This document shows positions 1-64,000 of a DNA stretch of 64,000 nt, one piece after another. Position 1 is the first letter of the stretch, and each line of letters begins with the position of its first letter. The notes under the pieces are model-generated. The model had not been told where the DNA came from. It worked only from the letters and a program-made list of their open reading frames with translations, and ran no database searches. Both the position numbers and the translations under genes were made by a program. The stretch comes from an uncultured delta proteobacterium (GTDB taxonomy: Bacteria > Desulfobacterota > Binatia > Binatales > Binataceae): positions 256,001-320,000 of the forward strand of contig CAVXXK010000006.1 of assembly GCA_963765675.1 (NCBI GenBank). The letters run 5' to 3'.

Positions 1-15
1 CGAAGGCCGCCAGCC

Positions 16-699
16 TCAGAGCAGGGCGATTCCGACGAAGGTTTTGAAAAACTTGTGGGTTTCGGACGAGGCGTACGGCTCCATCTTGAGCTCCAGGCGC
101 ATGCGGTAAAACCCGTCCGGCATCGCGGCGTCGGGCGGCGGATTGTCCGCCCATACCGCGCTCTTGGCGGCGTCGACGAAGGTCCGATCGACGATTCCCT
201 TGCCGCTGTGTTGTTCCACCACTATTTCCTTGAGCTTGCCGCTCGGGTCGAGCGTGGCGGTCAGCACGACGGGTTGCAGATCGGAGGGCAGACTAGCGTG
301 TCCGATATTGCCGTTCGCTTCCTGCAGATAGACCGCCTGCCACAGGCGATCGACCAGCACGCCCGAGAAGCTTGCGAACTTCGCCGCCTTGGGATTTTGC
401 AGCTTCTCGATACCCGGAGACTGGTCCGGACCAACATGGCGGACGGTGCCCGGCGCTTCTTCGCTCGCGCGGACCGAGCCGGGAGCATTGTAAACGTGAG
501 TAGCGGCAAACGCGGCCGACGGATCCATGATCGGGTTGATCGGCTGAGTCGACAGCGTGGAAAGATCGTTGACGAAATGCGGGGTTGAAACCGCCCCGGG
601 CTCTTCCGTATCAGGCGGGTTGAACAGACTGCATCCCACGAGCGCGGCCGCGAGCGCGTAGCTGAGTAAAGCGCACACCAGAATCCTTGGTAGTCTCAC
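16..699 (-). CDS. Lipoprotein with C-terminal TonB_C-like domain
   Basis: Signal peptide with lipobox ALVG-C. C-terminal VVLTATLDPSGKLKEIVVEQHSG..VDRTFVDAAKSA resembles the TonB C-terminal pattern. Start overlaps the upstream stop by 4 bp. Confidence 0.55.
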   Translation of the reverse strand: MRLPRILVCALLSYALAAALVGCSLFNPPDTEEPGAVSTPHFVNDLSTLSTQPINPIMDPSAAFAATHVYNAPGSVRASEEAPGTVRHVGPDQSPGIEKLQNPKAAKFASFSGVLVDRLWQAVYLQEANGNIGHASLPSDLQPVVLTATLDPSGKLKEIVVEQHSGKGIVDRTFVDAAKSAVWADNPPPDAAMPDGFYRMRLELKMEPYASSETHKFFKTFVGIALL

Positions 700-2204
700 T
701 TGTCCTTCGCCTGCGCCGCATCGAGCGCCAAAATCCGCTGCCGCGCACTATTGTAGTCGCTCGCGAAGGCGTCGAAAAGTTCCTCGCCGAATTTGCGCTC
801 GTCGCTGCGCACCGCTTCGTTGTGCTGGTCGGCAATCTTGTCGCCCACCTTGGCCAGGAACTCGAGCGTCGGCGAGTATTCGAATTGACCGGTGAACCCA
901 AGGGTGTAGCGGTCGAGTCCCTCACCTGTGCGGCGCGACGCGAAGGTCGAGGTCAGTCCGCCGTTTCCCTGGGCCAGCACGCGCAGGAACTCGCCCGCGA
1001 TCAGGTCGATCACCTTATGGATACCCGGCGGTGCGATCAGCTCGGGCACTTCGTTCATCGTGTTGATCGCGACTATCGAGTCGCCGTCGCGCCGGTAGTC
1101 GGTCGTGAAGCCGACTTTTTCCAGCCCGAAGACCATTCCCAGCCGGTACACACGCACAGAAGCCTCAGTCCGGTAGCTGCCGTGCTCGACGCTCTGGATC
1201 GCGACGCTTTCCCCGGCAGGGCGATAGTTCTTGTCGAACGGGGCGAGCAGGCCGTTTCGGTCCATGAAGATCAGGTGCATCCGTCCGCGATCGAACCGCG
1301 AGATCATCCAATAATTTCCCGCCGCATCCTGGATCGCCGACTCGGCCACCAGCACCGGCGCGACCTTGCGATAGAAATCATAAAGATGCGGATACGCCTT
1401 CAGCGCGTCCATCCGGACCTCAACGTCGGCATTGAACAGCACGGTCGGACCGCCCGCGTCGTCGAACTCGTCGAGCACGTTGTGAAAGATGAGATAGTGA
1501 TCGAGCTTGGCGGCGAACGCCGGCATCTCGCGATGAAACCGCGCCAGCGCGGCGCGATCATGATGATTGAATTCGCCCGGCGCGGTGTCCCACGGCGCTT
1601 TCAGATCGCCATGAATCTGCCGGAGGCCGTCCGCCGCCAGATCGACGACCGCGCTCGCGGGATAGGTGTCCATCAACAGCTCGCCGGCGAGCAGTCCGAC
1701 GACGCTCGAGGTCCCGGTATCTGGCGTGGGAACCGGCGTGATCGTGAACTGGCCGGCCATGTGCTGAGGAGCTTCGGGGCTCACGTACTTGTCCGTCAGC
1801 TTGTAGAGGTACTCGCCCGATTTCGGGCCACCCGAGACGGCAATCTGATGCGCTCCGTTCTTGAGCGATTGCCACGGAATATCCGGCTGGGAGTAAAGTG
1901 CGGAGGCGCGGATCAGAGTCGATTCGCGCGGTGGCATCTTTTCGACCAGCTTGGTCAGCGCGTCGTCCAGCTCGGGATGAAACGAGATCGCGCGCTGGAA
2001 GGTGAGCTGACGATCGAAGATCAGGATCGCACGCGCCGCGCGGTCCGGTCCGGGCGATGCAAGCTCGATGATCGGTGCGAAGATCGTCTCACTGTCGGGC
2101 GCAAACCCCGGCGCGACTGCGGGAAGCGTCGGCGCTGGTTTGGCGGACGATTGCGCAGTGCCTTCGGCACGTACAAGGCTGGAAAACGCCAGTATCGCCA
2201 GCAT
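696..2204 (-). CDS. Hypothetical exported protein (~500 aa)
   Basis: 3' part of ORF 696..3224. Signal-like MLAILAFSSLVRA from ATG 2204 (start could be ~2240). The part of the ORF further upstream is antisense to rpmE/prfA. Confidence 0.7.
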   Translation of the reverse strand: MLAILAFSSLVRAEGTAQSSAKPAPTLPAVAPGFAPDSETIFAPIIELASPGPDRAARAILIFDRQLTFQRAISFHPELDDALTKLVEKMPPRESTLIRASALYSQPDIPWQSLKNGAHQIAVSGGPKSGEYLYKLTDKYVSPEAPQHMAGQFTITPVPTPDTGTSSVVGLLAGELLMDTYPASAVVDLAADGLRQIHGDLKAPWDTAPGEFNHHDRAALARFHREMPAFAAKLDHYLIFHNVLDEFDDAGGPTVLFNADVEVRMDALKAYPHLYDFYRKVAPVLVAESAIQDAAGNYWMISRFDRGRMHLIFMDRNGLLAPFDKNYRPAGESVAIQSVEHGSYRTEASVRVYRLGMVFGLEKVGFTTDYRRDGDSIVAINTMNEVPELIAPPGIHKVIDLIAGEFLRVLAQGNGGLTSTFASRRTGEGLDRYTLGFTGQFEYSPTLEFLAKVGDKIADQHNEAVRSDERKFGEELFDAFASDYNSARQRILALDAAQAKDK

Positions 2205-2324
2205 TGCGGCGATCGAAATCGTGGTTAAGTTACGTCGCAGGAAGGTACAAGAGCTGCGAATTGTGTGCGATCGCAGTGGATGATATTCTCTCAAGTAAGA
2301 GACTGGACCGCGAGAGTTGAACAA

Positions 2325-2525
2325 ATGAAAGCCGCAATCCATCCCGTATACCGTCGCTGCGTGGTTACCTGCGCCTGCGGCAACACGTTTGAGACCCGCT
2401 CGACGGTGGGAGAACTCCACGTCGAAGTCTGTTCCAAGTGCCATCCGTTCTACACCGGACAGCAGCGCCTGGTCGATACCGCTGGCCGCGTCGAGCGGTT
2501 CAAGCGCAGGTATGGAATGAAGTAG
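2325..2525 (+). CDS. rpmE: 50S ribosomal protein L31 (Zn-binding type)
   Basis: [38 protein letters not shown], with CxC and CxxC intact. Confidence 0.97.
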
Positions 2526-2602
2526 CATAGTAACTCCCGCCGCCCGAGGTTGCGGTCCGTAAAAGGATCGCAGCACCTGCGGGTGCGCGGGGGATTGGTC
2601 TT

Positions 2603-2634
2603 GCGGCGGGATGGTTCCCGCCGCGTTTGTTTTT
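2603..2634 (+). terminator. Intrinsic terminator-like hairpin between rpmE and prfA
   Basis: Perfect 9-bp stem GCGGCGGGA-TGGT-TCCCGCCGC followed by GTTTGTTTTT. Confidence 0.65.
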
Positions 2635-2684
2635 GGGGCCCGGGATTTCCCGAGGGGGACGGACGCACAGTCGCCCGGACGGCA

Positions 2685-3746
<1,062 letters not shown>

Positions 3747-3754
3747 GAATACCG

Positions 3755-4639
3755 ATGGCGCCCCGGAACTACGCCGAAGACCGCCGCGCTCATGTCGTGC
3801 GTATGCTCGAGGCTGCCACTGCGCGCTTGACGCACGCGGGCGTAGAATCTGCACGCTTGGATGCTGAGTTGATTCTCGCGCGAGCCATGGACACGAATCG
3901 CAGTGCAGTTGTCTCCGCGCCGATCGAGATTTCCGCAGCCGCAGCCGAGCGCTTTGAGGCGATGCTCTCGCGGCGTGCGGCGCGCGAGCCGCTCGCCTAT
4001 ATTCTCGGTTCAAAAGAATTCTACTCGCTCGAATTCGAGGTCACGCCCGCCGTGCTGATCCCGCGTCCGGAGACCGAGTTCCTGGTTGCCACCGCGCTGG
4101 AATTCGCGGCGCAGCATTCCGGCATTCGCGTGCTTGATATAGGTACCGGTTCGGGCGCGATTGCGATTTCGATCGCGCTCAACGCACCAAGCGCGATCGT
4201 CGTCGCGGCGGATATCGAGCAGGAGGCGCTCGGTGTCGCGCGGCGCAACGTCGCGCGGCATCATGCAGAGGATCGCGTCGAGCTGCGGCTCGCGGACATT
4301 TTCGAGCCTCTCGACGGGCTCGCTGCTCTTGGGAACTTCGATCTGATCGTCTCCAATCCGCCCTATGTCGAAGTCTCAGCGATCGATTCGCTCGCGCCCG
4401 AAGTCCGCGAGTTTGAGCCTCCCGCCGCGCTCTTCACCGGTGCGGGAGCGCTCGAATGCTACATGAGGATTGCCGCCGGCGCGTGCGAGCATCTGAATCG
4501 CGGCGGTGTGCTGATGGTCGAGGTTGGAGCGGGGCAGGCGGAGGCGGTTGGCGCGCTCTTTCGCGAGGCGGGATTGCACCTTACGGGTGTGATAAACGAT
4601 CTGGCCGGGATCGCCCGCGTCGTGACGGCGCGAGTCTGA
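3755..4639 (+). CDS. prmC: Release factor glutamine methyltransferase
   Basis: VLIPRPETE, LDIGTGSGAIA, VSNPPY motifs. Directly after prfA. Confidence 0.95.
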   Translation: MAPRNYAEDRRAHVVRMLEAATARLTHAGVESARLDAELILARAMDTNRSAVVSAPIEISAAAAERFEAMLSRRAAREPLAYILGSKEFYSLEFEVTPAVLIPRPETEFLVATALEFAAQHSGIRVLDIGTGSGAIAISIALNAPSAIVVAADIEQEALGVARRNVARHHAEDRVELRLADIFEPLDGLAALGNFDLIVSNPPYVEVSAIDSLAPEVREFEPPAALFTGAGALECYMRIAAGACEHLNRGGVLMVEVGAGQAEAVGALFREAGLHLTGVINDLAGIARVVTARV

Positions 4640-4646
4640 ATTTCAA

Positions 4647-5906
4647 ATGGACAAGATGATCATTCGCGGCGGAAAGCCGCTGCGCGGCACCGTGTCGGTG
4701 AGCGGCAGCAAGAATACCGCACTGCCGATTTTGATTGCGTCGCTGCTCACCGACGAGCCGGTGAAGCTCTACAACGTGCCGCGCCTGCGCGATGTTACTA
4801 CGACGCTGGGCCTGCTCGGCGATCTCGGCGCCGAAGCGCGATGGACCGGCGACAACGAGGTCGAGGTCTGCGCGAAGAAGATCACCTCGCACGTCGCGCC
4901 GTATGAGCTGGTCAAGACGATGCGCGCGTCGTTCCTGGTGCTGGGTCCGCTGCTCGCGCGCGAGGGCAGGGCGCGCGTATCGACTCCGGGAGGATGCGCG
5001 ATCGGCGCGCGGCCGGTGAATCTGCATATCACGGGAATCCGCGCGCTCGGCGCGAAGGTTCAGTTCCGCAACGGCTATGTCGAGGCGCATGCGCGGCGGC
5101 TCGTGGGCGCGCGTATCTGGCTCGACAATCCGTCGGTCGGCGCGACCGAGAACATCATGATGGCCGCAGTCCGCGCGCGCGGGCATAGCCAGATAGAAAA
5201 TGCCGCCCGCGAGCCGGAGATTATCGATCTCGCCGCGATGCTCTCGGCGATGGGCGCGAAGATCTCCGGCGCGGGCACCCACGTGATTGAAATTGATGGC
5301 GTCGAGCGTCTGCACGGCGTCGAGCACGAGGTTGTTCCCGACCGAATCGAGGCGGGCTCGCTGATGGTCGCGGCCGCAATAACTGGCGGCGACGTGATTA
5401 TCAACAATGCGCCGCTGGCGCATCTGGAAGCGGTCACCGCCAAGCTGATCGAGGCCGGGGTCGAGATCACCCCCGATAACGGCTCTGTCCGCGTGCGCCG
5501 CAACGGCAAGCTCAATCCGGTCGAGCTGCGCACGCTGCCCTATCCCGGTTTTCCGACCGACCTGCAGGCGCAGATGATGGCGCTTTTGACGCAAGCCTCG
5601 GGCACTTCGGTTATCACCGAAACAATTTTCGAGAACCGCTTTATGCACGCGCTCGAACTGATCCGGATGGGCGGCGATATCCTGATGAAGGGCGCGACCG
5701 CCGTCGTTCGCGGCCCGACGAAGCTGCAGGGTGCTCCGGTGATGGCGACCGATCTGCGCGCGAGCATGAGCCTGATCCTCGCGGGTCTCGCCGCCGAACG
5801 TAGCACCGAGATTGGCCGCGTGTATCATCTCGACCGCGGATACGAAGCGCTCGATGCGAAGCTCTCGGCGCTGGGCGCGCGGATCGAACGGGTCAAAGAG
5901 TCCTGA
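4647..5906 (+). CDS. murA: UDP-N-acetylglucosamine 1-carboxyvinyltransferase
   Basis: SGSKNTALP, MRASFLVLGPLL, PGGCAIGARP (catalytic Cys), PYPGFPTDLQ, TDLRA, HLDRGYE. Confidence 0.97.
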   Translation: MDKMIIRGGKPLRGTVSVSGSKNTALPILIASLLTDEPVKLYNVPRLRDVTTTLGLLGDLGAEARWTGDNEVEVCAKKITSHVAPYELVKTMRASFLVLGPLLAREGRARVSTPGGCAIGARPVNLHITGIRALGAKVQFRNGYVEAHARRLVGARIWLDNPSVGATENIMMAAVRARGHSQIENAAREPEIIDLAAMLSAMGAKISGAGTHVIEIDGVERLHGVEHEVVPDRIEAGSLMVAAAITGGDVIINNAPLAHLEAVTAKLIEAGVEITPDNGSVRVRRNGKLNPVELRTLPYPGFPTDLQAQMMALLTQASGTSVITETIFENRFMHALELIRMGGDILMKGATAVVRGPTKLQGAPVMATDLRASMSLILAGLAAERSTEIGRVYHLDRGYEALDAKLSALGARIERVKES

Positions 5907-7219
5907 TGAAGCTCCGAATTCTCAAGTCCGGCACGCCGGCGATGCGCCGGTTCGTGGCGATGATAGTCGCGCGGCGCGGCGGCGCCGATGATGCAAAGAT
6001 CAATGACGCGGTCGCAAAGATCATCGTTGACGTTCGGCGCCGCGGCGATCGCGCCCTGTTCGACTACACCCAAAAATTCGATCGCGTGAAGCTGACGCCG
6101 CGCACGCTGCGCGTCACCGCCGCGGAGCTGGCATCCGCGCCGAAAAAGATTCCGGCGCGCGATCGGCGCGCGCTGGAACTCGCCGCGCGGCGAATCGCGC
6201 GGTTCCATCGCGAGACGCTCGAGCGTCCGTTCGCCTTCATCGACGACCTTGGGATGCGCCTGGGACAGCTCGTGCGCCCCTTGCGCCGCGTAGGCCTGTA
6301 CGTGCCGGGCGGGATGGGCGCGTATCCGTCCTCGGTGCTGATGAACGCGATTCCGGCGCGCGTCGCCGGCGTCGAGGAGATCGTGATGGTGGCGCCGCCC
6401 TCGCGCGAGGGCGAACGTGACGCGGTGATGGCGGCGGCGGCGATCGCGGGAGTGACGGAATATTACCGCGTCGGCGGAGCGCAGGCGGTCGCCGCGCTGG
6501 CCTACGGCACCAAATCGATTCGCGCGGTCGACAAGATCGTCGGTCCCGGAAATGCCTACGTGCAGGCCGCCAAGCGGATGGTCTATGGAGTCACCGATAT
6601 CGACAAGATGGCGGGGCCGAGCGAAGTGCTGGTGATCGCCGATTCAAGCGCGCGCGCTGACTGGATCGCCGCCGATCTGATCGCGCAGGCCGAGCATGGC
6701 TCGGGCGACGAATCCGCAATTCTGCTGACGTCCTCGGCTCGCGTCGCACGGGAGGTCGAGCGCGCGCTCGAATCTGCGCTCGCCACGCTGCCGCGTGCGG
6801 TGGCTGTGCGCCGCGTGCTCGATCGCCGCGGCGCGGTGATTATTGTCAAGGACCTGGAAGAGGCGTTCGCGCTGTCGAACGAAATCGGGCCGGAGCATCT
6901 GGAGTTGGAGATTCGTAATCCGCGCCGATGGCTCGCAAAAGTTCGCGCCGCTGGTGCGGTTTTCTTAGGTGCGATGAGCCCGGCACCCCTTGGCGACTAT
7001 CTTGCGGGGCCGAATCACGTGCTGCCCACCGGCGGGTCGGCGCGCTTCGCCTCGCCCTTGGGCGCATACGATTTCCTCAAGCGAACCAGTATAATCGAGG
7101 CCTCGCCGCGCGCGGCGCGGGAGTTGGGTCCGTCGGTCGCGCATCTGGCGCGGATGGAAGGATTTGAGGGGCATGCGCGCGCGATGGAGCTGCGCAGCCG
7201 GGGAAATCACGATGGCTGA
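5906..7219 (+). CDS. hisD: Histidinol dehydrogenase
   Basis: GLYVPGG..YPSSVLM, GPGNAYV, AGPSEVLVIAD, QAEH, PEHLE, GDYLAGPNHVLPT. Confidence 0.96.
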   Translation: MKLRILKSGTPAMRRFVAMIVARRGGADDAKINDAVAKIIVDVRRRGDRALFDYTQKFDRVKLTPRTLRVTAAELASAPKKIPARDRRALELAARRIARFHRETLERPFAFIDDLGMRLGQLVRPLRRVGLYVPGGMGAYPSSVLMNAIPARVAGVEEIVMVAPPSREGERDAVMAAAAIAGVTEYYRVGGAQAVAALAYGTKSIRAVDKIVGPGNAYVQAAKRMVYGVTDIDKMAGPSEVLVIADSSARADWIAADLIAQAEHGSGDESAILLTSSARVAREVERALESALATLPRAVAVRRVLDRRGAVIIVKDLEEAFALSNEIGPEHLELEIRNPRRWLAKVRAAGAVFLGAMSPAPLGDYLAGPNHVLPTGGSARFASPLGAYDFLKRTSIIEASPRAARELGPSVAHLARMEGFEGHARAMELRSRGNHDG

Positions 7220-7898
7220 AACGAAGAATCGCAAACGAAAGCCTTTGGCGTCTCGCGCCAGTAACGGAACCAGCCGCGCGGTCGTCAGCGTCACGGGCGA
7301 CGCGCCCCGGCGTTCCGCCGAGATCGAGCGCAAGACTCGCGAGACGCAGATCGCGCTCGCGCTCAAGCTCGACGGCTCGGGACGAGGCGAGGTTTCCACC
7401 GGAGTGCCGTTCCTCGACCATATGCTGGAGAGCTTTGCACGCCACGGCTTCTTCGACCTCAAGATTGGCGCTCATGGCGATATCGAGATTGATGAGCATC
7501 ACACGGTCGAGGACGTCGGGATCGTGCTCGGGCGCGCGTTTCGCCAGGCGCTTGGCGATCGCGCCGGAATCCGCCGCTTCGGCGAGGCAACGGTCCCGCT
7601 CGATGAGGCGCTGGTCACCGCAGTGGTCGATATCAGCGGGCGCGCCTACCTGGGCTACGACGTCACGATCACGCAAGAGCGCGTCGGGAATTTCCAGACC
7701 GAGCTGGTCCACGATTTCATGAAGGCGCTCAGCGACGAGACCGGGATGAACCTGCATCTGCGGATGCATTCCGGGCGCAATCCGCATCATATCGTCGAGG
7801 CGACGTTCAAGGCTCTCGCGCGCGCGATGGACTCGGCGACCACGCTGGAGCCGCGAGTCGTCGGAGCGTTATCGACCAAGGGCACGCTCGCTTCCTGA
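7212..7898 (+). CDS. hisB: Imidazoleglycerol-phosphate dehydratase (monofunctional)
   Basis: RKTRETQI, FLDHML, DEHHTVEDVG, NPHHIVEATFKA. Basic N-terminal extension. Confidence 0.95.
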   Translation: MAETKNRKRKPLASRASNGTSRAVVSVTGDAPRRSAEIERKTRETQIALALKLDGSGRGEVSTGVPFLDHMLESFARHGFFDLKIGAHGDIEIDEHHTVEDVGIVLGRAFRQALGDRAGIRRFGEATVPLDEALVTAVVDISGRAYLGYDVTITQERVGNFQTELVHDFMKALSDETGMNLHLRMHSGRNPHHIVEATFKALARAMDSATTLEPRVVGALSTKGTLAS

Positions 7899-7901
7899 GC
7901 G

Positions 7902-8636
7902 ATGTTCGAAAAGTTCACCGTCATTCCCGCGATCGATCTGAAGGGCGGCGAAGTCGTGCGCCTGCTCCGCGGCGACATGGCGCGCGCGACCGTGTACGGC
8001 GCCGATCCGGCGGCGGTGGCGCGCAAGTTTGAGGAGCAGGGCGCCGAGCTGATTCATATCGTCGATCTCGACGGCGCCATCGCCGGAGCGCCCCGCAACC
8101 TGCCAGCGATCAAGCGAATCCGCGCGGCCGTGCGCTGCGCGATCGACGTGAGCGGAGGGCTCCGCACGATCGAAGCTATTCGCGCCGCGATCTCCTCGGG
8201 GGCCGACCGCGTGTCGATCGGCTCGGCGGCATTCCTCAACCCGGGCTTGATCCGCGATGCGTGCGCGGAGTTCCCCGGGCGCATCTTCGGCTCGCTTGAT
8301 ATCCGCGACGGCAAGCTCGCGATCAAAGGATGGGTCGAAACGAGCGAGCTTAGCGTCGAGCGCGCCTGCGCGATCTTCAGGGACGGCGGCGTCTCGGCGC
8401 TGACCGTCACCGATATCGCGCGCGATGGCGCGGAGACCGGCGTCGACGCGGCCAGGATGGCTGCGCTAGCCCGTCAGGCAGGACTACACATTATCGCGTC
8501 AGGTGGAGTCGCCTCCCTCGCGGACCTGCGAGGGCTGGCTGATCGCTTCGGCGACGGTGTAGTCGGAGCGATCGTCGGTCGAGCGCTCTACGAAGGACGC
8601 TTCGATCTGTCCGCCGCGCTCGCGATCGTTCGCTGA
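7902..8636 (+). CDS. hisA: ProFAR isomerase
   Basis: IPAIDLKGGEVVRL, HIVDLDGA, TDIARDG, IASGGV, GRALYEG. Confidence 0.95.
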   Translation: MFEKFTVIPAIDLKGGEVVRLLRGDMARATVYGADPAAVARKFEEQGAELIHIVDLDGAIAGAPRNLPAIKRIRAAVRCAIDVSGGLRTIEAIRAAISSGADRVSIGSAAFLNPGLIRDACAEFPGRIFGSLDIRDGKLAIKGWVETSELSVERACAIFRDGGVSALTVTDIARDGAETGVDAARMAALARQAGLHIIASGGVASLADLRGLADRFGDGVVGAIVGRALYEGRFDLSAALAIVR

Positions 8637-8841
8637 TCTCCTGCTTCAAACGACAGCCTCGGGCTTATGATCTCAACTCGAGACCGGTCCTGCAGGAAAC
8701 TCTAAAGTTTCATTCTATTCAGGTACTTAAGCTCGTTTCGCGCGTTTTGCGATTCCCTATTGATCGCCAATTCGACACACGAATAGGATTGTTTTAGCTA
8801 TCTATAAGACCTACAGAACTATAAAACACAAAAGTAAACTA

Positions 8842-8868
8842 TTGACATATCTCTGACGCTTCTAGAAT
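8842..8868 (+). promoter_or_regulatory. Candidate sigma70 promoter for the flp pilin gene
   Basis: TTGACA at 8842 and TAGAAT at 8863 (15-nt spacer, suboptimal) within an AT-rich intergenic region. Confidence 0.4.
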
Positions 8869-9015
8869 ATATTTACACATTCAAGCAGAGCGTAGCACCA
8901 GTAACACGTCGATTAGCTGTTTCAACTGACCGGAATGCTCAATTGATTTCGGTCATATGGCGTGGAGAATCCGACCCCTCGAAACGAAATCGTGAGTACC
9001 CGGAGGGCAACGTTA

Positions 9016-9186
9016 ATGGACTTCATTAGGAGCCTCTATGTTCGAATTTCTGAGAGATCCCGCGGGCAGACGGCGAGCGAATATGCCCTGATTGTGGCGG
9101 TTCTCTCGATCGTGGTCTACGGAAACCTCAAGTCGATAGGCACGACGGTGCATGGCTTGATCAGCAACGTGGTGGCGTTGCTTTAG
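9016..9186 (+). CDS. flp: Flp/Fap family pilin
   Basis: 56 aa, RG|QTASEYALIVAVLSIVV prepilin motif (G-x-T-x-x-E-Y then hydrophobic helix). GGAGGG RBS at 9002. Confidence 0.85.
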   Translation: MDFIRSLYVRISERSRGQTASEYALIVAVLSIVVYGNLKSIGTTVHGLISNVVALL

Positions 9187-9199
9187 GATTATCGCGGTA

Positions 9200-10208
9200 T
9201 CAAGGGTCAATCGGGCGCAGCTTGACGAAGGGGTTCGCGCACAACGGCGGCCTCTTTCCATCAAAAACCACAAGTATATTTTCGACCGCTAGCGCAGCCA
9301 TCCTTTGGCGCGCCGCATAGCTCGCACTTCCGATATGAGGAGTGATTACGACGTTGTCCAGTCGCAGCAGGGGATCGTCGCGGCGGATCGGCTCGGGATC
9401 CGTCACGTCGAGACCGGCACCAGCCAGATGGCCCGATTTTAGCGCGGACGCCAGCGCGCGCTGATCGACAATACCGCCGCGCGCGGTGTTGATCAGGATC
9501 GCGCCGCGCTTCATCCGCCGAAACTCCGGTGCGCCAATCAGATGGCGCGTAGCCGCGGTGAGCGGAACGTGAAGCGACACGAAGTCCGACTCTGCGAGCA
9601 GCCGATTCATCGTGACGCGCCTCGCGCCTCGCGTCCGTCTTCTCTCCGTGCGCGCGTGGGGATGGCGATCGTGTGACGTAGAGCACGCGCATCTGGAAGC
9701 CCGCCGCCCGCCGAGCTACCGCACGTCCGATAGCGCCCCATCCGACGATCCCGAGCGTCGCGCCAAAGACCTCCGGTCCGAGCAGTACGCGCGGTCCCCA
9801 CGTCTTCCACTTTCCCGCGCGAACCTGCCGGTCACCTTCGGCTATACGCCTCGCCGCCGCGAGCATCAGGGCGAAGGCCAGGTCCGCCGTCGCCTCGGTC
9901 AGGACGCCGGGAGTATGCCCGACCGCGACGCCCGCGCGCGTGGCGGCCTCGAGATCGATATTGTCCACTCCGACCGCAAGGTTGCTCACGACGCGCAGCC
10001 GCGGCGACGCGGCGAGGAGCGCGGCGTCGATTCGGTCGGTCACCATCGTGAGTGCTCCATCAGCCTCGCGAATCCGGCGGCGGAGCTCGCCGTAAGGCGG
10101 CGGCATCGGATGGGGCCACAAGTCAACGCGTGCGTTGCGCCGCAACTCGGCGAGCGCCTCCGGCGCGATCTCTCGGGTGACGAAAACCTTCGGGCGGCGG
10201 TGTTTCAT
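9200..10208 (-). CDS. D-2-hydroxyacid dehydrogenase (glyoxylate reductase/D-glycerate dehydrogenase), frameshifted near 9625
   Basis: N-part [27 protein letters not shown] in ORF 9261..10259. C-part [32 protein letters not shown] in ORF 9200..9610. Confidence 0.85.
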
Positions 10209-10298
10209 TGAGATTTCAGTATGATTCCGGTTATCGCTGGAAGCGGCGAAACTGCGCACGGTTCAAAAGGCCGCGCAGCTTTGCTATACGCGACGGTT

Positions 10299-12459
10299 GT
10301 GAGTGACTCCACAGTATCGCAGATAATCGCGGACGCCTCGCGCGCGGGGCGCACCGCACTTTCGGAAATCGAAGCCAAGCGGTATAGTCGCCGCGCTCGG
10401 AATCAACGTCGCGATTCCGGTCGCCGCGGCCACCGCCGAGGAGGCCGCCGCGATCGCCGTGCGGCAGGGTTTTCCGGCCGTGCTCAAGGTGCTCTCGCCG
10501 GACGTGAGCCACAAGAGCGAGGTCGGTGGCGTCGAGTTGGGTTTGAATTCCGCCGACGAGGTGCGGGCAGCGTTTGCGCGGATCCAAAAGAATCTCGCCG
10601 CGAAGGCGCCCGGCGCGAAGTTCGAGGGCGTAGCGATCCAGCCGATGGCGGCCGCGGGAGGCGTCGAGCTGCTGGCCGGTATCGTCCGCGACGACCGCTA
10701 CGGTGCGACGATCATGGTCGGGCTAGGCGGAATCCTCGTAGAGGTCCTTAAAGACACCGCTATCAGGCTCGCTCCGGTCACCGAGCGCGAGGCGCGCGCG
10801 ATGCTCTCGGAATTGCGCAGCGCCGCCCTGCTCAAGGGAGTTCGCGGGCGGCCCGCGGCCGATATCGACGCAGTCGCCTCGATGCTGATTACACTGTCAG
10901 AGTTCGCGGCGGCGCATCCTGAAGTTCGCGAGATGGATCTGAATCCCGTCGTCGCGTACGAACATGGCGTGACCGTGCTCGACGCGCGCGTCCTGCTCGG
11001 CAAGCCGGCGCCAGCAGCGCTCGCCGATCCGCATCGCGCGGCGCGGCTCGAGAATCTCAAACGTGCGTTCAATCCGCGCTCGGTCGTCGTGATCGGCGAC
11101 AAGAAGGCCGGCGGCTACATGTGGCTGCGTGCGCTGGCGAACCTCAAAACCAAGCTTTATTCGGTTCAGATCGACCCGAACGAAATCGCGGGAATCGAAG
11201 CGATGGGGGTCGAGAATCACAAGAGCCTGGCCGAAATCAAGGAGCCGATCGACTACGCGGTAAGCGCCGTGCCGCGCCAGGTCGCGCCAAGAATCCTGCG
11301 CGATTGCGTCGCGAACAAGGTGGGTTCGATCGGATTTTTTACCTCGGGATTTTCCGAGACCAGCGAGGAGCTGGGAATCCGGCTCGAAGCCGAGCTGTGC
11401 GAAGTCGCGCTCGGCTCGGAAATCGCGCTGGTCGGCCCGAACTGCATGGGACTCGCGAATCCGTCGATCGGGATGCGCAATTACCCCGACGGCAAAGTGG
11501 GCGAGCCGGGCGACGTATGTTTCATCTCGCAGAGCGGCACACACACGATAAATTTTTGCGTGCAGGCGGCGGCGCACGGCGTCCGCGTCAACCTGGCGGC
11601 GTCTATCGGCAATGTGCTGGTCCTCGAGGCGGCTGACTATATCGACCTGATGGCCGCCGATCCGGCCACCAAGGTTATCGGGATGTATATCGAGGGCGTG
11701 CGCGACGGACGCCGCTTCTTCGAGAGCCTGCGCGCCGCGGCCGCGCGTCATCCTGTCGTGGTATGGAAGGGCGGCGCGACTGAGGCGGGTGCGCGCGCGA
11801 CGTTTTCGCATACCGGGTCGCTCGCGACGCCGCGGGCGCTGTGGAGTGCGCTGGTCCGGCAGGCGGGCGCGGTCGAAGTCGGCTCGCTCGACGCGATGCT
11901 CGACGCGGTCGAGCTGCTCTCGCGCGGGCGCAAGGTTGCGGGCCGTGCGATGGGACTGGTCGCGATGACGGGCGGGCAGTCGGTAGTAGTGACGGATACA
12001 TTCGCGGCAGCGGGGCTCGAGATTCCCGCGCTGTCGGATGCGTCGTACGACGAGCTGAAAACATTCTTCAACGTGATCGGCGGCAGTTACCGCAATCCGC
12101 TCGACGCGGGCGGAACGATCGGGTCGGGAGTGCATCCGGGCGGACTCGATCGAATCCTCGCGATTCTCGATCGCGATCCGGCGATTGATTCGATAGTGCT
12201 CGAGGTAGGAACTGGGTTCCGCGCGGCGAGGTGGGCAACGCATGAAGACGAAATCACGACGCTGCTCGACAAGCTCGGCGAGTTCGCGACGAAGTCGAAC
12301 AAGCCGTTCGCGCTGATACTGCATCCCGCGCATCTCGAGGCGCTCGTCGCGCGCGGCAAGGAACTCGCGCGCCAACGCGGCCTGGTAGTCTTCGACAGCT
12401 TCGAGCGCGCCGCGGCCGCCTTCGCCACCGCCTCAGCGTACTGGCAAGCGCATCGCTGA
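10299..12459 (+). CDS. ADP-forming acyl-CoA ligase family, ATP-grasp domain first; frameshifted near 10383
   Basis: LSEIEAK in one frame continues as GFPAVLKVLSPDVSHKSEVGGV. MDLNPV, GPNCMG, SQSG, SHTGSLA (phospho-His), RNPLD. Confidence 0.85.
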
Positions 12460-12510
12460 TCGCTAACCGACGCGTAATTCGTGTTCCACTGTTGCAGGCG
12501 TTTCGACGGC

Positions 12511-12603
12511 GGGCGCGTCGCGACGCGCCCCTACGAAATCGAGAATGCGTTCTCTGGATAGGAATCGAATTCGCTTTCGTAGGGGGCGGCTCGCGAGCCT
12601 CCC
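12511..12603. repeat. REPIN-like inverted doublet of GTAG-type REPs
   Basis: GGGCGCGTCGCGACGCGCCCCTACGAAA ... TTTCGTAGGGGGCGGCTCGCGAGCCTCCC, between convergent genes. Confidence 0.65.
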
Positions 12604-12714
12604 GTCTTTCGCGCTGTCTGCGCCACTATAGAGTGAATCGACTCGGCGGCCGAGCCGCGCGAATGCTCGCGCTCTGGCGAGGTTCCAGCCTCGACCGGAA
12701 TAGCCGGCGCCGCG

Positions 12715-14094
12715 CTACGCGGGCGGCACGACGACTGTAAGGGCGGCGTGAGTCGCGTCGCCGTCGACGATTGCGAGCCATTTCCCTTTCGGCGACCAAC
12801 TGATCTCGGCGACGCCGCGTGCCTGGCCGTATGCGATTTGAAACGCGTTCTGCGCGTGGGTCGTATAGGTGATGATCTTGCGCAGCGCGAGCGGACTCGC
12901 GGGCTGGAAAGTCTGGATCGCCGCGTGATCGATCGCCGTCGAATAGTCCATCGTGCTCGACGCGAGCATCGGCGCCACCGTATTGAATCCGAGCTGCTTG
13001 ATATTTATTTGCGGCTCGTCCGGGTCAAAGATCGCGAGCTCCGCCTCGACCGGGTTTAACGGATGGGTCTCGACCATCGTGAAAGTAAGTTTCTGATTGC
13101 CCAACGCCAGCACCGCGCCGCCCGCGGTGTATCCGGCCGCGCCGCTCGATACGGCGATGGTTTTGTCCTGCCCGTTTTTGATGAAGTGCTCGAACACTCC
13201 CGCACTATTGCTCGCTGGAATCGGCTGCACGTACAGAAACGAGCTTTCGTCCACCGGATTCCATCCGAGCACCCGCACCGGAGCATTCGCACGCAGGCGC
13301 GTGCACGTCGAATGGCGCCGATCGATTAGCGCGGGTGGGACGCCGTCGCCCCCTGCGCTGACCGCATAGATTCCGAGCGGACTCCAGCTGAGCGCGCCGA
13401 GTGTGCAGGGAAGCTTCATCGGTGCGACGGAAGCCGGGCCCGTCACCACCAGGATTTGCAGCCCCTCTGACGCCTTCGGCGTCGGCAGCGGCGGCAATCC
13501 GGCGTCGTCAGGATTGGGAGGCGGAGGAGCGGGCTGGTTGGCGCCAGGCCGCAGCACGATCGCGATCGAATCGCTGTTGAGCCAACTGAGGCTCGCGAGA
13601 TCGTAAACTCCGTCGAAGCTGGCGACTGGATGGCCGGGTCCGCTCGCAATCAGATCGCGAATCACTATATCGAGGCGGTTCTGTCCGGCCACGGCGACCG
13701 CAAAAGCCAGCGACATTCCATTCGGGCTTGGCGCGAAATCCATCAGCCGGCCCGGCTCAGCCGAACCTTCGCCAGTCTCGGCGCCCAGCACGCGCGAAGT
13801 CTTCCAGTCAGGACCGCCGAATCCGAGAATCATGACGTTGCCGTTCAACGTACCGACAGTGGCAATCTCGTTGCCGTTCTCAAGCCATATCGGCGGATAT
13901 CCCGCCATCGGCGCAAATCCTTGCGGCAGATCAACCTTGGCCACCACGTGGATGCCGGGGGTGATGTCGAGGGTTGCCGTGGTATCCGTCTGGGGGACCA
14001 GTTGTTTCTTGGGCGCCTCCTTGGTGAAGAGCGAGCATCCGCTCGCGGACAGGAGCGCGGTGCAGATCAGGAGGATTAGGAAGGACCTGTTCAT
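12715..14094 (-). CDS. Lipoprotein with TolB/PD40-like beta-propeller motifs
   Basis: Lipobox in MNRSFLILLICTALLSASG-C. Repeated FAPSPNG, LSWSPLG, ISWSPKGKWLA motifs and a Pro-rich insert. Confidence 0.7.
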   Translation of the reverse strand: MNRSFLILLICTALLSASGCSLFTKEAPKKQLVPQTDTTATLDITPGIHVVAKVDLPQGFAPMAGYPPIWLENGNEIATVGTLNGNVMILGFGGPDWKTSRVLGAETGEGSAEPGRLMDFAPSPNGMSLAFAVAVAGQNRLDIVIRDLIASGPGHPVASFDGVYDLASLSWLNSDSIAIVLRPGANQPAPPPPNPDDAGLPPLPTPKASEGLQILVVTGPASVAPMKLPCTLGALSWSPLGIYAVSAGGDGVPPALIDRRHSTCTRLRANAPVRVLGWNPVDESSFLYVQPIPASNSAGVFEHFIKNGQDKTIAVSSGAAGYTAGGAVLALGNQKLTFTMVETHPLNPVEAELAIFDPDEPQINIKQLGFNTVAPMLASSTMDYSTAIDHAAIQTFQPASPLALRKIITYTTHAQNAFQIAYGQARGVAEISWSPKGKWLAIVDGDATHAALTVVVPPA

Positions 14095-14148
14095 TGAAAA
14101 ACGGTAGTCTAGATTGCGCGGTGCCAAAAGGCGACCGTATAGGCACTC

Positions 14149-15972
14149 ATGAAAAAATCTTTCCTGAAAAACTTGTGGATAAGCCGCGAGCTCCGGATCG
14201 CAGTCGTGGTCGCAATCCTGTGCGTTGCCGGAGCCTTCGCATGCGCGGTCGGCGACTGGAAAATCGGCGTGACGTTGATCGTTGCGGCGGGCGCGGTCGT
14301 GGTGGCGTTCTGGTTGATTGTCGTGCGGCCGGCAAAGCTGCCGCGCGACGCGGTCGTGATCCTCGAGCTCGGCGGCGCGATTCGCGAAGACTCGCGCCGC
14401 TCGCTGCGTCAGCAACTTATCGGCGGCGGCGCGCTGAGCCTGCGTCATCTGCGCTATGGGCTCGAAGCGCTCGCAACCGATACGTCGGTGCGCGCGGTTA
14501 TCGTTCATATAACGGCAACCGAAACCGGACTAGCCACCGCGCACGAACTGCATCGCCTGATTCGGGCGGTCAGCAAAAGCGGCAAGCGGGTCGTTGCGCT
14601 TCTGACCGGAGACTCGCCCTCGGTCCGCGACTACCTGATCGCGGCGGGCGCGAACGAGATCGTCGCGAATCCGGACGTGATGCTCACGATGCTGGGCGTG
14701 GCGATGGGCAATCCTTTCGTGAAGGGCGCGCTCGACAAGGCGGGGGTGCGCGCGCAAACGTTGCAATGGAAGGAGTACAAGGGCGCGGGCGAGATGTTCA
14801 CGCGCGATGCGATGTCGCCCGAGGTGCGCGAAAGCCTGGACGCGATTATCGGCGACTGGATGCAAATCATCGCGAGCGCGATTTCGGACTCGCGCCGAAT
14901 TCCGATCGATCGCGCGCGCGAGCTGGTGAGCTCTGGATTTATCGGAATGAAAGCGGCGCGCGCGGTGGGGCTGGTCGATGGTGACGGCTATATCGAAGAT
15001 CTGCGCGCGGGTTTCGATCCCGACGGCAAGCAAAAATGCTTCGTCAAATTCTCGCGCTATCTGCGCCATGCCACCTATGTGCGCGAGCGCGGTAGTCGGC
15101 CGCAAATCGCGCTTATCGTCGGTGCGGGCCCCGTGATTTCCGGACAAGCGCGGCCGGGCGGCGAGTACATCTCGGGTGAAACGACCTCGGAGCTGTTCGA
15201 GAAAGCCTCGCGCGAGGAATCGGTGCGCGCGATCGTGTTCCGCGTCAACTCTCCCGGCGGATCCGCGGTCGGCTCCGACATGGTGTGGCGCGCGGTGCGC
15301 GAGGCGCAGGGGCGCGGCAAGCCTGTGATCGTGTCGATGGGCGATGTGGCAGGGTCGGGCGGCTACTACGTTGCGATGGGGGCGGACGCGATCGTGGCAG
15401 AGCCGGCGGCGATTACCGGCTCGATCGGAGTGGTGTTTGCGAAATTCGATCTGTCGGCGATGCTCGCGCGACTCGGCGTCCGGTTCGATTATGCCAAGAG
15501 CGACGCGCGCAGCGACGCGATGTCGTTTGCGCGTCCGATGAGCGACGACGAGCTTGGGCAGATCAACACGGCGATCGGAGAAGTGTACGGCAACTTCACC
15601 GGCAAAGTGGCCGAGGGCCGCCGCCTGGACGCCGAACAGGCCGAGACGCTGGCCAAGGGTCGCGTGTGGAGCGGAGTCGCCGCCAAGGAGCGCGGTCTGG
15701 TTGATGAACTGGGTGGGATGGCGCGAGCGATCGAGATCGCGCGCGAGCGCGCGCATATCCCGAAGGATCAGGCGCATCAGGTCGTCAAGTACGCGCCCAG
15801 CGAAGGGTTCTTGTCGCTCTGGGGGTACTTCATGCCGGCCGCGGCATCCTCGTGGAGCATCGATCTAATCGCAAACGCCGTCGGAGTTCCGGCCAGATGG
15901 GCTCCCGCGATGGCGACGCTCCTAATCCGCGGCGGCGCGCTTTTGATCTGCCCATGGCTCGAGCGACTGTGA
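14149..15972 (+). CDS. sppA: Signal peptide peptidase SppA (long form, S49)
   Basis: EYKGAGE, RVNSPGGSAVGS, VSMGDVAGSGGYY, TGSIGV, GRVWSG, GLVDELGG. N-terminal TM segments. Confidence 0.92.
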   Translation: MKKSFLKNLWISRELRIAVVVAILCVAGAFACAVGDWKIGVTLIVAAGAVVVAFWLIVVRPAKLPRDAVVILELGGAIREDSRRSLRQQLIGGGALSLRHLRYGLEALATDTSVRAVIVHITATETGLATAHELHRLIRAVSKSGKRVVALLTGDSPSVRDYLIAAGANEIVANPDVMLTMLGVAMGNPFVKGALDKAGVRAQTLQWKEYKGAGEMFTRDAMSPEVRESLDAIIGDWMQIIASAISDSRRIPIDRARELVSSGFIGMKAARAVGLVDGDGYIEDLRAGFDPDGKQKCFVKFSRYLRHATYVRERGSRPQIALIVGAGPVISGQARPGGEYISGETTSELFEKASREESVRAIVFRVNSPGGSAVGSDMVWRAVREAQGRGKPVIVSMGDVAGSGGYYVAMGADAIVAEPAAITGSIGVVFAKFDLSAMLARLGVRFDYAKSDARSDAMSFARPMSDDELGQINTAIGEVYGNFTGKVAEGRRLDAEQAETLAKGRVWSGVAAKERGLVDELGGMARAIEIARERAHIPKDQAHQVVKYAPSEGFLSLWGYFMPAAASSWSIDLIANAVGVPARWAPAMATLLIRGGALLICPWLERL

Positions 15973-16023
15973 TCTCTCGCCGAAGCAACGGATCAGACAG
16001 CAGGTAAGGCCGCCCTGCTGCGA

Positions 16024-16887
16024 TTAGTTGACCGTCGCTGATGCGGTGGCTTCTTCCTGCAGCATGGCGGCGTGACGGCGCTCGGCTTCGGGCCGGGTTT
16101 CGGCGAGCGTGCGGAGCATCGCGGCGTGAATCTTCCCGTTCGACGCCACAATGTTCGCGCCGCTGATATCGAGCGTCGAGCCGTCCATGTTCGCTACGCT
16201 GCCGCCCGCTTCCTCGATCAAGAGCGCGCCCGCGGCAACGTCCCAGGCCTTGAGGCCGAACTCCCAAAAGCCGTCCGTGCGTCCGCTTGCGACGTTGGCC
16301 AGATCGAGCGCGGCCGCGCCCGTGCGCCGCACGCCGTGCGAACACATCATGAATGCTTCCCAGAACGCGAGGTAGAAACGGCGGCGCTCGCGGCGGTCGT
16401 ACGGAAAGCCGGTCGCGAGCAGCGCAGAGCCGATGACGGGAGTCGCACTCACCTTGATTGGTTTGCCGTTTAGTTTCGCGCCGCGTCCGCGCTGCGCGGT
16501 GAAACATTCCTTGTGCAGCGCGTCGTAGATGACGCCGAAGCGGGTCTCTCCGCGGCGTTGGTATGCTATCGACACGCAGAACTGCGGGAACGCGTGCGCA
16601 AAGTTGGTGGTGCCGTCGAGCGGATCGATGATCCATCGATGGTCGCTCTGATGCGCGCTGGCGCCACTTTCCTCGGCCAGGATCGCGTGAGTAGGAAATG
16701 CGCGGTGGATCAGCTCGATCACCGCCGTTTCGGATTCACGGTCGGCTTCGGTGACGAGGTCGATCGAGTTGGATTTGCGGTCGATCGTGATGCGCGAAAG
16801 GCGCTTTAGATGAATCTTTCCGGCGGCGCGCGCCGCGCGTATCGCGACTTGCTCGATTTCGGTTGGCACGGACTGAAGATAGTTCAC
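16024..16887 (-). CDS. suhB: Inositol monophosphatase family protein
   Basis: DLVTEAD, WIIDPLDGTTNFAH, GFPY, RRTGAAALDL, WDVAAG. Confidence 0.9.
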   Translation of the reverse strand: MNYLQSVPTEIEQVAIRAARAAGKIHLKRLSRITIDRKSNSIDLVTEADRESETAVIELIHRAFPTHAILAEESGASAHQSDHRWIIDPLDGTTNFAHAFPQFCVSIAYQRRGETRFGVIYDALHKECFTAQRGRGAKLNGKPIKVSATPVIGSALLATGFPYDRRERRRFYLAFWEAFMMCSHGVRRTGAAALDLANVASGRTDGFWEFGLKAWDVAAGALLIEEAGGSVANMDGSTLDISGANIVASNGKIHAAMLRTLAETRPEAERRHAAMLQEEATASATVN

Positions 16888-16948
16888 CGCGCGCGAACAT
16901 CAAAACGCGCGTCGCTGATCAATCGACAGAGACATTTTTATGATGCGC

Positions 16949-18322
16949 TTATGATGCGGCCGCGTTCGATTCGGTCTGCGCGGTCATCAGGTGTTGCGCG
17001 TACGGCATGATGGTCGCGAACAGATCGACCTGGGAATCGAGCGTCTTTCCCAGCCCTGACAGCAATCCCATCACGCGGTTCACCAGCAGCACGTCGCCGG
17101 GAACCTCGACGATCGGATTGGCGCGTAGCGCGCGCGGTAGCTCGTCGTTGAATTTCTCGATCAGCTCCTTGTCCGCGTATGCCTTATTACGCGTGACCGT
17201 CTGTCCGAGAAACAGATCAGCGACCGTCAGGAGCGTATCGGGCGAACCGTCGCGGGTACGAAAGCCGAGTTCTGTAAACGCGCGGATCGTCGCCGCGCGA
17301 TCCGAGGTGAGAATCGCGAAGGTCAGGCGGACCATCCCGTCGCGGAACACAGGCGGAAAATCCTTGGCGAGTCCGAAATCGAGATACACCAGGCGCGGAC
17401 CGGGCTGGACCAGGATATTTCCCGGATGCGGGTCGGCGTGGAAAAATCCGTCGCGCAGGATCATCGCGCAGAACTGATCCATCAGCTTCTGCGCAACCGC
17501 GCGCTTGTCGATTCCCGCGCGCTCGAGCGCGGCGACGTCGGTGATCTTGATCCCCTCGATCAGCTCCATCGTCAGCACGCGGCGCGCGCTGAACTCGCGA
17601 TAGATCTCGGGCACGCCGACGGCGGGATCGCCGGCAAAGTTGCGCCGGATCGTGTCGGCGTTGTCGGCCTCGTGCACGAAGTCGAGCTCCATCGGAATGT
17701 ACTTGAGGCCCTCGCGCGCGACCACGCGCAGATCGAAATCGCGCTCGAGCCACGCGAGCCATTTGAGGACCAGCAGCAAGTTGCGCAGATCGGCGCGGAC
17801 GATTCCCTCGATTCCGGGATACTGCACCTTGACCGCGCATCGACGTCCGTCGTGCAGGCGCGCGGCATGCACCTGCGCAAGCGAGGCCGACGCGATCGGC
17901 ACCGGATCGAACTCGGCATACGCGGATTCGAGCGGGCGGCCGAGCTCGCGCTCGATCTGCTCGCGGATCATCGGAAATGGACGCGGCGGCACGTGATCAT
18001 GCAGCCCGGCCAGAGTCGAAACCCATTCGTCAGGCAGGACATCGGCGCGAGTGGCGATAAATTGCGAGGCCTTGATCAGCAGCCCCTCGAGCCGAATCGC
18101 GGTTGCGTACATCGCACGTGCGGCGCGCAAATCCTGGCGGCGATAGAGCGCGGCCTTGTTGCGCGCCGAAACGAATCGGGTCCAGAGCTGCACCGATTTG
18201 TAGCCGACGTAAACCCGGGCCGCGAGCGAGACGACGTTTAGGAAGCGCCAGGCCCGCGTCGCGAGGCCGGGCGCGGGCAGGTTTGGCGGAAATTCGATCC
18301 GGTCGATGCTGCTGGAGGTCAT
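16949..18322 (-). CDS. AarF/UbiB (ABC1) atypical kinase
   Basis: IASASLAQVH, AVKVQYP, ELDF, FFHADPHPGN, LDFG. Confidence 0.92.
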   Translation of the reverse strand: MTSSSIDRIEFPPNLPAPGLATRAWRFLNVVSLAARVYVGYKSVQLWTRFVSARNKAALYRRQDLRAARAMYATAIRLEGLLIKASQFIATRADVLPDEWVSTLAGLHDHVPPRPFPMIREQIERELGRPLESAYAEFDPVPIASASLAQVHAARLHDGRRCAVKVQYPGIEGIVRADLRNLLLVLKWLAWLERDFDLRVVAREGLKYIPMELDFVHEADNADTIRRNFAGDPAVGVPEIYREFSARRVLTMELIEGIKITDVAALERAGIDKRAVAQKLMDQFCAMILRDGFFHADPHPGNILVQPGPRLVYLDFGLAKDFPPVFRDGMVRLTFAILTSDRAATIRAFTELGFRTRDGSPDTLLTVADLFLGQTVTRNKAYADKELIEKFNDELPRALRANPIVEVPGDVLLVNRVMGLLSGLGKTLDSQVDLFATIMPYAQHLMTAQTESNAAAS

Positions 18323-18417
18323 GAATTGAGCGGATGCGGACGCGGTAACCGTTACTACTTTAGATGAAGAACCGCGGTCATAGAACCATTTGATACGGCA
18401 ATGAAATCGGCGTCGGA

Positions 18418-18446
18418 TTGACCGCGGTCGAACCACGCGATAGTAT
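18418..18446 (+). promoter_or_regulatory. sigma70 promoter upstream of the MFS leader
   Basis: TTGACC, 17-nt spacer, TAGTAT. Predicted start site ~18453-18454. Confidence 0.65.
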
Positions 18447-18453
18447 GCGCCTC

Positions 18454-18580
18454 ATGAAGCCAAGTAACGCAGTTCGCCTGGTCCCCAATTCAGGTCGTGT
18501 CCTCATGAATTGAGACGGACTCCGATACCTGGCTTTGAAAAGCCCTGCTGGTTTCGGAACCGGCGGGGCTTTTGTTTTTT
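18454..18580 (+). promoter_or_regulatory. Candidate attenuator, riboswitch or sRNA leader ending in an intrinsic terminator
   Basis: 19-codon ORF 18454..18513 inside a long imperfect hairpin. Then AAAGCCCTGCTGGTT-TCGG-AACCGGCGGGGCTTT followed by TGTTTTTT. Confidence 0.55.
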
Positions 18581-18616
18581 GGCCTTTTTTCGTTGGAATC
18601 GTTTGGGAGGGGAGCG

Positions 18617-19867
18617 TTGCCAAGTCTCGACGCGAACGGCGCGGTACGCGGAATTACGCGACGCTACTACGCGGTATGGCTTATCTACTCGCTGGCGGGT
18701 GGGTTCCTGTTCGGCGTGTACCCGATCTTCCTGCACTCGCGCGGACTCAACCAGTTCGAGATCAACAGCGTGCTGGCGGCGTACTTCGTCGTGCTGTTTT
18801 TGACCGATGTGCCGACGGGCGCATTTGCCGACGCTCTGGGTCGGCGCCGATCATTCGTGCTCGGCACCGCGCTGCGCGCGTGCGCATTCGTGGTGTATTT
18901 CTTCGCGCGGCACTACTGGGTCTTCGTGATTGCCGAGAGTATCGACGGGATCGGCACCACCTTCGGCAACGGCGCGATCGATGCGTGGGGTGTCGATGCG
19001 CTCGACATGGCGGGATACGAAGGGCTGAAGGACCGCCTATTTTCGCGCATCATGCAGCTCACCACGATCGGCTTCATGGTTTCGGCGATTTTCGGCTCGT
19101 ATATCGCCGACATCAATATCGCGTGGCCATGGCTCTGCGGCGCGGCCGGCTACGTGATCAGCGCAGTGATCGGATATTCGCTGATGACGGGCGAGAAACC
19201 GAATTCCGAGGGCGTCCATCTGCTCGCGATTCCCGGGATGATCGTGCGCCGGGTTATCAGCGGGTTCGGCGCGGGCTTCGACAGCAAGGTGGTCCTGATG
19301 CTGAGCGCGGCGGGCGCGATCCAGGTCGCCGCGTGGTCGCCGTACTGGCTCGAATGGCCGCTACTCATGAACCAGAGCTACGGTGTCGGCATCTGGATTA
19401 TCGGATGGATCTACTGTGCGCTGTCGGCGGCGCGGATGCTCGGCGCGGAGATCGTTTCGCGCACGCGGCCCGATCAATCAGCGCGGGCGGGGCGAATCGC
19501 GGCGTTGGTCGGCGCGGCGAGCGTCTTGCTCGCGGTAGCTGGGATGCTCCAGAGTCGGCCGAATATCGTGCTGATGATCCTGTTCGTGATGAACATCTTC
19601 TCTGGCGCGACGCAGCCACTGCTGCAGAGCTGGTTCAACGAGCAGATTGAATCGGAGCAGAGGGCAACGCTGCTATCGTTCAACAGCACCTTTGCGACCA
19701 TGGGCGGCTCGGTCGGCTTGATCGTCAACGGATTTATCGCCGACCGCGCCGGCCTGCCGGTAGCATGGCAATTTGCCGGATTGCTGTCGCTGATGGCGAT
19801 ACCGTGCTACCTCGCGCTGCGCACGGGCGGCGGCGCGATCGAGATCGAGGTGCCGGCCGCGAAGTAA
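18617..19867 (+). CDS. MFS transporter
   Basis: About 12 hydrophobic segments and MFS motif A DVPTGAFADALGRRRS. TTG start after a GGAGGGG RBS. Confidence 0.92.
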   Translation: MPSLDANGAVRGITRRYYAVWLIYSLAGGFLFGVYPIFLHSRGLNQFEINSVLAAYFVVLFLTDVPTGAFADALGRRRSFVLGTALRACAFVVYFFARHYWVFVIAESIDGIGTTFGNGAIDAWGVDALDMAGYEGLKDRLFSRIMQLTTIGFMVSAIFGSYIADINIAWPWLCGAAGYVISAVIGYSLMTGEKPNSEGVHLLAIPGMIVRRVISGFGAGFDSKVVLMLSAAGAIQVAAWSPYWLEWPLLMNQSYGVGIWIIGWIYCALSAARMLGAEIVSRTRPDQSARAGRIAALVGAASVLLAVAGMLQSRPNIVLMILFVMNIFSGATQPLLQSWFNEQIESEQRATLLSFNSTFATMGGSVGLIVNGFIADRAGLPVAWQFAGLLSLMAIPCYLALRTGGGAIEIEVPAAK

Positions 19868-19932
19868 GGGGAGCGGATGCAGTTCCGCCCGCGGCGTGAT
19901 TAGCGCGCGGGCGGAGGTGGCGGGTTCGGTGG

Positions 19933-20154
19933 TTAGCGACGCGGCGCTTTCCGGATCGTCTTCAGGATGAAAATAAAATCCTGCTTGGACAAAATCGATC
20001 CGAGCATCGCGAGATGGGACAGAGCTTCCATCTCCTGGTCGGTGATCTTGTGACGCGCGCGCAGTCCCTGGTCGGACTGAAATGACTGCCAGACCTCGCG
20101 CCGGAAGGTGGTGTCGCCAGTGGTTTTCGTCGGTGCGTGATTTTGCGTTGCCAT
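19933..20154 (-). CDS. Small hypothetical protein (73 aa)
   Basis: ATG with AGGGG RBS, genome-like codon usage and its own promoter. Confidence 0.65.
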   Translation of the reverse strand: MATQNHAPTKTTGDTTFRREVWQSFQSDQGLRARHKITDQEMEALSHLAMLGSILSKQDFIFILKTIRKAPRR

Positions 20155-20176
20155 TTTTCCCCTGCGTATCGAGATT

Positions 20177-20205
20177 GTTATACTCGATGCAGTTAATTCA
20201 TGCAA
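20177..20205 (-). promoter_or_regulatory. sigma70 promoter of the 73-aa gene
   Basis: Minus strand TTGCAT, 17-nt spacer, TATAAC. Confidence 0.6.
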
Positions 20206-20511
20206 ACAGTTTGAGTGCTTTGTCATAACAAAACGTGTCATGCCTGAGCGTGCGCGGTTCAAGCCCGAAGCCGGGGCGGAATTCCGGCGAAAACAGGGTG
20301 CGGAGCCGAGCCGTCAGGCCACTTCCGGCAAAGTCGAATGCGGGCTTCATAGCCATGACAGACGAGCCGGGGTCGCGAACTATTCAGCCTGATTTTCCGG
20401 GGTTTATTTCTGTGGCGGCGATGCCACTAGCGGCGCGCCGGGGGGTCCGTTAAAACTATATTCTCACGTGGCGCACGACTAGCGCCCCCGAAGAGGATAA
20501 GTCGAAGTCAG

Positions 20512-21726
20512 ATGGATTTCCCGAGAATCAAACGCCTGCCGCCGTATGTTTTCAACGAGATTGGAGATCTGTGCCTGAAGGCGCGCCGGGCCGGCGAGGA
20601 CATTATCGACTTCGGCATGGGAAATCCCGACGAGGCCACTCCGCCGCATATCGTGGCGAAGCTGATCGAGGCGGCCGCCAAGGCGCCGAACCATCGCTAC
20701 TCGGTTTCACGCGGAGTGTACAAGCTCCGGCTCGCGATCACCGACTGGTACAAGCGGCGTTATGGGGTCGAACTCGATCCGGACGGTGAAGCGATCGTCA
20801 CGATCGGCTCGAAGGAGGGTATCGCGCATATGGCGCTGGCGATCCTCGACCAGGGCGACGTGGTGCTCGCGCCGACGCCGACTTATCCGATCCATCAGTA
20901 CGGATGCATCATCGCCGGCGCGCAAGTGCAGGGGGTGCCGATGCGCGCAACCGGTGAGGAATTTTACGAAGAGCTGACCGCGATCGTCAGCCGCACCTGG
21001 CCGCGGCCAAAATTTTTGATCATGAACTTTCCGCATAATCCGACCACGGCGACGGTGGATTTGCGCTTCATGAAGCGGGTCGCGGATTTTGCGCGCGAGA
21101 ACCAGATGATGGTCGCGCATGATTTCGCATACGCGGACCTGTGCTTCGACGGCTACGTTGCGCCATCGTTCATGCAGGTGCCGGGCGCCAAGGATATCGG
21201 GGTCGAGTTTTTCACGCTCTCAAAGAGCTACAATATGCCCGGATGGCGGGTCGGCTTCGCGGTAGGAAATCGAGAGATGATCGGCGCGCTCGCGCGGATG
21301 AAATCGTACCTCGACTACGGGATGTTCGCTCCCGTGCAGGTCGCGGCGATCGCGGCGCTCAACGGTCCGCAGGAGTGCGTCTCGGAGATCAACGCGACCT
21401 ACAAACGCCGCCGCGACGTTCTGGTGGAAGGGCTGGTGCGTGCGGGATGGCCAGTGGAGAAGCCGCGCGCCACTATGTTCGTGTGGGCGCCGATTCCGGA
21501 GGCATTCCGCCACATGGGCTCGATCGCGTTTGCCAAATTCCTGTTGTCCGAAGCCAAAGTCGCGGTTTCGCCGGGCGTCGGATTTGGCGCCGACGGCGAT
21601 GGCTTCGTTCGGTTCGCGCTGATCGAGAATGAACACCGCACGCGCCAGGCTGTGCGCGGAATCCGTCACGCCCTTTCGAGCGCCGGCGCTGGCGCCCCGG
21701 CGCGCCGCGCCGCGAGTGTCTCCTGA
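20512..21726 (+). CDS. alaC: Class I PLP aminotransferase (AlaC-like)
   Basis: [48 protein letters not shown]. Typical position upstream of hom. Confidence 0.88.
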
Positions 21727-21754
21727 ACGGCCGCGATCTTCACGGCGGTCAAAT

Positions 21755-23062
21755 TTGAAACCGATTCGGATAGCCCTGCTCGGATGCGGCACGGTCGGCG
21801 GCGGCGTGGTCAGGCTGCTGCGTGCCAATGCCGCCGCGTATGCGCATAAGCTCGGCACTCCGCTCGAACTTGCGGCAGTCGCCGATCGCAGCCTCAAACC
21901 CGATCGCGCGCTTGGCCTCTCCAGCAAACTGATTACGCGAGACGCCGCCGCGCTGGTGGTGCGCAAGGACATAGATATAGTCGTCGAGCTGTTCGGCGGT
22001 ACGGAGCCCGCGCGCAGCTTGATCTTGAAGGCGCTCGCAGCGGGCAAGGACGTCGTGACCGGAAACAAGGCGATGCTCGCGGAGCATGGCGCCGAGATCT
22101 TCGGCACCGCCGCGCGCCACGGCCGCAGCGTTGGCTTTGAAGCGAGCGTCGGCGGCGGTATCCCGATTATCCGCATCCTGCGCGAGGGGCTGGTCGGCGA
22201 CCGCCATCGCGCCGTGTACGGAATCGTCAACGGCACCTGCAACTCGATTCTCACTACGATGAGCGCGAGCGGCGCGGAGTTCAAAGATGCGCTCGCGGCG
22301 GCGCAGCGCGCAGGCCTTGCGGAACCCGACCCGAGCCTCGATGTTGGTGGTCACGACGCCGCGCACAAGCTGTGCCTGCTGGCCGCGCTGGCGTTCGGCG
22401 TGATGCTCAAGCCCGCGCAGGTGCATACCGAGGGCATCACGCGAATCACGCAGGACGATATCGTCTATGCGCGCGAGCTCGGTTATGTGACCAAGCTGCT
22501 CGCGATCGCAAAGGAAGACCAAGGCGTGATCGAGGCACGGGTGCATCCGACGCTGCTTCCGCGCGACCACGTTTTGGCGAGCATCAACGACGCCTACAAT
22601 GCGATCTATATCGACGGCGTGGCGCTGGGCACCACGCTCTACTCCGGCTTCGGCGCGGGGCAGATGCCGAGCGCGACTGCGGTGCTTGCCGATATAATGG
22701 AAATCGCGCGCGAGCGCCGCGCGGGCGGCTCCGGACGCGCGCACGCGCTGGGGCATCCTGTCGAGCTTATCGGCAAGGCCCGTGTCAAGCCGATGGACGA
22801 CGTGGTATGCGAATACTACCTGCGTTTCATGGCGCGCGACGTGCCGGGAGTGCTCGGCGCAATCGCGTCGGTTTTGGGACGCAGCGGGATTTCGATAGCG
22901 TCGGTTATCCAGAAGGGCCGCGGAGGGAAAAAGACCGTGCCGGTGATCATGCGAACCCATTCCGCGCCCGAGCGCAACCTGGTTCGCGCGCTCGAGCGTA
23001 TTGAGCGCACCCCGATGGTGGACGCGCGGCCGGCATTCATCCGGATCGAGGAGAATTTGTAA
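21755..23062 (+). CDS. hom: Homoserine dehydrogenase with ACT domain
   Basis: [43 protein letters not shown]-terminal YYLRF..DVPGVL. Confidence 0.95.
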
Positions 23063-23067
23063 ACCCG

Positions 23068-24171
23068 ATGGCCGAGCAGAGCCAATATCGAGACAATCCT
23101 CCCCGGCTCAACCGATGGCCCGGGCTGATCGAGTATTACCGGCGTTTCCTTCCGGTGACCGACGACACTCCGGTCGTGACCCTGAACGAGGGCAACACGC
23201 CGCTCGTCGAAGCTCCGCAGCTCGCGGACCGGCTCGGCCCGAACGTCAAGGTTTACTTGAAGTGTGAAGGCTCCAACCCGACCGGTTCGTTCAAGGACCG
23301 CGGGATGACGCTGGCGATCTCGAAAGCGCTCGGCGAAGGCGCCAAGGCCGTCATCTGCGCCTCGACCGGCAACACCGCCGCGTCAGCGGCCGCCTATGCG
23401 GGCCGCGCCGGTCTGCGCGCGTTCGTGCTGATTCCCAAGGGCGCGGTCGCACTCGGCAAGCTTTCGCAATCGGTAATGCACGGGGCCAAGGTCCTCGAGA
23501 TCATCGGCAATTTCGACATCTGCCTCAAGGTAGTGCGCGATCTGGCCGAGCGCGATCCGCTGCGGATCCGGCTGGTGAACAGCGTTAATCCCGATCGAAT
23601 CGCGGGGCAGAAGACCGCCGCATTCGAGATTTGCGACGCGCTCGGCGACGCGCCGACGCATCATTTTTTGCCGGTCGGCAATGCCGGAAACATCACCGCG
23701 TACTGGGCCGGTTATCGCGAATACAAATCGGTAGGACGATCCGAGCGTCTGCCGAAGATGATGGGTTACCAGGCGGCGGAGTCCGCGCCGATCGTGATCG
23801 GGCATCCGATCGATGACCCGCACACGGTCGCGACCGCGATCAAGATCGGCAATCCCGCGAGCTGGACCGGCGCGACCGGCGCGCGCGACGAATCCGCCGG
23901 CATTATCGACATGGTGACTGACGCCGAGATTCTTGCAGCCTATCGTTTGATCGCGGCGGGCGGCGTGTTCGCCGAACCAGCTTCGGCTGCGTCGGTCGCG
24001 GGTTTGATAAAGTACGGCGCGTCGGGTGCGATCAAGCCGGGGTCGGTATGCGTGTGCACATTGACGGGCCACGGTCTTAAGGATCCCGACACGGCGCTTA
24101 AGAATCTGTCGAACACGATCGTACTCGAGCCCGATATCAAGAAGCTGATGAAGATCATCGAGCAGGGTTAG
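23068..24171 (+). CDS. thrC: Threonine synthase
   Basis: [40 protein letters not shown]. Confidence 0.96.
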
Positions 24172-24191
24172 CGGGAATTCAGGACATCAGC

Positions 24192-25421
24192 ATGAAGTAC
24201 GTAATTATCCACGGTGACGGCATGGCCGACTGGCCGTGCGACGAGTTGGGCGGAAAAACGCCGCTCGAAGCCGCGAACAAACCCAACATGGATCTGCTCG
24301 CGACGCGCGGAATCCTCGGGCTGACCGCCACGATCCCAGCCGGGATGCCGTCGGGCAGCGACGTCGGCACGATGTCGATGCTCGGGTACGACCCTCGGCG
24401 GTATCACACCGGACGCGCGCCGATCGAGGCCGCGAGCCAGGGGATTGCGATGGGGCCGGCCGACGTTGTGTTCCGCATGAACCTGGTCTCGCTAGCTCCT
24501 GGAGCGGGCGGCGCGCAGATAATGAGCGATTTCACCGCGGGACATATCAGCAGCGAAGAGGCGGCGCGGATCGTCGATGATCTGCGCCGCGAGCTTGGCG
24601 GTGACGGAATCGAGTTCTTTGGCGGCGTCAGCTATCGTCATCTGATGGTGTGGCGCAATGGAATCGGCAACACCAGGCTTACTCCGCCGCACGACATTTC
24701 CGGCAAGGAAATAGCTGCGCATCTTCCTGAGGGTGAAGGTTCGGAACGCCTGCGCGATCTGATGAAACGCGCCGCCGCGATTCTCGCGCGTCATCGCGTG
24801 AATGCGGCCCGCCGCGCCGCGGGCAAGCCAGAGGCGACCTCGGTGTGGTTCTGGGGGCAGGGGACGCGTCCCGCGGTGCCGACGCTGAAAGAGCGTTTCG
24901 GAATCGACGGCTCGGTAATCTCGGCGGTCGATCTGGTCAACGGAATCGGGCGGCTTGCGGGGCTTGCGCCAATCAAGGTGCCGGGAGCGACCGGGTTTCT
25001 CGATACCGACTACGGCGCGAAGGCGCGCTACGGCCTCGAGTCGCTCAAGAATCACGATTTCCTGCTGCTGCATATCGAAGCGCCCGATGAGGCCGGGCAT
25101 ATGGGCCGCGCGGATTTGAAAACCGAAGCGATCGAGAAAATCGACGAATTGATAATCGGTCCGATGCTTCCGGCGCTGGCCGCGATGGGCGAGTTCGCGA
25201 TTCTGCTCCAGCCCGATCACGCGACCCCGTCGAAGCTGAAGACCCACTCGCCCGAGCCGGTTCCGTTCGCGCTGCTCACCTCCAGGACTTATGCGCGCAA
25301 GGATGCTCCGGCGCGCCGTTACACGGAAGCCTCGGGAAAGAGCACCGGGATTGAAGTTCGCGACGGGTACCGATTAATCGAATCGCTCTTGGGAAAAGGT
25401 GGCGTTCTCGGCCACGCGTGA
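24192..25421 (+). CDS. Cofactor-independent phosphoglycerate mutase family (ApgM-like; candidate alternative homoserine kinase)
   Basis: GDGMAD, KTPLEAA, GSD, GRAPIEA, HIEAPDEAGH, PDHATP..H..PVP. Confidence 0.88.
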   Translation: MKYVIIHGDGMADWPCDELGGKTPLEAANKPNMDLLATRGILGLTATIPAGMPSGSDVGTMSMLGYDPRRYHTGRAPIEAASQGIAMGPADVVFRMNLVSLAPGAGGAQIMSDFTAGHISSEEAARIVDDLRRELGGDGIEFFGGVSYRHLMVWRNGIGNTRLTPPHDISGKEIAAHLPEGEGSERLRDLMKRAAAILARHRVNAARRAAGKPEATSVWFWGQGTRPAVPTLKERFGIDGSVISAVDLVNGIGRLAGLAPIKVPGATGFLDTDYGAKARYGLESLKNHDFLLLHIEAPDEAGHMGRADLKTEAIEKIDELIIGPMLPALAAMGEFAILLQPDHATPSKLKTHSPEPVPFALLTSRTYARKDAPARRYTEASGKSTGIEVRDGYRLIESLLGKGGVLGHA

Positions 25422-25433
25422 ACGGGAGGAACG

Positions 25434-26387
25434 ATGGAACGCAATCTCGCTCTCGAAGTGGTGCGCGCCACCGAGGCTGCGGCTCTGGCCGCCGCGCGCT
25501 TTATCGGCAAAGGCGACGAGCGCACCGCGGATCGCGCGGCGCAGGACGCGATGCGCAAGACGCTCAACTCGGTCGCGATGGACGGCAAGATCGTCATCGG
25601 CGAGGGTACTGCGGACGAAGCCGAGTTCCTCTACCAGGGCGAGATCGTCGGCAACGGCGCCGGGCCCGAGGTCGATGTCGCGCTCGATGCGCTCGAGGGC
25701 TCGCTCATCTGCGCGACCGGCGGTCCCAACGCGCTGTCATGCGTCGCGCTGTCGGAGCGCGGCAAGATCCTGCGCTGCCCGGACACTTACATGGACAAGA
25801 TCGCGGTCGGGCTGGTCGGGCGCGACGTGGTCGACCTGGACCGCTCGCCGACCGACAATCTCAAAGCGCTGGCCGACGCGAAAAAGGTTTACGTCGAGGA
25901 TCTGCGCGTCGCAATTCTCGATCGTCCGCGCCATGAAAAACTGATTGCCGAGGTCCGCCGCGCCGGCGCCGGAATCAAGCTGCTCTCGGCCGGTGACCTT
26001 TCCGCCGCGATCGCGACCACCCGGCCCGAAAGCGAAATCGACATGCTGATCGGTGTTGGCGGAGCGCATCAGGGCGTGCTGGCCGCGGCTGCGATCCGCT
26101 CGGTCGGCGGACAGATGCAGTGCCGCTTCGTGCCGCGCAATCCGCAGGAGGCCGAGGAGTGCCTCGCGATGGGAATCATGGACTTGAAGCGCCGCTACAC
26201 GCTCGAGGAGCTCGCGGGCGACAACGTGATGTTCGCGGCTACGGGCGTTACCACCGGCGACTACTTGCGCGGCGTGCGATTTTTCTCCGGCGGCGCGATG
26301 ACCAACAGCGTCGTGATGCGCTCGACCACGCGCACGGCGCGTTTTATCGAGGCGATTCATCATTTCGATTTTAAGCCGGAATACTAA
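25434..26387 (+). CDS. glpX: Class II fructose-1,6-bisphosphatase
   Basis: RNLALEVVRATEAAALAA, IVIGEG, DTYMDKI, LDRPRH, FAATGVT. Confidence 0.93.
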   Translation: MERNLALEVVRATEAAALAAARFIGKGDERTADRAAQDAMRKTLNSVAMDGKIVIGEGTADEAEFLYQGEIVGNGAGPEVDVALDALEGSLICATGGPNALSCVALSERGKILRCPDTYMDKIAVGLVGRDVVDLDRSPTDNLKALADAKKVYVEDLRVAILDRPRHEKLIAEVRRAGAGIKLLSAGDLSAAIATTRPESEIDMLIGVGGAHQGVLAAAAIRSVGGQMQCRFVPRNPQEAEECLAMGIMDLKRRYTLEELAGDNVMFAATGVTTGDYLRGVRFFSGGAMTNSVVMRSTTRTARFIEAIHHFDFKPEY

Positions 26388-26416
26388 TCTTCAATTCCGG
26401 CGCAAAGGGAGGGATC

Positions 26417-26857
26417 ATGAAGCGTATTCTTTTCTCGGCGATCAGATCGCTTACCGGAGTCTTCGTTCTGGCGGTGATCCTCGCAGCATGCAGCGCGGCG
26501 GGTACAGCGAAACAAAACGACGCCAAAATCGGCTGCAACTTCGATGCGAACAAGGTCTGTCAGGGCGCTCTGACACGTCCGGTATCAACCGCGCAGGGCT
26601 TCACCACCAGCAATCAGAGCTACATTACGCAGAACAGTCTCGCGACAACCTGGGTGATGGTGCCGGTCAAGGCGCCTGGCGGGTCCGAGGTCGATGTGCA
26701 ATGCCAGGTTAACTATGGCAAGAAGCAAGTCATCTATGCGTATCCGACTGCGAGCGGCACTGTCTCCGATAGCGATCGGCAATGGTTTCATCAGACCGGA
26801 ATGTGCATGGGGACCGAGGGCACTGAGGCGACACCCAAGATCGGCGCGCAGGAATAA
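26417..26857 (+). CDS. Hypothetical lipoprotein
   Basis: GGAGGG RBS, lipobox LAA-C and four further Cys. Confidence 0.7.
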   Translation: MKRILFSAIRSLTGVFVLAVILAACSAAGTAKQNDAKIGCNFDANKVCQGALTRPVSTAQGFTTSNQSYITQNSLATTWVMVPVKAPGGSEVDVQCQVNYGKKQVIYAYPTASGTVSDSDRQWFHQTGMCMGTEGTEATPKIGAQE

Positions 26858-26943
26858 TCAGGCGTTTCGAGGATTATCGCTGACTGGCTAATCCCGCGAT
26901 TGCACAACCTCATTCGCCTAAAGACAAGCGAGGATAAGCCAGC

Positions 26944-27129
26944 ATGTGGACCCAATTTACTATTGATGGAAAGACCGTCCTTGTGAACATGGCGATGGTC
27001 TCGCATGTGCTGGAACTGGCTGACGGGCAGCGCGGATGCAAACTATTCATCGCGCCGGATTATTTCCTCACCGTCGATCAGGTGATGCGCGAGGTGATGA
27101 CGCGGCTCGGGATCGATCCGCGCAACTGA
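26944..27129 (+). CDS. Small hypothetical protein, weakly FlbD/SwrD-like
   Basis: GAGG RBS. IDGKTVLVN..VSHV..LTVDQVMREVM recalls the FlbD-family pattern. Confidence 0.55.
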   Translation: MWTQFTIDGKTVLVNMAMVSHVLELADGQRGCKLFIAPDYFLTVDQVMREVMTRLGIDPRN

Positions 27130-27279
27130 TTTTTCATCCGCTTGCAGAAAATTGATAGTCAGCCCAGGCTTCCGGTGCTATCGTCCGAAAATATTCTCGA
27201 CCGGGAACGAAAGGGGGCCTGTTTGCGTTATCCAAAAGGGGTGCCGGTTTGCGATTCCGCTAGCAACTGTGACGAGCCT

Positions 27280-28506
27280 GTGCCGCGTCGGCTCAGGACG
27301 GTGAGTTGCGTTATCTCACTGCTTCTCTTGTTCGTCGCTGGATGCGGCGGCGGATCAGGATCGGGTTCAGGATCGCCGTCCGCGGGTATCGTTCACTTTG
27401 TTCCTAATTCGCATGCGTTCTGGAGCAAGCAGGCGAACTGGACGACCAGTTTCGGTCCGGCATACGCCGACATCACGACGGCGAGTTCCAACTTTTTGCC
27501 GTGCAGAGGCGGACCGTTTGCGCTCTGCTACTACTCGGGTCCGAGCAACGGCAACGAAGACCTGTCCTGCACGCTGACCGCCGATGGCAAATACGCCAAC
27601 TGCCGATGCTACGAAATTCCGTACGGCGTGTACTTCGTAGATATCAACGCGATCCTGAACCGATCCGTCTATCAAAACACTGTAGCCACATGCGGAGTGG
27701 ACGGCAGCCTGTGCGGAAAGATGAACTCGGCGCCGGTGTGCCAATCGGTTAATCAAGGAACCTTGATTCCCGGCACCGGGGTTTACTCGACCTTCAGCTT
27801 CGATTGCGTCCCGACCGACGGAATCGGCGTGACCAATTGTTCCACCTCGCAGTACGCCGGATGCATGACCGCGCCGTGCTTCAAGACCGGCCAGCCGCAG
27901 ATCGATAGCTGCTCGTGCCCGGTCTTCAACGGTCCTTACCAGGTTGGGACGAACAACCAGGCATGCACTCTCGGCGACGATCTCGTCTGGTCGGCCGCGT
28001 ATGCCCCTCCGAGCGCCACACCAACCCCGGCCGCGACGTTTATCGCGCCGCCGAAGGTCGTGCAGGCCGCTGCCGCGGTCCCGAGTCCCGGAGCCTGCCT
28101 TCCGGATGCACCCGGAGGATACGGCTGCCCGCTCTATGTCCCCGGAACCACGGTCCTGCCGCCAAACAGCGGCGTCGACTGTTCGGTGGTCTGCTCGGAA
28201 TACAATACCTGCCAGCAGAAGGGCGGAGTCGAGACCGGCTACACCTGCGATGCGACGCTTTGCACCGACCAATGTAATGACCGCGATCTGCTCGGGACCG
28301 CGTGCTCGAATCTCGCGAAGTGCGACGTTTCGGAAATTATCAAAGCCGAAACCGCGGCCAGTTGCAGTTGCTGCGCGAGCCAGCTCTGCAATTGCGATTC
28401 GAGCGCACAGACCGATTCGGAGATTGCCGCGCTCAACCAGCAGCAGCGCGATCGAGGTATCGTCCCGCAGTGCGACGTCAACGGCACGCTCTGCGGCACA
28501 CCCTGA
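27280..28506 (+). CDS. Cysteine-rich lipoprotein
   Basis: GTG start, LLLLFVAG-C lipobox, GS linker, 32 Cys in the mature chain. Confidence 0.8.
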   Translation: MPRRLRTVSCVISLLLLFVAGCGGGSGSGSGSPSAGIVHFVPNSHAFWSKQANWTTSFGPAYADITTASSNFLPCRGGPFALCYYSGPSNGNEDLSCTLTADGKYANCRCYEIPYGVYFVDINAILNRSVYQNTVATCGVDGSLCGKMNSAPVCQSVNQGTLIPGTGVYSTFSFDCVPTDGIGVTNCSTSQYAGCMTAPCFKTGQPQIDSCSCPVFNGPYQVGTNNQACTLGDDLVWSAAYAPPSATPTPAATFIAPPKVVQAAAAVPSPGACLPDAPGGYGCPLYVPGTTVLPPNSGVDCSVVCSEYNTCQQKGGVETGYTCDATLCTDQCNDRDLLGTACSNLAKCDVSEIIKAETAASCSCCASQLCNCDSSAQTDSEIAALNQQQRDRGIVPQCDVNGTLCGTP

Positions 28507-28550
28507 CTCGAAGGCATAGCATATCCATCCCGCTGGGCTGCTAACGCGAC

Positions 28551-28731
28551 GGGCGAGATTCCTCGCGGTGTGCGCCGCGCGAGACGATCCGCGGGATGCG
28601 TAGATGGCGGTTGATTTGCGCTCGGAATGACAATTTGCGGGTGGCTTGTGTCATTCCGAGCGCGGCCAGGCACAGCGTATCGGAGCCGTGCGCGTCACAT
28701 CGAGTGCCGGGTATCGCGAGGAATCTCGCCC
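28551..28731. repeat. Nested palindromic REP-like element (GTCATTCCGAG/GAGGAATCTC type)
   Basis: 17-bp perfect IR at 28551-28567 and 28715-28731. Inner 15-bp perfect IR at 28618-28632 and 28649-28663. Confidence 0.75.
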
Positions 28732-28863
28732 TCGGCGCTCGCACCCCTTCCCCGAGCAAATCAGCCAATCACGCAAATCCTTTTGACGCGCGGCAGCATT
28801 TCCCAATTTCGGCGCGATACATGAGCCGGTGGCAATCGCTCGCGCCGCTGCTATAGATAGGAC

Positions 28864-29643
28864 ATGGAACTTGCCACGGTAATTTTCGACGCCGGTCCGA
28901 TCGCGACGCTCACCGTAAATCGGCCCAATGCTCTGAACGCGCTGAACCGCGAAGTCCTTGAAGACATCACGCGCGTCATCCGGGATATCCGCCACGACCC
29001 TTCCGTGCGCGTGCTGATAATCACGGGCGCCGGCGATCGCGCGTTTGTCGCGGGCGCCGATATCGCCGCGATGAGCAAGATGACCGCGGCGGAGGGCCTC
29101 GAATTCTCGCGGCTCGGGCATCGGACGCTGACCAGCCTCGAAGAGCTGCCGATTCCCGTTATCGCCGCGGTAAACGGCTTCGCACTCGGCGGGGGAACGG
29201 AGCTCGCGCTCGCGTGCGATCTTATAATCGCGAGCGAGAAAGCGCGTTTCGGCCAGCCCGAAATCAACCTGGGATTGATTCCCGGCTTCGGCGGCACGCA
29301 GCGGCTGGCGCATCGGATTGGCCACGCCAAAGCGCGCGAGCTGATCATGACTGGAGATATGCTCGACGCGAAGAGCGCGCTCGCGCTCGGACTGGCTATC
29401 CAGGTTGTCGCTCCCGCAGAGCTGATTGCAGCGGCGCGTGCGCTGGCCGACAAGCTCGTCTCGAAATCCGCGTTCGCGCTGCGCCAGGCCAAGGCTGCGC
29501 TGCGCGCGGCCGCGACGATGGAAGAGGACGCGGGACTGCGCTATGAGCAGGAAGCGTTCGGCGTGGTTTTCGCCAGCGAGGATCGCGTCGAGGGCACCTC
29601 TGCGTTTGTCGCCAAGCGTCCGCCCGCATGGAAGCATCGCTGA
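28864..29643 (+). CDS. Enoyl-CoA hydratase (crotonase)
   Basis: NRPNALNAL, AFVAGADI, GFALGGGTEL, GQPEINLGLIPGFGGTQRL. Confidence 0.93.
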   Translation: MELATVIFDAGPIATLTVNRPNALNALNREVLEDITRVIRDIRHDPSVRVLIITGAGDRAFVAGADIAAMSKMTAAEGLEFSRLGHRTLTSLEELPIPVIAAVNGFALGGGTELALACDLIIASEKARFGQPEINLGLIPGFGGTQRLAHRIGHAKARELIMTGDMLDAKSALALGLAIQVVAPAELIAAARALADKLVSKSAFALRQAKAALRAAATMEEDAGLRYEQEAFGVVFASEDRVEGTSAFVAKRPPAWKHR

Positions 29644-29727
29644 TAGAGCATCCGCTCTGAACGCCTGTTCCGAAACGGACGACTCCTTCTATCGACCCTG
29701 TCGGACTTCTACGCTAAAACTGAATCG

Positions 29728-30870
29728 ATGGACTTGGAACTCACTTCGGCGCAGAGCGCCGCGCGCGACACCGCGCGCCGGTTCGCCCGCGAGAAGCTCG
29801 AACCGATCGGCGTCGAATGCGACCGGACGCATCAGTTTCCGAAAACGGCGATCGACGAACTCGGCCGGCTCGGAATCCTCGGCACCTTTATCCCTGAGAA
29901 TTTCGGCGGCGCGGGCCTCGACCAGGTCGCCTACGCGCTCGTGGTCGAGGAGTTGGCTGTCGCCTGCGCTTCCACCGCCGTGATCGTCTCGGCGCATTGC
30001 TCGCTCGCGTCGTGGCCGATTCTTGGATTGGGTAGCGATAAGATGAAGGCGCAGTTCCTGCCGAAGATGGCCTCGGGCGAATGGCTCGGATGCTTCGCGC
30101 TCACGGAGCCGCAGGCAGGATCGGACGCTGCCGGGCAGAAGACTCGCGCGATTCTCGACGGCGACAGCTACGTTATCAATGGCACCAAGAATTTCATCAC
30201 CAATTCGCCGCAGGCGGGCGTCGCAATTGTGTTCGCGATGACCGCGCCGGAAAAGGGGCATCACGGAATCAGCGCGTTCGCGGTCGAGACCAGCTCACCG
30301 GGATGGACGGTCACGCGAGTCGAAGACAAGATGGGGATTCATGGCGCGCATTCTGCACAGCTCAGTTTCACCGATATGCGCGTGCCGCGCGAGAACTTGC
30401 TGATGGGCGAAGGCGAAGGCTTCAAGGTCGCGATGAAGACCCTGGACGGCGGGCGTATCGGAATCGCGGCGCAGGCGATCGGGATCGGACGCGCGTCGCT
30501 CGAAGCGTCGCTCAAATACGCGCAGGAGCGCCAGACCTTCGGGCGTCCGATCGCGCAGCATCAGGCGATCCAGTTCAAGCTCGCCGATATGGCATTGGCC
30601 GTGGACGCGGCCCGTCTGTTGACGCTGCGCGCGGCGGCGCTGAAGGACGCCGGCAAGCCTTGCACCAAGGAATCCGCGATGGCCAAGCTGTTTGCGGCTG
30701 AAACCGCAATGGAGGCCGCCACCGAAGCGATCCAGATCCATGGCGGCTACGGCTACACCCGTGAGTTCAAGGTCGAGCGCTATTTCCGCGACGCGAAGAT
30801 CACGGAAATCTACGAGGGCACGTCGGAAATCCAGCGCCTGGTTATCGCGGGCCAGGTTCTCGGACACTGA
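29728..30870 (+). CDS. Short-chain acyl-CoA dehydrogenase
   Basis: FALTEPQAGSDA, NGTKNFITN, GGRIGIAAQ, IHGGYGY, IYEGTSEIQR. Confidence 0.94.
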   Translation: MDLELTSAQSAARDTARRFAREKLEPIGVECDRTHQFPKTAIDELGRLGILGTFIPENFGGAGLDQVAYALVVEELAVACASTAVIVSAHCSLASWPILGLGSDKMKAQFLPKMASGEWLGCFALTEPQAGSDAAGQKTRAILDGDSYVINGTKNFITNSPQAGVAIVFAMTAPEKGHHGISAFAVETSSPGWTVTRVEDKMGIHGAHSAQLSFTDMRVPRENLLMGEGEGFKVAMKTLDGGRIGIAAQAIGIGRASLEASLKYAQERQTFGRPIAQHQAIQFKLADMALAVDAARLLTLRAAALKDAGKPCTKESAMAKLFAAETAMEAATEAIQIHGGYGYTREFKVERYFRDAKITEIYEGTSEIQRLVIAGQVLGH

Positions 30871-30894
30871 AATCCGGGTCGCGGTGAGGATAAC

Positions 30895-32529
30895 GTGAGC
30901 TCGAAAAAAGATTGGCTCGAAACCACTTTCAAGCAGGCCGCCGAACGGCCCGCGCGCTTCTCGACCGTCTCCGACATGGAGATCGAGCCGCTCTACACGC
31001 CCGAAGACGTGCGCGGCGACTACGACACCGCGCTCGGAAATCCGGGAGAGTTTCCCTACACCCGCGGCGTGTACGGCTCGATGTATCGCGGACGTTTCTG
31101 GACCATGCGCCAGTTCGCGGGCTTCGGTCTTGCCGAAGACACCAACCAGCGGTTCCATTACCTGCTCAAACAGGGCCAGGACGGGCTATCGACCGCGTTC
31201 GATATGCCGACGCTGATGGGCTACGACGCCGACCACGAACGCGCGCAGGGCGAAGTCGGACGCGAGGGCGTCTCCGTCAGCACGATCCACGACATGACGC
31301 GCCTGTTCGACAAGATTCCGCTCGACAAGGTCACCACCTCGATGACGGTTAACTGCTCGGCGTCGGTCCTGCTCGCGATGTACCTGGTCGTTGCGGAGCG
31401 CGCAGGAATTCCATGGGAGAGCGTCGGCGGCACGATTCAGAACGACATGCTCAAGGAGTATATCGCGCAGAAAGAATGGATCTGTCCGCCGCGTCCCGCG
31501 ATGCGCGTGGTTACCGACATGATCGAGTTCTGCGCCAAAAAAGCGCCGCGATGGCACGCCGTCTCGATCAGCGGCTACCATATTCGCGAGGCCGGCTCGA
31601 CCGCCGTGCAGGAACTCGCGTTCACAATCGCCGACGGGCTTTGCTACGTCGAAGAAGCGGTCAAGCGCGGCCTGGAGGTTGACGATTTTGCGCCGCAGCT
31701 TTCGTTCTTCTGGAATATCCACAACGACTTTCTCGAAGAGGTCGCCAAGCTGCGCGCGGCGCGCCGGATGTGGGCGCGCCTGATGAAAGACCGCTTCGGT
31801 GCGAAGAATCCGCGCTCGATGATGTTGCGTACGCACGCGCAGACGGCGGGTGCCTCGCTCACCGCGCAGCAGCCGATCAACAACGTCGTGCGCGTCGCGA
31901 TCCAGGCTCTCGCCGGCGTGCTGGGCGGTGTGCAGTCGCTGCATACCAACTCGATGGACGAGACGCTCGCGCTGCCGACCGAGCAGGCGGTCACCGTCGC
32001 GTTGCGAACCCAACAGATCATCGCCGAGGAAACCGGCGTCACCAATACGATCGATCCGCTCGGCGGCAGCTACGCGATCGAGGCGCTGACCGATCGGATC
32101 GAGCGCGAGGCGATGGACTATATCGGCAAGATCGACGCGATGGGCGGGATGCTGGCGGCGGTCGAGACAGGCTATCCGCAACGCGAAATCGCCGAGGCTG
32201 CGTTTCATTACCAGCGCCAGCTCGAGAAAAATGAAAAAACGATCGTCGGCGTGAGCAAGTACTCGGTGCCCGAGGAGATTCCGATCGAGACGCTCAGGAT
32301 CGATCCCGCGATCGAAGAGAAGCAGGTCTATCGCGTGCGCAAAATGAAACGCGAGCGCAACGCCGTGACGCTCAGAGCCGCGCTCGCGCGCGTGTCCGAG
32401 GCATGCCGCTCGGGCGAAAACCTGATGGACCCGATCTGCGACGCCGTGCGCAGCGAGGCGACCGTCGGTGAAATCAGCGACATCTTTCGCGCCGAGTTCG
32501 GCGTCTACACCGACCCAGGCTGGATTTAG
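30895..32529 (+). CDS. icmA: B12-dependent acyl-CoA mutase large subunit, isobutyryl-CoA mutase type
   Basis: PYTRG, RQFAGF (Phe where MCM has Tyr), [14 protein letters not shown] (Gln where MCM has Arg), [11 protein letters not shown]. Confidence 0.85.
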
Positions 32530-32531
32530 CG

Positions 32532-32936
32532 ATGGCTGACAAGAGACTCAGAATTTTGGTGGCGAAACCGGGCCTCGACGGACACGATCGGGGCGCAAAG
32601 ATTATCGCGCGCGCGCTGCGCGATGGCGGCTTCGAGGTGATCTATACCGGCCTGCATCAGACGCCGGAGATGATCGCGCAGGCCGCCGTGCAGGAAGACG
32701 TCGACGCGGTCGGGTTGTCGGTGCTTTCGGGCGCGCACATGACGCTATTCCCGGAAGTGCTGCGCCTGCTCAAAGAGCGTGGCGCCGACGATGTCGCCGT
32801 GTTCGGCGGCGGGATCATCCCCGATGACGACGCGGTGAAGCTCAAGCAATCAGGCGTCCGGCAGATCTTCACGCCCGGCGCGTCCACTGAGGACATCGTC
32901 AAATGGGTTCGCGAAAACGTGAGCGCAAGGCAATAG
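32532..32936 (+). CDS. icmB: Cobalamin-binding small subunit of acyl-CoA mutase
   Basis: [10 protein letters not shown] (DxHxxG), [18 protein letters not shown]. Confidence 0.88.
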
Positions 32937-32946
32937 GCGCGGGCGC

Positions 32947-34104
32947 GTGAATTTCGATCTTACCGAAGAGCAGCAGCGCATCCGCGACACGCTCGCCGCG
33001 TTCGCCGAGCGCGAGATTAAGCCGTTCGCCTCGAAGTGGGACAAGGACGAAACCTTTCCGCGCGAGGTGATAGAAAAGCTCGGCGCGCTCGGATTCCTCG
33101 GTGTCGCGTTTCCCGAGAAATGGGGCGGCGGCGCAGCGGGCACGCTCTCGCAGGTGCTGGTGGTCGAGGGGCTCTCGCGTTACGACGCGTCGATCGGTCT
33201 GACCTGCGCCGCGCACATGTCGCTTTCGACCGGGCACATTGCGTCGTTCGCGAGTAATGAGCATCGCGACAAGTACGTGCCCGAAATGCTTGCCGCCAGG
33301 AAGCTCGGCGCGTGGTGCCTGACCGAGCCGAGTTCGGGCTCGGACGCTGCCGCGATGAAGACTCGCGCGATTCGCACCGGCGATAATTTTCAGCTCAACG
33401 GCTCGAAAATGTTCATCACCAACGGCGGCGTCGGCGACGTGTACGTGGTGATGGCGGTGACCGACACGGCCAAAGGACGCGACGGTGTGTCGGCGTTTAT
33501 CGTCGATCGCGGCACCGCGGGATTGTCGAACGGCAAGAAAATCGAGAAGCTCGGCCTGCACGCCTCCGACACCGCCGAAGTAATCTTCGAGAACGTCACG
33601 ATTCCCGCGCGCAACCTGATCGGAGAGCTCGGCGCAGGGTACCGCCAGACGCTCAAGATCCTCGAGGGCGGACGAATCGGGATCGCCGGGTTCGCCGCGG
33701 GCATCGCGCGTGGCGCGTTCGAGGAAGCGCGCGTCTACGCGCTCGAACGGCGCCAGTTCAACAGCCGGATCGCCGATTTCCAGGCGATCCAATGGATGTT
33801 CGCCGACATGGCCACGCGGATCGAAGCTTCGTGGGTGCTGATTTGTCGCGCCGCTGCGCTGCGCGATGCCGGCAAACCGTACGCGCGTGAAGCGGCGATG
33901 GCGAAGCTGTTCGCCTCGGAGACCGCGATGTGGTCAACGACCAAGTCGGTGCAGATTCATGGCGGCTACGGCTACGTGACCGACTTTCCGGTCGAGCGCT
34001 ACATGCGCGACGCGAAGCTCGCCGAGATCGGGGAGGGCACCAGCGAGGTGCTGCGAATGATTATCGCCAAGTCGCTGCTCCGCGAGGGTTATCTGCCCGC
34101 GTAG
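32947..34104 (+). CDS. Acyl-CoA dehydrogenase
   Basis: WCLTEPSSGSDA, NGSKMFITNG, GGRIGIA, HGGYGY, IGEGTSE. Confidence 0.94.
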   Translation: MNFDLTEEQQRIRDTLAAFAEREIKPFASKWDKDETFPREVIEKLGALGFLGVAFPEKWGGGAAGTLSQVLVVEGLSRYDASIGLTCAAHMSLSTGHIASFASNEHRDKYVPEMLAARKLGAWCLTEPSSGSDAAAMKTRAIRTGDNFQLNGSKMFITNGGVGDVYVVMAVTDTAKGRDGVSAFIVDRGTAGLSNGKKIEKLGLHASDTAEVIFENVTIPARNLIGELGAGYRQTLKILEGGRIGIAGFAAGIARGAFEEARVYALERRQFNSRIADFQAIQWMFADMATRIEASWVLICRAAALRDAGKPYAREAAMAKLFASETAMWSTTKSVQIHGGYGYVTDFPVERYMRDAKLAEIGEGTSEVLRMIIAKSLLREGYLPA

Positions 34105-34109
34105 CGCGC

Positions 34110-34820
34110 TCACGCCTCGAGAAGATCGGCGCGAATCGCGTCGAGATCTTCGGCGCTGATGCCGATAACCTCGCGCATGAAGCCGTCCACGCCGCCGTTT
34201 TCGTCGATCAGGTCGAACACCGGATGAAGCTGAGCGGCGGACAGCGGAATATTGGGAAAGGTTGCGTTGCTCGCAAGAAAATCCTCGATGATCGCGTCAC
34301 GCTCGACTCCTAGCGTCGCGAGAATCATCGCCGCGCCGACTCCGGTTCTGTCGCGGCCCGCCGAGCAATGGAAGAGCAGGGGATAGACGGTGCGCTCCGC
34401 CAGCAGCTTGAAGAAGCGCCGCCAGTCGTGGCGGAAATGCATCACGAGCGCGTAGTGCTCCTGCCCCGGATCGGCTTTCATGCGCTCGTAGCCCCGCTCG
34501 GTGAACCATTCGTCGCCCATCGGGATATGCTCCCAGCGCACCCCTTCCATTATCACTTGATGCGGCCGTCCCAGATGCCTCACCTCGGGATTGCTCTGCA
34601 GGGTGACCAGCGTTTTGAGTTCGATCTCGTGGAGCGGGTTGTCCGCCGGAACCTCGGCCAGATGAGCGGAGCGATAGATGCGCCCGGCGCGGATGCGGCG
34701 GCCGTCGCGAACCGGGCGTCCGCCAAGATCGCGAAAGTTGCGCCCGCCGAACGAGCGCAGCATGTCGAAATCGACTACGATGCGCTCGCCGCGATCGTTT
34801 TTTCGATTTTCTTCAGACAC
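34110..34820 (-). CDS. Protein-tyrosine/lipid phosphatase (IphP/PtpB-like)
   Basis: NFRDLGG, YRSA, P-loop HCSAGRDRTG, DFLASN. Confidence 0.9.
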   Translation of the reverse strand: MSEENRKNDRGERIVVDFDMLRSFGGRNFRDLGGRPVRDGRRIRAGRIYRSAHLAEVPADNPLHEIELKTLVTLQSNPEVRHLGRPHQVIMEGVRWEHIPMGDEWFTERGYERMKADPGQEHYALVMHFRHDWRRFFKLLAERTVYPLLFHCSAGRDRTGVGAAMILATLGVERDAIIEDFLASNATFPNIPLSAAQLHPVFDLIDENGGVDGFMREVIGISAEDLDAIRADLLEA

Positions 34821-34943
34821 TGAATCTCCGTCCGCTTGCCCTTGCAGCTATTTTATACGTGAACGATTTCCGGTGCGAGTCCCCGGCCCGCGCTCCTCTT
34901 GCTTCCCGGACCGCTCTCAATTAATAGACTTGAGTATAGTTCT

Positions 34944-35591
34944 ATGTCTGTGTCCATCCAACGTAAAATCGCGCCGTTGGCCGTCGTGCAATCGCGGCGT
35001 GACCGCAAGAAAGAACGTACCCGCGGCGAAATCTATCAGGCCGCGATTACGTTATTCATACGGCGCGGTTTCGATACCGTTACGATCGAGGATATCTGCG
35101 ACGCGGCCGATGTCGCCCGCGCGACCTTTTTTCTGCATTTTCCAGCCAAGGAAGCGCTGTTGACCGAATACCTCCGCCGCGCCAACGAGGAGCTTGCCGC
35201 GATGCTCGCGAAGTATCGTGGCAGCGCGACCGCCGCGTTGCGCGCGGCGTTCAAGATGCTGGCCGGGATGGCGGCGCGGCATCCCGATGTCCTGCGCCTC
35301 GTGATCCGCGAAGTGCTGGTGCGGCCCCCAATCCGCAGCCGCAACGATCAACAGACTGGAGACCTGATCGAATTGCTGGCCGGCGTGGTTCGGCGCGGAC
35401 AAGCGAGCGGCGAGTTTCGCGCGCGCATCGATCCGATCGTCGCGGCGCTTTCGGCGTGCGCGGCGTTCTTCGGCTTTGTGTACGCATGGGTGCAGAGAGA
35501 AGGACGCTTCGATATCGAGGCATCGGCGGCGCAGGCACTTGAGGTAATCCTGCACGGAGTCAGCGAACGTAAACGGCGTGCAGCGCTTTAG
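34944..35591 (+). CDS. TetR/AcrR family regulator
   Basis: RRDRKKERTR..AAITLF..GFDTVTIEDICDAADVARATFFLHFPAKEAL. Confidence 0.93.
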   Translation: MSVSIQRKIAPLAVVQSRRDRKKERTRGEIYQAAITLFIRRGFDTVTIEDICDAADVARATFFLHFPAKEALLTEYLRRANEELAAMLAKYRGSATAALRAAFKMLAGMAARHPDVLRLVIREVLVRPPIRSRNDQQTGDLIELLAGVVRRGQASGEFRARIDPIVAALSACAAFFGFVYAWVQREGRFDIEASAAQALEVILHGVSERKRRAAL

Positions 35592-35617
35592 GCGGCGCGC
35601 GAGAAGCGAGTACCTGG

Positions 35618-37042
35618 ATGAAGAACGAGCATGCGATTGTGATCGGCGGCAGCATGGCGGGCCTGTGTGCGGCGCGGGTTCTGAGCGATTTCTTTGACAA
35701 GGTGACCATAATCGATCGCGACGCCTATCCTGCCGGCGCGCATGAGCGTCCCGGCGTTCCGCAAAGCCGTCACGTCCATGCGCTGCTCATGCGCGGCCGC
35801 CAGGAGCTCGAGAATCTGTTCCCGGGCTTTGAGCGCACGATGCTCGAGCATGGCGCGATCGATATAAACTTCGGACTGGATTTTGCCGTACTGCAGCGCG
35901 ACGGATGGGGTCGGCGGCAACGAAATGCGATCGAGACCTTGTTCGCGAGCCGGGTCCTGATGGAGGAAACGATTCGAGGCCTGCTGCGCAAGATTCTCAA
36001 TGTCGAGCTGATCGAGCGCGCCGACGCCGCGGCCTTCCTGATCGAGCGCGGCGACGCGCCTCGGGTTTCCGGATTGCGCGTGATTCCGCGCGACGGCCGC
36101 CCGGAGTTCACGTTGACGGGCCAACTTATCGTTGACGCGAGCGGACGCGCGACGAAGATTCCGGGATGGATCAAGGAGCTCGGTTTGCCCGCGCCCGAAG
36201 AGGAAGTGGTCGATTCGCGCACCGGGTACGCCTCGCGATGGTACAAAGCCTCGAATCGTTCGCGCCGGCCGCCGCAGTGGTGGTGGAAAGGCGTATGGAT
36301 CGAAGCGGTGGGCGATAGTGTCGCAGAAGCTGGCGTGCTGTTCCCGGTCGAGGGACAGCGATTCATCGTCACTCTCGCGGGATGGGGCGGCAAATATCCG
36401 CCGAGCGACGAGGACGGTTTCACAGCGCAACTGCGCAAGCTGCGCAGCCCGATTATCGCGGAAGAAGTTGCGCTGGCCGAGCCGATGTCCAACGTATATT
36501 CATACCGGCAAATGGCAAACCGCTGGCGCCGCTACGATAAGTGGAGGGCGCGCCTGGACGGGTTTGTAGCGCTGGGCGACGCTACCTGCGCGTTCAATCC
36601 GGTCTACGGACAGGGGATGACGTCGGCGGCCCTCGAGGCGCTGATTCTGCGCGATTGCCTGACGGATCATGCCGGCGTCGACGCGGCCTTGCCGCCCGAC
36701 TTCTTCAGAAGGATCGCGGCGTTTCAGAAAGATCCTTGGGGTCTTGCGACCAGCGCGGATTTCAATTTTTCCGCGACTGTTGGGCGCCGTCCGCCGCTTC
36801 CGGCGCGCGCGCTGAATCGCGTGATCGGCAAGATGCTTGAAGTCGGCCGAGACGATCCAGTAATCGGCAACCGGCTGGCCGAGGTGGTGAACATGATGCG
36901 CCCGCCGTCGGCGCTGCTCGACCGCCGGATTCTCGTGCGCATCGCCAGGGCGTGGGCTCGCCGAATCGTCAAAGGATCGCCCAAGTCCGAATCGACCGGC
37001 GCGATGCCGCCGCTGGGCGTCACGCCCGCTCTGGAAGCCTGA
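35618..37042 (+). CDS. FAD-dependent monooxygenase/oxidoreductase
   Basis: IGGSMAGL, RPGVPQSRHVH, VDASGR, LGDATCAFNPVYGQGMT. Confidence 0.88.
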   Translation: MKNEHAIVIGGSMAGLCAARVLSDFFDKVTIIDRDAYPAGAHERPGVPQSRHVHALLMRGRQELENLFPGFERTMLEHGAIDINFGLDFAVLQRDGWGRRQRNAIETLFASRVLMEETIRGLLRKILNVELIERADAAAFLIERGDAPRVSGLRVIPRDGRPEFTLTGQLIVDASGRATKIPGWIKELGLPAPEEEVVDSRTGYASRWYKASNRSRRPPQWWWKGVWIEAVGDSVAEAGVLFPVEGQRFIVTLAGWGGKYPPSDEDGFTAQLRKLRSPIIAEEVALAEPMSNVYSYRQMANRWRRYDKWRARLDGFVALGDATCAFNPVYGQGMTSAALEALILRDCLTDHAGVDAALPPDFFRRIAAFQKDPWGLATSADFNFSATVGRRPPLPARALNRVIGKMLEVGRDDPVIGNRLAEVVNMMRPPSALLDRRILVRIARAWARRIVKGSPKSESTGAMPPLGVTPALEA

Positions 37043-37047
37043 GAAAG

Positions 37048-38490
37048 TTACTTCCGCCGCGGCAGGTTGAGCACCAGCATCCGGGGCTCCGTCATTTCCT
37101 CCATTGCGTAGCGCAAACCTTCGCGTCCGATTCCGGAACCCTTCACGCCGCCGAACGGATAGGTATCGACGCGGAAGACTCCCGTGTCGCCGACGATCAC
37201 AGCCCCGGCCTCGATCTCGCGAAAGGCGGTGAACGCGCGTTCGAGATTGTTGGTGAAGACTCCTGCTTGCAGTCCGTATGGTGAATCGTTGGTGAGGGCG
37301 ATTCCCTCTTCGAACGAGTCGATCGGCTCGACCGTCGCGACTGGACCGAAGACCTCCTCGCACCACACACGCAGGCGATGAAGCTTGCGGTCGCCGAGCT
37401 CGACGATCGTCGGCCATACGACGGCGCCCTCGCGCTTGTTTCCGGTCAGGATACCGGCGCCGGCCTGCGCCGCCTCGCCGATCCATTCGATCACGCGGTC
37501 TGCCGCGGCGCGATTGATGAGCGGGCCGACGATCGTTCGCTCGTCCATCGGGTCGCCAACACCGAGCTTCTCGGTTTCGGCGACGAAGTGCTTCAGGAAC
37601 TCATGGTACACGCTGCGATGCACGAACAGGCGCTGGACCGACAGACATACTTGTCCGGCGTGGATGAACGCGCCACGCGCGGCTCGCGCCGCCGCAACTG
37701 CGACATCCGCAGTCTCGTCGACAATCAAGCCGCCGTTACCTCCCAGCTCGAGTGCGACACGTTGGCGCGTGGTCTTTGCCTTGAGCGCCCATCCGACCCG
37801 CGCGCTGCCGGTGAAACTGAGCATCCGGATGCGCTCGTCGGTCGCAAGCCTCTCTGCCACCGGAGGATCGGCCGAGATGACATTGATCGCCCCGGACGGC
37901 AGGCCCGCGGCGCAAGCGATCTCCGCCAGCATCAGCGCAGGTCCAGGACACATCGGCGGCGGTTTTACGACGAGAGTGTTTCCTGTGGCGATCGCGGGTG
38001 CGACCTTGTGCGTCACCAGGTTGAGCGGGAAGTTGAAAGGCGCGATCGCGGCAATCGGTCCGAGCGGAAATCGCTCGACCATTCCGACCGCGCCGGGATG
38101 CAGCGGATCCAGATCGAGCGGTTCGTACTCTCCGCCGAAACGTTTCGCCTCTTCGGCCGCGAGCGCGAAGACGCCGATGGTTCGGCTGACTTCGCCACGC
38201 GAATAGTCAATCGGCTTGCCGGTGTCGATCGTGATGCCGCGTTCGAATTCGGTGCGCCGCTCAGCCACGCCCCGGCTGATTCCCAAAAGAATAGCGGCGC
38301 GTTCGGCGCGAGAGAGTTTTCGCGTCGCCGCGAATGCGCGCGTTGCGGCCGCGATCGCAATCTCCATCTCAGCCTCGCCGGCGCGAGCGATAGTCCCCAC
38401 CTTTTCGCCGGTGTAGGGATAAATGATGTCGTAATGTTCGGACGAATCGACGCTCTTGCCGTCGATAAAATGCCGATACTCAGGCGCCAT
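37048..38490 (-). CDS. Aldehyde dehydrogenase
   Basis: PFNFP, FTGS, LELGGN, GQVCLS, EEVFGP, PFGGVKGSGIGREG. Confidence 0.94.
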   Translation of the reverse strand: MAPEYRHFIDGKSVDSSEHYDIIYPYTGEKVGTIARAGEAEMEIAIAAATRAFAATRKLSRAERAAILLGISRGVAERRTEFERGITIDTGKPIDYSRGEVSRTIGVFALAAEEAKRFGGEYEPLDLDPLHPGAVGMVERFPLGPIAAIAPFNFPLNLVTHKVAPAIATGNTLVVKPPPMCPGPALMLAEIACAAGLPSGAINVISADPPVAERLATDERIRMLSFTGSARVGWALKAKTTRQRVALELGGNGGLIVDETADVAVAAARAARGAFIHAGQVCLSVQRLFVHRSVYHEFLKHFVAETEKLGVGDPMDERTIVGPLINRAAADRVIEWIGEAAQAGAGILTGNKREGAVVWPTIVELGDRKLHRLRVWCEEVFGPVATVEPIDSFEEGIALTNDSPYGLQAGVFTNNLERAFTAFREIEAGAVIVGDTGVFRVDTYPFGGVKGSGIGREGLRYAMEEMTEPRMLVLNLPRRK

Positions 38491-38558
38491 CGCGAGTCCT
38501 CCTTATGAACCTGTTGAGGACATTATTTCGCCGCGTCCGTATGCGTGAAAGGCCCGCG

Positions 38559-40571
38559 TCAGGCGTGGATTTCCGCTTCGGTCACTGCCAAGTAGGCGCG
38601 ATATTCCGGCGATGAGTGGAGCAGGTCTGCATGAACGCCTTCGCAGGCCAGAGTGCCGCCGTTTATGAATAGCACGCGGTCGCACGCTGCGAGCGTGCTC
38701 GCACGATGCGCGACGATTATGACAATTCGCGTCCGCGCGAGGTCTCGCAGCGTTGCCATCAGTCCGGTCTCGCTCGCCGGATCCAGCGGCGCCGTCGGTT
38801 CGTCGAGAATCAAAACATCGGGACTTCTCAGGATCGCGCGTGCAATCGCGATGCGCTGCTTCTGCCCGACCGAGAGCCGCGCGCCGCGCCGACCGAGCAT
38901 CGTCGCATAGCCGTCGGGCATTTTCTCAATAAACTCCGCCGCACCCGCGAGTGCGGCGGCGGCGCGGATTTCCTCGTCGCTGGCGTCGCGATGGCCGTAG
39001 CGGATGTTGTCGGCGATCGATTCGGAGAACAGCGCTTCCTGCTGAAAGACGAAACCGATCCGGCTGCGCAGCGTATCGGGTGCGAAGCTGCGCGCATCCT
39101 TGCCGTCGAGCAAAATTTCACCCGACATGGTTTCGATGAATCTCGGAATCGACAGTATAAGCGTGGTCTTGCCCGCGCCGCTTGGTCCCGCGATCGCAAT
39201 CATCTCGCCCGAACGCAATGTGAACGAGACGTTCTGCACGACCGGTTCCGTGCCCGTATATCCGACCGCGACGTCGCGCAGCTCGATTTCATTTATCGCC
39301 AGGGGCGCGCCGCTTCCGTCGGGCGAAGCCGACGCCTCGGCGAATCCGTCGAGGACGCTATGAACCCTGCGGAGTCCCGCGACTGCCGGCTGGACCGCCG
39401 CCCACGTACCGCCGACGGTGGCCGCCGGCTTGGAAAGCATCGTGCCGTAGCTCAGCAGCAGAACCACGTCTCCGAGCGTCATCGCGTGGTGGATGACCTG
39501 CATCATCAGATAGTAGATCGCGCCGATAGTGAGTGCGGCCATCGCAGGCACCAACACCAGAGTGAGCGCCAATCCGATCGCCAGCATCTTGAGCGTGGCG
39601 AGGTACGACTTCCAGCTCGCGGCATCGACGGCGACGGCCTCGCGATTCTCGGTGCCGAACGCCTTGATCAGGTTGACTTGCGCAAGCCGTTCCTCGAACG
39701 CGGCCATCACGTCGCTGCCGCGCTCGCGCATATCCTGGCTCTGATCGCGCAGCAGGCGGCCGAAGATCGCGGCGCCGATCGCGATTGCCGGAAGCGACAG
39801 GGCCGCGAGAATTGGAATAACCCGCTCTTCGGGAAACTGCATCCACAGCACGATCAGCGCCATGACGAACATCACGATAGACATCAGCGGTCCGAGCACC
39901 GCGGTGTAGAGGACCGCGCCAATCGACGCGCTGTCGTGCATCACGCGGAACACGGCGTCGCCGAGTTTCTGATCCGCGAACAAGCCGAGCCGCGAGCGCA
40001 GGAAACGCTGATAGATCGCGGTGCGCACGCCCTGGTTGATGCGCTGAGTCAGATCGAGCGTGATCAGAACTTCGTAGTAACCGAACAGGCCGTTCCACAA
40101 GCTCCATCCGTCGTTCGCGGCGTTCTGCGAAAAGCCAGCCTGGTCAAGACCGCCGCTATCTACCCCGGTTACGAGCTCGTCGGAACGGTCGCCAACCATC
40201 CCGACCGAGAGCGCCGCGAAAATCAGGAACGCGCAGAGCACGAACAGCAGCGACATCCGGTTGGTGCCCGCCAGCGGCAACAGGAGCGTTGCCGGCAATC
40301 CGGTCAGCGGACGCCCGTCGATCACGTTGTCGATGATGATCTTGAGCGGCCACGGCGTGAGCAGAAAAAATGTCAGCGAAAAAAATGCGAGGATGCATTT
40401 CAGATAGACCAGGCGACGATGCTCGGCGATAAAGGGCCAGCTCTTGATGAGCAGGCGGGCGGCGCCAATAGGGCCGATCGACTTGCGCTCGGCCGCGTAG
40501 AGATGGCTCTTGCGCGAATCGACGCGCGCGCCGTTTCCCGGCATCGGATCGCGCGCGAGAGTGCTAGCCAT
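38559..40571 (-). CDS. ABC exporter, fused permease/ATPase
   Basis: Multiple TM segments, GPSGAGKTT, LSVGQKQR, LILDEPT, VAHR. Confidence 0.92.
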   Translation of the reverse strand: MASTLARDPMPGNGARVDSRKSHLYAAERKSIGPIGAARLLIKSWPFIAEHRRLVYLKCILAFFSLTFFLLTPWPLKIIIDNVIDGRPLTGLPATLLLPLAGTNRMSLLFVLCAFLIFAALSVGMVGDRSDELVTGVDSGGLDQAGFSQNAANDGWSLWNGLFGYYEVLITLDLTQRINQGVRTAIYQRFLRSRLGLFADQKLGDAVFRVMHDSASIGAVLYTAVLGPLMSIVMFVMALIVLWMQFPEERVIPILAALSLPAIAIGAAIFGRLLRDQSQDMRERGSDVMAAFEERLAQVNLIKAFGTENREAVAVDAASWKSYLATLKMLAIGLALTLVLVPAMAALTIGAIYYLMMQVIHHAMTLGDVVLLLSYGTMLSKPAATVGGTWAAVQPAVAGLRRVHSVLDGFAEASASPDGSGAPLAINEIELRDVAVGYTGTEPVVQNVSFTLRSGEMIAIAGPSGAGKTTLILSIPRFIETMSGEILLDGKDARSFAPDTLRSRIGFVFQQEALFSESIADNIRYGHRDASDEEIRAAAALAGAAEFIEKMPDGYATMLGRRGARLSVGQKQRIAIARAILRSPDVLILDEPTAPLDPASETGLMATLRDLARTRIVIIVAHRASTLAACDRVLFINGGTLACEGVHADLLHSSPEYRAYLAVTEAEIHA

Positions 40572-42448
40572 GACGCACCTCGGAGATTGGCGTGCCGGCA
40601 GTCTCGAGGCCGTCCCCCGGCTCGATTTTTCCTGCCGTGATTCGGAACGAGCGGTCCGCACGCGCCGCGGTAGTACGCCGATGGGTCACGACGATCGCCA
40701 TCCTGCGCCGCGGCGCCTCGGCAATCCATTCGCGAACCCCGAGCATCACACTCTCTTCGGTTGTGGCGTCCAGCGCCGAGGTCGGCTCGTCCAGCATCAG
40801 GATCGGCGCGTCGCGCAGCAGCGCGCGCGCAAGTCCGATGCGCTGTGCCTGCCCGATCGAAAGCTTTGAACCTTTCTCGCCGAGCACGGTCGCAAGACCG
40901 GCTGGAAGTGAGCGGACGAAATCGGTCAAACCTGCGCGCCGGATAGCGGCCGTGATTTCCGCCTCGGACGCATCGACCCGTCCGTAGGTTACGTTGTCGC
41001 GGACGCTGGCGGTGAAGAGCGGGTTCTCCTGCAGCGCGACCGACAGAAATCCGCGCCACGCGACCAGGTCAAATTCGCGCAGCAGCGTGCCGTCGAGCGT
41101 GATCCGTCCAGACGACGGTTCATAGAATCGCAGGAGCATAGCGATGATCGTGCTCTTGCCGGCGCCGCTCGGTCCGGCCAGCACCGTGATCTCGCCGACC
41201 CGGGCCTCGAACGTCACGCCCGACAGAACTGGCGCGGCCGTATCGTAGCCGAAGCTCACGTCTTCGAACGCGAGCGTTTGAGGGGAAGCGGGTGGAAGAC
41301 GATCGCCGCTTAAGATTTTTTCCTCCGGCGGCATCGCGATCATCTCGAGCACGCGCGCCATCGCGACCGCTACGTCCTGCAGGCTGCCCCAGCGGTTGGC
41401 GAGCCGGCGCATCCGGTTGCTCATTCCCGCGAAGACCCCGAGCGAACCCTGGAAGAAGCCCAGCGAGACCGCGGCGCGGACAAACCCCACGGTGCCGCCG
41501 TGCAGGACTTCGCGCGCGCCGATGTATAGCGCGGCGACATACGCGAGGCCGCGCGTCGTGTTGTTCCACACGCGGTAGCGCGCGAACATCAGGCGGGCGT
41601 GGCGCGCGGCGACGAATGCGTTCCAGTTGTCGGTGGCGTAACGGCCGCTCTCGAATTGCTCCTGCCCGAAGGCTTTGACCGCCTTGATCGACGAGAGCGT
41701 TTCCTCGATTCGCGAGGTAGCCTGCGACTCCGCTTCGCGTGCGGCGCGAAAGGCGGGTCGCAGATGGTTTCCGTAGAACCATGCGAATGCGAAATCGACC
41801 GGGAGCAGGATGAGCGCGATACAGCCCATCGCTCCGTTAAACATGAACAGCCACACGAAATTGGCAAGCGCATACGGCAGGAAGCGAATCGGTTCGATCA
41901 CCAGGCCGTCGATCACCTGCGGAATCGCGGCGGAGTCCTGAAACATCCGGAAGATTGCGTCGCCGATTTTTTCTTCAGAATGAAAGCGCAGGCTGAGCTC
42001 CTGCAGACCGCGCGTACAGATTGACGCGAAACAGATTCGAGATCCTCTGCAGAATCCAGACCGCGTAACCGAGCATCAGCGCACCGTATGGAGCCCCAAT
42101 TGCGGTTGCGATTCCCGAGGCGATACACGCGTGCCACAGGATCACCTGGCGCGAGGACCGCGGCGCAACCCTCAGCATCCACGCTTCGCCTGGCGTGAGA
42201 TGCTTGCCGTGTCCGACGACGTCGAAGAGCACGCGCACCATGTGCAGCGCGAAAAGGCCGACCGGCAACGCGGGAATCATCATGAGGAATAGGAACACCA
42301 GATGACGGCGGTAGGGGCGGATGAACGGCCACGCGCGGCCGAGCAGACGAAACACGTCGCGCGAAGTTAGATTCCGGGGTTGTGCGAATGCAATTTCATC
42401 GATCGGTGGCGGAGTGATTGCCGCCGCGATGTCGAATGGGTCTGCCAT
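40564..42448 (-). CDS. ABC exporter, fused permease/ATPase; frameshifted near 42007
   Basis: Removing one base joins ORF 41975..42583 (..NLYAR) to LQELSLRFHSEEKIGDAIFRMFQD. GPSGAGKST, LSIGQ, LMLDEPT. Confidence 0.88.
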
Positions 42449-42558
42449 CTGCAATCCACCGACGATGATAACCGTCGCCGAAGTGGCCCGTAAAGACGCG
42501 TGCGTGCTAACCTCGCGTCGCGCTCCCCGCACGCAAATCACTGCACCAGGAGTCCACG

Positions 42559-43365
42559 ATGCCAGCGGTAAATTTCGAGACACGCAATCATATCGCCTAC
42601 CTCACTCTCAACCGGCCCGAGGTTCACAACTCGTTCAATCCCGAAACGATCGTGCGACTGGGCGAAGCGTGGCAGCAGATCAGCACCGACGACGACGTGC
42701 GCGCCGTGATTATCACCGGCGCGGGCAAAGTCGCGTTCTCGGCCGGCGCTGATTTGGGCAAACTCATTCCGCTCTTCACCGGCGCGCGCAAACCGGCCGA
42801 CGAATGGGACGAAAAGCTCCTGGCGAACCGCAAACTGGGCGACGCCGCGCTGCTGCGCAATTTTAATCTCGACAAGCCGGTCATCGCGGCGGTCAACGGC
42901 TTCTGTATCGCCGGTGGGATGGAACTGATCCAGGCGACGGATCTGCGCGTCGCCTCGGACAACGCGAGCTTCGGCCTGCAGGAGGTCAAGTGGGCGATCA
43001 TCCCGGCGGCGGGATCGCTCGCGCGCCTGCAGCGCCAGATTCCTTACTGCAAGGCGATGGAAATCCTGCTGACTGGAAATCGCATCGATGCGCAGGAGGC
43101 GTGGCGGCTCGGCCTGGTCAACTATGTCGTCACGCCCGACAAGCTGATGGCGAAGGCCGAGGAACTGGCCGCGACGATCGCCGCCAACGGCCCGCTCGCA
43201 GTGCGCAAGATCAAAGAGGCGGTGCGGCGCACGTCGGGACGGCCGCTGGAAGAAGCATTCAAGATCGAGAACGAATGCGCGCGCGAGGTGATGCGCTCCG
43301 AAGATGCCAAGGAAGGCCCGCGCTCATTCATGGAGAAGCGCAAGCCCGTCTACAAAGGGCGCTGA
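42559..43365 (+). CDS. Enoyl-CoA hydratase/isomerase family
   Basis: LNRPEVHN, AFSAGADL, AVNGFCIAGGME, FGLQE, FMEKRKP. Confidence 0.92.
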   Translation: MPAVNFETRNHIAYLTLNRPEVHNSFNPETIVRLGEAWQQISTDDDVRAVIITGAGKVAFSAGADLGKLIPLFTGARKPADEWDEKLLANRKLGDAALLRNFNLDKPVIAAVNGFCIAGGMELIQATDLRVASDNASFGLQEVKWAIIPAAGSLARLQRQIPYCKAMEILLTGNRIDAQEAWRLGLVNYVVTPDKLMAKAEELAATIAANGPLAVRKIKEAVRRTSGRPLEEAFKIENECAREVMRSEDAKEGPRSFMEKRKPVYKGR

Positions 43366-43375
43366 GTTTGATCCT

Positions 43376-44380
43376 CTATGCGCCGGCGAGCGCGCGCATC
43401 GTCGCGGTGTAGTCGCGCGTGAAGGTCGCCGCCGGTCCGATCGGAAACACCACCGGATGGGTCACGCCCGCGGCGCGGAAGCGTGCGATAAATTCGCGTC
43501 CCATGTCCGCGGATCCGAACGCCGCGATTTTGGTCGCATTGGCGTCGCTGATCGCGCCCGGAGCCTCGTCGCGCTTGCCGAGCTGCCACAGCCTGCGCAC
43601 CTCGGCGAATTCGTCCTTGAGTCCGTAGCGCGCGAACATCTTGTTGTAGCTGTCGACGAACGCGTAGCCCGCGAGCTCGCGCTTGAATGACTGAACCGCC
43701 TTGTCCACGTCGGGCGTGATACACATGCGCGCGTAGATTCCGATATCGACACTTCCCGGTGCGCGGCCAGCCTGCGCTTCGCCGGCGCGAATCTCCGCGA
43801 TCATCGGCGCCACCGCGTCGGGCGGCGAGTAGTTCATCAGCACGCCGTCGGCGATTTCGCCCGCCAGCCGCAGCATCGGCGCGTTCAGCACCGCGAGATA
43901 AATCCGTGGCGGGCGCGGCGCGCTGATTCGCATGCCGAGCCGGAAATCGGACTTGTAGATTTCGCCCTGAAACTTCGAGCGCCCCTCGGTGAAGAGCTGG
44001 CGCATGATCGTCACGCACTCGCGCATCGCGGTGACCGGCTTGCGGTACGCCAGTCCGTGCCATCGCTCGACGATCACCGGGCTCGACACGCCCAGCCCCG
44101 CTATCGCACGGCCCTGCGAGTATTCGTTAATCGTCAGAAAGCTCATCGCCATCGCGCCCGGAGTACGAATCTGGATCGGGATCACACCGGTTGAGAGATC
44201 GACCTTGCTGGTGTTGAGTGCGAGCGCGCCAAGGCTGACCAGCGCGTCGGGGCCGGAAACCTCGGCCACCCACAGCGACGAATAACCAAGCTCCTCGGCC
44301 TCTTTGGCAACGGCGAGGCGTTCGCGGACGGGGCCGCTACCGAGCGAAATTTGCAGTCCAAGTTTTGCGGGATCGGACAC
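43376..44380 (-). CDS. LLM-class flavin/F420-dependent oxidoreductase
   Basis: AEELGYSSLWVAE, GRAIAGLGVS, MLRLAGEIADGV. Confidence 0.88.
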   Translation of the reverse strand: MSDPAKLGLQISLGSGPVRERLAVAKEAEELGYSSLWVAEVSGPDALVSLGALALNTSKVDLSTGVIPIQIRTPGAMAMSFLTINEYSQGRAIAGLGVSSPVIVERWHGLAYRKPVTAMRECVTIMRQLFTEGRSKFQGEIYKSDFRLGMRISAPRPPRIYLAVLNAPMLRLAGEIADGVLMNYSPPDAVAPMIAEIRAGEAQAGRAPGSVDIGIYARMCITPDVDKAVQSFKRELAGYAFVDSYNKMFARYGLKDEFAEVRRLWQLGKRDEAPGAISDANATKIAAFGSADMGREFIARFRAAGVTHPVVFPIGPAATFTRDYTATMRALAGA

Positions 44381-44587
44381 AGAATTCTCCTGGAACTCCT
44401 GAGACTTGATGGAGTCCCGCGATTGTCGCGCGAACTCTCCGAGGCCGCAAGCTGACGCTCGAGCGTTCTGGACGAAAGCTGGCGCATCTTATAAGAGAGC
44501 AGTCGCGCAAGGGTAAAGGGGCGTCCCGCATCGAATCCTTTCGCGGGACGCGATCGTACTAGAAGATAGAAGACCGTCGAGGCGAAT

Positions 44588-46277
44588 ATGACCAGGATCA
44601 AAACCATCCTAGCCACCACCGCGATTTTGGTTGCTTTCGCTGTACCGGCTTTCGCGCAATACCAACCGTGGCCGACTCCGTTTCCATCCGCTCCCAACTG
44701 GGGCGACTACGATCAGAGCCACACTTGGCGCGGCGCCGATTGGTGGTGGAACAATAATCCTGCCTGGGTGCGCGCGCACGATCCTGACTGGTGGGGCGAC
44801 TGGGACGATTCGCACGTATGGCGTCCGGCGTCGTGGTGGTGGGAGAACAATCCCGGATGGGTTCGTGCGCATCATCCGGAATGGTGGGGCGATTTCTACC
44901 AGGGCAAATGGTACCCGGCCGGATGGTGGTGGCAGAATCAGCGCGAATGGGCCGCTACGCATCATCCGGAATGGTGGGGCGACTTTGACGGACAGACGTG
45001 GCATCCGGCGCAGTGGTGGTGGATGACGCGCGCGGACTGGGCGCGAGCGCATCATCCGGAGTGGTGGGGCGATTCATGGGAGAACATCTGGTATCCCGCC
45101 GATTGGTGGTGGCAACTCCAACCCGATTGGGCGCGGGCGCATCACCCGGAATGGTGGGGCGACTATTGGCAGGGCACGTGGTACCCGGCCGGATGGTGGT
45201 GGCAGAACCAGCGCGACCTGTGCGAGAAAAATCATCCTGACTGGTGGGGCGCCTTCGACGATCAACACTTCTGGCGGCCCGCCGGATGGTGGTGGCAGAA
45301 CCACGCCGACTGGTGCGAAAAGAATCATCCAGACTGGTGGGGCGCGTTTGATCAGCAGCGCGTCTGGCGTCCTGCTGGATGGTGGTGGGACAACGATCCC
45401 GCGTGGGCACGCCAGAATCATCCTGACTGGTGGGGAGACTACGACGCTCAGCACGTATGGCGTCCGGCGTCGTGGTGGTGGGAGCATAATCCGGAGGAGG
45501 CTCGCGCCAATCACCCCGACTGGTGGGGCGATTTCGACGACAAGCATGTCTGGCACGCCGACGAATGGTGGCAGGCGCGCGATCCAAAGTGGGCCGCGCA
45601 GCATCATCCCGAATGGATCGGCGACTACGACGACAAGCATGTGTGGCACGACGTGAATTGGTGGGCCGCGAAAGATCCGGCCGAAGCGCGGACACGCCAT
45701 CCCGACTGGACGCCGCAACTAAGCCACGCGCTCGACCGCCAGCACCTGCAGGATCAGACCGCGTTGCAGCGCCAGCATACCAACCAGTTACGAGATCTCG
45801 AGACCCAGCAGACCGAGCAGCGCAACAACGAAGAACGCGCGCGTAACGAACAGCTACGCGCAATCGAGCAAAAGCATCAGCAGCAGGTTGACGCGCTCGA
45901 GCGCCAGCACGTGCAGGAGTCGGCGCAGCAGACCAAGCGCCAGCAGCAGGCGGCTGACGCGGAGCAGAGGCGCAACGACGCGGAGTCGGACGCATCAGGA
46001 CCAAATCGCTGCCTTGCAGCGGCAGCATCAGCAGCAACTCCAGCAGTATCAGCGCCAGCGCGCGCAGCAGGAAAACGCGTCGCGCGACGCGAGAGTCCGC
46101 GCCCGGCAGACGCTGCTGGAGCAGCACGCGCGGGAAACCTCGGCGCTGGAGCAGAAGCATGCCGAGCAGATGAGATCATTCGGGTCGCGCGCCGAGGCGC
46201 GTCCGGCCGAGCCGCGCGCCAGATCGAATCCTCCTGCCGAAAGACGGGAGGTCCCGCCTGCGCGCGACAAGCGCTAG
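44588..46277 (+). CDS. Secreted Trp/His-rich tandem-repeat protein with Gln-rich coiled-coil tail; probable frameshift near 45987
   Basis: GAGG RBS, signal peptide ending AFA|Q, 11 repeats. The Q/E/R-rich tail continues in the +1 frame to a stop at 46277; the uncorrected ORF runs to 46387. Confidence 0.85.
44693..45700 (+). repeat. Intragenic tandem repeat, 11 x 90-93 bp
   Basis: Recurrent CATCCGGAATGGTGGGGCGA and TGGTGGTGG. Amino-acid consensus P[DE]WWGD[FY]DxxxxW[RYH]PAxWWWxNxPxWARxHH. Confidence 0.92.
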
Positions 46278-46344
46278 CTTATGAGGATCGCCGGGCGGGG
46301 CAATCAGATCCCGCTCGGCATTTAACTCGACGCCGTCCTTCTGA

Positions 46345-47205
46345 TCAGCTGAAGTTGGGCGAGCCGAGCGTTCCGCCCAGCGAATAGGGCGCGGTACCCG
46401 GTGGATGCGGCAGGAAGTTCAAGAGAAAGCGCAGCTTCATTCGCGCGGCCGCCGACGGTACCAGCGTGAAATGCAGCGCGAGCGCGCTGTCCCGCCACGC
46501 GGGCGCGAGCTTGATCGCGCCGCTGCCGTTGATCGCCAAGTCACCGCCGGAGGTCTTGAGGCTCGTGATCGAAAGCACGCCCTTTTCGAGCTTCAGCGTC
46601 GCGTCGAGCGCGCCCAGGTCGAGCAGCGGCATCGGTATTCTGAGGCGTCCGGAAAAGTTGGTTGCGCGAAGATGAATCGTTCCTGAGTCCAAGTTGGGAT
46701 CGTCAGGCATCACCAGCATAGAGCCCGTAGCGTCGAGGCTCCCGCCCAGCATCGCGCCGAGCGCGTGCAGGGCTTCGTAGCTGTTCAGATCGACCTTGTC
46801 GGCCGAAAATTTGAGCGCGGTGCCGGAACCGCTGCGATGCGCCGTAATCCTGATCGTTCCCTGGTAGGCGTCCGCGCTCGCGCGGATTCCGGGCCGAAGC
46901 AGCAAAATCGAGAGCAGAGCCGGTGCGATATGCACACTGTCGCTTTCGAATAGCGGGACCGCTCCGGGAGTGTAAGGCGCGATTCTGACTTGCGAGAGTT
47001 TTGCGCCAATTGGAATTGCCAGGCGTTGTCCGCCCGAGCTCACCCGCAGGCCCATCGGCGCCAGCACCGCGGAGAATGCGCTCGCATAGGGGAAGCTCGC
47101 GAACAGGAAGAAAAAGAACAGCACCACCCCCGTTGCAAGGTAGCCCGACTCGAGCCGATGCGTGCGCCAATACTCGAAGGTGAGGAGCTCTCTGAATTCA
47201 GGCAT
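46345..47205 (-). CDS. gspN: Type II secretion protein GspN-like
   Basis: N-terminal TM ending FPY, beta-rich body, LGGTLGSP C-terminus. Last gene of the gsp operon. Confidence 0.75.
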   Translation of the reverse strand: MPEFRELLTFEYWRTHRLESGYLATGVVLFFFFLFASFPYASAFSAVLAPMGLRVSSGGQRLAIPIGAKLSQVRIAPYTPGAVPLFESDSVHIAPALLSILLLRPGIRASADAYQGTIRITAHRSGSGTALKFSADKVDLNSYEALHALGAMLGGSLDATGSMLVMPDDPNLDSGTIHLRATNFSGRLRIPMPLLDLGALDATLKLEKGVLSITSLKTSGGDLAINGSGAIKLAPAWRDSALALHFTLVPSAAARMKLRFLLNFLPHPPGTAPYSLGGTLGSPNFS

Positions 47206-47842
47206 TGTGACCGAGCGCGACGCAGGTGATATCGACGTCGTAGGAATGAGTGTCCTGGGTGCGGCGCTGGATGCGCAAGTTCTCGACCCCGACCGGCACC
47301 GGCATCGTGCGCACGGAGTAGAGCGCGTCCACGATTTGCGCCAGGCTCACGTTCTCGAGCTTCAACTGTACGCTGTATTGCACCAGGCCGTCGGAGAGCT
47401 TCTTGTCCTCGGCCGGAGTGATCGAGGAAATCTTGCCGCGGCCGACGCTTTTGGTGAACGACGCTTCCACCACTGAAAACAGCGAGAAGTCCCTGCCTTG
47501 CGGAACGGTGCTGTGCTCGGCGCTTTCGAGGTCGGCCTTGACCGCCGCGTAGTTTGCCGCCAGATGCCGTACGCTGCCCAAGTCGTGTTCGCGCTCGGCT
47601 AGCCGCTGGTCGAGGCCCGAGTCGAAATCGACGATCGGAGAGTAGACGAGGTTATAAAGCAGGAAGATCGCGACCAACGCGGCGCCGATTTGAACCAGCA
47701 CGCGCTCGCGGGTCTCGAGCTTCTGATAACGCGCGCGGCTCTGCGCAATCAGCGGGTCGACCCGGTCGCGCAGTTGATCGATCTGCGGTCCGAGCGTCGC
47801 GCGGATCCACGCTTCGAGCTTTTGTATATATTCGCGCAGCAT
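47198..47842 (-). CDS. gspM: Type II secretion protein GspM
   Basis: LETRERVLV plus TM segment, coiled coil and ferredoxin-like C-terminus. Follows gspL. Confidence 0.8.
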   Translation of the reverse strand: MLREYIQKLEAWIRATLGPQIDQLRDRVDPLIAQSRARYQKLETRERVLVQIGAALVAIFLLYNLVYSPIVDFDSGLDQRLAEREHDLGSVRHLAANYAAVKADLESAEHSTVPQGRDFSLFSVVEASFTKSVGRGKISSITPAEDKKLSDGLVQYSVQLKLENVSLAQIVDALYSVRTMPVPVGVENLRIQRRTQDTHSYDVDITCVALGHNA

Positions 47843-47846
47843 CGCT

Positions 47847-49313
47847 TCAGTCGGCTCCGCCGTCCGAGTCTTTGAAGTCCGCACTCATTCGGAACTCGAC
47901 CTTGCTTGCGTCCTCGCCGGCGCGCGCGTGGGTGACCTCGATCGCGCCGAAATTGCCGCCCAGGTCGAGCGCGTGCTTGACCTCGTCAACCGAGGTGAAC
48001 GAATCGGCAAGTCCGGTCACGCGGAGTCCCGTGGCGTCGATTTGTACGTCTTCCAACTGGACGGGCAGGCGCTTGGGAATCGCGTCGGAGAGCGCGCGCA
48101 GCGTCTCGAGCGGCGAGTTGCGCGCGACGTTTCCGCCGATCAGGCGCAGGCGCTTGTTCATCGAGGCGATACCGCTGCGCAACTCCCGCATCGGATCGGC
48201 GGGGTTGCTTTCGCCCAATACAGGACCGGCGATCGCGGCTATCTGCGAGTCGAGCACGCTCAGGCGATGCAGCTTGCCGATCACTCCTGAAGCGAAATTC
48301 AGTAGAATCAGAAACACCACGCAGGCGGCGAGGATCGCGGGAGTGTAGAACGGTGTCAGGTCGCCGCGCGTGCTTCCACGAAAGGCGAAGGCCGCCTGGC
48401 GGAAGTTCAGCAACGCCACCGGCTTGGTCGGCAGCTCCCCCACCAACATCGCGATCGTGGTGCCGAAGCGCGTGATATCGGGCCGCGTACCGCCGAACAT
48501 CGCCGAGCAATCAAACTCGCGCGCCTCGCGCGGAACCAGAGCAACCGCTTCCGCCAGCATTGCCTTGACCCTTGGCATCGCGGCTCCCGCTCCGGTGATG
48601 ATCAGGTCTCCACCTTCGAGTTCGGCGGCATGCGCCAGCATCGTTTGCCGCAGAGCGTTGACGACCGGGGTAGCCTGCGCGGGCGTGGGCGCTGCGCCGT
48701 CCGCGTTGATCAACCCGCCGCCAACGGTTCGCATCACGCGCGGAATTCCCTCGACATCGAGCAGCACCATCGAGGTCGAATCCTGCTCAGCTTCGACCAC
48801 CAGGTGCGGCGTCGGACGCGTGCCGTTGCGCGCCCGCGAGAACATCGCGGCCAGAGCGTAGGGCGCGAGCGTCACGGTCTTGGGGTCGAGACCCGCGCGG
48901 GCAAGCAACTCCAGATGATGCTGCATCTCCTGTTTGCGCGCGAATGCGGCCAGCACCAGCGACCTGTCGCCGTCAGTGCCCAGGCGCGTGAACGCGATGA
49001 CAGCTCCATCGACCGGGAACGGCAGATGCTCTTCGAGCGCGAACGGAACCACCTGATGCAGCCGGCGCAAATCGCCGAACGGCAACTCGAGAATTCTTTT
49101 GGTGACCGCCTCTGAAGGGAGCGCGGAGATCAGGATATCGGGGCGCCCGGATTTCTCGGTCAGGCGCAACAACGCCGGCACGACATCGGTCTCGTCGGGC
49201 TGCTGATGGGCTTCAAAAACGCCGACGAAATCGAACGTATTCCAGGTGCGATTCGCGGCTGCGGCGCGTACCCGTTCTCCGGCGATCTCGAGAGCAATAA
49301 TACGCTGAGGCAT
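47847..49313 (-). CDS. gspL: Type II secretion protein GspL (PilM/PilN-like)
   Basis: Actin-like N-domain (LPF..VVPFALEEHLPF, IITGAGA), LNFRQ, TM segment, PilN-like C-domain. Confidence 0.8.
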   Translation of the reverse strand: MPQRIIALEIAGERVRAAAANRTWNTFDFVGVFEAHQQPDETDVVPALLRLTEKSGRPDILISALPSEAVTKRILELPFGDLRRLHQVVPFALEEHLPFPVDGAVIAFTRLGTDGDRSLVLAAFARKQEMQHHLELLARAGLDPKTVTLAPYALAAMFSRARNGTRPTPHLVVEAEQDSTSMVLLDVEGIPRVMRTVGGGLINADGAAPTPAQATPVVNALRQTMLAHAAELEGGDLIITGAGAAMPRVKAMLAEAVALVPREAREFDCSAMFGGTRPDITRFGTTIAMLVGELPTKPVALLNFRQAAFAFRGSTRGDLTPFYTPAILAACVVFLILLNFASGVIGKLHRLSVLDSQIAAIAGPVLGESNPADPMRELRSGIASMNKRLRLIGGNVARNSPLETLRALSDAIPKRLPVQLEDVQIDATGLRVTGLADSFTSVDEVKHALDLGGNFGAIEVTHARAGEDASKVEFRMSADFKDSDGGAD

Positions 49314-49325
49314 CTGAACCCGTCG

Positions 49326-50279
49326 CTAATCTTCCTGCCAGGACATAAGCGTTGCGGTCCCGTTGCCCTGCCGACGGAAAGTCGAGTACACCAGTTTTCT
49401 CGACCCAGCGAAAGTACCCATCGCGCTGATGGTAAAGAAGCTGCTCTTGGTGGTTACGACTTGCATGAGCTGCTGCGAAATCGCGCCCAGATCGGGCAGG
49501 TTTCCGATGTCCGTGACGTTGGTAAACGGCGTCAGCATCCGCGCCGCGACGATCTCTTTGACCATCTTGGGATCGTCCATGAGCTGCGGCAGCAGCGAGG
49601 CCAGAACCTCCGGCGGCGCGGTATTGGCGTTTACAACAGGCTCGGGATAGACGGTCACGAATGGAAGCAGGGTGTTGAAGGTTGCTTCATCGATACCCTT
49701 AATCAGGCGCAAGTCGCCTATCGTCGGCATCATGTTGTTGCGCGGAGAGTAGGGCGGCACCAGGCGCATGTAAAAGTCCATTCCAGCGCCGCCCGGTGAC
49801 TCGATGTTAGCAGGATTGATCCAGTCGGCGATGGCTGGAACGAGCTGAGGCGAGACTCCCAGGATCGTGAACAGCCGCACCAGCTGCTCCGCCAGAGGTT
49901 CGTTCAATTTTCCGTTCTGCTGGTTGATGAGCTGATTCAAATCAACCTTGCGCGCTTCATCGACGATAGACAAAGAGACCTTGCCGCCGTCCACGTCGAT
50001 CGGCGGAAACGGCACCGCCCACACGTCCGTCAGCGCGTCATACGGAGTCTGGCTCAACGAATCCGTGCGTGAGTCCTCAGCCAAAAGGCCGAGTCCGACC
50101 GAGACCGCCGAGCGCGCAAGATAGTACGCGCGCAACTCGTTGGTCTGATTGGCGGCGGACAGGTAGTTCAGCGCGGCGGCGGTGCTGAAATCGACGATGA
50201 TCAATGTCATCAGTGCGATACCCATCAGCACGACCAGCAGCGCGATGCCGCGCTCGCTTTTTTTGAGCTGCTTCACCAT
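49326..50279 (-). CDS. gspK: Minor pseudopilin GspK
   Basis: ERG|IALLVVL, DEARKVDLN, IADWI, LRLIKG, VNANTAP. Confidence 0.9.
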   Translation of the reverse strand: MVKQLKKSERGIALLVVLMGIALMTLIIVDFSTAAALNYLSAANQTNELRAYYLARSAVSVGLGLLAEDSRTDSLSQTPYDALTDVWAVPFPPIDVDGGKVSLSIVDEARKVDLNQLINQQNGKLNEPLAEQLVRLFTILGVSPQLVPAIADWINPANIESPGGAGMDFYMRLVPPYSPRNNMMPTIGDLRLIKGIDEATFNTLLPFVTVYPEPVVNANTAPPEVLASLLPQLMDDPKMVKEIVAARMLTPFTNVTDIGNLPDLGAISQQLMQVVTTKSSFFTISAMGTFAGSRKLVYSTFRRQGNGTATLMSWQED

Positions 50280-50908
50280 ACGGCAATCGACATCGGCAGC
50301 ATCACCTGGGTCGAGAAGCGCAGGTCGCGCCCGTTGGGTGCGGCCATGTCGAGATTGATCGAGACCGCGATCGGAAGCTGGTTGCCGGGAGAGAGGATGT
50401 CAGAGTTCCAGGTATCGCCCCATTGATTGCCATCGAAATAGCGCATCCTGAGCGACAAGACGTTGTCCGCAAGAATGATCGGCGTGGACGCCCCTCCGGT
50501 CGCGAGGCCGCTGCGCTGCGTTCGCTCGAGGATCATCCATCCGCGATGCGACGGGTTCTGGACCAGAGAGTAGGTGACGATATCTTCCGGACTAAAGCCG
50601 GCCAGCGCGCGGCGATGGGCCGCGTCGAGGGTCGAGATCGAGATCGAATTGGCCGCGGACCCGGCGATGAACTGGTCGATGCCGTGGAGCATCACGCGGC
50701 TTTGCGCGGCGGGCGTCTGCACCGCGCCGCGGATCTCGCTGGTCAGCTCCCAGATAATCGAACGGCCGGCACGGTCGGCCCACATTCGTCCCTCAGCGTG
50801 CATCTTGCTGGCGGCGACCGCGTGAAACGAGCTCGCCATCATCGCCATGATGATCGCCAGAATCGCGACTGCGAGCATCATCTCGATCAGCGTGAATCCG
50901 CGCGCCAT
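50273..50908 (-). CDS. gspJ: Minor pseudopilin GspJ
   Basis: RG|FTLIEMMLA, LRMRYFDG..W..W..LPIAV. Confidence 0.85.
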   Translation of the reverse strand: MARGFTLIEMMLAVAILAIIMAMMASSFHAVAASKMHAEGRMWADRAGRSIIWELTSEIRGAVQTPAAQSRVMLHGIDQFIAGSAANSISISTLDAAHRRALAGFSPEDIVTYSLVQNPSHRGWMILERTQRSGLATGGASTPIILADNVLSLRMRYFDGNQWGDTWNSDILSPGNQLPIAVSINLDMAAPNGRDLRFSTQVMLPMSIAVW

Positions 50909-50938
50909 GCGGCGCGATTGATTGTTGGCGGATCCGGA

Positions 50939-51382
50939 TCATGGTTGGTCTTCGTCGGAGTCGGAATCGCCGTTCTGCGGCTCGACGGGAATCGGGTTGT
51001 GCAGGAACTCCGTCAGCTCGAAGCTCTTTGAATGATTAGGCCCGTAAAAAACGATCACCTGAACCTTGCACACGTCGGGAAAGAATCCCGACATAGTGAC
51101 GATCTGCTCCCAGCTAAAATTCGGATATTCCTTTGGAAACAGGGTCTCGAAGTTGCCCTTGGTCATTCCCGGATCCGGAAATCGCTCCATTTCCGCGACC
51201 GACATGACCGCCTGCGCGAGTTGCGCGGCGCGCGATATGTCCTGCCCGTGGATCACGCTCTGCAGGCTCTGATGATGCAGCGCGAGCAGCGCCAGCAGCG
51301 CGATTCCCAGTACCGCCATCGCGAGCATCACCTCGAGCAGGGTGAAGCCCGCCCGCATCCGACGCTTCAGCTCGGGGGTCAT
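50939..51382 (-). CDS. gspI: Minor pseudopilin GspI
   Basis: AG|FTLLEVMLAMAVL. Position between gspH and gspJ. Confidence 0.85.
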   Translation of the reverse strand: MTPELKRRMRAGFTLLEVMLAMAVLGIALLALLALHHQSLQSVIHGQDISRAAQLAQAVMSVAEMERFPDPGMTKGNFETLFPKEYPNFSWEQIVTMSGFFPDVCKVQVIVFYGPNHSKSFELTEFLHNPIPVEPQNGDSDSDEDQP

Positions 51383-51966
51383 TGCTGCATCACTTGGGCA
51401 AAGGTCTGGTCGCCGGAGACGATCGCCACCTGTCCGGTGAGCGGGTTGAACGCCAGCGTCATCACGTGACCCGACAGATCCATCAGATGGACGAGCGTCG
51501 CGTCGACATAGCCCTCGGGATAGAACTGGCAAGCGACGGAGCCCTTGTCGAAGGTGCCCTGATCGGCGACGGTGACGTCGCGAATCTCGACCGACGGCGG
51601 CATCGCAACTATATTGCCGGCCATCGAATGGTCGGGAACGAATTGAGGATTGGCGGAATAGGGGTCGAGCCGCGCGACGGCGTAGCGCTGATGATCCATG
51701 TCGAAGATCAGCCGCAGCACCACCTTCTGTGTCGCCGCCTCGTCGTACAGATAAGAAACGCGCCCAGCGAGCCGGCGTGATTGGCTCTTTAGAGCAGCCT
51801 GCCGGTAGCCGCCCATGTACGGAATCGCGAGCGTGAACATCAGCGCCATTATGAAAATGACGATCGCGAGTTCGAGCAGAGTAAATCCGCGCTCGGCCGA
51901 AAGCCTTCCCGCGATCGCTCGGCGCGAAGTTCCGGCCCCGATGCACGAGTGAAGCGTGCGCCTCAT
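51379..51966 (-). CDS. gspH: Minor pseudopilin GspH
   Basis: RG|FTLLELAIVI, FYPEG, PLTG. Confidence 0.85.
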   Translation of the reverse strand: MRRTLHSCIGAGTSRRAIAGRLSAERGFTLLELAIVIFIMALMFTLAIPYMGGYRQAALKSQSRRLAGRVSYLYDEAATQKVVLRLIFDMDHQRYAVARLDPYSANPQFVPDHSMAGNIVAMPPSVEIRDVTVADQGTFDKGSVACQFYPEGYVDATLVHLMDLSGHVMTLAFNPLTGQVAIVSGDQTFAQVMQQ

Positions 51967-51973
51967 AGATTAC

Positions 51974-52390
51974 TCAGGACGAACTACCATCAATATCGTC
52001 GGCGCTTTGGACTCCGTCGGGTCCAAAGGATTTGAGCGAGTAGGTGTTGCCGTCGCTTTGGTAGAAGTACTGATTGCCCCACGGATCGTTCGGTAGTTTC
52101 TCGATATATCCGCCCTGTTCGTAGTTGTTCACCGGACGGCCGGTGGTCGGCGGAGTAACCAGCGCGTTGAGCCCCTGGTCGGTGGTCGGATAGGAACCGT
52201 TGTCCAGATAGTAACGATCCAGTGCCTGCTTTAGCTCCTGGATATCGGCCTGAGCCTTGGTGGTCTTCGCTCGATCGGCGACGCCGCGCAGCCGCGGCAC
52301 GACCATCAGCGCCAGCAGGCCGATAATCATGATGACCACCATTATTTCGATCAGGGTGAAGCCATCTTGATTGCGCAGTCGTGTTCGCAT
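51974..52390 (-). CDS. gspG: Major pseudopilin GspG
   Basis: G|FTLIEIMVV, ALDRYYLDNGSYPTTDQGLNAL, LPNDPWG, SFGPDG..DDI. Confidence 0.96.
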   Translation of the reverse strand: MRTRLRNQDGFTLIEIMVVIMIIGLLALMVVPRLRGVADRAKTTKAQADIQELKQALDRYYLDNGSYPTTDQGLNALVTPPTTGRPVNNYEQGGYIEKLPNDPWGNQYFYQSDGNTYSLKSFGPDGVQSADDIDGSSS

Positions 52391-52413
52391 CGTTAAACCT
52401 CGTGGCCCGCCGG

Positions 52414-53634
52414 TTACTGCATAATCTGGTTGAGCTGGAAGATCGGCATCAGCACCGCGAGCATCATGAAGACGATAACAGCCGCCATCGCAAGCGTCAT
52501 CACCGGCTCCAGAATCGTGGTCATCTGGCTGAGTGAGTGTGAGACTTCGCGTTCGTAATTGTCTGCGACCCGCTCGAGCATGCCTTCGAGCTCGCCCGAG
52601 CGCTCGCCAACGCGAATCATTTCGATCAGCAGGGGCGGGAAGAGGCCGCTCTGCGCGAGAGTGTGGCCCATGCCATGGCCCTCGCGAATTTCCTCGCGGC
52701 TCTTCTCGATCGCGTCGCGCAGCAGGCCATTGGTGACGACGCCCTTGACCGCGTCCATCGCGGGCAGCAGCTGCACGCCTGAGGCGAGCAGGGTCGAGAG
52801 CGTGCGCGCAAAGCGCGCGCAGATGATCCGGATCATCGTCGGACCCAGGTACGGCGCGCGCAGCACCGCCGTGTCGTATATACGGCGCCCGCGCGGCGTG
52901 GTCAGGCCGAAGGTCACGCCGGCGACTACTACGACCAGCAGCACCAGCAATTCGAGCCAGTAGCCGGTGATCGTGTCGGACAGACCGATTAGTACTTGTG
53001 TCGCAAACGGAAGCGCGGCGTGCTGTTGCTGGAAGATCGTCGCAACCTGTGGAACTACATAAGTCACCAGGAAGCCCATGATCGCCGTGCCGACGCAAAT
53101 CATGATCACAGGATAGGTCAGTGCACCGCGCACCTTCGCGACAAACTCGGATTGCCGTTCGCTGTACTCGGCCAGCCGGTCCAGGACCGATTCGAGCGCT
53201 GCCGCCTGCTCGCCCGCGCGAACCATCCCGACATAGAGTTCGGAGAAGACCTTCGGATGCATCGCCATCGCGTCGGCGAGCGAACTGCCCTCGCGCACGC
53301 GCTCGCGCACCTGCGAGAGCATCCGCTTGATACTCGATCGCGAAGACTGGCTCGAGAGAGCGCCCAGAGCGTCGACGAGCTGCACGCCCGCGCCGAGCAG
53401 CGCGCCGAGCTGGCGCGTGAGCAGGCCAAGCTCCGAGGCTTTCATCCCGCGCCGCGCAAACGGCGACAGGCTGCGCTCGGGTTTTATCTCGGCGCCAGCC
53501 TCGGCGGAGAGTTCGGTTGGAAAGATTCCCCGCTCACGCAGCACCGCGCGTGCGTCGCGCGGACTATCCGCGTCGATAACTCCGGATACGTTACGGCCTT
53601 CGGCTGAAAGGCCACGGTAAGCAAAGACCGCCAT
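52414..53634 (-). CDS. gspF: T2SS inner-membrane platform protein
   Basis: TRQLGALL, EGSSLADA, GMVRAGE, ALTYP, VGERSGEL, ILEP. Confidence 0.95.
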   Translation of the reverse strand: MAVFAYRGLSAEGRNVSGVIDADSPRDARAVLRERGIFPTELSAEAGAEIKPERSLSPFARRGMKASELGLLTRQLGALLGAGVQLVDALGALSSQSSRSSIKRMLSQVRERVREGSSLADAMAMHPKVFSELYVGMVRAGEQAAALESVLDRLAEYSERQSEFVAKVRGALTYPVIMICVGTAIMGFLVTYVVPQVATIFQQQHAALPFATQVLIGLSDTITGYWLELLVLLVVVVAGVTFGLTTPRGRRIYDTAVLRAPYLGPTMIRIICARFARTLSTLLASGVQLLPAMDAVKGVVTNGLLRDAIEKSREEIREGHGMGHTLAQSGLFPPLLIEMIRVGERSGELEGMLERVADNYEREVSHSLSQMTTILEPVMTLAMAAVIVFMMLAVLMPIFQLNQIMQ

Positions 53635-53655
53635 CGCTTTTGGCAGACATCGCGC

Positions 53656-55371
53656 TCAGGCGATGTCTTCCTGGGTCCGTAGCAGCAGCTCCTCGATCGA
53701 CGTTTCTCCAGCGAGTATCCGGTCGGCGCCGTCCTCGCGCAGGAGCTTCATCCCTTTGCTGGTGCAGTGCCGACGCAGAGTTGCGCCGTCGCTATTCTGC
53801 ATCACGAGCGCGCGAATCTCGTCGTCCATCAGCATCAATTCCTGGATCGCAAGGCGGCCCTTGTAACCGGTGTTGCGGCACAGACGGCATCCCTTTGCGC
53901 GATAGACCGCGTGCGGGATGTCAGCGGGCGTAAGCCCGAGGCGGGCCAGTTCCGCGGCGGTCGGAGTGTAGGCCTCGCGGCATTCGACGCAGAGCTTGCG
54001 CACCAGGCGCTGCGCCAGCACGGCGAGGATCGAAGAGGACACCAGGAATGGCTCGATTCCAAAATCGAGTAGTCGCGTGACCGCGCCGAATGAATCGTTG
54101 GTGTGCAGAGTAGAGAACACCAGGTGCCCCGTCAGCGCGGACTGGATCGCGATCTCGGCGGTCTCGCCGTCGCGGATTTCGCCGACCATGATCACGTCCG
54201 GATCCTGGCGCAGGATCGATCGAAGTCCGCTGGCGAAGGTCAGATCGATCTTCGGATTTACCTGCATCTGGCCGACGCCGCGAAGCTGGTACTCGATTGG
54301 ATCTTCGATCGTGATGATGTTTTTCTCGGGCGAGTTGATCCGGCTGAGGCACGCATACAGCGTGGTCGATTTTCCCGAGCCGGTTGGACCGGTCGCGAGG
54401 ATAATTCCGTGGCTCTGCCGAATCAGCCGATCGATCTTGCGCAGATTTTCGCCGGAAAATCCCAGGCGGTCGAGATTGATATCCACCGCCGCCTGTGCAC
54501 GATCGAGCAAGCGCAGCACCAGGCGTTCGCCAAACGCGGTCGGAATACTCGAGACGCGGATATCGATATCGCGCCCGGCGATCCGGAGCCGGATACGTCC
54601 GTCCTGCGGCAACCGCTTCTCAGCGATATTGAGACCCGACATGACCTTCACGCGCGAGGTGATCGCGGGCTGAAAACGCTTGGGTGGCTCGAGCACGTCG
54701 TACAGCATCCCGTCCACCCGGAAGCGCACAACCATCTCGCGCTCGAAAACTTCTATATGAATATCGCTGGCGCGATCCTTCACGGCCTGCGACAGGATCC
54801 CGTTGACCAGCTTGATAATCGGCGCCGAGTCGTCGGTCTCGAGCAGGTCGCGCGGCTCCTGCGCGAGTTCGTTGGCGACCACATCGAGCCGCTCTTCTTC
54901 GAGATCGATCATCAATTCTTCGGCGGTCGTGTTGCTCGCGTTGTCGTAGGCGCGATTGATCGCCTCGTTGATCACCTCGGCAGGCGCCACGACCGGATTT
55001 ATCGGCAAACCGAACAACAGGCGAAGATCGTCGAGCGGTTCGTAATTTGAAGGATCGACAATTGCGACCGTGACACCCGACCCGTCGCTCGCGATAGCGA
55101 GTAGCCGGTTTTTCTTCGCATAATTTATTGGGACTTTGCTGACCAGCGCGCTATCGAGCGAGTGTTCATCGATATGTGCCTGGAAGGGCAGGCGATATTC
55201 CTGAGCGAGCGCGCGGGCCAGACGCTGCGGCTCGAGCGCGCCCATCTCGACCAGCACGTCGGCCAGCTCCTGGCCGGGCTTGCGCCGCTGGCGAGCCTTA
55301 TCGAGGTCCTGCGGCGAGACCCACGAGCGGTCTAGCAGGATCGACTCGAAACTCTTACGCGCAGTGGCCAT
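53656..55371 (-). CDS. gspE: T2SS ATPase
   Basis: ASDIH, RLPQDG, GPTGSGKST, TIEDP, LRQDPDVIMVGEIRD, STLHTN, CxxC..CxxC. Confidence 0.96.
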   Translation of the reverse strand: MATARKSFESILLDRSWVSPQDLDKARQRRKPGQELADVLVEMGALEPQRLARALAQEYRLPFQAHIDEHSLDSALVSKVPINYAKKNRLLAIASDGSGVTVAIVDPSNYEPLDDLRLLFGLPINPVVAPAEVINEAINRAYDNASNTTAEELMIDLEEERLDVVANELAQEPRDLLETDDSAPIIKLVNGILSQAVKDRASDIHIEVFEREMVVRFRVDGMLYDVLEPPKRFQPAITSRVKVMSGLNIAEKRLPQDGRIRLRIAGRDIDIRVSSIPTAFGERLVLRLLDRAQAAVDINLDRLGFSGENLRKIDRLIRQSHGIILATGPTGSGKSTTLYACLSRINSPEKNIITIEDPIEYQLRGVGQMQVNPKIDLTFASGLRSILRQDPDVIMVGEIRDGETAEIAIQSALTGHLVFSTLHTNDSFGAVTRLLDFGIEPFLVSSSILAVLAQRLVRKLCVECREAYTPTAAELARLGLTPADIPHAVYRAKGCRLCRNTGYKGRLAIQELMLMDDEIRALVMQNSDGATLRRHCTSKGMKLLREDGADRILAGETSIEELLLRTQEDIA

Positions 55372-55419
55372 TATTGAATCGCGGGCGCTCCAGCGAAGTC
55401 AGAGCGAATTGAATGATTG

Positions 55420-55435
55420 TTCAAAGCTGATGCCA
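55420..55435 (-). promoter_or_regulatory. Candidate sigma54 promoter of the gsp operon
   Basis: Minus strand TGGCAT-CAGCT-TTGAA (-24 GG, -12 GA variant). Upstream IR TGGACA-N15-TGTCCA at 55465-55491. Confidence 0.45.
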
Positions 55436-55538
55436 CAGTATCTCGCAACGCCTGAAACGCCTCTTGGACACAATTAGACATGATATGTCCATAGCGTTGC
55501 AAGCATGGTCCCCAAGCTGTCATACCCCGATGCCGACC

Positions 55539-55976
55539 CTAGTAGTGGTTACCGGCCGGCGGCGCTACCTGTGGCGCGGTCATCCCGGCTGAGAATCCTC
55601 CGCTCTGCTTGGGCGGCATCGTGTGCTCCGCCTCGGCCCATGAGACGAGTTTGCCCCCCTGAAACTTCAAATCAACGAAAGTCCCTTTGTCGCCTTCTTT
55701 CACCTGGGTGTACAGGAGCGAGGCAGTCAGGTCGTTGGAATTGGGCTTGTAAGCGTAACTCCAGACCTCGACATCCGATGACACGAACTGATGGATATCC
55801 GGCTCGCCGTACTTTTGATGGATCTCGATCATCGACTCGCCGACCTTGAGGTGCTCGGTCATGCGCGAAGCTTTGACCCGGGTGCCGGCCTGGTAGAACA
55901 GGCCGCATCCGAATAGCGGTGCGACGGCGAGTGCGGCGATCATCACGAGCGGAGCAAATCGAACCATTTTCTCCAT
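55539..55976 (-). CDS. Lipoprotein, SmpA/BamE-like
   Basis: Lipobox PLFG-C. LKVGES..EI..KYGEPD..EVWSY..F.GGKLVSW pattern. Confidence 0.65.
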   Translation of the reverse strand: MEKMVRFAPLVMIAALAVAPLFGCGLFYQAGTRVKASRMTEHLKVGESMIEIHQKYGEPDIHQFVSSDVEVWSYAYKPNSNDLTASLLYTQVKEGDKGTFVDLKFQGGKLVSWAEAEHTMPPKQSGGFSAGMTAPQVAPPAGNHY

Positions 55977-56072
55977 CGGCGAATTGTGTTTGGCCCGGCG
56001 CGGTCTTGTCAACGAATCGCGCGAACCATGCTATAGAAGCTTGGTGGAGTTAGCCACGCAGGGGAGGCCCGG

Positions 56073-56318
56073 ATGGCCCAGAAGCTTCGGCTGGTCAAAG
56101 GCGCTTCGCGTCGCGGCGCGCTGGTGTATGGGATGCGAATTTTTGACGAGGCGCACGTCGCCGCGGTCGAGGACGCCAAGGTAACGCTCGAAGACGGCAC
56201 CACGGGGCGGGTCACGATGCACTACATCGAGGGGACTCGCGAGCAGATTCGCCGCCAACTGATGCAGAGTATCGACGCGTTCTTCGAACTGCTCGATGAA
56301 ACGACGGACCGGGAATAA
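56073..56318 (+). CDS. Small hypothetical protein (81 aa)
   Basis: Strong GGGGAGG RBS, genome-like codon usage, fills the intergenic gap. Confidence 0.7.
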   Translation: MAQKLRLVKGASRRGALVYGMRIFDEAHVAAVEDAKVTLEDGTTGRVTMHYIEGTREQIRRQLMQSIDAFFELLDETTDRE

Positions 56319-56356
56319 GCAACCGAAGGAATCAGCAAAGGAAGGTTTCAGAGGAT

Positions 56357-57142
56357 ATGAAACTAGAATTCGTGAAATACGAAAAGCGCGATCATATCGC
56401 GCACATCACCTTCAACCGGCCCGAGCGGATGAACGCGCTGCATCCCGCCTGCCACATCGAGATGGACCAGGTGTGGGACGATTTTATCGCCGACAAGGCG
56501 ACGTGGGTCGCGATCGTTACCGGCGCCGGCGACAAGGCGTTCTCGGCCGGCAACGATTTGCGCTGGACCGCGGAGCATCGCGGCGAGATCGAGTCGGCGC
56601 TGCGCGGCAAGGGAGGATTCGCGGGAATCACCGCGCGCTACGATATCTACAAACCGATCATCGCCGCGGTGAATGGCTTCGCACTCGGCGGCGGATTCGA
56701 GATCGCGCTCGGATGCGACATCATCATCGCGGCTGAGCACGCCCGCTTCGGGCTTCCTGAGCCGCGAGTCGGGCTGATGGCTGCCGCGGGAGGAGTGCAT
56801 CGGCTGCCGCGCCATATTCCGCTCAAGATCGCGATGGGCATGATGCTGACCGGGCGGCATATCACCGCGCAGGAAGCGCACAAGTGGGGAATCGTCAACG
56901 AGGTTGTGCCGCTGAAGGATCTGATCCCGACCGCCGAGAAATGGGCAGCGGAGATCATGGAATGCTCCCCGCTCTCCGTTCAGGCGACTAAAGCCGCCGC
57001 GATGGACGGGCTCGGGCGTCCGGTCAAAGACGCGATCGCGCAGCACTACGATTTGCAGGCAAAGCTATTCAAGTCGAAGGACGCGATCGAAGGACCGCTC
57101 GCCTTCTCGCAAAAACGCAAACCCAACTGGACCGGCGAATAG
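56357..57142 (+). CDS. Enoyl-CoA hydratase family (CaiD-like)
   Basis: NRPERMNAL, AFSAGNDL, GFALGGGFE, FGLPEPRVG, QKRKPNW. Confidence 0.92.
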   Translation: MKLEFVKYEKRDHIAHITFNRPERMNALHPACHIEMDQVWDDFIADKATWVAIVTGAGDKAFSAGNDLRWTAEHRGEIESALRGKGGFAGITARYDIYKPIIAAVNGFALGGGFEIALGCDIIIAAEHARFGLPEPRVGLMAAAGGVHRLPRHIPLKIAMGMMLTGRHITAQEAHKWGIVNEVVPLKDLIPTAEKWAAEIMECSPLSVQATKAAAMDGLGRPVKDAIAQHYDLQAKLFKSKDAIEGPLAFSQKRKPNWTGE

Positions 57143-57178
57143 CGCGCAGCACGCACGTTCCATTTGTTATATGTCAGT

Positions 57179-57211
57179 GGAGGCGGACGGCCCCGTCCGC
57201 CTTCTCCTTTT
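57179..57211 (+). terminator. Intrinsic terminator-like hairpin
   Basis: GGAGGCGGACGG-CC-CCGTCCGCCTTC followed by TCCTTTT. Confidence 0.55.
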
Positions 57212-57361
57212 CCGTCTTCCTGCCACGAAAGTGAGAAGGCAGGGGGAGCGCGCAGATTATCGCGGATGCCGACAGGACTCTCGCTTTGGCAATTGATTTT
57301 CGTCGCACGTGGCGGGCGACAATCTGGAAGCGTTTAGACATATCAATAAAGCAGCAAAGTT

Positions 57362-57544
57362 ATAGTGGCGCGGGCGTCTCGCCCGTGGGAGACCGGTGCG
57401 CCGCAGGCGCGTCGCACCAATGAATTACTCGGCATCGCGTGCGTGAAGTACAGCGGTTCCCGCGCGTGCACCCCTGCGGCGGATTCATTGGAGGGCGGGC
57501 CGTCGGCCCGCCGTCGCCCACGGGCGAGACGCCCGCGCCACTAT
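57362..57544. repeat. REPIN/MITE-like element with 28-bp perfect terminal inverted repeats
   Basis: ATAGTGGCGCGGGCGTCTCGCCCGTGGG at 57362-57389 and its exact reverse complement at 57517-57544. Inner CCAATGAAT/ATTCATTGG pair. Confidence 0.8.
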
Positions 57545-57558
57545 GGCCTGTGCCGTTG

Positions 57559-59196
57559 CTAGGCGGGTGAGCGGCGACGCGCCATGTCGGCGCGATACGC
57601 CGCGAGCTCGTCGGCCTCGTGCGCGGTGTCCCATCGTAGTTCCGTGCCCATCAGGTGCGCCACCGCGGGCGCGGCCGCGTCAGCTTCGAGCGGATAGCGC
57701 CAGACCATCGCGGTGCGGCGGACCAAGAAATCGGCCAGGTGCGAGACCATCTCATTGCGCACCGCGTGGATAACCTCCGCGCCGATAACGGGGCATCCTA
57801 CCGCGAGCGGCAACGCTAACTCGGCGTTGCTCGCGGCGATTTGCGCAGGAATCGCCGCGCGAGTCCCGTAGCGCGCGACCAGAATCTCTCGCGCGACTCG
57901 CGGCAACGTTGCGAGCGCCTCGACCCCGGCGCGATCGTCGGCGTCGGGGCGCGCTCCAGGGAGCGGAGTATCGCGAGTCGGATAGACGCCGCGGGCTCGT
58001 CCGAGGTCCTTCATTACACGAGTGACGAGTTTTTCGGCGATCTCGCGATGCGTCGTCAGCTTGCCGCCTGCGACCGTGAGCAATCCCGATGCGCTCTCGA
58101 GGATCACCTCTTCGCGCGGAACTGATGACGGTGCTTTCGAGTCGCCACCGTTTTCGACCAGCGCGCGCAATCCCGCGAAGCTCGACGCTACATCCTCCGC
58201 GCTGAGCTTTATTCCCGGCAGGCTTTCGGCGAGGACTCCAAGAAGGTAGGCGACGTCGCCTTTGTCGGTGGTGACGGATGCCGGGTCGGCGTTGTAATCG
58301 GTGTCGGTGGTGCCGACGAGAACGTAATGCTCATGCGGCATCACGAATACAATTCGTCCGCTCTCGTCCGCCAGTACGAGCGAGTCGTGCACCGGCAGCG
58401 TCGTGCGCGGAAAGATAAGATGCACGCCCTTGGTCAGGCGCACGCAGTTACGCACGGCGGGATCGTCGAGGCGTCGGATATGATCGACCCACGGACCGGC
58501 GGCATTGACGAAGATTCGCGCGCGCAACTCGAACGCCGAGCCGGTCGCGAGATCCTTTACCGACATCGCGGCGATCCTGCCGTTGGTATTGCGTGCAAAG
58601 CCTTCGACGCTGGCGTAGTTGGCGACCGCGGCGCCGTGAATCGCGGCGTCGAGGATATTTTCGAACGTGATTCGCGCGTCGTCGGCCCACGCATCGTAGT
58701 AGAGCGAGCCGCCGGTCAGATTCGCACGCGCGAGCGCGGGCTCGATCTCGCGCACGCTGGCGGCGTTGAGATTGCTGTGCCACTGCGCCCGCGGCATCCG
58801 CGCGAACAGGTCGTAGAGCCACAGCCCCATCGACATCGTGAACCGCCCGAACCCGCGTCCGCGATAAATCGGAAATAGAAAACGGATCGGCTTTACCAGG
58901 TGCGGCGCCGTATGGCGGCGCAGCCGCTCGCGCTCGCGCAGCGCCTCGTACACCAGCTTCAACTGGCCCTGCGGAAGATAGCGGAAGCCGCCGTGGATCA
59001 GCTTCGAGGATCGAGAAGAAGTGCCGCCCGCGAAATCGCCGCGATCCACCAGTGCGACGCTGAGCCCGCGCATCGCGGCGTCGCGCGCGATTGCGGCGCC
59101 GTTGATTCCGCCGCCGATAATCGCAAGGTCGAATTCCTCCGCGCCGAGCCGCGAGATCGAGCGCGCGCGGTCGAGAGGATTTTCGTCCGGCGTCAT
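57559..59196 (-). CDS. glpD: FAD-dependent glycerol-3-phosphate dehydrogenase
   Basis: IGGGING, GTSSRSSKLIHGG.RYL, DDAR, NAAGPW, KGVH, GTTD, GGKLTT. Confidence 0.93.
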   Translation of the reverse strand: MTPDENPLDRARSISRLGAEEFDLAIIGGGINGAAIARDAAMRGLSVALVDRGDFAGGTSSRSSKLIHGGFRYLPQGQLKLVYEALRERERLRRHTAPHLVKPIRFLFPIYRGRGFGRFTMSMGLWLYDLFARMPRAQWHSNLNAASVREIEPALARANLTGGSLYYDAWADDARITFENILDAAIHGAAVANYASVEGFARNTNGRIAAMSVKDLATGSAFELRARIFVNAAGPWVDHIRRLDDPAVRNCVRLTKGVHLIFPRTTLPVHDSLVLADESGRIVFVMPHEHYVLVGTTDTDYNADPASVTTDKGDVAYLLGVLAESLPGIKLSAEDVASSFAGLRALVENGGDSKAPSSVPREEVILESASGLLTVAGGKLTTHREIAEKLVTRVMKDLGRARGVYPTRDTPLPGARPDADDRAGVEALATLPRVAREILVARYGTRAAIPAQIAASNAELALPLAVGCPVIGAEVIHAVRNEMVSHLADFLVRRTAMVWRYPLEADAAAPAVAHLMGTELRWDTAHEADELAAYRADMARRRSPA

Positions 59197-59239
59197 CGTC
59201 CTGACGGTTCCGCTGATGGTTCCGGAGACGGTTTCGGCG

Positions 59240-59858
59240 TCAGTCTTCAGGCTCTTCCTGGAATGAGTAGCGTTCCTCGCGCCACGGATCGGCGTGATTA
59301 TGGTAGCCGCGCACTTCCCAGAAGCCGCGCTTGTCGAACTCACAGAACTCGACCGCGCGCACCCATTTGGCGCTCTTCCACGCGTAGAGCTTCGGCACCA
59401 CCAGGCGCAGCGGAAAGCCGTGGTCGGGCGGAAGATCGCGGCCGTCATGGCGATGCGCCAATATCACGTCGTCGTCGAGGAATTCATCGAGCGGCAGATT
59501 GGCAGTGTAGTTCTGCTCGCAATGAATCAGCACGAAATGCGCCCGCGGCTTGAGGCCCACGAGCTTCATCAGGTCGAGGACCTTCACGCCTTCCCAAAGA
59601 TTATCGAGCCGCGACCAGGTCGTGACGCAATGAAAGTCGCTGGTCTGCTTGGTTTGCGGCAGCGCGCGAAATTCCTCGTATGAAAATCGCAACTCCTTTT
59701 CCACCAAACCGAAGACGCGGAAATCCCATTTGGCCGGATTGAAGCGCGGCGTCGCGCCCATACGACAGGACAGGAAACTTGTCGGTCAGAGTCTGGCCCG
59801 GCGGCACCCGGTCGTTCAATTCATTGCGCAAATCATTGCGAGAGAGCGGCTTTCCCAT
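59240..59858 (-). CDS. Sulfite-oxidase-like molybdopterin oxidoreductase; frameshifted near 59758
   Basis: RVPPGQ..KFPVLSYG in ORF 59601..59858 joins DFHCVTTWS..HGFPLRLVVP.LYAWKSAKW..GFWE.RGYH. Confidence 0.85.
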
Positions 59859-59901
59859 ATGGACTGTTAATATCCGAGCGCGTCAGCCGACGAAAGGGTT
59901 G

Positions 59902-60954
59902 TCATGCTGACTTGCGATCGAGCGCGCGGATCACGGCCGCGGTCATCTCGCTGGTTGAGGCTTTGCCACCGAGGTCGCGGGTCAGCACGCGGCCTGAGCG
60001 CAGGACGGCGCCGGTTGCGGCGCGAATCTTCTTCGCGGCAGCGGGGCGCGAAAGATAATCCAGCAGCATCGCGCCGGAGAGAATCGCGGCAATAGGATTG
60101 GCGAGACCCTTGCCCGCGATATCGGGCGCGGTGCCGTGGACCGCCTCGAAGATCGCGCCCTTGTCGCCGTAGTTCGCACCCGGCACCAGGCCGAGTCCGC
60201 CGACCAATCCTGCGCACAGGTCGGAGACGATATCGCCGTAAAGATTCTCCAGCAGCAGGATATCGAAGGAGCTTGGATCGGTTACCAGCCGCATGCAGGC
60301 GGCGTCGACGATCTGCTCCTGGTAGCGAATCTCCGGATAGCCGCGCGAGACCGCACGCGCGCATTTCAGAAACAGCCCATCGGAGAGCTTCATGATGTTG
60401 GCCTTATGAATCGCGGTCACCGATTTGCGATGGTTCGCGCGCGCATACTCAAAGGCGAACTTGGCGATCCGCTTCGACGCGTGCGCCGTGATCACCTTGA
60501 TACTCTCGACCACGCCGGGCGCGACCTCGTGCTCGATTCCCGAGTAGAGATCCTCGGTGTTCTCGCGCACCACGATCAGATCGACGTTGCGAAACGGCGT
60601 ATGCACGCCCTTGAAGCTGAGCGTCGGACGCAGGTTGGCGTAGAGGTCGAAGGTCTTGCGCAGGAAGACGTTGATCGAGCGGTAGCCCACGCCCACGCGG
60701 GTTTCGAGCGGACCCTTGAGCGCGACGCCGGTGCGCGTGAGCGATTTGATCAGCTCGTCCGGGACCGGATTGCCAAAGCGCTTGAGCGCGGCCGCACCGG
60801 CAGACTGCCGGTCCCAGTCGATCTTCACGCCGGCGGCCTTGATCACCTCCAGCGCGGCGGAAATAACTTCAGGACCAACACCGTCGCCGGGAATAAGCGT
60901 GACGGCGGGAATTCCGTCACGATGCGGCGCGGTCAGTCGATTGTTCTTCGGCAT
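59902..60954 (-). CDS. Isocitrate/isopropylmalate dehydrogenase family (NAD-IDH-like)
   Basis: IPGDGVGPE, SINV.LRK.FDLYANLRP, RENTEDLY, HKANIMK, NLYGDIVSDL, HGTAPDIAG. Confidence 0.92.
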   Translation of the reverse strand: MPKNNRLTAPHRDGIPAVTLIPGDGVGPEVISAALEVIKAAGVKIDWDRQSAGAAALKRFGNPVPDELIKSLTRTGVALKGPLETRVGVGYRSINVFLRKTFDLYANLRPTLSFKGVHTPFRNVDLIVVRENTEDLYSGIEHEVAPGVVESIKVITAHASKRIAKFAFEYARANHRKSVTAIHKANIMKLSDGLFLKCARAVSRGYPEIRYQEQIVDAACMRLVTDPSSFDILLLENLYGDIVSDLCAGLVGGLGLVPGANYGDKGAIFEAVHGTAPDIAGKGLANPIAAILSGAMLLDYLSRPAAAKKIRAATGAVLRSGRVLTRDLGGKASTSEMTAAVIRALDRKSA

Positions 60955-60972
60955 CGAACTCCACTGCTTCGT

Positions 60973-62292
60973 TTAGTCGTCAACGATCGCGAGAAAAATA
61001 TCGGCGACGTTGGTGCCGGTCGGTCCGGTGCGAAACAGATCGCCGGACGCGGCGAGAAAATTGTACGCGTCATTACGCGCCAGTGCTGTAGCCGCGTCGA
61101 GCCCGCGCGCCGCCGCCCGCGCGACAGTCGCTGGCGACGCGAAGCCGCCGGCCGCGTCGGTAGGGCCGTCAATTCCGTCTGTGCCCGCGAACAGCGCGAG
61201 AAGTTTGCGCCCGGGCGCGATACGCGCCAGCTCCGCCGCCATCGCAAGTGCGCAATGCTGCGCGCGGCCGCCCTTGCCGCCGCCGCGCACGGTGACCACA
61301 GCCTCGCCCCCGGCGGTCGCGCAGATTCGCCGATGAGGCAGCGCGGCGATTCGGTTCGCCAGCGCGCGGCCGAGCTCTTCGGCCTCGCCACGGAGCTCCG
61401 GGAATCGCTCGACGGCATATCCCGCCGCGGCGGCGGCGCTCGCGGCCGCTTCGAGAGCGGTCGCGTTGTCACCGATGATCGCATTGGTCACGCGCGCGAA
61501 GACTGTGTCGCCGGGCTTCGGTGTCTCGATGATTTGGCCGGCCGCGCCGCGCTCCAAATGCTCCCGGACGCGCTCGGGTGCGCGGCCCCATACGCCACGG
61601 CGCTTCAAGACCGACACCGCGTCGCCGAAGGTGGTCGGGTCGGGCGCGGTCGGCCCGGAACCGATCGTCGCGAGATCGTTGCCGGGCACGTCGGAGAGGA
61701 TCAGGCCGAAGAGGCGCGCCGGAGCGGCAGCAGCGGCGAGCCGTCCACCCTTCACGGCCGACAGATGCTTTCGTACCAGGTTGAATTCGCGAATCGGCGC
61801 GCCCGAGCGAAGCAGCGCCTGAGTGACCGCGATCTTGTTCTCGAGCAGCAAGCCGGGCGCGGGCGCCGAGAGCATCGCGGAGGCACCGCCACTAAGCGCG
61901 ACGATCACCAGGTCGTCATCGCGCAGGCCACGGACCAGGTCGAGCGCCGCGTGCGCGCTGTGCTCGGACGCGCGGCCGGGAACGGGATGTTCTCCACGCA
62001 GGAGGTCGAAGCGCACGAGCTCGGGAGCGTCGTCGAGCGCGGGAATGACCGCGACTGCGTCGGCGATACGATCGCCCAAACGCGCTTCCAGAGCGGACGC
62101 CATGGCAGACGCAGCTTTTCCGATCGCGAGCGCGATCACGCGGCGGGCGGAGGTGATCGCCTCGGGCAGCTCCGCGATCGCGCCGTCGAGCGAGCGATAT
62201 ATCAGGCGCGCGGGTTCGACCGCCGCGATCGCCGCGCGATAAAAGCGCGTCAAATCGGCGCGTGCCGCAGCCTCATGATCGGCGGGAATCAT
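60973..62292 (-). CDS. Glycerate 2-kinase (MOFRL/TtuD family)
   Basis: GKAA, HPVP, LSGGASA, RKHLSAVKGG, SDVPG, GTDGIDG, TGPTGTNV. Confidence 0.92.
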   Translation of the reverse strand: MIPADHEAAARADLTRFYRAAIAAVEPARLIYRSLDGAIAELPEAITSARRVIALAIGKAASAMASALEARLGDRIADAVAVIPALDDAPELVRFDLLRGEHPVPGRASEHSAHAALDLVRGLRDDDLVIVALSGGASAMLSAPAPGLLLENKIAVTQALLRSGAPIREFNLVRKHLSAVKGGRLAAAAAPARLFGLILSDVPGNDLATIGSGPTAPDPTTFGDAVSVLKRRGVWGRAPERVREHLERGAAGQIIETPKPGDTVFARVTNAIIGDNATALEAAASAAAAAGYAVERFPELRGEAEELGRALANRIAALPHRRICATAGGEAVVTVRGGGKGGRAQHCALAMAAELARIAPGRKLLALFAGTDGIDGPTDAAGGFASPATVARAAARGLDAATALARNDAYNFLAASGDLFRTGPTGTNVADIFLAIVDD

Positions 62293-62364
62293 CGCGAGAG
62301 CATTGTGCCACGCTTGCGCGAATGACACATCGCCGAGGTCTGCTGCATGAGGCGCGACGCCTGT

Positions 62365-62515
62365 GCATGGACGCCCCGGGATTTCTCCCTCCGGTCGAAA
62401 TGACGCTTGGAGGCTTGGTGCATAAGTATCGAGCACCGCCGAATCTCTGACCTCATTGGCTGAGCCCCCAAGCGTCATTTCGAGCCTTGGGCGAGAAATC
62501 CCGAGGCGCTCATGC
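62365..62515. repeat. Palindromic REP-like element (CGTCATTTCGA/GAGAAATCCC type)
   Basis: CGGGATTTCTC..TCGAAATGACGCTTGG ... CCAAGCGTCATTTCGA..GAGAAATCCCG. Same architecture as 28551-28731. Confidence 0.7.
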
Positions 62516-62556
62516 GCCGGCGTGCGGACACCAGCAAGAATCAGCAGGTGCGCGAC

Positions 62557-63273
62557 TTAGCGGGGATGCAGGGTTTTTATTTCGCCGGATTTCATTGCTA
62601 CCAAGACCGTCGTCGCGATCGCGGCGAAGATGCCGGTGCCTACTACGCCGGGAATCGCGAGCAGCTCCTTGTCGAGCTTCGCGGGGTTGTGGATTTCCTT
62701 GACTGCGCAATCGAGGATCACATTGCCGTTGTCGGTGACGAAATCGACGCCGTCTTTTTGGCGCACTGCCGGCTTGAGGCCCAGCGCTGCCACTTTGCGC
62801 GTGACCAGGGGCACTCCGAATGGCACCACCTCGACCGGCAGGATGCCGCGGGCGCCGAGCTTGCGCACGAGCTTTTCCTCGCCGACAAGAATCACCACTT
62901 TGCGCGACGAGGCGGCGACGATTTTCTCGCGGACCAGCGCGCCGCCGTAGCCCTTGATCAGGTTGAGGCGCGGATCGACTTCGTCGGCGCCATCAAAATC
63001 TATATCGATCTTCGGCGCGTCGGTGAGCGAAGCGATCTCGATTCCGAGCGAGCGCGCAAGCTCCTCACTCGCGCGCGAGGTCGGAATTCCGCGCACCGCG
63101 ATCAGGCTCTGCCCGAGCGCATTGATAAAGGCGGTCGCGGCCCGCCCGGTTCCGAGTCCGATCGTGTGATGCGGGCGGACGGTCTTGAGTGCGAATCGGC
63201 CGAGCGCCTGCATGTGATCGAGCGCATCCAAACTCCCGTGCGCATTCTGAATCGTTGAGGTCGAGGTCCCCAT
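62557..63273 (-). CDS. rpiA: Ribose-5-phosphate isomerase A
   Basis: IGLGTG, DGADEVD..LIKGYGGALVREK, LPVEV, TDNGN, PGVV. Confidence 0.94.
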   Translation of the reverse strand: MGTSTSTIQNAHGSLDALDHMQALGRFALKTVRPHHTIGLGTGRAATAFINALGQSLIAVRGIPTSRASEELARSLGIEIASLTDAPKIDIDFDGADEVDPRLNLIKGYGGALVREKIVAASSRKVVILVGEEKLVRKLGARGILPVEVVPFGVPLVTRKVAALGLKPAVRQKDGVDFVTDNGNVILDCAVKEIHNPAKLDKELLAIPGVVGTGIFAAIATTVLVAMKSGEIKTLHPR

Positions 63274-63309
63274 GGCCAAGTCCCCCTCGCGAATGCCCCG
63301 TGCGGCGCG

Positions 63310-63939
63310 CTACTTGCCGTTGCGAAGCAGGTTCATGAACTCGTGGCGGGTTTCATGATTAGTCCGGAACACGCCGAGCATCGCGGAGGTCGTGACCCAC
63401 GAGTTCTGTTTTTGCACGCCCCGCATCCGCATGCACATATGTTCGGCCTCGAGCACTACAGCAACTCCGAGCGGCTCGATCTCTTCCATAATCGTCGACG
63501 CGATTTGAGTCGTCAGGCGCTCCTGCACCTGCAGCCGGCGGCAGAATATTTCCACCATCCGCGCGAGCTTCGAGATCCCGACGATTCGCTTGTTGGGCAG
63601 ATAGGCGACGTGCGCCTTGCCCATGAACGGGAGCAGGTGATGCTCACAGAGGGCGTAGAAATCGAGATCCTTGCACAGGATGATCTCCTGGTAGTCTTCC
63701 TCGACGAACAGCGCGCCGTTGATCGCGACCTTGGGGTCCTGCTTGTAGCCGGCGGTCAGAAATTCGTACGCCTTGACCACGCGGAATGGAGTGCGCAGCA
63801 GCCCCTCGCGCTCGGGATCTTCGCCGACATAGCGGAGCAGGGTGCGCACTGCTTCTTCGGCGGCAAGACGTTCGCGCTCGGAGCGTGCGGCGGAGCTATC
63901 CGGAAGATTACGGATTACAGATTTTCGGCTTTGCGCCAT
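63310..63939 (-). CDS. folE: GTP cyclohydrolase I
   Basis: [42 protein letters not shown]. Confidence 0.96.
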
Positions 63940-64000
63940 TTGCTGAACTCCAATGCGAGCTCGATCGCCAGCGACGGTCCGCCGCCACTCATTATTGCAA

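Follow-up and report, generated by a model that had tools for sequence, protein, structure and literature searches.

Several groups of described proteins resemble, in part, the protein analyzed here. SmbP and SilE/PcoE are small His-rich metal-binding proteins of the periplasm, and the PHGGG sequence is associated with the idea of a copper-binding octarepeat. Among the helical proteins ZraP, CpxP and Spy of the periplasm (LTXXQ family), ZraP binds Zn and is sigma-54 dependent. Aromatic platforms are used both by carbohydrate-binding modules and by cell-wall-binding repeats, while hairpin-helix modules of ~30 residues with cross-strand aromatic pairs are found in classical beta-beta-alpha zinc fingers and in the designed Trp-zipper/Trp-cage mini-proteins. 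To our knowledge, proteins with more than 20% Trp in a conserved register are almost unknown.

To compare these systems with the Trp-repeat gene of an uncultured member of the Binataceae, we analyzed the gene in its genomic context, a stretch of 64,000 nucleotides (hereafter the window), together with its homologues in other genomes. The predicted protein resembles ZraP, CpxP and Spy in being exported, small to medium in size, Gln-rich and helical, with regularly placed His residues. It differs from them in that no HMM match was obtained at E ≤ 10 (including LTXXQ and metal-resistance helical-hairpin models against the tails of loci L004, L006 and L007), in that its tail repeat has 11 residues (xLxRQH), and in its Trp array, which ZraP lacks. 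The likeness to ZraP extends to a sigma-54-like site (TGGCA-N6-TTGC) at three homologue loci only (L006, L007, and L026), among 25 upstream regions (those of 24 loci and of the window gene). The 350 nt preceding the gene in the window, L004, and L005 contained no sigma-54-like GG-N10-GC site scoring at least 9/11; sigma-54 control of the window gene was rejected, the site being limited to one subclade and absent from the window clade.

SmbP and SilE/PcoE are likewise exported, repetitive and rich in His, Asp and Glu, but have no sequence relationship to the Trp-repeat protein; as to the PHGGG octarepeat, PHGGGG-like ends occur on many homologue tails but not on the window protein. The choline- and cell-wall-binding repeats of CW_binding_1 are also short, tandem, exported and rich in Trp, Tyr and Gly, although their units have ~20 aa and one or two aromatics, compared with 30-31 aa and seven Trp here, and their HMM gave no match. 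With alphaRep/HEAT_PBS repeats, the array has in common a period of 31 and the register of W-V-R, G, D, and P, whereas the predicted secondary structure differs and neither Pfam nor hhalign confirmed a relationship. Finally, at the level of predicted secondary structure, the tandem hairpin-plus-helix modules would resemble beta-beta-alpha zinc fingers and Trp-zippers; unlike C2H2 zinc fingers, they have no Cys2His2 ligands (10 of 27 homologues have a Cys-free array), carry an extra second helix and gave no structural match.

Gene Structure and Reading Frame

The gene begins with an ATG at 44588, preceded by GAGG at 44579-44582, both read from the window sequence. Its features and those of its surroundings are as follows:

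44453..44587, plus strand: upstream region belonging to the gene, present only where the gene is and gone in genome G159
44588..44656, plus strand: Sec-type signal peptide, aa 1-23, cut after AFA (read from the sequence; A-x-A-Q conserved in the homologue alignment)
44657..44695, plus strand: short Pro-rich linker, aa 24-36, QYQPWPTPFPSAP (sequence and homologue alignment)
44696..45697, plus strand: array of eleven Trp-rich units, aa 37-370 (repeat analysis, AlphaFold2, dN/dS)
45698..45985, plus strand: first part of a helical tail rich in Gln, Arg, Glu and His, aa 371-466 (AlphaFold2 helix at aa 372-465)
45986..45986, plus strand: extra T, a frame-shifting base relative to the orthologues (alignment to L004; L005 is likewise in frame)
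45987..46277, plus strand: remainder of the tail, read in the ancestral frame: 96 codons, then a stop at 46275-46277, the same stop as in L004
45986..46387, plus strand: Ala/Arg-rich out-of-frame extension, read from the assembled ORF and probably not biological
46345..55371, minus strand: operon gspE-F-G-(H/I)-J-K-L-M-N of a type II secretion system (T2SS), not part of the feature (Pfam matches; convergent with the gene)

As assembled, the ORF is shifted in frame, running from 44588 to 46387 on the plus strand (599 aa), and its 3' end overlaps that of gspN by 43 nt. The earlier note had placed the end of the gene at 46277, about 70 bp from the gspN stop and convergent with it. The convergent orientation is correct, and 46277 does lie 67 nt from the gspN stop codon, which starts at 46345; it is, however, a stop only when the extra T at 45986 is skipped. 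This T is missing in the orthologues L004 (97% identical) and L005 (93% identical), as well as in the sole public contig across the position, from a ~94%-identical relative. Single-base insertions are a common assembly error, and the extra T may be one, leaving the last 96 codons out of frame in this assembly.

It is also conceivable, though rather improbable, that the extra T is genuine and that this genome carries a truncated allele or a recent pseudogene, with loss of the last two His pairs and of the basic, Pro-rich end encoded in 45987..46277. The base is present in the assembly and the gene is dispensable within its genus; however, the frame after the T stays open to the ancestral stop, with 14 synonymous versus 7 non-synonymous differences from L004 over 98 codons, and position 45986 lies within an interval (45941-46074) that no contig of a near-identical strain spans. 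Separately, 639-nt "skip" and "goes back" joints were seen in two runs; we read them as repeat-induced contig ambiguities and not as length variants, because 34-35 letters are common to both sides.

Upstream of the gene, a possible -10 element (TATAAG) is located at 44490-44495 and a 9-bp inverted repeat at 44521-44529/44543-44551, so that a promoter may lie in this region. A scan for consensus sigma-70 promoters gave no site upstream of the gene, and a terminator scan gave none on the plus strand after it.

The Tryptophan Array and the Helical Tail

The N-terminus reads MTRIKTILATTAILVAFAVPAFA followed by QYQ, with a basic n-region, a hydrophobic core and an AxA site; inspected by eye, it has neither a lipobox Cys nor a twin-Arg motif. 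Together with the A-x-A-Q conserved in the homologues, this bears out the Sec signal that the earlier note had read. The same is true of its eleven repeats of 30-31 aa, confirmed by sequence analysis and by Tandem Repeats Finder (periods of 90, 93 and 180 nt, 71-77% match), with the qualification that unit 1 (aa 37-64) is degenerate. The ten further units open with [HD]P[DE]W[WI]G at aa 65, 96, 126, 156, 186, 216, 247, 278, 309 and 340, and measure 31, 30, 30, 30, 30, 31, 31, 31, 31 and 31 aa, in that order. Two types can be distinguished: units 2 and 7-11 (31 aa) follow HP[ED]WWGD[FY]D[DE]xH[VI]W[RH]PAxWWWxxxPxW[VA]Rx[HN], and units 3-6 (30 aa) follow HPEWWGDxYQGxWYPAxWWWQxQPxW. Each unit has seven Trp, three of them consecutive on one predicted helix, and some Trp are gone from the final two units.

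Of the 341 residues from 35 to 375, 74 (21.7%) are Trp, in agreement with the earlier hand count of ~73 in 336 (~22%); the whole 599-aa ORF has 75. The same segment has 7.9% His and just 13 Ile, Leu, Val or Met residues, while ten Pfam-supported neighbor genes contain 0.75% Trp and 1.74% His. The array is acidic (55 Asp+Glu versus 25 Lys+Arg; pI 5.1). As previously suggested, the units have diverged (32-71% identity) with the Trp register retained. Of 208 units compared, 93% retain His1; 122 of them belong to the 31-aa type, and of these 97% keep Asp9 and 75% His12. The array of the window protein has two Cys, 31 residues apart; a disulfide between them was considered and rejected, since Cys is not conserved (none in 10 of 27 homologues).

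The tail that follows carries xLxRQH motifs at 11-residue spacing. Across 24 homologue tails, the spacings between pairs of His peak at 11, 22 and 33 residues (64, 42 and 38 pairs, respectively), compared with about 4-25 pairs at other spacings. Many homologue tails close with Gly/His runs (PHGGGG-like); the tail of the window clade has no such run, its end being basic and Pro-rich instead.

Searches for Related Families and Folds

The window protein matched no Pfam family at E ≤ 0.01, and 27 aligned homologues gave chance-level rows only at E ≤ 10 (TrbC 0.3, DUF4179 0.43, GATase 2). The best NCBIfam match was TolA, on the tail (E = 0.057; 12 bits, where the cut-off is 213), and no usable family emerged when the protein, its tail, the homologues and the short relatives were scanned with Pfam and NCBIfam. 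A PDB search by sequence with the L004 protein returned no chain below E 2, the ESM Atlas returned unnamed clusters only (scores of 0.78 and 0.77), the clusters of the distant matches were all unnamed or "hypothetical protein", and a literature search found no description of this repeat family. The earlier statement that no family could be recognized thus stands after searches of Pfam, NCBIfam, PDB sequences and the literature, none with a convincing match; judged by sequence comparison, the protein family is undescribed, with no detectable relative.

Two AlphaFold2 runs (pLDDT 77.5 and 86; for the latter, mean pLDDT 86 and pTM 0.66) concur on a beta-hairpin plus two 7-residue helices, repeated eleven times and followed by a long helix. 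The mature protein is thus predicted to consist of eleven mini-modules of ~30 residues with a core almost entirely of Trp, each module combining a Trp-flanked beta-hairpin with two short Pro-capped helices, and some 190 helical residues are predicted after the array. The "solenoid or fibre" proposed in the earlier note is only partly supported by these models, which do show a string of modules, but built of hairpin and two-helix units. Foldseek gave no match to the array model at E ≤ 0.001, nor to the first model, and VIA-align placed none of 48,161 chains at Z ≥ 2 against the array model. Elongated models score poorly in such comparisons, and the lack of a match is no proof that the fold is new. 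A fold search with the whole model returned coiled coils only, on the tail, with Z ≤ 7.1.

Distribution and Selection

The gene is real and under strong purifying selection, as the earlier note had supposed from the repeats: for aa 1-381, comparison with L004 gives a dN/dS of 0.039 and comparison with L005 one of 0.078. A match to the long form at E ≤ 1e-40 is present in 65 of 165 Binataceae genomes (counted by hand from the search table) and in 16 of 30 genera, whereas a search of 397 genomes from other families in the phylum gave no match. As far as searched, the family is confined to Binataceae. Within its own genus, the gene is missing in 7 of 10 genomes, in at least one of them by deletion at the syntenic site (G159, which lacks the segment equivalent to 44453-46344 of the window). 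Single genera thus include both carriers of the gene and genomes without it.

The genome of the window also encodes a two-unit paralogue ending in GHGHGHDNDHHDNDHH. Two short paralogues adjoin envelope genes, with an OmpA-family gene directly after one and LptD/E near the other. In distant short relatives, the N-terminal domain has a sub-threshold match to the haemophore (MHB) model (E 0.004-0.16); this domain is absent from the window protein.

Possible Functions of the Trp-Repeat Protein

We tentatively favor, at less than even odds, a metal-binding rod of the periplasm or cell envelope, with His/Asp ladders along the array and His at 11-residue spacing on the helix. The protein would be exported via Sec and then, on the assumed localization, retained in the periplasm or cell envelope, where an elongated acidic rod could bind divalent metal ions, either buffering them or handing them over. 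Candidate ligands would be the HHP[ED] junction of every unit, the D-[DE]-x-H hairpin turn of the 31-aa units and the regularly spaced histidines of the tail helix; the tryptophans would then act as a scaffold rather than as the active part.

This reading is consistent with the His content of the array, several times that of the neighbor genes, with its acidity, and with the conservation of His1, Asp9 and His12 described above, as well as with the 11/22/33-residue periodicity and the Gly/His-run ends of the homologue tails. The two-unit paralogue of the same genome, with its GHGHGH...HH end, points the same way. On the other hand, the searches gave no match to a metal-binding family, motif model or solved structure, the conserved His may just be structural, the D-[DE]-x-H turn is absent from the four 30-aa units, and the tail of the window clade lacks a Gly/His end. 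Pfam identified no metal gene near the gene within the window, the neighbors of the short paralogues are envelope genes and not metal genes, and a T2SS present in nearly all these genomes could export the protein instead of leaving it in the periplasm. In genus g2, 5 of 6 sampled loci have, close downstream, a gene for a NicO/RcnA-like Ni/Co transporter whose sequence includes an HX4DH motif and a His-rich loop, which would fit a metal role. This adjacency weighs no more than the T2SS adjacency rejected below, because it is convergent and restricted to one genus. Of the copper-binding option raised in the earlier note, composition and conservation indirectly support the His/Asp metal part, but not copper specifically.

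An envelope structural or binding protein is an unlikely alternative. Here, Trp faces would stick to peptidoglycan, polysaccharide or the membrane interface, and the helix would serve as a spacer or oligomerizing stalk. In its favor, with seven Trp per unit and three consecutive on one helix, not all of them can be buried; the basic, Pro-rich C-terminal end of the window clade and the envelope genes beside the short paralogues also fit. No neighbor of the long form is conserved beyond genus level, the most frequent being a gene of the SDR family (7 of 23 loci, not always equally close) and a DPBB_1/RlpA-like gene (5 of 23); the latter would suit an envelope role, but these signals are weak and not conserved. 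Furthermore, CW_binding, LysM, SPOR, SLH, OmpA and carbohydrate-binding models all gave no match at E ≤ 10, and 7 of the 10 genomes in its genus do without the gene, which speaks against a structural role that is essential.

The earlier note had also linked the gene to the adjacent T2SS. As a T2SS cargo, the protein would fold in the periplasm and be exported by the neighboring Gsp machine, with an adhesin or fibre role outside the cell; we consider this improbable. Both in the window and in L004, gspN directly adjoins the gene (the L005 contig stops just past the gene), the only sorting signal of the protein is a Sec signal, and GspK is present in 160 of 165 Binataceae genomes regardless of the Trp-repeat gene, which makes a T2SS available nearly everywhere. 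However, the gene and the gsp operon are not co-transcribed, because their orientation is convergent, and when linkage was checked across homologues, the 22 loci from other genera all lacked gspE, F, J, K, L, M and N over a range of about 9-10 kb. Where a genome has long contigs, the gene and gsp are far apart or on separate contigs. G159 retains the operon without the gene, and there gspN and a luciferase-like gene are 140 nt apart with no Trp-repeat gene between them. In addition, the 64-kb window has no secretin gene, the three secretin matches of the genome being on contig C1 or about 235 kb off on C6. The T2SS adjacency looks like a genus-level accident of gene order, restricted to the gene's own genus, and this conspicuous place is no evidence of function.

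Very unlikely is a HEAT-like (PBS-type) alpha-solenoid, highly derived through the exchange of its aliphatic core for Trp and serving as a protein-binding scaffold. The array profile matched a designed 31-residue alphaRep at E = 0.011 over the whole chain, with the common period of 31 and the W-V-R...G...D...P register, but without any significant single stretch. Moreover, no Pfam HEAT model recognized any of 27 members at E ≤ 10. When two natural HEAT_2 proteins from the same genome were compared by hhalign, the probabilities were 3% and 0.1%, and AlphaFold2 places a hairpin where HEAT repeats have a helix.

Most improbable of all is an aromatic ladder with a physical role, whether in long-range hopping of electrons or holes along stacked Trp, in the trapping of radicals, or in screening or sensing UV. 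This includes the idea of a continuous stack of ~70 indoles on a 15-20 nm rod that, with the His helix, would form a cofactor-free conduit or sink for electrons, holes or radicals across the periplasm, metals at the His/Asp ladders being the sites of entry and exit. Only the extreme, conserved Trp density in strict register speaks for such a ladder, while redox cofactor motifs, haem-binding CxxCH and a Cu-site Met/Cys pattern are all missing, Cys is absent from 10 of 27 homologues, and no redox genes are conserved nearby.

Significance

The Trp-repeat proteins form a family without a detectable sequence or structural relative that is common in the Binataceae, which are widespread uncultured soil bacteria. 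If the predicted module is true, it would represent a new design of stable mini-domain, with a Trp core and almost no aliphatic residues, of interest to protein designers. If the His/Asp ladders bind metals, the family would constitute a new type of metal buffer in the periplasm, in hosts with an unexplored metal physiology.

Sequence and repeat anatomy of the tryptophan-rich protein

The Trp-rich ORF, as assembled, was found at the following position:
44588..46387, plus strand: 599 aa, a long plus-strand frame of the ORF list

Its start ATG lies six bases 3' of a GAGG, and the N-terminus of the encoded protein reads MTRIKTILATTAILVAFAVPAFA|QYQ, in which neither a lipobox cysteine nor a twin arginine was seen. 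The Sec signal proposed in the earlier note is upheld by the shape of this segment as read by eye, with a signal peptidase I cut, and by the A-x-A-Q cleavage site, which is kept across the homologue alignment. A short Pro-rich linker connects the signal peptide to a degenerate Trp unit, followed by ten regular units that start with [HD]P[DE]W[WI]G and measure, in order, 31, 30, 30, 30, 30, 31, 31, 31, 31, and 31 aa; at the DNA level, Tandem Repeats Finder detected periods of 90, 93, and 180 nt (71-77% match). The Trp-rich composition counted in the earlier note was right, since residues 35-375 (341 aa) include 74 Trp (21.7%), along with 27 His (7.9%), only 13 Ile/Leu/Val/Met, and 55 Asp+Glu vs. 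25 Lys+Arg (pI 5.1). The comparison set, ten Pfam-supported genes of the window, has 0.75% Trp and 1.74% His.

We cut 208 clean units out of 27 homologues, which fall into two types: a 31-aa type (n = 122), HP[ED]WWGD[FY]D[DE]xH[VI]W[RH]PAxWWWxxxPxW[VA]Rx[HN], and a 30-aa type (n = 86), HPEWWGDxYQGxWYPAxWWWQxQPxWxxx[HN]. Pro2, Trp4, Gly6, and the second-strand Trp (99% of all units, with 100% in the 30-aa and 98% in the 31-aa type) are near-invariant, and His1 is present in 93% of units. No cysteine is conserved among the 27 homologues, ten of which have none; the window protein has two, spaced 31 residues. Pairwise identity between units of the window protein is only 32-71%, and the block order (31-aa, 30-aa, and again 31-aa units, closing with two that have less Trp) is common to homologues of 50-66% identity, which argues that the array is old and not the product of a recent expansion. 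Public short-read contigs connect window positions 44811 and 45450, jumping 639 nt forward or backward across 34-35 letters common to both sites. Repeats of this length can mislead k = 31 assemblies, so repeat numbers in short-read MAGs of this family call for caution.

Beyond the final Trp, the tails of 24 homologues vary from 63 to 406 aa and abound in Gln, Arg, Glu, and Ala. Their histidines recur with an 11-residue period: pairs spaced by 11, 22, and 33 residues were counted 64, 42, and 38 times, respectively, against ~4-25 times for other spacings up to 40. In L004, a 97% identical orthologue, the tail histidines lie by eye at 12/23, 56/67, 94/105, and 138/149, inside xLxRQH motifs. An 11-residue repeat in a helix would align such histidines on one face. 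In many homologues the tail closes with a PHGGGG-like run of Gly and His; the window's clade has a basic, Pro-rich end instead.

Short relatives of the protein, found as weaker HMMER matches and as two genes in the genome of the window, are exported proteins that join a helical N-terminal domain (F-N-x-[FY]-L-x-x-H-P...) to two Trp units and finish with a His-rich end or with a Gln/Arg tail. The two own-genome paralogues are:
Contig C6, about 454605-455180: L002, 192 aa, His-rich end GHGHGHDNDHHDNDHH
Contig C1, about 248404-249378: L003, 331 aa, Gln/Arg tail

The L002 gene is directly followed by an OmpA-family gene, L003 lies near lptD/lptE, and those relatives of L002 that bear a taxonomic name are again Binataceae. 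Given these two-unit relatives, the eleven-unit protein is the expanded form of their module.

In the presumed 5' untranslated region (window 44521-44551), ~40 nt ahead of the start codon, we noted a 9-bp perfect inverted repeat (GCGTCCCGC / GCGGGACGC, 13-nt loop), partial in L004 and not kept in L005, the 93% identical orthologue. A scan of 25 upstream regions (24 loci and the window) found a sigma-54-like site, TGGCAA-N5-TTGC[TC], in three homologue loci, 180-220 nt upstream (background 0.04 per 380 nt), and not in the other 22, the window's clade included. Relative to the match start, these sites are:
L006: -217
L007: -182
L026: -207

The three homologues have recG/NUDIX synteny in common, and the site is specific to one subclade.

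A frameshift in the tail of the window copy

Compared with L004, the window carries an extra T at 45986, after codon 466; L005 is likewise in frame across this position. From 45987, the ancestral frame holds 96 open codons up to the L004 stop (46275-46277), with 14 synonymous and 7 non-synonymous codon differences from L004 in 98 codons. Such a pattern fits a change of very recent origin or else an error in assembly. In four runs of public contigs, the sole contig spanning the position (run X3, ~94% identical, a relative) does not have the extra base, and the near-identical public contigs (run X1) have coverage that excludes 45941-46074. True truncation of the window copy, in which the assembled sequence loses the last two His pairs of the tail through the frameshift, is unlikely on our assessment. 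The gene end at 46277 called in the earlier note holds for the ancestral frame, which stops 67 nt from the gspN stop in convergent orientation, whereas the ORF as assembled ends at 46387, 43 nt into the gspN 3' end.

Off-frame readings of the repeat (e.g., IIPNGGATTT) also appear in the metagenome homologues P0003, P0004, P0005, P0007, and P0021, and deposited copies of the gene thus commonly contain frameshifts or miscalls. P0003 is, in addition, a read-through fusion with an upstream R3H/KH-domain gene.

Distribution and selection

Nei-Gojobori dN/dS over aa 1-381 was 0.039 against L004, 0.078 against L005, and 0.064 between L004 and L005; with the Trp register kept at such unit identities, this bears out the selection suggested in the earlier note. 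Searched exhaustively with HMMER, 1.84 billion representatives yielded 77 proteins at E ≤ 0.001, of which 42 reached E ≤ 1e-10 and 7 reached E ≤ 1e-30; most of them are fragments. A word-indexed search of 5.8 billion clusters gave four matches, and every name that a source gives for a database relative is "hypothetical protein." A one-genome-per-species scan gave five loci, with titles of Candidatus Binataceae or unclassified "proteobacteria" MAGs. Within Binataceae, 122 of 165 genomes, across 20 of 30 genera, have a match at E ≤ 0.001, and 65 of 165 (16 of 30 genera; counted by hand from the search table) have the long form, defined as a match at E ≤ 1e-40; these tallies take in five unpublished genomes, one of which (G102) is among the 65. 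In the window's own genus, just 3 of 10 genomes have the long form. None of 397 genomes outside Binataceae, sampled evenly over the phylum, matched at E ≤ 1e-6, a result for the genomes sampled and not a demonstration of absence; the taxonomic range as searched is Binataceae.

No membership in any family was established, and we found no description of the family in the parts of the literature consulted on Trp-rich secreted or periplasmic tandem repeats, Binataceae, and the repeat motifs, in agreement with the earlier note, which recognized no family. The Trp-rich gene is a real, selected member of a rare family.

Genomic neighborhood

The window carries the following features on the side of the gspN stop:
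46345-55371, minus strand: T2SS operon gspE-F-G-(H/I)-J-K-L-M-N (Pfam)
55539-56012, minus strand: 157-aa ORF upstream of gspE, without a Pfam family

The window ORFs scanned included no secretin, and no gspC was recognizable in the window; secretin matches lie at three other places in the genome (C1:2114301, C6:64663, and C1:145430), the one on C6 ~235 kb away. To examine linkage, the window Gsp proteins were compared by tblastn (E ≤ 1e-5) with ~20 kb around the Trp-rich gene of each locus. Matches were found only at L004, of the same genus (the L005 contig stops just past the Trp-rich gene); at 22 distinct loci representing ten or more other genera (L006-L008 and L020-L038; L039, a duplicate of L006, was left out of the count), there were none. 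On long contigs the Trp-rich and gsp genes are far apart or on separate contigs. GspK (T2SSK_1st) is present in 160 of 165 Binataceae genomes, so a T2SS exists in these genomes regardless of whether they carry the Trp-rich gene. In G159, a same-genus genome (97% complete, 6 contigs), 72 nt replace window 44453-46344 (1892 nt, including the Trp-rich gene), leaving 140 nt between gspN and a luciferase-like monooxygenase gene:
L048 (G159:C3:734000-753000), positions 8220-8358: deletion-like site

The start of the 72 nt still resembles the region upstream of the Trp-rich gene, and the replacement looks like a deletion allele. Taken together, the 22 loci, the family-wide GspK, and the G159 operon argue that the adjacency is a genus-level accident of gene order. 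The T2SS link drawn in the earlier note is thus not sustained at the level of gene order; an adhesin or fiber exported by the T2SS is, on our assessment, quite improbable.

No neighbor family is conserved around the Trp-rich gene across the 23 loci compared, the best being SDR (7/23, at varying distance) and DPBB_1/RlpA-like (5/23). In another Binataceae genus (g2), a 277-aa membrane protein is encoded close downstream, in convergent orientation, in five of six sampled loci:
L021:11866-12696, minus strand: NicO/RcnA-like gene (likewise in L020, L022, L036, and L037)

This protein has a sub-threshold NicO match (E = 4.5e-5; 23.4 bits, below the 27.7 cut-off) and contains a His-rich loop as well as an H-x4-D-H motif. 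The neighbor is suggestive of a metal link; it occurs in one genus and is convergent, so this adjacency weighs no more than that of the T2SS.

Elsewhere in the window, four sizeable ORFs have no Pfam family at E ≤ 1e-6 and are candidate genes:
699-3224, minus strand: 842 aa
27142-28503, plus strand: 454 aa
28654-29637, minus strand: 328 aa
35618-37039, plus strand: 474 aa

Predicted structure and fold searches

AlphaFold2 modeling of aa 1-466 (28 sequences) gave a mean pLDDT of 77.5 and a pTM of 0.55, with one helix over aa 372-465, and modeling of the array (aa 34-372, 27 sequences) gave a pLDDT of 86 and a pTM of 0.66. The array model predicts eleven copies of one element: a hairpin of two strands (G-D-x / x-W-R), then a pair of helices, each seven residues long (A-x-W-W-W-x-N and P-x-W-V-R-x-H), with H-P-E-W-W segments as predicted links between units. 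Foldseek found no PDB match to either model at E ≤ 0.001, and VIA-align against 48,161 representative chains found none at Z ≥ 2 for the array and generic coiled coils only (Z ≤ 7.1, residues 369-466) for the whole model; a missing match is no proof of a new fold, as an elongated model scores poorly by construction.

The array profile matched alphaRep, a designed 31-residue HEAT-like repeat (E = 0.011), with which it has the register W-V-R...G...D...P in common. The predicted secondary structure differs and does not confirm the relationship, Pfam HEAT matched 0 of 27 family members, and two natural HEAT_2 proteins from the window's genome, aligned by hhalign, gave probabilities of 3% and 0.1%; we regard a derived HEAT-like scaffold as very improbable.

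Proposed function of the tryptophan-rich protein

An envelope or polysaccharide-binding structural protein is a rather unlikely alternative reading, and an aromatic redox or UV device is hardly credible. The nearest analogies, functional only, are ZraP/CpxP/Spy and small His-rich periplasmic metal binders. The protein is exported and under selection, combines a Trp-core repeat array with a long helix bearing periodic histidines, is restricted to Binataceae as searched, and is dispensable within a genus. We tentatively propose, as a possibility still short of probable, that in these bacteria it may form a rod in the periplasm or envelope, with His, Asp, and Glu at regular intervals that would bind divalent metals.
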